A stretch of 32,000 bases of DNA. Origin: Raphidiopsis brookii D9 (GTDB taxonomy: Bacteria; Cyanobacteriota; Cyanobacteriia; Cyanobacteriales; Nostocaceae). Shown piece by piece: positions 1 through 32,000 of the stretch (the first letter of the stretch is position 1; every line of letters starts with the position of its first letter). Location of the stretch: NCBI GenBank assembly GCA_000175855.1, contig ACYB01000038.1:1-32000 (forward strand), in the 5' to 3' direction. The notes beneath the pieces were generated by a model that was given only the letters and a program-made list of their open reading frames with translations, made no database searches and was not told the origin of the DNA. The translations under genes and the position numbers were made by a program.

Positions 1-146
1 TCCCAAATAGTAATAACTTATTACAAGCCAACCCAAAAGAATTAGCCCCCCTTTTTAAATGGGGTTGGAGGGATCCCAAATAGTAATAACTTATTACAAG
101 CCAACATAAAAGAATTAGCCCCCTTTTTAAGGGGGTTTGGGGGGAT
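1..146. repeat. Two tandem copies of a ~73-bp intergenic repeat unit (array may continue upstream of the window)
   Basis: Units 1-73 and 74-146 align almost base for base (tcccaaatagtaataacttattacaagccaac...). Each has a perfect palindrome gtaataa-c-ttattac (10-24 and 83-97) and a C-run/T-run/G-run hairpin (agccccc ttttt aa ggggg). A third unit starts at 146 and then diverges into a HIP1 site and a C-rich tract. Confidence 0.85.
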
Positions 147-230
147 CAAGCGATCGCCCTCCCCCCACCTCCCCTCACCTTCCATCGCCAAATTTACTAT
201 AATAGGTTAGTCCTACCTGAACTAAAGATA

Positions 231-1019
231 ATGGTCACTACTGTAAAACTAGTCCCAACTCTACCAACACAGGACGAATTGCCTTATGATGATGGAGTGC
301 CAATGGAAAGCCCACGACACAAACTGCAACTACAGCTCCTAACAGAAACCCTGACTTCATGGTTAGAACAGAGGGAAGATGGTTTCATTGGTGGGGACAT
401 GTTTGTATACTTCAGTGCCAATGAAGTCAAAACAGAGGATTTCAAGGGACCAGACTTCTTTGCGGTATTAGGGGTGCCAAAGGGAGAGCGGAAAAGTTGG
501 GTAGTATGGCAAGAGGGAAAAGGTCCCGACGTGATTGTAGAGCTATTGTCAGAGAGTACGGCTAAAACAGATAAGACGACCAAGAAGAGCATCTACCAGA
601 ACCAAATGAGGGTACCAGAATATTTTTGGTATGACCCTTTTAACCCGGAAGACTGGAAGGGATTTAAACTAATAAATGGAGTTTATAAGCCTTTAGAACT
701 GGTAGAAGGTGGGTATATAAGTGAACAGATAAATTTAAAACTGGTATTATGGGAAGGGAGTTTTAAGGGATTAAATATAGTGTGGCTAAGGTGGGCGACG
801 TTAGAAGGGGAGCTGTTACCAACCCAAGAAGAAAAGACACAACGGGAATATGAACGAAGAGAGATAGCAGAAGCTTTGGCTATTCAAGAGCGTCAGCAAA
901 AAGAGATAGCAGAAGCTTTAGCTATTCAAGAACGCGCTGAAAAAGAACAGGAACGCCAGAAGAACGAAAAATTGGCTGCTTACTTACGTTCCCTTGGTAT
1001 CAACCCGGATGAGATTTGA
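231..1019 (+). CDS. Uma2-family (DUF820) putative restriction-type endonuclease with a repeat-containing helical C-terminal tail
   Basis: 262-aa ORF with the typical Uma2 pattern: ELPYDDGVPMESPRH near the N-terminus, GPDFFAVLGV, then PDVIVELLSESTAKTDKTTKKSIYQNQMRVPEYFWYDP. The C-terminal ~70 aa are charged and helical, with a duplicated REIAEALAIQER segment. Confidence 0.8.
   Translation: MVTTVKLVPTLPTQDELPYDDGVPMESPRHKLQLQLLTETLTSWLEQREDGFIGGDMFVYFSANEVKTEDFKGPDFFAVLGVPKGERKSWVVWQEGKGPDVIVELLSESTAKTDKTTKKSIYQNQMRVPEYFWYDPFNPEDWKGFKLINGVYKPLELVEGGYISEQINLKLVLWEGSFKGLNIVWLRWATLEGELLPTQEEKTQREYERREIAEALAIQERQQKEIAEALAIQERAEKEQERQKNEKLAAYLRSLGINPDEI
861..944 (+). repeat. In-frame 42-bp tandem duplication inside the Uma2 gene
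   Basis: gagatagcagaagctttggctattcaagagcg... at 861-902 recurs at 903-944 with a few substitutions. It encodes EIAEALAIQERQQK / EIAEALAIQERAEK. Confidence 0.85.
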
Positions 1020-1056
1020 ATCTCTAATGTGTAATCAGTCACAATCTCCACACCGG

Positions 1057-1091
1057 GCGATCGCATTTGCCCCCCGGTAGAAGGCGATCGC
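1057..1091. repeat. Two HIP1 octamers (GCGATCGC) 27 bp apart; representative of ~17 HIP1 sites in the window
   Basis: GCGATCGC occurs at 1057-1064 and 1084-1091. Further copies start at about 150, 5645, 5794, 8325, 10700, 12336, 12541, 14345, 17377, 21968, 25180, 26074 and 29991. Over-representation of this octamer is characteristic of cyanobacteria. Confidence 0.9.
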
Positions 1092-1214
1092 CCTTGACCC
1101 CCACCTTATTTGTCCCTGATAGTCTAGTGGATCTCAGTTCCTCCTCCTTAGCTAAAATAAAATAAGGCATCATACAATCAAACTACAAGTGATCAAAAGG
1201 TAAAAAGAAACAAT

Positions 1215-1466
1215 ATGATTAACAAAGTGACTATAGAATTGCCATCGGAATTAGCCTCAAAATTAACCCATCAGGCTCTGAAAAAACAAACTACTCTTGA
1301 AGATATGATTGTCAATCTCTTATCCCAATTAAACGAAAATCAAACCATAGAAGAAATTGACTCAATTACACCCCTATTAGGTACATTAAGATGTGATCTG
1401 AATGATCTAGGAGAAAATCATGATCTCTATTTAGTCCAAAATTTGGCACAAGAGAAAGAGGATTGA
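1215..1466 (+). CDS. Putative ribbon-helix-helix (CopG-like) antitoxin
   Basis: 83-aa ORF. Its N-terminus KVTIELPSELASKLTHQALKKQTTLEDMIVNLL fits the RHH beta-strand/helix pattern. Its stop overlaps the start of the downstream PIN ORF (TTGA overlap at 1463-1466), the classic TA arrangement. Confidence 0.6.
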   Translation: MINKVTIELPSELASKLTHQALKKQTTLEDMIVNLLSQLNENQTIEEIDSITPLLGTLRCDLNDLGENHDLYLVQNLAQEKED

Positions 1467-1644
1467 AATTGAATCAGATATTTGTTGATACTTCAGGTTG
1501 GGCAAATTTATTCATTGCCACAGAATCCTATCATAATCAAGCTAAACAATGGTTTCTTCAGTCACGTCAGCAAAATGATCAATTGATTACCAGTAATTAT
1601 GTGATTAGTGAGCTTGTAGCCTTGTTTTATAGTCCCTTGAGAGT
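1463..1644 (+). pseudogene. PIN-domain (VapC-like) toxin, 3'-truncated by IS insertion
   Basis: The N-terminus MKLNQIFVDTSGWANLF carries the first PIN acidic motif (DTS). The reading frame runs into the left inverted repeat of the IS at 1645, and the last ~20 codons of the tracked ORF (to 1705) are IS sequence. Only ~60 of an expected ~130 aa remain. Confidence 0.7.
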
Positions 1645-1703
1645 CAATACTGTTCGGTTAAGGAAAAAAAGGGGTAAGATCAAGAGAAAAGAGTTCGCGT
1701 TTT
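1645..1703. repeat. Left terminal inverted repeat of the IS (59 bp)
   Basis: Perfect reverse complement of 3752-3810, checked base by base. Confidence 0.9.
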
Positions 1704-1732
1704 AATTGCGAGAACAAAGAAAATTGAGAGAC

Positions 1733-2125
1733 TTACTTTTTCTCCTTGAGACTGTTGTATAAGTCAGCCCAGTTTTGTCGCAGAGAATCAATACATGATT
1801 GTAAGTAATCAACCTGAGTCCTCCGAGCAACCGAGAGAACCGCATCAATATGAGCAGGACTTCCAGCCTTCCCTAAATGCTTGTATTTAGTTAACTTGCC
1901 TGGTTGAGAAGTAGGGAAAATGGGTTGAGAAGCGTGTAACTTATAGTACCAATAAACCCCTTGTTTACTCCGTGCTTGATAACGGGAAACAGAACAACCA
2001 GGAGGCCCGATTTCCCCCGCCGCTTTTATTTGTTGAATCATCAATTGCAAAGTCGCAATCGCTTGTTGCAACAGTTCCCCTCTGGCAATGAGATCATCTT
2101 CTTTTGTGGACATGATCAATAACAT
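1733..2125 (-). CDS. Hypothetical protein carried inside the IS, divergent from the transposase
   Basis: 130-aa ORF lying entirely between the left IR and the transposase gene. It has a helical N-terminus, a central SRYQARSKQGVYWYYKLH segment and a helical C-terminus. I recognise no family. Confidence 0.45.
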   Translation of the reverse strand: MLLIMSTKEDDLIARGELLQQAIATLQLMIQQIKAAGEIGPPGCSVSRYQARSKQGVYWYYKLHASQPIFPTSQPGKLTKYKHLGKAGSPAHIDAVLSVARRTQVDYLQSCIDSLRQNWADLYNSLKEKK

Positions 2126-2220
2126 TTGTATGTTCTCGAAATATACTCAAGAACTAAGTGACATTTAATATATTATGACCATTAGACCTAAAATTCCCCA
2201 AAAATTTTTGTTTTTAGTAT

Positions 2221-3618
2221 ATGTCACTGGTAAATTTTCAGGTACAAACAGCCTGTCTAAATCCTCAACAAATATTTTTAGCTTTGTCACAGGTAATTCC
2301 GAGTCAAACCATCACCAAGGCTATTGAATCTACTTGTAGTTCTCAACGAAGACTCAGAATATTACCAACTTATATCATAGTTACCTTAGTCATCGCCATG
2401 AGTTTTTGGTCATCTGACTCCATAGTTGATGTGTTCAAAAATCTCATTCATGGTTTGAGTTCTTTACACATCCCATCAGGTTTACGTCTTCAAACCCCAT
2501 CCGCTTCATCAATTACAGAAGCCCGCCAAAGAACCGGAGCAGCTGTCATGAGAAGGTTATTTGAACTGGTGGCAAAGCCCTTAGCAACAATATTAACACC
2601 TGGTGCTTTTTTAGGGGAATTAAGAATTATGGCTGTGGACGGAACAGTTTTTGATGTTCCAGATACTTCCACAAATGCTAGAGTCTTCGGCTATCCTGGT
2701 TCTCCTAAAGGGACTTATCCAGGTTTTCCTAAAGTCAGATTAGTATTTTTGGTGGAAGCAGGTACTCATTTAATTATAGATGCTTTTTGTTATCCCTATC
2801 GTATGGGAGAAAGGAGAGGTGCTTTAAAGTTACTACGCAGTATTAATTCTAGTATGTTATTAATGTGGGACAGAGGATTACATTCTTTTAAGATGGTTCA
2901 TACTGTCATTAAACAACAAGGAAATTTCCTTGGTCGTGTTCCTGGCAATGTGAAGTTTCAAGTAGTGAAAACGCTGGCAGATGGTTCTTATTTATCATGG
3001 ATTGCACCAGATGGACAGTCAAGAAAGAAAGGAGCAAAAAGAATGGAGGTTCGTATTATTGAATATGTGATTGAGGAGGATGGTACTCTAAAAACCTATC
3101 GGTTGATTACTAATCTAATGGATGTTGATAAGTTTCCGGCTTTGCTGTTAGCACAAGAGTATCATAAACGATGGGAAGCTGAGAATACTTTAGATGAGTT
3201 GAAAGTACATCTATTAGCCAGGAAAATTCCTATTCGTTCTAAGAATCCTCGTGAGGTTGTGCAAGAACTTTATGGTTGGTTGTTAGCTCATTATTGTTTG
3301 CGTTGTTTGATGTTTCAAAGTGCTACTTTGAAGAATATTTCTCCTTTAAGGTTGAGTTTTGTTGGGAGTTTACGAGTAATTCGGCGTGCTATTCCTGAGT
3401 TTCAACGTCAGGTAAATACGAATGTGGATATTAATTTATATTATAGTTGGTTGATGGCTGAAATTTCTGATTTGGAAATTCCTTTACGACAACAGCGAAG
3501 TAATCCTAGAGTGGTGAAGAAGGCTCGTTCTAAGTTTAAGAGTAAAAAACGAAGTCACAGGAATAATTGTACTCCTAGACAACAGTTATCTTTTCAAATT
3601 ATTAAACGGGCAAGTTGA
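2221..3618 (+). CDS. IS4-family DDE transposase
   Basis: 465-aa ORF. Candidate catalytic residues are in MAVDGTVFDVPD and LLMWDRGLHS. A perfect Y-x2-R-x3-E-x6-K signature is present (YHKRWEAENTLDELK), which is diagnostic for IS4-type transposases. Confidence 0.9.
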   Translation: MSLVNFQVQTACLNPQQIFLALSQVIPSQTITKAIESTCSSQRRLRILPTYIIVTLVIAMSFWSSDSIVDVFKNLIHGLSSLHIPSGLRLQTPSASSITEARQRTGAAVMRRLFELVAKPLATILTPGAFLGELRIMAVDGTVFDVPDTSTNARVFGYPGSPKGTYPGFPKVRLVFLVEAGTHLIIDAFCYPYRMGERRGALKLLRSINSSMLLMWDRGLHSFKMVHTVIKQQGNFLGRVPGNVKFQVVKTLADGSYLSWIAPDGQSRKKGAKRMEVRIIEYVIEEDGTLKTYRLITNLMDVDKFPALLLAQEYHKRWEAENTLDELKVHLLARKIPIRSKNPREVVQELYGWLLAHYCLRCLMFQSATLKNISPLRLSFVGSLRVIRRAIPEFQRQVNTNVDINLYYSWLMAEISDLEIPLRQQRSNPRVVKKARSKFKSKKRSHRNNCTPRQQLSFQIIKRAS

Positions 3619-3751
3619 ATCTATTTAGTTTGATGTTACGGTAATTTATTTTTTTCAATTGAAAATTTCATAGTTTGACTATTTTCTCTCTCATGGTTTG
3701 AGTGTGTGAGAATTTGTCTATCTTTTTTTTTGTTTGTTAGTTATCGAAACA

Positions 3752-3810
3752 AAAACGCGAACTCTTTTCTCTTGATCTTACCCCTTTTTTTCCTTAACCG
3801 AACAGTATTG
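3752..3810. repeat. Right terminal inverted repeat of the IS (59 bp)
   Basis: Perfect reverse complement of 1645-1703. Confidence 0.9.
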
Positions 3811-4029
3811 GGACTAGATCCAGCATGGAGAAGACATTTAGCCCAGGTCCTATTAAAATTGCCCGTACAGGTTCTGTTAATTGCTTCCCATGACCTAAAC
3901 TGGTTGGGTAAAGTTACCCAACGTGCGTTAGTGCTAACAGATGGTAAAATTCAAATAGACCATCCAATTCAACCCCTGTTAGCAGATGGTAAAACTCTAG
4001 ACAACTTGGGTTTACCACTAGGTTGGTGA
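3811..4029 (+). pseudogene. C-terminal remnant (~72 aa) of an ABC-transporter ATP-binding protein (ECF/CbiO-like)
   Basis: Directly after the right IR the frame reads GLDPAWRRHLAQVLLKLPVQVLLIASHDLNWLGKVTQRALVLTDGKI. That is the D-loop (GLDP), the switch-His region (ASHDL) and the C-terminal strand of an ABC ATPase. Walker A, the signature motif and Walker B are absent, and the N-terminal 35 codons of tracked ORF 3706-4029 are IS sequence. Confidence 0.75.
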
Positions 4030-4077
4030 TAGAAGAACCAGGTAAAACAGATAAAAACTATTTTGTCTACATAATTT

Positions 4078-4539
4078 ATGCGTAAAAGTATGTTATGCCT
4101 TTGTTTCTATATAGCTTTTCTCGTCACGGGTTGTAGTCAAAGTAAAGTCTCCCAGTGTCAACAATTGATGGAAGTTGTGAGTCGGGGTAGTATGATGATT
4201 GATCAAAGTCAGGGGTCTCAAGTTTCAACCAGTCTAAAACTAGCGCAAGATTTGGGAAACACCAGTAAATCAATTAAAAAATTGCACCTAACAGATCCAC
4301 AACTGCAAAAATTCCAGGGTGACCTGAGTCAAAATTTTGCTGGTCTTAGCGATTATATTGGCAAATCTGCTAAATCTCTTGGTGAAGCGAAGAAAACACC
4401 AAATTCCCCGTCTGGACAAGAAAAAATGAGGTATGCTAAAATGGGGATAGAGTCATCCTTAATGACAGCGGAAGCAGCAGGTAAGAAACTAGACGCTTTG
4501 GGAAACAAATTAAGTAAGTACTGTAACTCAACTAAGTAA
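4078..4539 (+). CDS. Putative lipoprotein, function unknown
   Basis: 153-aa ORF with a signal peptide ending in the lipobox LVTGC (MLCLCFYIAFLVTGCSQ). The mature part is helical and Lys/Ser/Gln-rich. Confidence 0.65.
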   Translation: MRKSMLCLCFYIAFLVTGCSQSKVSQCQQLMEVVSRGSMMIDQSQGSQVSTSLKLAQDLGNTSKSIKKLHLTDPQLQKFQGDLSQNFAGLSDYIGKSAKSLGEAKKTPNSPSGQEKMRYAKMGIESSLMTAEAAGKKLDALGNKLSKYCNSTK

Positions 4540-4558
4540 CGCGAGTGAACCTGTAATC

Positions 4559-5200
4559 ATGAAAGCAGAATTAACAGAACTAATAATAAAAGTTATCCAG
4601 GTTTTACAAATAAATATGAGATGGATGACATGGAACTTATTTTTGGCATTTATTCCCCTGTTATTAAGTATTTGGTTATTTCGTGGGAGGCAAAAATCAT
4701 CCTTAGCCTGGTGGCCAGTATTTTTCGTATTCTATGCTTTTTTACCCAATGCTCCCTACTTACTAACTGACATCATTCATCTGATTGATGACATTCGTAA
4801 TATCCCATCAATTTGGGTAATTACACTAATCTTAATTCCTATATATTTATTAGTCATCCTAGCTGGATTCCAAGCTTATGTTATATCCCTGATTAATTTA
4901 GGTCATTATTTACACCGCGTGCGACAAAGTCAGTGGATTCTTCCAGTAGAATTAATAACCCATATACTCAATGCCATTGGTATTTATTGGGGTCGTTTCT
5001 TGCGCTTTAACAGCTGGGATTTAGTTACCCAACCAGATATAATATTAACTAAAGGTATAGAAGAATTACTAGGAAAACAACCCCTAGTAATTATCATTAT
5101 TAGCTTTATAATTCTCTGGGGATTATACTCATTGATGAAACAAATTACCTTAGGGATTATTTATAGACTAACCATTAGAAAAGGTAATCTCGGAGTATAA
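4559..5200 (+). CDS. DUF1361-family integral membrane protein
   Basis: 213 aa with ~5 hydrophobic segments. Motifs I associate with DUF1361: NLFLAFIPL, NAPYLLTDIIHL and GRFLRFNSWD. Confidence 0.6.
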   Translation: MKAELTELIIKVIQVLQINMRWMTWNLFLAFIPLLLSIWLFRGRQKSSLAWWPVFFVFYAFLPNAPYLLTDIIHLIDDIRNIPSIWVITLILIPIYLLVILAGFQAYVISLINLGHYLHRVRQSQWILPVELITHILNAIGIYWGRFLRFNSWDLVTQPDIILTKGIEELLGKQPLVIIIISFIILWGLYSLMKQITLGIIYRLTIRKGNLGV

Positions 5201-5307
5201 GGAGTATAATGAACCAATGCATTAGTTGCTCTAAAAAAATTGCCTACCACAAAAATTTCGTGTAGACTGGTAGAAGCTTTTAATTTAAACTATTTAGCAT
5301 TACTGGC

Positions 5308-6465
5308 ATGAAAAACCAATTACACTTAAGAGCTTTACTAAGCAATTTTTCTGTTTATTCTTTGAGTAAAAATTGGTGGATAGCGGTTATTCTATGGTTT
5401 GCTTTTACCCTTCCTACTCAAGCATCTGTTATTCTGCGTATAGCTATTGAAAAAGAAGTTGAGCAAATTAAGATTGGTGCATCCAGTACAGCTATAGTTA
5501 AAAATAGTTATGGGCGCACTTTAGGAAAACTAACAGCTAGCAACTCGTATGCAGCACAGGCAGTTTTAGGAGAAGTATCCTTAGACAAATGGCAGTCTCG
5601 CTTATTTTGGATTGAACCTACTGCTAAAGGATACGTTTATATAGGCGATCGCTGGTTTCGTGGTAGAACTCTTATTGTATCCACAGGAAAGGGTATAACC
5701 GCTGTCAACTGGGTAGATCTGGAAGAATATCTCTACAGTGTGGTTGGTGGAGAAATGAGCTCTAGTTGGCATGAAGAAGCTCTTAAAGCTCAGGCGATCG
5801 CAGCTCGTACCTATGCCTTGTACAAGAGAAAAGAACAACGGAATAATCCCCTATATGATCTAGGAGATAGTTCTGATAGTTGGCAAGTTTATCACGGTGT
5901 AAGCAGTGAATCTCCTAGAACCTATAGTGCGGTTGATCAAACTGCGGGTCAGGTTCTCACCTATGAGAACCAAATCATTCTTTCAGCATTTCATGCTTGT
6001 TCTGGTGGACACACGGAAAATGTGGAGGATGTATGGGGGAACCCTCTTCCTTACTTGCGAGCAGTTCAAGATTTTGACCAGAACGTCAGGGACTGTAACT
6101 GGAATACCACTCTCAGTTCTGAAGAAATTAGTGCCCGTATTCCGGGTGTGGGTAATGTGAAGGAAATAATGATTGAGTCTTTATCTCCTTTTCGGAGTGT
6201 TAAAACTTTAAGAATTGTTGGCGATCAAGGAAGTAAGGTTCTCAAAGGTGAAGAAGTTCGAACCATTCTCAAGCTTAGAAGTACCCGTTTTACGGTGAAT
6301 AAAGATGTAAATGGTAACTTTGTTCTACGGGGATTAGGTTTTGGACATGGTTTAGGAATGAGTCAGTGGGGAGCATACATCCTAGCCAAAAATGGATTCA
6401 ACCACTTACAAATCCTAGGATACTACTACAAGGGTGTAGCTTTAACCCCGATTAAAGCCAAGTAG
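5308..6465 (+). CDS. SpoIID/LytB domain protein (peptidoglycan remodelling), paralogue 1
   Basis: 385 aa with an N-terminal signal/TM segment. Hallmark SpoIID motifs: YLYSVVGGEM, EALKAQAIAARTYAL, FHACSGGHTENVEDVW, GFGHGLGMSQWGA. Confidence 0.85.
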   Translation: MKNQLHLRALLSNFSVYSLSKNWWIAVILWFAFTLPTQASVILRIAIEKEVEQIKIGASSTAIVKNSYGRTLGKLTASNSYAAQAVLGEVSLDKWQSRLFWIEPTAKGYVYIGDRWFRGRTLIVSTGKGITAVNWVDLEEYLYSVVGGEMSSSWHEEALKAQAIAARTYALYKRKEQRNNPLYDLGDSSDSWQVYHGVSSESPRTYSAVDQTAGQVLTYENQIILSAFHACSGGHTENVEDVWGNPLPYLRAVQDFDQNVRDCNWNTTLSSEEISARIPGVGNVKEIMIESLSPFRSVKTLRIVGDQGSKVLKGEEVRTILKLRSTRFTVNKDVNGNFVLRGLGFGHGLGMSQWGAYILAKNGFNHLQILGYYYKGVALTPIKAK

Positions 6466-8374
6466 ACTTGACAATTCTCCTATATCTTCCCAAAGCTAGT
6501 AAGGGAAAATACTGTTGATAAAGATGATATTTGAGATAAAAATGACCGGGGAAACCAGTTCCAGTAAAGTATGACTCATGCCAAGTACCGTCTAATCTTT
6601 GGGTTGTTAATAAGTAATTAACAGCTTTTTCCATGCTGGTAAAATCAAACTTTTGCCCTGCTTCACCAGCAGCAATTAGTCCCATTAGTCCCCATGCGGT
6701 TTGAGATGGTGTGCTATCACCTTTTCCCTTAAGGTTGGAGTCACCATAACTCAAACAGGTTTCACCCCAACCACCATCAGGGTTTTGCACTTGTTTCAAC
6801 CAGCTGGCACCTTTTTCTAGGTTACTAAGATATTTCTGGGGATTAATCAAGGCCAAAGCTGATAACACACCACTGGTTCCATAGATATAATTAACTCCCC
6901 AACGTCCAAACCAACAACCTTCTGTTTCTTGTTCCCCCAGCAGATAATTCATAGCTTGATCTAGCTTCTGGGATGGGATGGATAGTTTACAAACACCCAA
7001 CATTTCAATTACCCTAGCGGTAACATCCGCAGTATTCGGGTCAATCATAGCTTTCAAATCACCGTATGGGATATAATTGAGCCATTCTTGGTCATTGTCA
7101 ATATCAAAAGCGGCCCAACCCCCGGATTTGCATTGCATGGATATAATCCAATTTACAGCTCGTTTAATAGCTTGTTTTTTTAGATTTTCATTGGGTAATT
7201 TGGCTTGATGTAAGGCCATTACCACCACAGCGGAATCATCCACATCAGGATAAAAGCGATTGTCAAATTCAAATGCCCAAGCACCTGGTTGGCCTTGTTT
7301 GTTTTTGACACCCCAGTCTCCATAATCTATTATTTGCTTATCTATTAACCATTCCCCAGCTTTGACAATTACTGGGTCGTCCGGAACCATACCCGAATCA
7401 ATCAGAGACCGAATTGCCCAAGCTGTGTCCCATACGGGAGAAACACAAGGCTGCACGCAGTAGCTGTTATCTGTTTCGATGACAAAATTATCAACCGCCT
7501 TTAAACCTCTATAGATAATTGGGTCATCTGGTTTATAGTTTAGACATTTTAAAGCTAATAAAGAATTTAACATGGCAGGAATAATTCCCCCCCAGTCCCC
7601 TGTAGACTCTTGGCGCTCTAAAATCCATTTCTCTGCTGCTTTTATCCCCTGGTCTCGCAAGGGGACTAAATTTAAGTTTTCTGCCAATTTGAACCCATCA
7701 TCTAAGAGGGTGAAGATGTCTGACCAATCATTGTTTTTTGGCAGTGACCACTGGGCATTATCTATTCCTTCAGCATATAGCTCATCTAAACTAATAGGAG
7801 AATCGATATCAAAGACTGGTTTTCGATTAAAGACTATTAATAATGGCACTGTGCTAGAACGGGCCCAACTGGAAAGCTCATAAATATTAAAAGGGAAATA
7901 ATCTGGTAATAGCATGACCCAGGGTGGTAATGAAGGTAACCCGCGCCAGTTATAACAACCGATTAATGCTAGATGTAATTTGGTGAAAATCCGGGTTTTA
8001 CTAATGCCACCTTTTTTTAAAATCCAGGATTTGGCTTTGACCAGTGCTGCATCCGTTACAGGTACTCCCAATAACCTTAAACCCATATAAGCTTCCACAC
8101 TGGTACTGAGATCTCCCCCATCTCCATAGTATAGTTCCCAACCACCATGTTCTCTTTGTTGACATCGCAAATAATTTTCAATTTTATATAAAGCTCTATT
8201 TTGGCAGGTTCCCCAAATTTTATGTAACAGTAAAACTTCTACAGTAATGGTCACATTTGACTCTAGCTCACCCCACCAATAGCCTTCTGGTCTCTGAATT
8301 GACAATAGATACTCTTGACTAGCGGCGATCGCCTGTGTAATTTCTTTAATATTTATTCTAGGTTGTGTTTGCAT
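6452..8374 (-). CDS. shc: Squalene-hopene cyclase
   Basis: 640 aa with repeated QW-type motifs (QxxxGxW, e.g. QRPEGYWWG, QREHGGWE, QESTGDWGG, QCKSGGWA, QNPDGGWGE, QRLDGTWH). The class II terpene cyclase DxDD motif is present (DVDDSAVVVMAL). Confidence 0.93.
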   Translation of the reverse strand: MQTQPRINIKEITQAIAASQEYLLSIQRPEGYWWGELESNVTITVEVLLLHKIWGTCQNRALYKIENYLRCQQREHGGWELYYGDGGDLSTSVEAYMGLRLLGVPVTDAALVKAKSWILKKGGISKTRIFTKLHLALIGCYNWRGLPSLPPWVMLLPDYFPFNIYELSSWARSSTVPLLIVFNRKPVFDIDSPISLDELYAEGIDNAQWSLPKNNDWSDIFTLLDDGFKLAENLNLVPLRDQGIKAAEKWILERQESTGDWGGIIPAMLNSLLALKCLNYKPDDPIIYRGLKAVDNFVIETDNSYCVQPCVSPVWDTAWAIRSLIDSGMVPDDPVIVKAGEWLIDKQIIDYGDWGVKNKQGQPGAWAFEFDNRFYPDVDDSAVVVMALHQAKLPNENLKKQAIKRAVNWIISMQCKSGGWAAFDIDNDQEWLNYIPYGDLKAMIDPNTADVTARVIEMLGVCKLSIPSQKLDQAMNYLLGEQETEGCWFGRWGVNYIYGTSGVLSALALINPQKYLSNLEKGASWLKQVQNPDGGWGETCLSYGDSNLKGKGDSTPSQTAWGLMGLIAAGEAGQKFDFTSMEKAVNYLLTTQRLDGTWHESYFTGTGFPGHFYLKYHLYQQYFPLLALGRYRRIVKSTWL

Positions 8375-8502
8375 AAAAGATCGACTTTAACAGATTCCCC
8401 ACTCATCCGTGGAATTTGGCCATCTAGCCTTGGTGATATTTATTATATTATCATATTTGTTTCCAGTATATTTCTGATTAAACTAATACGTTAGAGAAAG
8501 TT

Positions 8503-9684
8503 ATGCTGCTTGCGGAGATGGAACAAGTTTTATTAGGTTTGATGGTTTTATCCTTAGGGACTTGGTTGTTTTTGTTTTTATTTTGGGGGCAGTTTTGGCG
8601 GGTAGATCAACTATTAAAGCCTACAACCCCTACAACAAACAACTTTACATCTTTACCCAAAATTTGTATAATAATTCCAGCACGTAACGAGGCAGATTTT
8701 GTAGCCATAACCATAAAATCACTTTTGTTACAAGACTATCCAGGAGAGGTGAATATATTTCTAGTGGATGACCAAAGTAGGGATGGTACGGCCGATTTTG
8801 CCGAGGAAGCAGCTTATGCAGTTGGTCGGGTTAACCAACTAGAAGTTTTGACTGGTGGGGATTTACCCACAGGTTGGACTGGCAAAATTTGGGCAATGGA
8901 ACAGGGTGTGCAAAAAGCTCTGGAATTAAACCCAGATTATTTTTTGTTTACCGATGCGGATATAGAACATCATACAAGAAATTTAGGTCAATTAGTCCAC
9001 AAAGCAGAAACAGAAGGTTTAGATCTAGTATCTATAATGGTCAAGCTCCGATGTGAAAGTTTTTGGGAAAACCTATTAATACCTGCTTTTGTCTTCTTCT
9101 TTCAAAAACTCTATCCCTTTGCTTGGGTCAATAACCCCAAGAAATCTATAGCTGCAGCAGCTGGTGGATGCGTTTTAATTCGTAGACAAACCCTAAGGAA
9201 AATTGGGGGACTAAAAACAATTAGTCACGCTTTAATTGATGATTGTTCTTTAGCCAAGGCTGTGAAATCCCAGGGAGGAAGAATTTGGTTAGGACTAAGT
9301 TCCCTAACTGTCAGTTTACGTCCCTATAATTCCTTAGGAACCATTTGGAACATGGTAGCTCGCAGCGCCTACACCCAGCTAAGTTACTCTCCCTTACTAT
9401 TAATGGGTAGTGTGTTGGGTATGGTGATAGTTTATATCTTACCTGTGGTGGGAATCATTATCGGTTTGGCTATAAATAACGTGCTGATCTCTCTCCTGGG
9501 TCTAATCACTTGGCTATTAATGAGTTTTGCTTACTTACCTATCATTAAGTTTTACCAATGTGCTCTCTGGTTTGCTGGTTGTTTACCCCTAATTGCCCTG
9601 CTTTATACCTTAATGACCGTAGATTCAGCTTATCGTCATTGGCAAGGTAAAGGTGGTAGCTGGAAAGAAAGGGTTTATTTGTGA
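8503..9684 (+). CDS. Family-2 glycosyltransferase with membrane anchor, hopanoid-associated (HpnB-like)
   Basis: 393 aa: an N-terminal TM, a GT2 core (IIIPARNEADFVAITIKSLLLQDYP, FLVDDQSRDGT, FTDADIEH) and a C-terminal multi-TM region. It is divergently adjacent to shc, the arrangement described for the hopene-associated glycosyltransferase HpnB. The subfamily assignment is from memory, not from a search. Confidence 0.65.
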   Translation: MLLAEMEQVLLGLMVLSLGTWLFLFLFWGQFWRVDQLLKPTTPTTNNFTSLPKICIIIPARNEADFVAITIKSLLLQDYPGEVNIFLVDDQSRDGTADFAEEAAYAVGRVNQLEVLTGGDLPTGWTGKIWAMEQGVQKALELNPDYFLFTDADIEHHTRNLGQLVHKAETEGLDLVSIMVKLRCESFWENLLIPAFVFFFQKLYPFAWVNNPKKSIAAAAGGCVLIRRQTLRKIGGLKTISHALIDDCSLAKAVKSQGGRIWLGLSSLTVSLRPYNSLGTIWNMVARSAYTQLSYSPLLLMGSVLGMVIVYILPVVGIIIGLAINNVLISLLGLITWLLMSFAYLPIIKFYQCALWFAGCLPLIALLYTLMTVDSAYRHWQGKGGSWKERVYL

Positions 9685-9799
9685 TATTTATTGGTAATTG
9701 TCCTAATTGTCGGGATTTGGGCAAAAATCAACGATTATTATGTTATGGGTTTATGGGTGCCCATCGTCTATTACTCAATCCGGTTTCATTGAAGTTTTC

Positions 9800-11374
9800 A
9801 TGAGAATATTTTTGTGGCGTTCCGCATGCAATATACTAGTCACCCTTTCCCTATTGGGACTAACGGGAGCTTCTGATCCTATCAGTGGTCAAGATAGGGA
9901 ACTGAAAATTGGCATCGTCCAACGATTTGCTTCGGTCAAGACCGATAAATTAGAACTCAAAGCCACTCGCGATGACTATTTAAGGCTAAAATGGCAGACA
10001 AATGACGGACAAAAAACTGTGATTTCTACTGCTAACACTGTTGAGCTAATTCCAATCATGGAAACTCTCAGACAACCCCAAGTGTGGGAAGTATTGGTGT
10101 TGGGAGATTATCGAACTTTTGAAGCAGCAGAAGACAGTGCCAAAAACTGGCGTTCTCAGGGTCTGGAGGTGGAAATAGCCCAGCCAGAACGTTGGCAAGT
10201 TTGGGCAAAACGGGATGTCTACACTACTCCTTTACTTAGACGGCTATTATTAACAAGTATCCACAGGTCAGGTCAAAAAATACCTTATTTAAATACACAA
10301 GTTATTAAACAAGTAGCTAGGGTAACTTGGGAAGTTAATGGTCGCCAATATACCAGTAGTTATCTGGAAATAACTAGTCGTAAGGGAAAGATTTGGATTA
10401 ATAATACCCAAAACCCGGTAATAAAAACTTTTCCTGGTAGTTTGTATTTACAACCTAATGCTTATGGTAGCTACTCTTTGGTAAATCTCGTGGGTCTAGA
10501 AACCTATTTACGAGGAGTTTTACCCTATGAAATCGGCACAAAAGCACCCGAAGCAGCTCTTGAAGCTCAAGCAATTATCGCTCGTACTTATGCTCTCCGA
10601 AATATACATAGATTTGCTGTGGATAACTATCAGCTATGCGCGGATACACACTGTCAGGTATATGATGGATTGAATGGCGCAAGTAAAAAAACCGATCAGG
10701 CGATCGCCAGTACCAGAGGTCAAGTATTAACTTATAATAATGAGCTAGTGGATGCTCTATATTCTTCCACTACGGGAGGTGTAACAGCTTATTTTAGTGA
10801 TGTTTGGAATGGGGAAGATCGTCCTTATTTACGTCCTGTGGTAGATGCGCCTAAAAATATTTGGAACATATCCGAGAAAAGTTTAGCTGATGAAGAGAAT
10901 TTTCGTCAGTTTATTGGTTTAGAACAAGGATTTAACGAAAGTAAATGGGATGTATTTCGTTGGTATAGAGAAACAAATTTAGAGGATATTACTAAAGACT
11001 TACAAAAGTTTCTCAAAGCGAAAAATAGTCAATATGCCAATTTTAAGACTATTGAGGCCATGTCCATTACTCAAAGGAGCCACAGTGGCAGAATTTTATC
11101 ATTAGCTGTCAAAACGGATATTGGAGTTTTGAATTTACACAAAGATGAAGTTCGTAGCGCTTTTGCCGCTCCCGTAAGTACACTGTTTTACTTGCAACCA
11201 ATCAATAAAGGAAAGTCTCAGGTATGGGGATATGCTTTTATTGGTGGGGGGTTAGGACATGGGGTAGGTTTAAGTCAAACAGGGTCTCAAAATTTAGCTC
11301 AGTTAGGTTGGTCAAGTGCCAAAATTCTTACCTTTTATTACCCGGGTACAAAAATTGAAATTTTCCGTAGGTAA
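9800..11374 (+). CDS. SpoIID/LytB domain protein, paralogue 2 (long N-terminal extension)
   Basis: The tracked ORF starts at a TTG (9707). The ATG at 9800 gives MRIFLWRSACNILVTLSLLGLTGA, a plausible signal peptide. SpoIID motifs are present: YLRGVLPYEI, EALEAQAIIARTYAL, YSSTTGGVTAYFSDVW, GGGLGHGVGLSQTGS. Confidence 0.8.
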   Translation: MRIFLWRSACNILVTLSLLGLTGASDPISGQDRELKIGIVQRFASVKTDKLELKATRDDYLRLKWQTNDGQKTVISTANTVELIPIMETLRQPQVWEVLVLGDYRTFEAAEDSAKNWRSQGLEVEIAQPERWQVWAKRDVYTTPLLRRLLLTSIHRSGQKIPYLNTQVIKQVARVTWEVNGRQYTSSYLEITSRKGKIWINNTQNPVIKTFPGSLYLQPNAYGSYSLVNLVGLETYLRGVLPYEIGTKAPEAALEAQAIIARTYALRNIHRFAVDNYQLCADTHCQVYDGLNGASKKTDQAIASTRGQVLTYNNELVDALYSSTTGGVTAYFSDVWNGEDRPYLRPVVDAPKNIWNISEKSLADEENFRQFIGLEQGFNESKWDVFRWYRETNLEDITKDLQKFLKAKNSQYANFKTIEAMSITQRSHSGRILSLAVKTDIGVLNLHKDEVRSAFAAPVSTLFYLQPINKGKSQVWGYAFIGGGLGHGVGLSQTGSQNLAQLGWSSAKILTFYYPGTKIEIFRR

Positions 11375-11467
11375 GGATGGACCGATATAGACCAGGACAA
11401 TAACACCGCCATACTCTTATAGTCTCATAATTGTAGGGCGGCATTTGATTGGGATAGGGGGTAACTT

Positions 11468-11770
<303 letters not shown>

Positions 11771-12039
11771 TTATTCCTCTTTTGTGATCGGGAGTGTGAA
11801 CTACAGGTCAATAAAACCAATGGGTAGGTTGTCTTTTGAGAACAACCATCGGTTTTTATTTGCCTCAATTTCTGATACTAGGGGAAAAGTTAAATCTTGT
11901 AACGAAAAATCCACCACGATTAGTAATGAAGTTCAGTTCCCCACAAATGATAAGTTTTAGTTATGTAATTGAGTGTGGCACAATTCCCTGGTGGAAGGAT
12001 GAAGGCCAACTATACAACTCTAGACTGGGGAGGTTTTTT

Positions 12040-12693
12040 ATGTCTTCCACGGATTTTACACCCGAATTGCGGATTTTAATGGGCAAAGCTGGCATTTCCA
12101 GTTTTAAGGATCTTGGTCGTGCTGCTGGTATCTCAGAAAGGCAAATATTACGTCTACGGCGCGGTTCCGTATCAGGGATGAAATTAAACGTGTTACAGAA
12201 TTTATCTGCTATTTTAGGAGTTTCCTTGAATCAACTGGTGGAGACTTTCTCCGATCCTCTTAATCAAATGGAGACTAAACAACTAGATTCTGACTTGACA
12301 CGCCAACAAGTAATTCAAATACAACAAGAATACGAGCGATCGCTAGTCAAGTTAGAACAGCAGCGGGAAGTTTTGGAAAAAGAGTTTCAGCAAAACACAT
12401 TACAAGTTATAGAGTCTTTATTATTGTTTTTTCCTACTGCTGCACACAAGGTCAGGGCAAACCCCCAACTGGAAGCAATAAAAATATTACCCCTAGTGGA
12501 AAAACCATTGGAAAAACTCTTATCTACCTGGGGAATACAGGCGATCGCATCTGTAGGAGCAGAAGTAGCCTACGATCCTCAATATCAGGAATTGTTGCAG
12601 GGGACTGCTGAAATAGGTGAACCTGTGAAAGTAGTTTATGTTGGGTATAGACAGGAGGAGAAACTACTTTATCGAGCTAAAGTCAGTAGATAA
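12040..12693 (+). CDS. HTH domain protein with coiled coil and a GrpE-like C-terminal domain
   Basis: The in-frame ATG at 12040 is preceded by ggggagg, so the upstream part of tracked ORF 11836-12693 is probably not coding. The N-terminus LMGKAGISSFKDLGRAAGISERQILRLRRG is an XRE-like HTH and the middle is a Q/E-rich coiled coil. The C-terminus WGIQAIASVGAEVAYDPQYQELL...GEPVKVVYVGYRQEEKLLYRAKVS matches the GrpE beta-domain pattern (G..FDP..H.A......V...GY......RPA.V.V). Confidence 0.6.
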   Translation: MSSTDFTPELRILMGKAGISSFKDLGRAAGISERQILRLRRGSVSGMKLNVLQNLSAILGVSLNQLVETFSDPLNQMETKQLDSDLTRQQVIQIQQEYERSLVKLEQQREVLEKEFQQNTLQVIESLLLFFPTAAHKVRANPQLEAIKILPLVEKPLEKLLSTWGIQAIASVGAEVAYDPQYQELLQGTAEIGEPVKVVYVGYRQEEKLLYRAKVSR

Positions 12694-12752
12694 TGTGTAG
12701 AGCGTAAAAAGTCTTTTGGTGGGAGTTGACATGGTGAGTGTTTATTTTTAGT

Positions 12753-13055
12753 ATGGAATTAGATGGTAAACCTAAACACCGCATCACCCTGTTATTTATG
12801 CCTCCTCGTTGGCCACGTAAACCTGACCGTAAAGACCCAGAATTCCGCAAGTTAGATGATCGGATGAATTTTGCATTTCACATAGCTGTTGCTGCGACCA
12901 TTAATTCTGGTCTGTGGTTTTTCCATTTTCTCAAATCCACGTCTTGGGAATGGTTAACCCCACTAACCCTGCTGTGGGTGGGGGTTATATTCTTGCACTT
13001 GCTCTATATTACATTGATTGCTAATTACGAGGAAGGACAGGAAGTAAAGGATTAA
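12753..13055 (+). CDS. Small membrane protein, 2TM-domain-like
   Basis: About 100 aa with a basic N-terminus (PPRWPRKPDRKDPEFRKL) followed by two hydrophobic helices (FAFHIAVAATINSGLWFFHFL and LTLLWVGVIFLHLLYITLIA). The start could instead be the GTG at 12738. Confidence 0.5.
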   Translation: MELDGKPKHRITLLFMPPRWPRKPDRKDPEFRKLDDRMNFAFHIAVAATINSGLWFFHFLKSTSWEWLTPLTLLWVGVIFLHLLYITLIANYEEGQEVKD

Positions 13056-13073
13056 GTATGGGAAATCCAAACT

Positions 13074-13382
13074 ATGGACAAAATTAATAGTGCTGAGTTG
13101 TTAGAATCTCTAGCATCGGAAATAGGTGATAATGTTTACATGGATATAGCAAAGTGGCATTTGTATCTAACTGATGCCAAGCTCCATCATCTTTTAGCAG
13201 AAGGATGCTATTCCTTGCTGATTGATCACAGTATTACAGAGGAACGAGTTTTAGGATTGTTATCAACTATCAAGATCCAAATCGGTGGTGGTCGAAAGGA
13301 AGTTCCTTTAATTGACCTGTTACCTCTCCAGTGTCAAGTTCATTTGGTTGATATATTAGAAAAATATCAACAAGAATTTTAG
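13074..13382 (+). CDS. Conserved-looking hypothetical protein (102 aa)
   Basis: Clean ORF with coding-like composition and a short gap to its neighbour. I can name no motif with confidence. Confidence 0.45.
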   Translation: MDKINSAELLESLASEIGDNVYMDIAKWHLYLTDAKLHHLLAEGCYSLLIDHSITEERVLGLLSTIKIQIGGGRKEVPLIDLLPLQCQVHLVDILEKYQQEF

Positions 13383-13486
13383 AGAACGTTTAATCAACAT
13401 TGATGCAATTTACTGGGAGTGCTTGTGTTTCAACAGCTAAACTAGGATAAACAACAAATATAACTTTTCTATAAGGAGAGTTTAAT

Positions 13487-13706
13487 ATGTTTTTACAAGT
13501 CAAAGGTAAAGTAGACCTAGTTAAGATTGTTGATTTTCAGGAACTACTGGATCCCAACAGTAGGATAGTCCATGGAAAAGACCAAGAGGGAGAGGAAGAG
13601 CAGGACATGGATATCTATGAAAAACAGGATTTTGGTTTTTCCCTCGGGGGAAGAATTGCCCAGATGTTGGCGGGATCCTAATTATCGGAGTTTGACACCC
13701 AGATAG
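13487..13706 (+). pseudogene. Small protein gene with an apparent +1 frameshift in a T5 run
   Basis: The tracked ORF 13487-13681 ends ...DFGFSLGGRIAQMLAGS. Removing one T from the run 13636-13640 gives ...DFGFPSGEELPRCWRDPNYRSLTPR with a stop at 13704-13706, which looks like the conserved C-terminus of a small cyanobacterial protein family as I recall it. Confidence 0.5.
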
Positions 13707-13761
13707 TCCTGAATGGTTCCCCGTTTTTAAAAACATATCGGGATCCAATCCAAATTGTGAA

Positions 13762-14823
13762 CTACAAAGCAGCTAATTCAAATTCTATTCTGGATGATTG
13801 CAAATCTCGACCAATGAAAACTAGTCGGGTTTGTTTTTCTTCCTTCGGTTTCCAGGGGCGATCGTAAAACTTGTCAAATCGTGTGCCTACTCCCTGAATG
13901 ACCAATCGCATGGGTTTATTAGGAACAGCAACAAATCCTTTGATTCTATAAATTTCCTGTTTTTTTGCCAGTTTTTGCAGTGTGTCCTGCAATTTTTCCG
14001 GGTCAAAACTGCGATTAAAAATTAGATGGGTCGAGTTAATTTCATCATCATGGTCATGGTCTTCCTCCATGTCATGATGACTAGGACGCTGATCTAAATT
14101 ATCTTCAACCGCTGCTTGGTATCCTAATAATATGGACGGGTCAAGTTTACCATGATCGCTGGCAACAATTTTCACTTCCCTGGGTAATTCCTGGGTAACC
14201 AATTCTAAAACCTGAGACTTCTCTTGTTCATCCACCAAATCTGTTTTATTCAAAATCACTAAATCAGCACAAGCTAATTGATCTGCGAATAGTTCTTGTA
14301 ATGGCGTTTCATGTTCTAGACTGTCGTCTTTTTCTCTTTGATGTGCGATCGCCTGTAAATCGCTAGCGAAGGTGCCAGCTGCGACTGCTGCACAGTCTAC
14401 GACTGTAATGACAGCATCCACCGTAGCAGCGCTACGAATTTCTTGCCAACGAAAAGCCTTCACTAAAGGTTTAGGTAGTGCTAAACCGGATGTTTCAATG
14501 ACAATACAATCAATAGTATCACGGCGTTTAATTAGCTCCTGCATAGTAGGGTAAAACTCTTCTTGTACGGTGCAACATAAACAACCATTTGTCAATTCAA
14601 ATATGTTAGTATTTTCCTGATTTTGGGGATTGGTTGAATTTTCATCCTCTGGACAAACTTGGCAAGATTTTAATATTTCTCCATCTATTCCTAATTCACC
14701 AAATTCGTTTACCAGTACTGCTATGCGTCGTCCTTGGTTGTTTTGTAGCAAGTGACGAATCAAGCTAGTTTTACCACTCCCTAAAAATCCGGTGATCACT
14801 GTTACGGGTATTTTTGCGGACAT
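13762..14823 (-). CDS. COG0523 / CobW-family GTPase metallochaperone
   Basis: 353 aa with P-loop GFLGSGKTSL, the metal-binding CxCC motif (NGCLCCTV), ETSGLALP, NKTDL and a His/Asp-rich stretch (PSHHDMEEDHDHDDE). The C-terminal CobW_C-like domain is present (RIKGF...VIQGVG). Confidence 0.88.
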   Translation of the reverse strand: MSAKIPVTVITGFLGSGKTSLIRHLLQNNQGRRIAVLVNEFGELGIDGEILKSCQVCPEDENSTNPQNQENTNIFELTNGCLCCTVQEEFYPTMQELIKRRDTIDCIVIETSGLALPKPLVKAFRWQEIRSAATVDAVITVVDCAAVAAGTFASDLQAIAHQREKDDSLEHETPLQELFADQLACADLVILNKTDLVDEQEKSQVLELVTQELPREVKIVASDHGKLDPSILLGYQAAVEDNLDQRPSHHDMEEDHDHDDEINSTHLIFNRSFDPEKLQDTLQKLAKKQEIYRIKGFVAVPNKPMRLVIQGVGTRFDKFYDRPWKPKEEKQTRLVFIGRDLQSSRIEFELAAL

Positions 14824-14953
14824 GTTTACTGAGTTATTTTTCTACCTATTGATTTTAGCAAAAAATTGACCTAAACTAAAATTTCAGGTATGAACGTCAA
14901 CTTTTTCCAGAATAGGCTTTAATTATACTAGTTGAGTAAACTAGTAGATCTTT

Positions 14954-15955
14954 ATGTACAATTATGAACTGTCCACTGAAAAAAGTATAGGGGTAGGTCT
15001 GATTGGCACTGGATATGCAGCCAAGCACAGAGCTCAAGCATTCAAACAGGATGAGCGTACGAATTTGATAGCTATTGCGGGACACTCTCCTGAACCCATA
15101 GCTGCTTTGGCAAAAAGCTACGAAACCCAAGTAAGCAATTCCTGGGAGGAATTGGTAGAAAGAGAAGATGTGGATTTAATAGTTATTTCTACAATCAACT
15201 CAGATCATGGTAAAATGGCCCGTGCGGCACTGAATAATAACAAACATTTGGTTGTTGAGTATCCTTTGTCGTTAAATCTTAAAGAGGCGGAGGAATTAAT
15301 TGCTTTAGCAAAGGATAAAAAAAGACTGCTCCATGTAGAGCACATTGAACTTCTGGGTGGTTGGCATCAGGTACTCAAGGAAAACTTACCCATGCTGGGA
15401 CAGTTGTTTTATGTTCGTTACAGCACTATGAAAGCGGAATATCCAGCTCGGAGAAAATGGACTTATAATCATCAATTGTTTGGATTTCCTCTCATGGGCG
15501 CATTATCGCGATTACATCGTCTCATTGATGTATTTGGTCGGGTAGTAACAGTGAATTGTCATCAGCGATATTGGGAAACAGAGGAGGAATATTATCAAGG
15601 TTGTCTTTGTACAACCCAATTATGTTTTGCTGATGGTTTGTTAGCCCAGGTTATTTATGGCAAAGGTGAAACTATATGGCAATCGGAACGTAAATTAGAA
15701 GTCAGTGCTGAAAACGGGGGTTTAATTCTGGATGGCGATAAGGGAATTTTTATAGGATCGGAAGACACAAGGTCAATAGAAATTGCTAATCGTCAGGGAT
15801 TATTTGCTAGAGATACTAAAATAGTTTTAGATCATATTTTTCATGGTTCCCCTTTATATGTAACTGCAGAACAAAGTTTATATACTTTAAAGATTGCAGA
15901 TGCAGCTTGTAGAGCAGCTGAGACCGGATTAACAATATTTTTGGGTCAAGATTAG
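14954..15955 (+). CDS. bvdR: Biliverdin reductase family oxidoreductase (Gfo/Idh/MocA fold)
   Basis: 333 aa with Rossmann N-terminus [51 protein letters not shown] closely parallels human BLVRA [57 protein letters not shown] parallels [20 protein letters not shown]. Confidence 0.7.
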   Translation: [333 protein letters not shown]

Positions 15956-15968
15956 TCAAGATTATTAG

Positions 15969-16730
15969 ATGAACACCAAACAAATTATTCTTTTGTCTGC
16001 GCGAGAAATAGAAAAAATGCGCCGTGCTGGAAGTTTAGCAGCTCAGCTATTACAACACCTGGAACCATTGGTTAAACCCGGTGTAACCACTCAAGAACTG
16101 AATGATGAAGCGGAAGCATGGACACAAGCTCATGGGGCCAAGAGCGCACCCTTGGGTTATATGGGCTTTCCTAAATCAATTTGTACTAGTTTAAATGAAG
16201 TAATTTGTCATGGAATTCCCACTTCACAACGGGTTCTCAAGAAAGGTGATATTATTAATATCGATGTAACACCTGTATTAGATGGTTATCATGGGGATAC
16301 ATCTAAAACCTTTATTGTAGGTGAAGCTAGGCCCATAGCCAAAAAATTGGTAGAAGTGACACAGAAGTGTTTATACTTGGGTATTGCAGAAATTAGACCT
16401 GGTGGGAGAATTGGTGACATTGGTGCTGCTATTCAAGAGCATGCGGAGAGTCATGGGTTTTCGGTGGTGCGGGATTTTGTGGGTCATGGAATTAATAAGA
16501 TTTTTCATACTGCACCAGATATTCCTCATTTTGGGACTAGGGGGACTGGTAGATTATTAAGACCGGGTATGGTCTTTACCATTGAACCAATGATTAATGA
16601 GGGTTCCTATGAGTTTGAGATGTCAGCTGATGGGTGGACTGCTATTACAAAGGATAGGAAACTTTCTGCTCAGTTTGAGCACACTATAGCGGTAACGGAA
16701 AATGGGGTGGAGATTCTTACCTTACCATAG
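15969..16730 (+). CDS. map: Type I methionine aminopeptidase
   Basis: 253 aa with EVICHGIP, the metal ligands in DIINIDVT...DGYHGDTS, FVGHGIG-like FVGHGINKIFH, FTIEPMIN and QFEHTIAVT. Confidence 0.93.
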   Translation: MNTKQIILLSAREIEKMRRAGSLAAQLLQHLEPLVKPGVTTQELNDEAEAWTQAHGAKSAPLGYMGFPKSICTSLNEVICHGIPTSQRVLKKGDIINIDVTPVLDGYHGDTSKTFIVGEARPIAKKLVEVTQKCLYLGIAEIRPGGRIGDIGAAIQEHAESHGFSVVRDFVGHGINKIFHTAPDIPHFGTRGTGRLLRPGMVFTIEPMINEGSYEFEMSADGWTAITKDRKLSAQFEHTIAVTENGVEILTLP

Positions 16731-16805
16731 GAATTAGTTGGTTATTAAAAGGACAGAATTGAATCAAATCAGTAATTTTATTACACCTAATTTAGCATAA
16801 CAAAA

Positions 16806-18230
16806 ATGTTAAACCTAATTAATCGCTTAAAAAACAACAAACCTCTGTTATTTGCAATATACGGTACTAGTGGCTGTTTAACAGCAGCAATTTTACTTGG
16901 GGAACCATTTTTAGCTCTAACCAAACTTGGGAAAAGTTCTACAATCAAACCCCAAGCAATAGTTTTATTAATCGACACATCTTCAAGTATGAGTGATGGT
17001 AAACTAGCAGAAGTAAAAACCGCAGCCAGTCAGTTTATACAACGTCGTAACTTGGAATCAGATCAAATAGCAGTAGTCAATTTTGGAGCAACTGTGCAAA
17101 CCCCTGCTCCATTAACTAACGACATTAATACCCTAAATAATGCCATTGATCAACTATTAGAAATTGGCTCAACACCTATGGGAGAAGGTATTAACACCGC
17201 CCAAGATCAATTGCAAGCAACAACATTAAATAAAAATATCATTTTATTTACCGATGGACTGCCAGATGATCCTAATTTTGCCTACAACTCAGCCCTGTCT
17301 GTGAGAAATGCAGGAATTAAACTAATTGCTGTAGCTACCGGAGGTGCAGACACTAACTATTTAACCCAGATCACAGGCGATCGCTCCCTAGTGTTTTATG
17401 CTAATTCTGGTCAATTTGACCAAGCATTTAGCCAAGCAGAAGCGGTAATTTATAAACAGTTGATTGAATCCAACACTGGTGAAAACTATGGTTTTGGCTA
17501 TTCCATATTCCGCATTGGTGGTTGGACAGCATTTTTGGCTTTGGGAATATCCCTGGCATTAATTATGGGACAAAATCGCTATATGCGACTACCTTTATTA
17601 ACTTTAAAAAAGGGCATTGTTACTACTATCGGTAGTCTCACAGCGGGAACTGTAGCAGGTGCATCTGGACAATTACTAATTTTAGCTTTATCACCTCTTT
17701 CTAGTACGGTATTTTTAGGAGTACTTGGTTTGGAGGTAATTGCTAAAATTGGCGGTTGGGTAATTTTAGGAGCTGTAGTGGGAGCTGGAACCAAATTTTT
17801 TTTGTCCCCAATTTTAACCTTGAAAAATTCTCTACTGGGAGGAACTGTTGGTGGTGGAATTGGCGCTAGTGGATTTTTGGTGACATCAAGTCTCCTTGGT
17901 GATATTGTAGGACGTCTATCTGGTGTATCTATACTAGGATTCTTTATCGGTTTAATGATTGCTTTAATTGAACGAAAGCAGTTAAACTCAGAACCTTATC
18001 TGTTAGTACATTGGACCCCCACGGAGCAGACCAACTATTTACTGGGTAAAAAGCCGATTTCTATGGGCACTGCACTAAATGTGGAAATTCCTCTAAATGC
18101 TGTGGATGGATTTACACCCCTGACTGCTAGAATATTTAAGGAAGGTGGTGACATTATTATGCAATTTGACCAGGAATATGCTATGATACAAAAAAATGAA
18201 AGTTACCAGTCAGACTTTAAAAGTCGGTGA
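16806..18230 (+). CDS. Membrane vWA-domain protein with a Gly-rich multi-TM block and an FHA-like C-terminal domain (3' end apparently frameshifted; intact reading would end at 18279)
   Basis: 474 aa with an N-terminal TM (PLLFAIYGTSGCLTAAILLG). The vWA domain has MIDAS residues (LLIDTSSSM, GSTPMGEG, LFTDGLPDD). About 17480-17975 encodes 5-6 Gly/Ala-rich hydrophobic helices. The tail YLLVHWTPTEQTNYLLGKKPISMGTALNVEIPLN...ARIFKEGGDIIMQF has an FHA-like layout. Removing one A from the A7 run 18190-18196 continues the protein as ...IQKMKVTSQTLKVGDVRKLGKITIEVKDKT. Confidence 0.75.
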   Translation: MLNLINRLKNNKPLLFAIYGTSGCLTAAILLGEPFLALTKLGKSSTIKPQAIVLLIDTSSSMSDGKLAEVKTAASQFIQRRNLESDQIAVVNFGATVQTPAPLTNDINTLNNAIDQLLEIGSTPMGEGINTAQDQLQATTLNKNIILFTDGLPDDPNFAYNSALSVRNAGIKLIAVATGGADTNYLTQITGDRSLVFYANSGQFDQAFSQAEAVIYKQLIESNTGENYGFGYSIFRIGGWTAFLALGISLALIMGQNRYMRLPLLTLKKGIVTTIGSLTAGTVAGASGQLLILALSPLSSTVFLGVLGLEVIAKIGGWVILGAVVGAGTKFFLSPILTLKNSLLGGTVGGGIGASGFLVTSSLLGDIVGRLSGVSILGFFIGLMIALIERKQLNSEPYLLVHWTPTEQTNYLLGKKPISMGTALNVEIPLNAVDGFTPLTARIFKEGGDIIMQFDQEYAMIQKNESYQSDFKSR

Positions 18231-18334
18231 TGTCCGTAAATTGGGAAAGATTACTATAGAAGTTAAGGATAAAACCTAATTGCGCTGTCTAAAATCTCTT
18301 TCCCTAGATTTTTTCAATTGGCGAATAACATTAA

Positions 18335-18718
18335 ATGGTTAAATATACCTTTTACCTCAAACCTCAAGGTTCTCCTGAACAGTATAGTTATAGTTTAGAT
18401 CTCAGTGTGACCGAGGAAGATGCACCTGAAAAGGTTTTTACCCCCACCATTAGAGAAAACATTCGCACAACCTTACAAAATCTGAGTCTATCGGCAATTA
18501 AGGATTACCAACTTAGCCAAATTATTCAAAGCTGGATTGAGGATATTAGGGAGGGTTATAGATTTAGTTCCCTCAGTCTTAATTTGGGATTATTAATTGA
18601 TGAAAACATTGACCAACTAAGGGAAAATGGCAACCAAGAAATTCCTCCCATTGTCGACCCAGATATATCCAATATAGAACCTCAAGCGGGAGTATTACCA
18701 CCTTTAAATTTTATTTAG
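18335..18718 (+). CDS. Acidic hypothetical protein (127 aa) inside the vWA/FHA/kinase cluster
   Basis: ORF on the same strand between the two vWA genes. It has no TM segment and no motif I recognise. Confidence 0.45.
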   Translation: MVKYTFYLKPQGSPEQYSYSLDLSVTEEDAPEKVFTPTIRENIRTTLQNLSLSAIKDYQLSQIIQSWIEDIREGYRFSSLSLNLGLLIDENIDQLRENGNQEIPPIVDPDISNIEPQAGVLPPLNFI

Positions 18719-18785
18719 GTTTAAGTCTGGTAATTTAAATCTGAGAACGGGTTGTTTTTGTTGAAATTGAAAAAGGAGATATGAG

Positions 18786-20180
18786 ATGAAGAATGCCATA
18801 AAAACTGCCATTGCTCCCAACCGGGAATTTATGTTAGCAGATAAAGCAGGACAAAAGTTATTTGTGATGTTGAAGTTACGTCCAACAAAGGATATAGCTA
18901 CCAATCTTCCACCAACTAGTTTTACCTTTGTCATTGACACCAGTGGTTCAATGTATGAAGTAGTCGCAGGTGATGTAGAAGATACGGGTGTTACCTATCA
19001 ACAGGATGGCAAAGAATATAAACAGGTAACAGGGGGTAAATCAAAAATAGATATAGTGATTGAATCTTTATTAAGATTAGTTAATTCAGGGAAGTTAAAA
19101 CAACAAGATCGTGTTTCTATAGTTCAATTTGATGACAGTGCTTCCCAGATAATTGGGCTGACTAGTGCAACGGAAACTAAACAAATTGAGACTGCAATTA
19201 AAAAATTGAGAGATTTCTCAGGTGGTACCCGCATGGGTTTAGGATTGCGGCGTGCTTTTGATATATTGAGTGAACAGGAAATGACCGTCAAACGTGCCCT
19301 CTTATTTACAGATGGGCAAACATTTGATGAAGATCAATGTCAATCAATTGCTAATCACTTTGCCACCCGTAATATACCAATTACTGCATTAGGAGTGGGG
19401 GAAGAGTTTAATGAGGATTTACTTACCCATCTGAGCGACTACACTGGGGGAAAATTATTCTATGTAGTACCCGGAATAGCTAAGGGTACAGAAGTGTCCA
19501 TGCTGGATTTACCTAATAAGATTATTTCTGAATATAGTGAAGCACAACAGGAGGTAATCACTAATTTGGCTTTAACTGTGAAAACTGTGAAAGGAGTAGA
19601 ACTAAGTCGTATTGTTCGTGCTTATCCTACCCAAGCAGAATTTCCTATTAATCAAGATCCCTTTCCCTTAGGAAATGCTATTGCTCATGATGAAACTATT
19701 TTCATCCTAGAATTTACAGTTAATAACCGTCCTGCTTCTCGTGTACGTATTGCTCAACTGGGATTGACCTATGACATTCCCGGAGAAAAAGGGCGTGGCG
19801 AAATACCACCAGAAAATCTCATCATTCAATTTCTTGCTGGAGAACATAATGCAGCTCAGTTTAATCAAGAGGTGATGGACTATGTGCAACAATGCAATAT
19901 TGCTAATCTGGTTGACCAATCTATCAAAATGGCAGAAAAGAATCCAGAAAAAGCAGAGAAATTATTAGAAACAGCTAAAAGAATGACGTTGAAACTTGGT
20001 AATAGCGAAATGACAGAATCTTTAAATAATGCTCAGTCCGAATTGCGAAAAACTCAAAAAATCTCATCAGGAACTCGGAAGACGGTGAAAATGGGTGCTA
20101 AAGGGAAAACGGTGAAAATGGGTAACGATATTGATGATATGCTCTCAGAAGAGGAGATGCGGAATATGGTGGGAACATGA
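18786..20180 (+). CDS. Soluble vWA-domain protein with a long C-terminal extension
   Basis: 464 aa with MIDAS motifs FVIDTSGSM, GGTRMGLGL and LFTDGQTFD. A beta-rich region of ~120 aa and a helical tail follow. The extreme C-terminus has a duplicated KTVKMG motif. Confidence 0.8.
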   Translation: MKNAIKTAIAPNREFMLADKAGQKLFVMLKLRPTKDIATNLPPTSFTFVIDTSGSMYEVVAGDVEDTGVTYQQDGKEYKQVTGGKSKIDIVIESLLRLVNSGKLKQQDRVSIVQFDDSASQIIGLTSATETKQIETAIKKLRDFSGGTRMGLGLRRAFDILSEQEMTVKRALLFTDGQTFDEDQCQSIANHFATRNIPITALGVGEEFNEDLLTHLSDYTGGKLFYVVPGIAKGTEVSMLDLPNKIISEYSEAQQEVITNLALTVKTVKGVELSRIVRAYPTQAEFPINQDPFPLGNAIAHDETIFILEFTVNNRPASRVRIAQLGLTYDIPGEKGRGEIPPENLIIQFLAGEHNAAQFNQEVMDYVQQCNIANLVDQSIKMAEKNPEKAEKLLETAKRMTLKLGNSEMTESLNNAQSELRKTQKISSGTRKTVKMGAKGKTVKMGNDIDDMLSEEEMRNMVGT

Positions 20181-20269
20181 TAGAAGATCATGCAAGATCA
20201 TAAATCTCTCGTCAAAGCAATACTCTTGAACAGTTCTACCATAATCAGTGTGAATAAGGATAAAATACC

Positions 20270-20800
20270 ATGATTACTTGTACAGCTTGCGGATATGATC
20301 AAAATTTGGATAATACTGAATTTTGCACCATTTGTGGTTCGGAACTACCTGTTGCTGTCGCTACGTCACCCACAATTATTGAACCAACAGTATTACCGAC
20401 ACCAGAAACTAACTATCCACCTGTTGACACTCACTCTGCTGACTCTTGCTCTGGGAATACGTCTACAACCGCTAAATTAGTATCTAAACAAACTAATGCT
20501 CCCCTACCGGAGTTTATTATCGAGAATAATGCCATAGTTGGTATTTTTGACCAGGACACTGGCCCAGTGGATATAGATTTAGAAACCTTTTTCGGTGGAG
20601 AAACCGTATCCCGCAACCACGCGGAAATTTATCAGGAATCAGGAATGTGGAAGGTTAAGGATTTAGGATCTACTAACGGGGTGTTTATTAAGAATCAAGG
20701 ACAAACGCGATTTAGTTCTAGAATTACTGTACCTACTCTCCTCAAATCAGATGACGAAGTTGCATTTGGTAAGGTCAGATTTGTTTTTAAAAACATTTAG
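20270..20800 (+). CDS. Zinc-ribbon + FHA domain protein
   Basis: 176 aa with N-terminal CxxC-x11-CxxC (TCTACG...FCTICG) and a Pro/Thr-rich linker. The FHA core is GGETVSRNHAEIYQESGMWKVKDLGSTNGVFIKNQ...DDEVAFGKVRFVF. Confidence 0.88.
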   Translation: MITCTACGYDQNLDNTEFCTICGSELPVAVATSPTIIEPTVLPTPETNYPPVDTHSADSCSGNTSTTAKLVSKQTNAPLPEFIIENNAIVGIFDQDTGPVDIDLETFFGGETVSRNHAEIYQESGMWKVKDLGSTNGVFIKNQGQTRFSSRITVPTLLKSDDEVAFGKVRFVFKNI

Positions 20801-20844
20801 GGAATATATGGGGAACATATAAGTAACATATAGATAACAAACAA

Positions 20845-22659
20845 ATGAGTGATGCTACCAGTCAGTTACCACTAATAATTCAAGAAAACATCTGTTTTCA
20901 CATCGAAGCTCTACCCATAGAAATAATATCCTATTTAGGAAAGTTAACCCCTGAGATTGACTACTTCCAAGTTCGGATCATGTCTGATGCAAAACTAGGT
21001 CTACTCAGAATAGGTGCAACTGACGGTGCACTCAACCGAGAACTACTTTTGAGAAACCAATTGGGAGATTACAAGTTAATCTCTCGCATTTTATTGCATA
21101 GGGTAGAAGAGAACGTTGCTGTTGATACTAACGCTAACATTAGTCCTGACGCTAACACTATAACCTCTGGTATTTTGGATGGAGTTTCTGATCCTTTATT
21201 AAGCATATTAGGCACAATAGAAAATCTTGAGGATCATAATCTTGAGAATGGAAATACTCCCCTCACGGAACCAGGTCAGGAGATAAATGAAGACAAAGAA
21301 TATCTGGAGGAAGAATATTATCCGGAAGCAGAAATTCTTGTTAATGTTTCAAATGAAAAGCTGCTAGTTCTTAGTTATCTTCCCGATGAAAATCAAAGTT
21401 TAGAACATTGGCTAAAAACAGAACATGATTTAGAACAATCATTGTTAATTACTAGCCAAATCTGTCAGGTGTTTCGCTATCTTCACCAAAGGGAATGGTG
21501 CATTCTGAATTTCGTACCCCGATTTATTCAGATGGGAACTCTAATCCAATTTTTCGACCTAACTAGTGTTTACCCCCTGGGAGAAGTTCTCAGCTGTGGA
21601 TTTATGGGCAACTATTACGCTCCCGAATTAGCATATTCTAAAGACCCAATTGAAGAAAAGATGAGTAGTTATGCAGTAGGAGCATTGCTATATCAAATAA
21701 TTCACCGTCAAAATCTACCCACGGACCCAACTAAGCAAATAGAAATTAATCCCATACCTCAGATTTATCAAATTCTCAAAATTTGCCTATCTCAGTTACC
21801 AGAAGAAAGATTTACCCTAGAACAACTATTAAAAATATTGGTCAATACTCGACAGGAAATTACTATCCCTAAAGTTAATTGGGAGACGGCAAGTTTATCT
21901 ACCCTGGGACTATCAATTAACCGGTTGCAAAATGAGGATAACTATGGAATTAAACAACATAAAAATGGCGATCGCCTGACGGTAATGTTAGCTGGAATTG
22001 CGGATGGTATGGGGGGAATGTCCCAGGGGGAATTAGCTAGTAGGTTAGCTATAGAAACTATATTGGGATCTCCCATACCGCTAGAAAATCTCACTAAGGA
22101 ACAATATCAAGAATGGCTACAATCTTTATTTGTGGAAGCCCATGATAGGGTATCTGACCAAATTAAAAATGGGGGAACAACTTTAAGCGTGATTTTCGCG
22201 CTCTCTCAAGAATTAATGATTGCTCACGTGGGTGACAGTCGTATTTATTTACTGCGTCAAGGAGAAATGAGACAACTCAGTGAAGATCACTCTCTAGTTG
22301 CTATATTATTAGCCAGCGGAAAAATTACGGAAGAGGAACTCTCAAACCACCCAGACAGAAATATTCTCACTAAATCAATCGGTTGGAAAGGTAGATTGAG
22401 TGCTGGCTATGTTCAAGATTTACAACAAACTACCTCAAAACTAACGATGAAATTGGAACACGGAGATATTCTCTTACTATGTTCTGATGGAGTTTGGGAT
22501 TTAGTTTCTAAAAACCAACTAGCTACAAATTTCACGACTGAATCTAACCTACAAACAGCTGTCAATCTTACTATTGACCAGGTTTTACAGGAGGGTGCAA
22601 CTGATAATGCTACCCTATTAGCACTCAGGTTTTCAGTTACGGATGGTTTGAAAACTTGA
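20845..22659 (+). CDS. Fusion protein: degenerate protein-kinase-like (pseudokinase) N-terminal domain + PP2C Ser/Thr phosphatase C-terminal domain
   Basis: 604 aa. The C-terminal ~260 aa carry PP2C motifs (RLQNEDNY, AGIADGMGGMSQGELAS, VGDSRIYL, LLLCSDGVWD, TDNATLLAL). The N-terminal ~340 aa keep the kinase C-lobe layout (YLHQREWCILNFVPRF, IQFFDLTS, YYAPELA, SYAVGALLYQIIH). They lack a Gly-loop, HRD, the catalytic Asn and a DFG in register. Confidence 0.8.
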   Translation: MSDATSQLPLIIQENICFHIEALPIEIISYLGKLTPEIDYFQVRIMSDAKLGLLRIGATDGALNRELLLRNQLGDYKLISRILLHRVEENVAVDTNANISPDANTITSGILDGVSDPLLSILGTIENLEDHNLENGNTPLTEPGQEINEDKEYLEEEYYPEAEILVNVSNEKLLVLSYLPDENQSLEHWLKTEHDLEQSLLITSQICQVFRYLHQREWCILNFVPRFIQMGTLIQFFDLTSVYPLGEVLSCGFMGNYYAPELAYSKDPIEEKMSSYAVGALLYQIIHRQNLPTDPTKQIEINPIPQIYQILKICLSQLPEERFTLEQLLKILVNTRQEITIPKVNWETASLSTLGLSINRLQNEDNYGIKQHKNGDRLTVMLAGIADGMGGMSQGELASRLAIETILGSPIPLENLTKEQYQEWLQSLFVEAHDRVSDQIKNGGTTLSVIFALSQELMIAHVGDSRIYLLRQGEMRQLSEDHSLVAILLASGKITEEELSNHPDRNILTKSIGWKGRLSAGYVQDLQQTTSKLTMKLEHGDILLLCSDGVWDLVSKNQLATNFTTESNLQTAVNLTIDQVLQEGATDNATLLALRFSVTDGLKT

Positions 22660-22719
22660 ATGACTATAAGACTTTTGTATTCTCATCTGTATTCTTAGTT
22701 AAGTCATCAACTCAAATAT

Positions 22720-24894
22720 ATGCAGTGTCTTACTTGTCTGACCGATAATCCCGATAATGCCATCAGTTGTATTGCTTGTGGTGCACCTTTAAACTCCCAG
22801 ACAGGGATATCAAATCTACATCTCACACCAGGAGCATTGATTGGCAATGGTAGATATAGAATAGAAACAGTATTGGGACAAGGTGGCTTTGGTATTACCT
22901 ATGCAGCAACCTGTCTGACAAATTCTACTCAAGTTGCTATTAAGGAATTATGGCCAGAAAAAGCTGCTAGACAAGGTAATGCTGTTTTATGGCCAACATC
23001 AATTACTCCCGCACAGCGTCTGGAACAACTGCAAAAATTTCAATTGGAAGCTAATTATTTACAAAGGTGTAAACACCCCAATATTGCCGAAACTTATGAA
23101 TATTTCCCAGAAAATAATACGGCATATATGATTATGGAACTACTGGTTGGTAAGTCCCTAGATAAAATTTTGATGACGGAAGGAATATTAGAGGAAAATC
23201 GGATCAAACGTTATTTTTTACAAATAGCATCCGCTTTACAGGTTATTCATAGTCATAATTTATTACACCGCGATGTTAAACCGGAAAATATTATCATTGT
23301 ACCACCAGATAGAGCTGTACTCATAGATTTTGGTGCAGCAAGGGAGTTTATTGCTGGTCAAACGGGAGACATGACCAGAATTCTCACTGCTGGATATGCA
23401 CCTTATGAACAATATATTCAAAAAAGTAAACATTTTCCCGCTACTGATTTATATGCTTTATGTGCATCAATGTATGAATTATTGACTGGACAATTACCAA
23501 CAGAAGCTACAGAACGAGCTAGCAAACTTTTGCAAATTCCTCCAACAGATACATTGATTTCTCCTCGACAACTTAACCCTAAGATAACTCCTTTGATGGA
23601 AAAAATTATATTGACAGGAATGGGATTTAAGGTCGACGATAGGTTTCAAACTGCCCAGGAATTAATCGCAGCTATGCAGGGTAATTTTATTTATCCCCAA
23701 CACCAAAAAGCCAAGGAGTTAGTCAAACAAGGTAATTTAATTGCTGCGGTGGAAGCATATCAAAAATACTTGGAACTCCCAGGTAGCATTCCACAAGCAT
23801 TTGTAGAATTAGCTTTAGTACAAATACATTTAGATCAAGTCCAGGCTAAGATGGCAGCTACAAATGCTATTAAATTCCAACCAAATGATGGTCGAGGATA
23901 TGGAGTTTTGGGGTTGATTAATTGCCGTGAAAACCATTGGCAAGATGCTGTAAGTAATTTACAAAAAGGGTCTAATTTATCTCCTGATCAAGGTTGGATA
24001 CAAATAAATTTAGCTTGGGCATTAGCGAAATTAGGAAATTTAACTGCTGCTCAAACAACTATAGATAAAGTCTTGGCGGATAAAGTTTTAGAAGTAGAAT
24101 CAGATGCTATCTTCGCCCTAACTTTGAAAGCATGGATATGTCTCCAGCAGCAAGAATGGAAATCTGTTATTCGTGCAGCTAGTCAAGCTTTATTTAAATT
24201 ACAAAATCTATCAGCCAATCTAACACCTAGCTTAAGTAAGGATGAACAACAATTACAGTCAAATCTGTATATCTATTTAATTACAGCTTTGGATAAATCA
24301 GTGGTCACTAAAAAAGCTAACGATGTTAGTCTTAGAACACAGGAGTTTATAGATAAATCACCTAATAATGCAATAGCATGGGGTCTAAAGGGCTGGAAAC
24401 AAGCAAATGAACTTTTATGGAAAGACGCAGTGATTAGTTTTGAAGCTGCTATTCAGCAACCATCAGTTCCCGGTTGGGTGTTGGTAAATTGTGCAGTAGC
24501 TCAAGAAAATCTAAAAAACTATCAAGCAGCTATTGAAGTTTATAATAAATACATAAACTATGTTCACAATGAAACCCTACCCCAGGGAGACAGAAATTCA
24601 TTATTAGCATTTGCCCATTTTCGGATAGGTACTTTATATGGGCAATTGGCACTATGGAATGAAGCTAAATTGTTTTTAGACAAAGCAATTCAGTATGTTA
24701 ATAGTTATGCACAGGCATATCATAATTTGGGTTGGGTACTACTGAATACCAAAAACCAATATGGAGATGTGGAAAATAGCCGAGAAATGTTTTCCGCATA
24801 TACTCAAGCAATAAAACTATACAACAAGTCCCAACAACAGGAATTGGCATCAGACATAAAACAGGCATTTCAATTAATAGGTCTAAGTGTTTAA
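22720..24894 (+). CDS. Zinc-ribbon + Hanks-type Ser/Thr protein kinase + TPR repeat protein
   Basis: 724 aa with N-terminal CxxC-x10-CxxC (QCLTCL...SCIACG). The kinase motifs are GQGGFG, VAIKEL, HRDVKPENIII, DFGAAREF and GYAPYEQ. The C-terminal ~390 aa are TPR-like helical repeats. Confidence 0.9.
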   Translation: MQCLTCLTDNPDNAISCIACGAPLNSQTGISNLHLTPGALIGNGRYRIETVLGQGGFGITYAATCLTNSTQVAIKELWPEKAARQGNAVLWPTSITPAQRLEQLQKFQLEANYLQRCKHPNIAETYEYFPENNTAYMIMELLVGKSLDKILMTEGILEENRIKRYFLQIASALQVIHSHNLLHRDVKPENIIIVPPDRAVLIDFGAAREFIAGQTGDMTRILTAGYAPYEQYIQKSKHFPATDLYALCASMYELLTGQLPTEATERASKLLQIPPTDTLISPRQLNPKITPLMEKIILTGMGFKVDDRFQTAQELIAAMQGNFIYPQHQKAKELVKQGNLIAAVEAYQKYLELPGSIPQAFVELALVQIHLDQVQAKMAATNAIKFQPNDGRGYGVLGLINCRENHWQDAVSNLQKGSNLSPDQGWIQINLAWALAKLGNLTAAQTTIDKVLADKVLEVESDAIFALTLKAWICLQQQEWKSVIRAASQALFKLQNLSANLTPSLSKDEQQLQSNLYIYLITALDKSVVTKKANDVSLRTQEFIDKSPNNAIAWGLKGWKQANELLWKDAVISFEAAIQQPSVPGWVLVNCAVAQENLKNYQAAIEVYNKYINYVHNETLPQGDRNSLLAFAHFRIGTLYGQLALWNEAKLFLDKAIQYVNSYAQAYHNLGWVLLNTKNQYGDVENSREMFSAYTQAIKLYNKSQQQELASDIKQAFQLIGLSV

Positions 24895-24971
24895 GTTTAG
24901 AGGTTATTAAGGCTTTTTAAAAACCACTTTTAACCCGGTTTTAACCTAGTATGGCATAGAATCCAGTAATA

Positions 24972-26120
24972 TTAAGGAGTTGAACCAAGAATCATATTCT
25001 GGACTGCAGAAGCTGTAGCAGGTGCAAGTAAGACTCCATTACGGTAATGACCCGTTGCTAAAATTATATTAGTATAACTGGCTAATTTTTCAATTATTGG
25101 TGCTGGTCTACCTTCTGGACGAGGACGTAATCCAGACCAGCTGCGAAGAATCTTGGCCGAAGCTAATTCAGGACAAAAAGCGATCGCCTGTTGTTTAACT
25201 AGTTCCAGTAACTCCTTACTAGGTAGAACATCATCTTCTCCGTTAGGGAATTCTACTGTAGCTCCCACCCAATAATCTCCATTACCCATAGGTACTAGAT
25301 GTACATCATTACCGGTAATGACCGGTTGAAAATCAGGATTGCCTAAACTCCTTCCTAAACTCAAATATAATGCTTGTCCTAAAACTGGACGAATAGTCAC
25401 CTGATGATTTAATTGTCTAGTCAGTGCAGTAGTACCCAAACCAGCAGTAATGATAAACCAATCTGCTGTGACTACACCTTCTGTAGTATCAATAGATTTT
25501 AGTTGTTCCTGAACATGGGGTGTAATCTGGACGATTTGACTAGATGGTGCTTGGTGATTGCGAACTGCTACTCCAAATTTGAATTGCACCCCATTACGTT
25601 GTGCTGCATCCACCAATGCTAGGGTTAACGCTGTGGGATTTAACTGTAAATCCTGAGGGGAATAAACAGCACCAATTACCATAGGATTATTTACCTGGGG
25701 GCAAAAATTCCCTAGTTTCTCCCTATCCCACACCTTTAACTCCCATCCTTGGGATTTGCGCACCTGTCGTAATTCCTCCCAGTCACTCATTGCTTCCACT
25801 CCACTTTTTAGGGGGTGAGTGGGATCCTCTGATAGTAACATCACAATACCCTGACGGTTGCAGGGAATTTTTCGCCCTGTTATCTCCTCCAGCTCTGGAA
25901 TTAGGGTTTGATAGCGTTTAATACTCTCCTGGCGAATTTGCCAGGCCTTACCCTTAGTTTTATGGCTAATTACCCCCATTAAAACACCCAAAGCAGCTGC
26001 TGTAGAACCTTGTGCTGGTTGGTTTTTTTCAAAAACAGTGATATTTAAACCTTTGATTTGACTTAGTTGATATGCGATCGCTGCTCCAACTACACCACAA
26101 CCAATAATTACTACATTCAT
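24972..26120 (-). CDS. FAD-dependent oxidoreductase, DAO family (glycine oxidase/ThiO-like)
   Basis: 382 aa with dinucleotide-binding N-terminus MNVVIIGCGVVGAAIAYQL...VFEK. The C-terminus is WSGLRPRPEGRPAPII...ILATGHYRNGVLLAP, typical of the DAO/ThiO family. Confidence 0.75.
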   Translation of the reverse strand: MNVVIIGCGVVGAAIAYQLSQIKGLNITVFEKNQPAQGSTAAALGVLMGVISHKTKGKAWQIRQESIKRYQTLIPELEEITGRKIPCNRQGIVMLLSEDPTHPLKSGVEAMSDWEELRQVRKSQGWELKVWDREKLGNFCPQVNNPMVIGAVYSPQDLQLNPTALTLALVDAAQRNGVQFKFGVAVRNHQAPSSQIVQITPHVQEQLKSIDTTEGVVTADWFIITAGLGTTALTRQLNHQVTIRPVLGQALYLSLGRSLGNPDFQPVITGNDVHLVPMGNGDYWVGATVEFPNGEDDVLPSKELLELVKQQAIAFCPELASAKILRSWSGLRPRPEGRPAPIIEKLASYTNIILATGHYRNGVLLAPATASAVQNMILGSTP

Positions 26121-26217
26121 AAGCTTTGTAAATAGTGAGGGATGAAGAGTTTACCCCTTCACCCTATCACCTGATTAAACTAGGGTTTTGTGACTCAAGA
26201 CTCAGATTGTAATGGAG

Positions 26218-26676
26218 TTATTCCTCAGTTGGTGCTGGGGGAATCAGTTGTAAGAACTGGTTAAAGTCTGCCACAACGTCTTTATAGCTGCTCAATGCCA
26301 GCTTAGTATTACCAGCATTAGCAGCTTGATCAACTCTGACTAAGTGATTCAATAGGTCCTTAGTAATTTTTCTTCCTTGAGCTTGGTCTTGGGGTAATAG
26401 ACTGGGGATAACATAGGTCATAGTGAGTCTAGCTTCTGTTACCGGACCATGAATAAAATTACCCACTTTAATCCACTCACTACTGGTAATCAAACTTTTT
26501 AATTCTTCAAATCGGTTTTGTACTGCCTGAATATCAGGTACATATTGTCTCACTTTTACCAATTGTTCTGGTGTGTAGGTGGGAGGTGCAGTTGTAACAG
26601 TAGGACTGCTGCAACTGATCAAAAACGTGGTCAATAGTACAAGAATCAGTGATAGAATAGAGCGTTGACGCACCAT
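26218..26676 (-). CDS. psbQ: Photosystem II extrinsic lipoprotein CyanoQ (PsbQ-like)
   Basis: 152 aa with signal peptide and lipobox SLILVLLTTFLISCSSP. The sequence parallels Synechocystis sll1638 as I recall it (SLILVLVTTVLVSCSSP..., W...YIHGP..., LLP.DQ, L..L..A..., ADF..FL.L.P). Confidence 0.85.
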   Translation of the reverse strand: MVRQRSILSLILVLLTTFLISCSSPTVTTAPPTYTPEQLVKVRQYVPDIQAVQNRFEELKSLITSSEWIKVGNFIHGPVTEARLTMTYVIPSLLPQDQAQGRKITKDLLNHLVRVDQAANAGNTKLALSSYKDVVADFNQFLQLIPPAPTEE

Positions 26677-26839
26677 AAAGAAAATTAATTTAGTGTTTGT
26701 TAAGCAATTGACAGATTTATTTTAGATCGGTACTGTAATTTCTCATTCTACAGTGAGAAAGTTTTTGGAGGAATTTTGCTGAATTTTTTTACTGAATCTC
26801 TAGCAAACCTGTCGAATGTAATATTAGGAGAGTCTTGAC

Positions 26840-27259
26840 GTGAACGCATCGGAACAAGCAACCAATTTTGAACTAGCTAGTAAGATTGCTACTGTAGTCA
26901 ACTTGTTTAAATTACAATTTCCTGATGCCAAAAGCGATCTAAAACCTTGGCAAAATGACCGTGAGACCAGACAACTAGTGGATCCTGATTCTATTGATAT
27001 AGGTTTTCACTTTCCCGGAATCAGCAGGTCTTGGCGCAGTCGTAGTGTGTTAATCCAAATTCGCTTTCATCAAGATCCCATTAATAAACAATCTAAAGCT
27101 ATAGGTGTTGAAGTGTCAGGATTTGACCACCGAGGTCAAGTATGGCGACTTTCTACCATAGAACAGTGGAGTTTTGTAGGTGAGTCTACACCCTCTGCTG
27201 TAGTTGGAGAAAAACTCAAACACATTTGTAAAGAAATCTTGGAAATATTCAATATTTGA
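26840..27259 (+). CDS. Hypothetical protein (139 aa, GTG start)
   Basis: Clean ORF divergent from psbQ. I recognise no motif. Confidence 0.45.
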   Translation: MNASEQATNFELASKIATVVNLFKLQFPDAKSDLKPWQNDRETRQLVDPDSIDIGFHFPGISRSWRSRSVLIQIRFHQDPINKQSKAIGVEVSGFDHRGQVWRLSTIEQWSFVGESTPSAVVGEKLKHICKEILEIFNI

Positions 27260-27346
27260 CTTCATTGAACTTATCCCTAGGTTAATACATAAAAACGATG
27301 GCTGGGCATTTAAGCTCACTTCTGCCTGTATATTCAAGTATTACCA

Positions 27347-28339
27347 TTACCAAGAAGATATGAAATTCCAATCTTCTGAACCTGTCTGATTGTTTTGTTG
27401 ATTTTGTGGGTGTTTGATCTGATCTCTATCTTCTGTATTTTGCATACTATCTAAATCTTCCACTTCTTCTGTTTTTGGTACATAATCTGAGGAGGTAAAA
27501 TTCCCCTGAATTAGACTATCGTATGCGCCAGAATCATACCATTTTAATAATTCTCCTGTTCGCATAATGATCCAAGAAAGTTTTGGTTCAGCATAGCTTA
27601 GTATTTTAGTAATTTTATCTAAAGTATCCAAATTATTAGATGCGAACTCACGTGACTGGATGATAAAATCATTCATGACATCATCATTTAAATATTCTTG
27701 GGGTAAACCTGCAATTTTCATCAAAGTATTGGTAGCCACATTAATATTTTGACAAGCTAATAGCCCTGCGCGATCAGCTGTTAATTTAGACATCATTAGC
27801 CAATTATATAAACTCAATTCAACTCCGCTAGCAACCAAACCGCCAATACCTAAGGTAGTGCTGATCAATAAATTTTTAATATTTGGCATCACAATTGCCA
27901 TTTGATGGTAGACCACATTTTGGCTTTTAATACGAGCTATCTCACTTCCAATTAAATACAGTAGCTCCTGAGGATTAAGCCATTCCATAGCTTCTAAGTT
28001 TAGGCCAATTAGGGGTTTTTCTACGCCAATAATATAGCTTTGAATATAACCTGTTCCTCTAAATAAATATAATTCTGGCAAAGGAGAAACATCTAAAACT
28101 TCACAAGCTGTTACTAATGCCTGATACAACTTAGGAAAATTCCTATTTGTCACTCTAATTTCACTACCTAGCGTCTGTAATCTTAGTAATCTATCAATAC
28201 TATATTCGTTAATTTTTTTGAGTATTGTTGATATACCTGGCATTTTTCTCAAAGATGCTAAAGCCTGTTTATCAAAAGGATGCTCGTATGTTTGAGAATT
28301 GAGTCCAGAGAAGACTTTTAAATCCGTTTGGCCAGTCAT
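27347..28339 (-). CDS. M48 (Ste24/HtpX-like) peptidase homologue with a degenerate zinc-binding motif
   Basis: 330 aa whose N-terminal half has the M48-like layout (YEHPFDKQAL...LYLF...IIGVEKPLIGLNLEAMEWLNPQELLYLIG-SEIAR-IKSQNVVYHQMA). Where HExxH is expected the sequence reads SEIAR (27932-27946). The C-terminal tail is acidic and Gln-rich. Confidence 0.6.
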   Translation of the reverse strand: MTGQTDLKVFSGLNSQTYEHPFDKQALASLRKMPGISTILKKINEYSIDRLLRLQTLGSEIRVTNRNFPKLYQALVTACEVLDVSPLPELYLFRGTGYIQSYIIGVEKPLIGLNLEAMEWLNPQELLYLIGSEIARIKSQNVVYHQMAIVMPNIKNLLISTTLGIGGLVASGVELSLYNWLMMSKLTADRAGLLACQNINVATNTLMKIAGLPQEYLNDDVMNDFIIQSREFASNNLDTLDKITKILSYAEPKLSWIIMRTGELLKWYDSGAYDSLIQGNFTSSDYVPKTEEVEDLDSMQNTEDRDQIKHPQNQQNNQTGSEDWNFISSW

Positions 28340-28378
28340 TTATTTTCCTATATTGATTGTTTAATGATTGTTAAATAT

Positions 28379-29056
28379 TCATTCACAAAAGCCATAAATT
28401 GCTGTTGATTGATGGGATAACCAGGCCCACATTTGGTCTCCAAAAGAAAAGTGCCACCATTCCCGTGGATGACGTTGAAAACCTGCTTGACACATAATGT
28501 TATTTAGCATTTCTCGACTTTGGTGATATTGGCTATGTTTATTCAGATAATAATCAGGATGGGATCGCTCAGAAATTTCGTCAATTGGCGAACCCATATT
28601 AATAATTTCTCCCTGTTCATTAACTAGGGTAATATCCACTGCTGCACCAGTGCTATGGGGAGGAGGAGTGTGAGGATTGGAACTGGGTGGAGCCCAAATT
28701 TCATATACCTGTTGCCAAATTTTTTCCCGCTGGTCATCGGATAAATTTTGTTCCAGTATTCCCCTTGCTTTTGCTAGTTGAATAAAACTATAATCAACCA
28801 TAAATTGCTGCACTCCTACTGGACGGTAAGCATCAAATATTTGAATGTGCCATCCAGGAGACAATAGGTTTAAATAATTCTGGGCATGAATAAGATTTTT
28901 GACCACTGTTTTCCGAAGAAAATAGGGCGAATATTGTCCGTAGCGTGCGCCTAGTTTGAGGTAAGGGTGGGGTTTTTCCACCGCAAAAAGCTCTAGGGGA
29001 ATTTCTACTAATGGTTCCCCGGATTCGATAATGGGAATTTGATGATATGGACGCAT
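28379..29056 (-). CDS. ddpX: D-alanyl-D-alanine dipeptidase (M15D, VanX/DdpX-like)
   Basis: 225 aa with AYRP, the Zn-ligand motif PHSTGAAVDITL and the catalytic REWWHFSFGD region. Confidence 0.8.
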   Translation of the reverse strand: MRPYHQIPIIESGEPLVEIPLELFAVEKPHPYLKLGARYGQYSPYFLRKTVVKNLIHAQNYLNLLSPGWHIQIFDAYRPVGVQQFMVDYSFIQLAKARGILEQNLSDDQREKIWQQVYEIWAPPSSNPHTPPPHSTGAAVDITLVNEQGEIINMGSPIDEISERSHPDYYLNKHSQYHQSREMLNNIMCQAGFQRHPREWWHFSFGDQMWAWLSHQSTAIYGFCE

Positions 29057-29083
29057 AATCTGGCAATATGGGAGATAGAAAAG

Positions 29084-29314
29084 CTAAGGTGATTTCTCGG
29101 TTTTTTCCGGTACGGGATCATAACCACCAGGATGGAAGGGATGACAACGTAAAATTCGACCTAGGGCCATCCAACTTCCACGAAACACTCCAAACCTTTC
29201 TATAGCTTCTATAGCATACATGGAACAGGTGGGTTGAAACCGACAACTGGGGGGAAATAGAGGAGAAATAAATAACCGATAACCTTGAATAGGCCAAATG
29301 AATAATTTTTTCAC
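29084..29314 (-). CDS. yidD: Membrane protein insertion efficiency factor YidD
   Basis: 76 aa: [31 protein letters not shown]...[17 protein letters not shown], which is the full YidD signature. Confidence 0.92.
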
Positions 29315-29333
29315 ACAACTCCTTGAGGATTTT

Positions 29334-29870
29334 CTAAGGTTGTAACCGACGAATTTCCGTAATTTGGTCAGCTAAATCAAGAAAAGATTTTGGCATTTGA
29401 GGACCAGTCAAAATCATATCCAAATGGGTGGGACGGTCAATCAAAAACTGCAACACCTCCTTTTCGGGAATTAAACCAAAATCAACTGCTAAACTTAACT
29501 CATCTAAAACTACTAAAGAATATTTACCTTCGTATACTACCTTTTGTGTATATTCCCACAGGGAATGCAAAGACCCAATTTCCTTCTCATTTAAATTTGG
29601 TGTGTCCGGAGACCTGGCTAGGTCACAGCGAATCCAGTCTAGCTTGTTTCCAATTTGTATGGGATTATTTATACCTTGGTTAATACCCCCTTTAAGAAAC
29701 TGAATAATTAATACAGGTGTTCCATGACTGGCAATTCTTAGGGACTGGGAAATAACGTTAGTGAAAAAGTACCGTTCTGAGCTAGTAAACACCTGTAGTG
29801 ATCCCGTGACTGAATTTGGTAAACTAGGTGCGGGATTAATACTTGGACTGTCAATTTGGGTAAAAATCAT
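29334..29870 (-). CDS. CobA/CobO/BtuR-like (corrinoid adenosyltransferase fold) protein lacking the Walker A motif
   Basis: 178 aa. It aligns to CobA over [42 protein letters not shown]. At the P-loop position (FTGNGKGKTT in Salmonella CobA) it reads [10 protein letters not shown] (29760-29783). Confidence 0.65.
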
Positions 29871-30055
29871 TTTGCTCCCGGTTCGGTGTTAGCACAATGT
29901 GGTGAGACTCAGGTTCTTTGTACAGTTAGTATAACTGAGGGAGTGCCAAAATTTTGAATGGTGGGCGAGGAATTTATCTTCGTGCATTGAGCGATCGCCT
30001 TTATCTGGACAAATAACTGGTGTTTCCGTACTAAAGTAATAGAAAACTTAAACAG

Positions 30056-30835
30056 GTGATCACCTTGCACTCAACGAGAAACATACAACAATGGTGGATT
30101 TTTCGCTGTTTGTCCACAGCATTGCTATTTGGTCAGATTTCCCTGCATATAATTCAAGGAAAAACCTATTATCGGAAAATTCTTGACCATGCACTAAAAG
30201 TAGGACCGGGTTCCCTCTCCCCGGTTTTGTTAGTAAGTGGTTTTGCGGGAATGATTTTCACGATTCAAACAGCTAGAGAACTAGTCAGATTTGGTGCAGT
30301 CGATAATCTTGGAGGCGCCTTTGCAGTAGCATTCTGTCGAGAACTGGCTCCACTTTTAACCGCTAGTGTTATTGCTGGACAAGCAGGATCAGCATTTGCA
30401 GCAGAAATAGGAGCTATGCAGGTAACTGAACAAATTGATGCGCTCTACTTACTCAAAACCGATCCAATTGATTATTTAGTCTTACCCAGAGTGATTGCTT
30501 GCGGTTTGATGATGCCAGTAATGATGATTTTTGCACTAATTATTGGTGTCAGTGGTGGAATCTTTGCTGGGTTGGAATTTTATCAGATTCAACCGGAAAA
30601 CTTTTTAGAATCAGTGCGAGATTTTTTAACTCCGGGAGACATGATGATGATAATCATCAAAGGTGTGATTTTTGGAATAATAGTTGCTGTGAATGGATGT
30701 AGTTGGGGACTAACCACTAGGGGAGGTGCTAAGGAGGTTGGCGAATCCGCAACTACAGCGGTAGTAACCACTTGGGTAGTGCTTTTTATTACAGATTTTT
30801 TATTGGCTCTACCAGGGATTACAGTGGGTATTTAG
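30056..30835 (+). CDS. mlaE: MlaE/TGD1-like ABC transporter permease
   Basis: 259 aa (GTG start) with VGPGSLSPVLLVSGFAGMIFTIQTA, RELAPLLTASVIAGQAGSAFAAEIGAMQVTEQIDAL and DPIDYLVLPRVIA, all hallmark MlaE-family motifs. Confidence 0.88.
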   Translation: MITLHSTRNIQQWWIFRCLSTALLFGQISLHIIQGKTYYRKILDHALKVGPGSLSPVLLVSGFAGMIFTIQTARELVRFGAVDNLGGAFAVAFCRELAPLLTASVIAGQAGSAFAAEIGAMQVTEQIDALYLLKTDPIDYLVLPRVIACGLMMPVMMIFALIIGVSGGIFAGLEFYQIQPENFLESVRDFLTPGDMMMIIIKGVIFGIIVAVNGCSWGLTTRGGAKEVGESATTAVVTTWVVLFITDFLLALPGITVGI

Positions 30836-31017
30836 ATTAGATATAGTTAATAGTCCCTTTAACATAAGTTGTCCTGTATTTAAACAGCTTATTCACCAAA
30901 AATTCTCCGGTCACTTGGATCAATTTGGCTTTTTGTTTTATTATAACCTTACCATTAACTTCAGTGCATTTACTGTAGAAATAGCCGCTCAAACCAAGGT
31001 AACTTGATACACTAAAA

Positions 31018-32000
31018 ATGAAAATGATTAACACAAGTGTTTTCTTTTTAAAAACATCCTTCTTACTCTGTAGTTTAGTTTGTTTACTCCCCAATTTAGT
31101 CAAAGCTCAAGATGTTCCTAGTCAACAAGACTTACCAAAAGTTAATCCCGATATACAGTTGTTATTAAGTCAACCTAATCAAGACATACCTTTAAAACTA
31201 GTTGATGCGGTTTATCTGGCTTTACAAAATAATCGAGATGTAAAAATAGCCTATCTGCAGCGTATTGTAGATAAGGCGCGGTTATCTGAATCTGAGTCCA
31301 TATTTAGCCCCACTGTGCGACCCCAGCTATCTTTAAATCTGAATGCGAGGGAACCATTAGACTCAAACTCTACAAAAACAGATATAGGGACCGACACAAC
31401 CGCTGGTGTTGGTGCTGGTATCAGTTTGAAACTGCCCACTGGTGCTTCTTTGAATTTAGGATGGAATGGAGCAAATGTATGGGAGGGTAAGTATAGCAAA
31501 GATTCCTCCAGTTATTTATTCGTAAAAGATCCAAATATTCTCCGTCAAGATGTTAGTTTTAGTATTAGTCAACCTTTGTTGAAAAATTTTGGTGTGTATT
31601 TAAATACTTTAAATCTTAGAAGAGCTAGACTGACAGAAAGCACTAATATCTTGAATTTTAGAAATTCTATTGCCCAAACAATTACAAATTCAGTAGTCAC
31701 CTACAGAAATCTCTTGTTAGCACAGGAAAGATTAAAAATTGAGGAGGATTCTTTCGCTAGCGCTAAAGAGGAACTTGAGAAGTCGCAAGTCCTATTTGCA
31801 GAGGGTAAAATTACCAGAAATGATTTGATTCAACGTCAGGCCGATATTGCCCAAAAAGAATTTAACTTAGTTAATGTAAAAACAAATTTAACTGAAGCGA
31901 TTGCTAGCCTAACCAAACTTACAGACCTACCTTTGAAAATGCTAATTGCTATAGAAAAACCTCTTCCCCCAGACAATTTAAATTTGCCAACTTTTGAGGA
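31018..32000 (+). CDS. TolC-family outer-membrane efflux protein, 5' part (continues beyond the window)
   Basis: Not in the supplied ORF track because it has no stop in the window. My hand translation from the ATG at 31018 is open to 32000. It reads MKMINTSVFFLKTSFLLCSLVCLLPNLVKAQD (signal peptide) ...LKLVDAVYLALQNNRDVKIAYLQRIVDKARLSESESIFSPTV...SISQPLLKNFGVYLNTLNLRRARL...LLLAQERLKIEEDSFASAKEELEKSQVLFAEGKITRNDLIQRQADIAQ, the OEP/TolC repeat pattern. Confidence 0.8.
   Translation, partial: MKMINTSVFFLKTSFLLCSLVCLLPNLVKAQDVPSQQDLPKVNPDIQLLLSQPNQDIPLKLVDAVYLALQNNRDVKIAYLQRIVDKARLSESESIFSPTVRPQLSLNLNAREPLDSNSTKTDIGTDTTAGVGAGISLKLPTGASLNLGWNGANVWEGKYSKDSSSYLFVKDPNILRQDVSFSISQPLLKNFGVYLNTLNLRRARLTESTNILNFRNSIAQTITNSVVTYRNLLLAQERLKIEEDSFASAKEELEKSQVLFAEGKITRNDLIQRQADIAQKEFNLVNVKTNLTEAIASLTKLTDLPLKMLIAIEKPLPPDNLNLPTFE

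What the first reader, a model, noticed from the sequence alone, without database searches (positions are those of the whole stretch)
16806..24894. Six-gene vWA / FHA / pseudokinase-PP2C / Ser-Thr-kinase cluster with no known partner machinery
Seen: six same-strand ORFs are separated by gaps of only 44-104 bp. (A) 16806-18230 encodes a TM-anchored vWA domain with an intact MIDAS, a Gly-rich multi-TM block and an FHA-like tail. (B) 18335-18718 is an acidic 127-aa orphan. (C) 18786-20180 is a soluble vWA protein with an intact MIDAS and a ~230-aa extension. (D) 20270-20800 is a Zn-ribbon-FHA protein. (E) 20845-22659 is a kinase-like domain with dead catalytic motifs fused to an intact PP2C. (F) 22720-24894 is a Zn-ribbon, an active-looking Hanks kinase and ~390 aa of TPR. 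Established: a vWA protein plus PP2C plus Ser/Thr kinase is the TerY-P triad defined by Anantharaman, Iyer and Aravind (2012). Kinase/PP2C/FHA, with a vWA domain on PpkA, is the threonine-phosphorylation switch of the Pseudomonas H1-T6SS. Inference: no ter genes, T6SS genes or MoxR-type ATPase are in this window, and the flanks are housekeeping genes (map upstream; FAD oxidoreductase and psbQ downstream). The cluster therefore looks like a self-contained phospho-threonine switch. Its likely output is the membrane vWA/Gly-rich TM protein, possibly membrane permeabilisation, envelope sensing or a conflict/abortive response. I know of no experimentally characterised system with this exact six-part composition.
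Basis: partly seen in the sequence, partly recalled or inferred. Interest (0 to 1): 0.82.

Follow-up and report, generated by a model that had tools for sequence, protein, structure and literature searches.

The report
Phospho-switch arm of larger system
The six genes are real and well conserved, but they are only the phospho-signalling end of a roughly 20-kb envelope-associated GTPase/vWA/FHA/kinase system found across cyanobacteria, whose core protein pair resembles the archaeal ArnA-ArnB switch and whose other half is missing from this stretch of the genome.

Summary
All six ORFs and nearly all domain calls are confirmed. There is one correction: gene A carries a 1-nt insertion (about 18194-18202) that cuts off its conserved last 15 residues, and the true end is 18279.

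The cluster is not self-contained. In about 30 cyanobacterial species and on two plasmids, A-F is the distal part of a colinear super-cluster. Its order is three DO-GTPase paralogues, a ~740-aa TM protein, a TM+FHA protein, a third vWA protein, 1-5 periplasmic lipoproteins, sometimes a serine hydrolase, then A-B-C-D-E-(F')-F. The window lineage keeps only A-F, and a deletion scar is visible in the map-A spacer.

D's best solved-structure match is Sulfolobus ArnA (E = 1.7e-13). C matches ArnB and carries a family-wide Thr-rich tail. The likely core is therefore: kinase F phosphorylates C's tail, D's FHA binds it, and PP2C E erases it. A has an extracytoplasmic vWA domain and a degenerate cytoplasmic FHA-like domain, so it looks more like a sensor or anchor than a pore.

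The cluster is 4-10 times more diverged than its flanks but remains under purifying selection, and it is plasmid-borne elsewhere. A conflict role therefore stays open. Verdict: a new variant of a known kind, of moderate-to-good interest.

The parts
16731..16805 (+). map-A spacer, which carries the deletion scar of the lipoprotein (X) gene array
   Evidence: The left part aligns with the C. raciborskii map-X1 spacer and the right part with its X3-A spacer. C. raciborskii has three X genes here. tblastn finds none in the window.
16806..18279 (+). Gene A. It encodes an N-terminal TM helix, a vWA domain with intact MIDAS (predicted extracytoplasmic), five Gly-rich TM helices and a cytoplasmic beta-sandwich (degenerate FHA-like) domain. 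It is frameshifted in this sequence, so the called ORF ends at 18230.
   Evidence: Pfam VWA 1.4e-22. AF2 of the 96%-identical orthologue has pLDDT 80.7, with helices at 12-38, 230-260, 267-301, 308-329, 338-363 and 366-394 and strands over 397-486. Mean K+R per loop is 2.6, 3.2 and 2.2 on one side and 0.0 and 0.1 on the other. Homology to Trueperaceae T583 (vWA-TM-FHA-FHA), E = 8.6e-33.
18194..18202 (+). 1-nt insertion (CA7 run) that frameshifts the last 15 codons of A
   Evidence: Relatives L042 and L043 (96% aa identity) and C. raciborskii lack the extra base and encode 487-489 aa.
18335..18718 (+). Gene B. A 127-aa acidic protein with a small folded alpha/beta domain (residues 1-88) and a conserved, predicted-disordered tail (GNQE.P..I.PD[IL]S.IEP..G.LPPLNF).
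   Evidence: No Pfam, NCBIfam or PADLOC hit. Homologues are only cyanobacterial hypotheticals. AF2 pLDDT is about 85 for residues 1-88 and below 50 for 89-127. No significant fold match.
18786..20180 (+). Gene C. A cytoplasmic ArnB-like vWA protein: two N-terminal strands, vWA with MIDAS, a beta-rich then helical extension, and a Thr-rich tail.
   Evidence: Pfam VWA. The family profile hits ArnB 8s05_A at 4.5e-10 and 5a8j at 1e-4. The exhaustive search finds 88 representative clusters at E < 1e-30, full length.
20040..20123 (+). C-terminal Thr motif cluster of C (LRKTQKIS-GTRKTVKMG-KGKTVKMG), the candidate phospho-acceptor and FHA ligand
   Evidence: T423, T433 and T442 and the flanking K/M/G residues are invariant in 17 orthologues. 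The motif is kept down to 28% identity across the family. It aligns with ArnB's TRRIS/TRRIG/TRKIS region, which holds ArnB's pThr sites.
20270..20800 (+). Gene D. An ArnA-like protein: 4-Cys Zn-ribbon, Pro-rich linker and FHA domain.
   Evidence: Pfam FHA 3e-12 and Zn_Ribbon_1. The family profile's best PDB hit is ArnA 5a8i_A at 1.7e-13 over profile positions 3-161, then 8s05_C at 4.3e-13, then GarA/OdhI at about 1e-7. SRxH and NG are conserved, but the GR Arg varies (I/K/R).
20845..22659 (+). Gene E. A pseudokinase (about residues 1-345) fused to an active-looking PP2C (residues 359-599).
   Evidence: NCBIfam Stp1 PP2C 3.5e-52. The PP2C metal-binding motifs NED, DGMGG, GDSR, DG and DN are invariant. 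The kinase fold lacks HRD and the catalytic Asn.
22720..24894 (+). Gene F. N-terminal Zn-ribbon, Hanks Ser/Thr kinase with all catalytic motifs, and about 390 aa of TPR.
   Evidence: Pkinase 2.4e-41 and several TPR families. The motifs are read from the translation.

Best explanation
The six genes are the conserved phospho-signalling arm of a much larger envelope-associated system that is widespread in cyanobacteria. The full gene order is three DO-GTPase paralogues, a ~740-aa TM protein, a TM+FHA protein, a secreted TM-anchored vWA protein, 1-5 periplasmic lipoproteins with NTF2/ARC6-IMS-like domains, sometimes a serine hydrolase, then A-B-C-D-E-(F')-F. In this genome lineage only A-F remain at the locus.

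Shown:
- The anatomy of each protein.
- Colinearity of the cluster across species.
- Homology of D to ArnA and of C to ArnB-type vWA proteins.
- The family-wide Thr-rich tail of C.
- The active motifs of F and of E's PP2C, and the dead kinase of E.
- The alternating loop-charge pattern behind A's predicted topology.
- Purifying selection on all six genes.

Inferred mechanism:
1. Kinase F, possibly gated through its TPR or Zn-ribbon, phosphorylates the T-x-K-[IM] motifs in C's tail.
2. D docks on C, through its FHA domain on the pThr tail and its Zn-ribbon on C's body, as ArnA does on ArnB. The complex switches from loose to tight.
3. E's PP2C reverses the phosphorylation. Its pseudokinase half probably targets it to F or to the substrate.
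4. A sits in the cytoplasmic membrane with its MIDAS-vWA domain in the periplasm. In relatives it lies next to the co-encoded lipoproteins. Its degenerate FHA-like domain is in the cytoplasm and lacks the pThr-binding residues. A therefore acts as receptor or anchor, coupling an envelope cue to the cytoplasmic switch.
5. B is an adaptor whose conserved disordered tail docks on a partner (F's TPR or a MIDAS site).

The biological output is unknown. The two live options are envelope surveillance and an anti-invader (conflict) response.
For: - ORFs and domains.
- Synteny of A-F in 25 or more loci.
- Full super-cluster order in about 30 loci and 2 plasmids.
- DO-GTPase is the best Pfam family for all three G paralogues, at up to 34 bits against a cut-off of 27, and the Walker-B Glu is present.
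- D profile to ArnA, 1.7e-13. C profile to ArnB, 4.5e-10, with tail-to-tail alignment.
- The ArnA-ArnB mechanism itself (pThr tail, FHA binding, Zn-finger on the beta-sandwich): PMC6509490 and PMC12852372.
- The Thr tail is conserved across 88 or more family clusters.
- A's topology. X proteins carry lipoboxes and ARC6-like_IMS domains.
- A-type vWA-TM-FHA protein next to a C-type protein and kinases in Deinococcota.
- dN/dS of 0.09-0.20 for all six genes.
Against: - No phosphorylation, binding or co-transcription was tested. Promoter and terminator scans were uninformative.
- C's beta-sandwich/helix-bundle architecture could not be verified. The extension alone gives no ArnB hit, and generic vWA domains (collagen VI) score as well as ArnB over the vWA core.
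- D's phosphate-binding Arg is Ile in Nostocales, including this window.
- A is frameshifted here.
- The ~740-aa protein matches no GAP1 model, so the link to DO-GTPase/GAP1 systems rests on the GTPases alone.
- A occurs alone in Planktothrix and next to a TerY-P-like triad in Marithrix. One Prochloron locus lacks C. The parts are therefore separable.
Confidence: 0.6

Rival explanations
1. This is a stand-alone anti-phage or abortive-infection system. The kinase/PP2C/FHA/vWA switch senses infection and releases A, whose Gly-rich (glycine-zipper-like) TM helices permeabilise the membrane.
For: - The cluster, as part of the super-cluster, is the main cargo of the 35.8-kb plasmid B of Trichormus variabilis. 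It also sits on a conjugative Gloeothece plasmid and on Tolypothrix plasmids.
- It is 4-10 times more diverged (dS 0.44-1.5) than its flanks (dS 0.08-0.17) between the window and C. raciborskii at the same locus, which suggests allele import.
- The number of X genes varies from 0 to 5.
- DO-GTPase systems were proposed to be conflict systems (PMC7159879).
- In Marithrix an A homologue follows a TerY-P-like triad. TerY-P-like modules defend against phage according to PMC11090510.
Against: - There is no specific PADLOC match, only generic kinase and PP2C models.
- No recognisable toxic effector domain is present.
- AF2 packs A's five TM helices as an ordinary bundle with a clear inside/outside charge pattern.
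- Identity across cyanobacterial orders falls off gradually with taxonomy.
- GC content equals that of the flanks, and the neighbours here are housekeeping genes.
Confidence: 0.25
2. This is a member of the TerY-P triad (TerY-like vWA + PP2C + Ser/Thr kinase) of Anantharaman et al. 2012, with extras.
For: It has the same three activities (vWA, PP2C, STK) in one operon. A true-looking triad (231-aa vWA, PP2C_2, kinase) sits next to an A homologue in Marithrix.
Against: - C is a 464-aa ArnB-type protein with an extension and a Thr tail, not a ~220-aa TerY.
- F carries an N-terminal Zn-ribbon and TPRs, not the C-terminal Zn-ribbon or OB-fold described for TerY-P.
- E is fused to a pseudokinase.
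- An FHA protein is integral to the cluster.
- No ter or restriction genes are linked in any locus.
Confidence: 0.05
3. This is a decaying remnant. After loss of the GTPase block and the lipoprotein genes, A-F is drifting towards pseudogenisation and has no function here.
For: - The upstream block is absent from the window, from its close relatives and from the 10 kb upstream in C. raciborskii.
- No Cylindrospermopsis or Raphidiopsis entry appears among the top 120 H361 homologues.
- There is a deletion scar, and A is frameshifted.
Against: - dN/dS is 0.09-0.20 for all six genes against C. raciborskii and 0.10-0.32 against L042, like the flanking housekeeping genes.
- A-F are intact in L042 and L043 (L044 is cut within C), and A-F are intact in C. 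raciborskii.
- All catalytic and MIDAS motifs are kept.
- The frameshift is a single base in a homopolymer-adjacent run and may be a sequencing error.
Confidence: 0.1

Closest known systems
ArnA-ArnB archaellum-repression module of Sulfolobus acidocaldarius, with kinases ArnC/ArnD and phosphatase PP2A (PDB 5A8I, 5A8J, 8S05; PMC6509490, PMC12852372)
   Same: - The gene pair is adjacent.
- D has ArnA's architecture (Zn-ribbon, linker, FHA), and ArnA is its best PDB match.
- C is a MIDAS-vWA protein with a post-vWA extension ending in a helical region and clustered T-x-[KR]-[IM]-[SG] motifs, as in ArnB's phospho-acceptor tail.
- A Hanks kinase is the writer.
   Different: - The host is bacterial.
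- The eraser is a PP2C fused to a pseudokinase, not PP2A.
- The kinase carries TPRs.
- There are two extra proteins (A, B), and in relatives a ~12-kb upstream GTPase/vWA/lipoprotein block.
- D's phosphate-binding Arg is not conserved.
- No link to motility is known.
- C's beta-sandwich and helix bundle were not verified here.
DO-GTPase / GAP1-N2 'GTPase-centric' systems predicted by Kaur, Burroughs, Iyer and Aravind, eLife 2020 (PMC7159879)
   Same: - In relatives, paralogous small TRAFAC GTPases with a Walker-B Glu are encoded upstream.
- Many components are TM proteins.
- There is a multi-TM protein with an extracellular vWA domain, and NTF2-type extracytoplasmic domains.
- A sub-theme with a Zn-ribbon kinase, PP2C and a standalone vWA protein is present.
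   Different: - No GAP1 homologue was detected.
- There are three GTPases without Zn-ribbons.
- The paper's text restricts the kinase/PP2C/vWA theme to actinobacteria and does not list cyanobacteria.
- An FHA protein, a pseudokinase-PP2C fusion and B are not described there.
- The window itself lacks the GTPases.
Deinococcus radiodurans DRA0331-DRA0334 operon (vWA, STPK, FraH-like FHA, KI-FHA-PP2C; bioRxiv 10.64898/2026.01.23.701218)
   Same: It has the same four activities in one operon. The FHA protein is described as a FraH (Zn-ribbon-FHA) orthologue. The PP2C is fused to an N-terminal kinase-interaction module. C-family members occur in Deinococcota (Trueperaceae) next to kinases and a vWA-TM-FHA protein.
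   Different: The PP2C's partner domain is a KI-FHA, not a pseudokinase. The kinase has C-terminal TM helices, not TPRs. No A or B equivalents are reported. I did not compare the sequences directly.
Threonine-phosphorylation pathway of the Pseudomonas aeruginosa H1-T6SS (PpkA, PppA, Fha1, TagQRST). This comparison rests on my own knowledge of the system.
   Same: It has a Hanks kinase, a PP2C and an FHA protein. A periplasmic vWA domain serves as the sensing end. Periplasmic and lipoprotein partners (TagQ/TagR) act upstream, which parallels the X lipoproteins plus A's vWA domain.
   Different: Here the periplasmic vWA domain is on a separate multi-TM protein, not on the kinase. There are no T6SS genes in the window or in any related locus. 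A second, cytoplasmic ArnB-like vWA protein is present.
TerY-P triad (Anantharaman, Iyer, Aravind 2012; Gao et al. 2020, as summarised in PMC11090510)
   Same: vWA, PP2C and a Ser/Thr kinase lie in one operon, and the proposed logic is a phosphorylation switch.
   Different: See the membership test. The vWA type, the kinase accessory domains and the gene linkage all differ, and an FHA protein is added.

Membership tests
ArnA/ArnB-type FHA-vWA phospho-switch | An FHA partner with an N-terminal Zn-ribbon/finger, a low-complexity linker and a C-terminal FHA domain | tested here: met
   Pfam Zn_Ribbon_1 and FHA. The D-family profile aligns to ArnA 5a8i_A over profile positions 3-161 at E = 1.7e-13, the top PDB hit.
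ArnA/ArnB-type FHA-vWA phospho-switch | The FHA domain keeps the canonical pThr-binding residues (GR, SxxH, NG) | tested here: inconclusive
   S-R-x-H and N-G (or N-S) are conserved. The Arg of GR is Ile in Nostocales, including the window, Lys in some Oscillatoriales and Arg in Spirulina.
ArnA/ArnB-type FHA-vWA phospho-switch | A vWA partner with intact MIDAS | tested here: met
   D51, S53, S55, T148 and D176 are invariant in 17 orthologues.
ArnA/ArnB-type FHA-vWA phospho-switch | The vWA domain is inserted in a beta-sandwich and followed by a C-terminal helical bundle (tripartite fold of 5A8J, 8S05 and 4FX5) | tested here: inconclusive
   - The full-length profile hits 8s05_A at 4.5e-10, but mainly over the vWA core and the tail.
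- 4fx5_A is only at E = 0.098.
- The extension-only profile gives no ArnB hit, only helical designs for its distal part.
ArnA/ArnB-type FHA-vWA phospho-switch | A C-terminal cluster of Thr phospho-acceptor motifs on the vWA partner | tested here: met
   This is met at sequence level only. T-x-K-[IM]-[SG] occurs three times and is invariant. It is a family-wide signature. It aligns with ArnB's TRRIS/TRRIG/TRKIS region. Phosphorylation itself cannot be tested with these tools.
ArnA/ArnB-type FHA-vWA phospho-switch | Phosphorylation-dependent FHA-tail binding, and a role in regulating a surface structure | not testable with these tools
   This needs biochemistry and genetics.
TerY-P triad | A small (~200-230 aa) TerY-type stand-alone vWA protein | tested here: not met
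   C is 464 aa with a conserved 235-aa extension and a Thr tail. A is a 489-aa membrane protein. By contrast, the Marithrix neighbour is 231 aa.
TerY-P triad | A PP2C phosphatase and a Ser/Thr kinase in the same operon | tested here: met
TerY-P triad | The kinase is fused at its C-terminus to a Zn-ribbon (or to an OB-fold in the defence-validated form) | tested here: not met
   F has an N-terminal Zn-ribbon and C-terminal TPRs. The definition is taken from PMC11090510.
TerY-P triad | Linkage to ter genes or to DNA restriction/processing systems | tested here: not met
   There are none in the window or in 46 related loci.
DO-GTPase / GAP1-N2 system (Kaur et al. 2020) | One or two DO-GTPase genes (TRAFAC GTPase with a Walker-B Glu) | tested here: not met
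   They are absent from the window. Relatives do have them: three paralogues whose best Pfam family is DO-GTPase1/2 at 27-34 bits (cut-off 27), with DTPGE/DYPGE/DYAGE motifs.
DO-GTPase / GAP1-N2 system (Kaur et al. 2020) | A GAP1 protein (GAP1-N2/M/C domains) encoded downstream of the GTPase | tested here: not met
   The ~740-aa protein in that position has no Pfam hit in 5 orthologues apart from one weak PG_binding_1 hit. A very divergent GAP1 cannot be excluded.
DO-GTPase / GAP1-N2 system (Kaur et al. 2020) | A variable arm with a Zn-ribbon kinase, PP2C and standalone vWA protein; membrane-proximal components with an extracellular vWA domain | tested here: met
   F, E and C fit the first part, and A fits the second.
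T6SS threonine-phosphorylation pathway | PpkA-type kinase with its own TM segment and periplasmic vWA domain; Fha1; PppA; linked T6SS core genes | tested here: not met
   F has no TM segment or vWA domain. There are no T6SS genes in the window or in related loci. An FHA protein and a PP2C are present.

The most novel reading that the evidence does not exclude
The full super-cluster is G3-G2-G1-H737-H361-vWA-X(n)-[Ser]-A-B-C-D-E-[F']-[H315]-F. On this reading it is an undescribed envelope-spanning surveillance or immunity machine, found across cyanobacteria and sometimes plasmid-borne. Periplasmic lipoproteins and vWA domains would sense an invader or envelope damage. A bacterial ArnA-ArnB-type phospho-switch (the six window genes) together with a trio of DO-GTPases would then set the threshold for a response. 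The Raphidiopsis-like lineage would be a natural 'minimal' version that still works with the switch arm alone. This would also make the ArnA-ArnB switch an ancient module shared by Archaea, Cyanobacteria and Deinococcota.
Probability: 0.3. Interest if true: 0.8.

Novelty: new variant of a known kind. Interest (0 to 1): 0.6.

Why it matters
1. It ties an experimentally dissected archaeal switch (ArnA-ArnB) to a large bacterial protein family: 405 representative clusters at E < 1e-10, all carrying the same Thr-rich tail. That gives concrete, mutable residues for testing Ser/Thr signalling in cyanobacteria.

2. It exposes a ~20-kb, 15-18-gene system that is conserved across cyanobacterial orders and carried on plasmids. 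In the literature I could search, this system is neither characterised nor listed for cyanobacteria, although it resembles the predicted DO-GTPase 'conflict' systems of multicellular bacteria.

3. The window lineage and C. raciborskii are natural deletion variants, carrying A-F only and X+A-F respectively. They show which parts can persist under selection without the rest. That is a ready-made dissection of the system in bloom-forming, toxin-relevant Nostocales.

Tried and rejected
- **PADLOC scans:** only generic kinase/PP2C models hit (PD-T4-6, mad6, PDC-M21C). The library gave no TerY-P-type hit even for the Marithrix triad.
- **A's 'FHA-like tail':** the profile against the PDB gave nothing. 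Pfam gave 1 of 17 members hitting Yop-YscD_cpl at 0.0039. hhalign against the D family gave 0.5% probability. An HMM against the Trueperaceae FHA region scored only 3.4 bits. I kept it as 'degenerate, positional equivalent of an FHA', not as an FHA.
- **Fold search of the whole A model:** it returned only vWA hits.
- **B:** there is no sequence family and no significant fold match. The best hit was the PI3K Ras-binding domain at E = 0.06, TM 0.27, and I discarded it.
- **C's extension alone against the PDB:** no ArnB hit.
- **A GarA-like autoinhibitory pThr site in D:** I considered the conserved T-A-[KR]-L and rejected it, because that segment aligns with strand beta1 of ArnA's FHA.
- **E's pseudokinase as a recent duplicate of F:** rejected (BLAST E = 0.022 over 48 residues).
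- **H361 as a simple paralogue of A's TM+beta module:** only weak similarity (E = 0.006-0.07).
- **Promoter/terminator scan:** counts were below the shuffle expectation, so it was uninformative.
- **Rfam and tRNA scans of the window:** nothing found.
- **Literature:** a search for the plasmid-B locus tags found no functional study.

Full report
**1. Observation**

Profile searches confirm the domains:

| Gene | Finding |
|---|---|
| A | VWA at residues 52-202 (E = 1.4e-22) |
| B | no family in Pfam, NCBIfam or PADLOC |
| C | VWA at 47-227 (1.9e-17) plus a ~235-aa extension |
| D | 4-Cys Zn-ribbon plus FHA (3e-12) |
| E | Stp1-type PP2C at 359-596 (3.5e-52) after a kinase-like half |
| F | Zn-ribbon, Pkinase (2.4e-41) and TPRs |

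- The MIDAS residues are invariant in the A and C families.
- Residues 161-345 of E hit only protein kinases in the PDB. The alignment puts I-L-N where H-R-D should be, F at the catalytic Asn and FDL at DFG. Five of 16 orthologues reach Pkinase, best E = 3.6e-07. It is a pseudokinase.
- F shows GQGGFG, VAIK, HRD and DFG.
- B has a net charge of -10.

There are two corrections. First, A carries a 1-nt insertion in a CA7 run, which replaces its conserved last 15 residues with 10 wrong ones. Close relatives and C. raciborskii lack the extra base. The real end is 18279, and the A-B gap is 55 bp. Second, the 'FHA-like' nature of A's tail is only weakly supported (see section 5).

**2. Source organism and conservation**

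The window comes from a Raphidiopsis/Cylindrospermopsis-like member of the Nostocales. A's best hits are 96-97% identical, to metagenomic contigs and to Raphidiopsis sp. BLCC-F218, and 85% identical to C. raciborskii. A genome scan with the A family returned 40 species-level loci. A-B-C-D-E-F is colinear and same-strand in Nostocales, Microcoleus, Xenococcaceae/Pleurocapsales, Spirulina, Prochloron and Chroococcales. Outside Nostocales there is an extra short kinase, F'. The flanking genes of the window (map, FAD oxidoreductase, psbQ) are not conserved with the cluster in those loci.

**3. The cluster is not self-contained**

C. raciborskii has three extra genes between map and A. They encode lipoprotein-signal proteins, two of them with ARC6-like_IMS (NTF2-like) domains. 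Arrays of 1-5 such 'X' paralogues sit immediately upstream of A in 27 of 40 loci.

A tblastn search against plasmids then found the cluster on Tolypothrix and Microchaete plasmids, on a conjugative Gloeothece plasmid and on the 35.8-kb plasmid B of Trichormus variabilis. On plasmid B it is the main cargo.

These annotated records show a still larger block, which I then found in the genome loci. The order is G3-G2-G1, H737, H361, a third vWA protein, X(1-5), sometimes a serine hydrolase, A-B-C-D-E, sometimes F', sometimes H315, then F.

- **G1-G3** have P-loops and the Walker-B glutamate that defines DO-GTPases (DTPGE, DYPGE, DYAGE). DO-GTPase1/2 is their best Pfam family, at 27-34 bits against a cut-off of 27.
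- **H737** has one TM helix and no Pfam match, so it is not a recognisable GAP1.
- **H361** is a Gly-rich multi-TM protein with an FHA-like C-terminus. Some sources annotate it as FHA.
- **The third vWA protein** has a signal peptide and a C-terminal TM anchor.

None of these genes is in the window, in its close relatives L042-L044 or in the 10 kb upstream in C. raciborskii. No Cylindrospermopsis or Raphidiopsis entry appears among the top 120 H361 homologues. That is suggestive, not proof.

The window's 75-bp map-A spacer is a chimera of the C. raciborskii map-X1 and X3-A spacers, which is a clean deletion scar.

**4. The core pair resembles ArnA-ArnB**

A profile of the D family finds Sulfolobus ArnA as its best solved-structure match (5a8i_A, E = 1.7e-13). 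The alignment runs from the Zn-ribbon through the linker into the FHA domain. 8s05_C follows at 4.3e-13, and GarA/OdhI only at about 1e-7.

The C-family profile hits ArnB (8s05_A at 4.5e-10; 5a8j at 1e-4). Generic vWA domains score similarly over the vWA core.

What singles C out is its tail. LRKTxKIS-GTRKTVKMG-KGKTVKMG is invariant in 17 orthologues and aligns with ArnB's TRRIS/TRRIG/TRKIS region. In Sulfolobus, ArnB's C-terminal region carries the phospho-threonines written by the Hanks kinase ArnC. ArnA's FHA binds them, while ArnA's zinc finger contacts ArnB's beta-sandwich and C-terminal domain (PMC6509490 and PMC12852372).

An exhaustive search shows that C belongs to a large family of ~420-470-aa proteins: 405 representative clusters at E < 1e-10 and 88 at E < 1e-30. 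Down to 28% identity they all end with T-x-K-T-[LIV]-[KR]-[ILM]-G-x-[KR]-T-[QK]-T-[ILVM]-K ... EEIR[KR][IL][TS]G[AT].

One named member is from Trueperaceae. There the C-type gene is flanked by two kinases and preceded by a vWA-TM-FHA-FHA protein. This matches the partly characterised Deinococcus DRA0331-0334 operon.

I could not verify C's beta-sandwich and helix bundle.

**5. A and B**

*A.* AF2 of the intact 96%-identical orthologue gave mean pLDDT 80.7. It shows one N-terminal TM helix, the vWA domain, five further TM helices and a 9-10-strand C-terminal domain. Over 33 orthologues, mean K+R is 2.6, 3.2 and 2.2 in the N-terminus and in the TM2-3 and TM4-5 loops. It is 0.0 and 0.1 in the TM3-4 and TM5-6 loops. 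By the positive-inside rule, the vWA domain is therefore extracytoplasmic and the beta-domain cytoplasmic. This is an inference. It fits the co-encoded lipoproteins and the second secreted vWA protein in relatives.

The beta-domain shows no significant FHA similarity and lacks the GR, SxxH and NG residues. However, the Trueperaceae protein T583 aligns with A from TM1 into the start of this domain (28.6% identity, E = 8.6e-33). At that position T583 has Pfam-recognised FHA/YscD domains (3.5e-10 and 1.3e-12). I therefore call it a degenerate FHA-like domain that probably does not bind pThr.

*B.* It has a small folded domain (residues 1-88, pLDDT about 85) with no significant structural match. 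Its 40-residue tail is predicted to be disordered yet is the most conserved part of the protein. That is the signature of a docking motif. Its partner is unknown.

**6. Evolutionary behaviour**

Between the window and C. raciborskii, the flanking genes are 96-98% identical with dS 0.08-0.17. A-F, at the same chromosomal position, are 71-90% identical with dS 0.44-1.5. dN/dS stays at 0.09-0.20. Synonymous divergence 4-10 times above background, bounded by the cluster edges, points to import of a divergent allele rather than relaxed selection. GC content equals that of the flanks, so any donor was probably another member of the Nostocales.

Taken together, the elevated divergence, the plasmid carriage and the variable X copy number are typical of accessory or conflict loci. 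On the other hand, the system is broadly distributed, and identity falls off gradually with taxonomy. There is no specific hit in a defence-system library.

**7. Most likely mechanism**

| Step | Status |
|---|---|
| Writer (F), eraser (E's PP2C), reader (D's FHA) and a substrate-like Thr tail (C) are encoded together and co-inherited | shown |
| F phosphorylates C's tail | inferred |
| D then binds C tightly, through the FHA on pThr and the Zn-ribbon on C's body | inferred |
| E reverses this, its pseudokinase half targeting it to F or to the substrate | inferred |
| A couples the switch to the envelope, with its vWA-MIDAS domain outside and its beta-domain inside | inferred |
| B acts as an adaptor | inferred |

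In full-system species, the DO-GTPases, H737 and H361 presumably act with or downstream of this switch. In the window lineage the switch persists without them at this locus and remains under purifying selection.

Confidence is about 0.85 for the anatomy and its relationships, about 0.55-0.6 for the phospho-switch mechanism, and low for the biological output.

**8. Rivals**

| Rival | Confidence | Main points |
|---|---|---|
| Stand-alone abortive-infection system with A as pore | about 0.25 | For: mobility, divergence, the Marithrix TerY-P neighbour. Against: A's ordinary TM bundle and outward-facing vWA domain, no effector domain, no PADLOC match. |
| TerY-P membership | about 0.05 | Three of four defining features are not met. 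|
| Decaying remnant | about 0.1 | For: gene loss and the frameshift. Against: dN/dS, and intact copies in relatives. |

**9. Novelty**

None of my six literature searches found a paper describing this cyanobacterial cluster or the six-gene set. The general themes are known:

- the ArnA-ArnB switch (experimental, in archaea);
- a vWA-STPK-FHA-PP2C operon in Deinococcus (2026 preprint);
- DO-GTPase/GAP1-N2 systems with a kinase + PP2C + vWA sub-theme (computational). The paper's text restricts that sub-theme to actinobacteria and does not list cyanobacteria.

I therefore rate this a new variant of a known kind. The window itself holds a reduced version. The wider super-cluster is the more interesting object.

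Noticed in passing
window 18194-18202: A 1-nt insertion in a CA7 run frameshifts the last 15 codons of gene A. Relatives at 96% identity are intact. It could be a sequencing error or a strain-specific lesion.
   Followed up: yes
window 16731-16805, versus L041 7034-7104 and 9942-10000: The map-A spacer is a chimera of the two C. raciborskii spacers that flank its three X lipoprotein genes. This is a clean deletion scar between short repeats.
   Followed up: yes
L039 6409-11389 (Candidatus Marithrix, Gammaproteobacteria); also L038: An A homologue (36-37% identity) lies directly downstream of a TerY-P-like triad (231-aa vWA, TM-PP2C_2, kinase). This is the only non-cyanobacterial A found. It may reflect transfer between cyanobacteria and large sulfur bacteria.
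   Followed up: partly
L024, L026, L033 (Planktothrix), L019: A occurs alone, with none of the other cluster genes within 10 kb. In L024 it sits beside an HlyD/ABC-exporter-like operon.
   Followed up: partly
L022 (Prochloron sp.) and L032 (Prochloron sp. chromosome): These are partial versions. L022 has the X array, the serine hydrolase and A, but no B-F. L032 has the GTPase block and A, B, D, E, F', F, but no C and no X genes.
   Followed up: no
L045 11976-13061 (H361) and orthologues in about 30 loci: This is a Gly-rich multi-TM protein with an FHA-like C-terminus. It resembles A without its vWA domain (weak similarity, E = 0.006-0.07). The family has 344 clusters and is more widespread than A, occurring for example in Chroococcidiopsis and Geminocystis.
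   Followed up: partly
L018 and L021 (Calothrix PCC 7716, Sphaerospermopsis aphanizomenoides); long-form A of about 590-600 aa in several Nostocales: A is tandemly duplicated in some genomes. In others it carries an extra ~100-aa Gly-rich TM insert.
   Followed up: no
window 16806-24894 versus L041 10001-17933: The cluster's synonymous divergence from C. raciborskii (dS 0.44-1.5) is 4-10 times that of the immediately flanking genes (0.08-0.17). This suggests recombinational import of a divergent allele.
   Followed up: partly
L046 20560-21762 (Gloeothece PCC 7822 plasmid): The extra kinase F' is annotated as an FHA-domain-containing Ser/Thr kinase. A ~310-aa TM protein (H315) sits between E or F' and F in several loci.
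   Followed up: no
window 231-1019, 2221-3618, and 5308-11374: Judged from the translations only, there is an Uma2-like endonuclease ORF and an IS4-like transposase ORF. Two SpoIID-domain genes flank a squalene-hopene cyclase (6452-8374, minus strand) and a glycosyltransferase. The Pfam labels come from the syntenic L042 record.
   Followed up: no
window 20465-20500 (D residues about 66-77): The conserved T-A-[KR]-L-[IV]-x-K-Q segment looked like a pTxxL FHA ligand. It aligns with strand beta1 of ArnA's FHA domain, so it is probably structural.
   Followed up: yes
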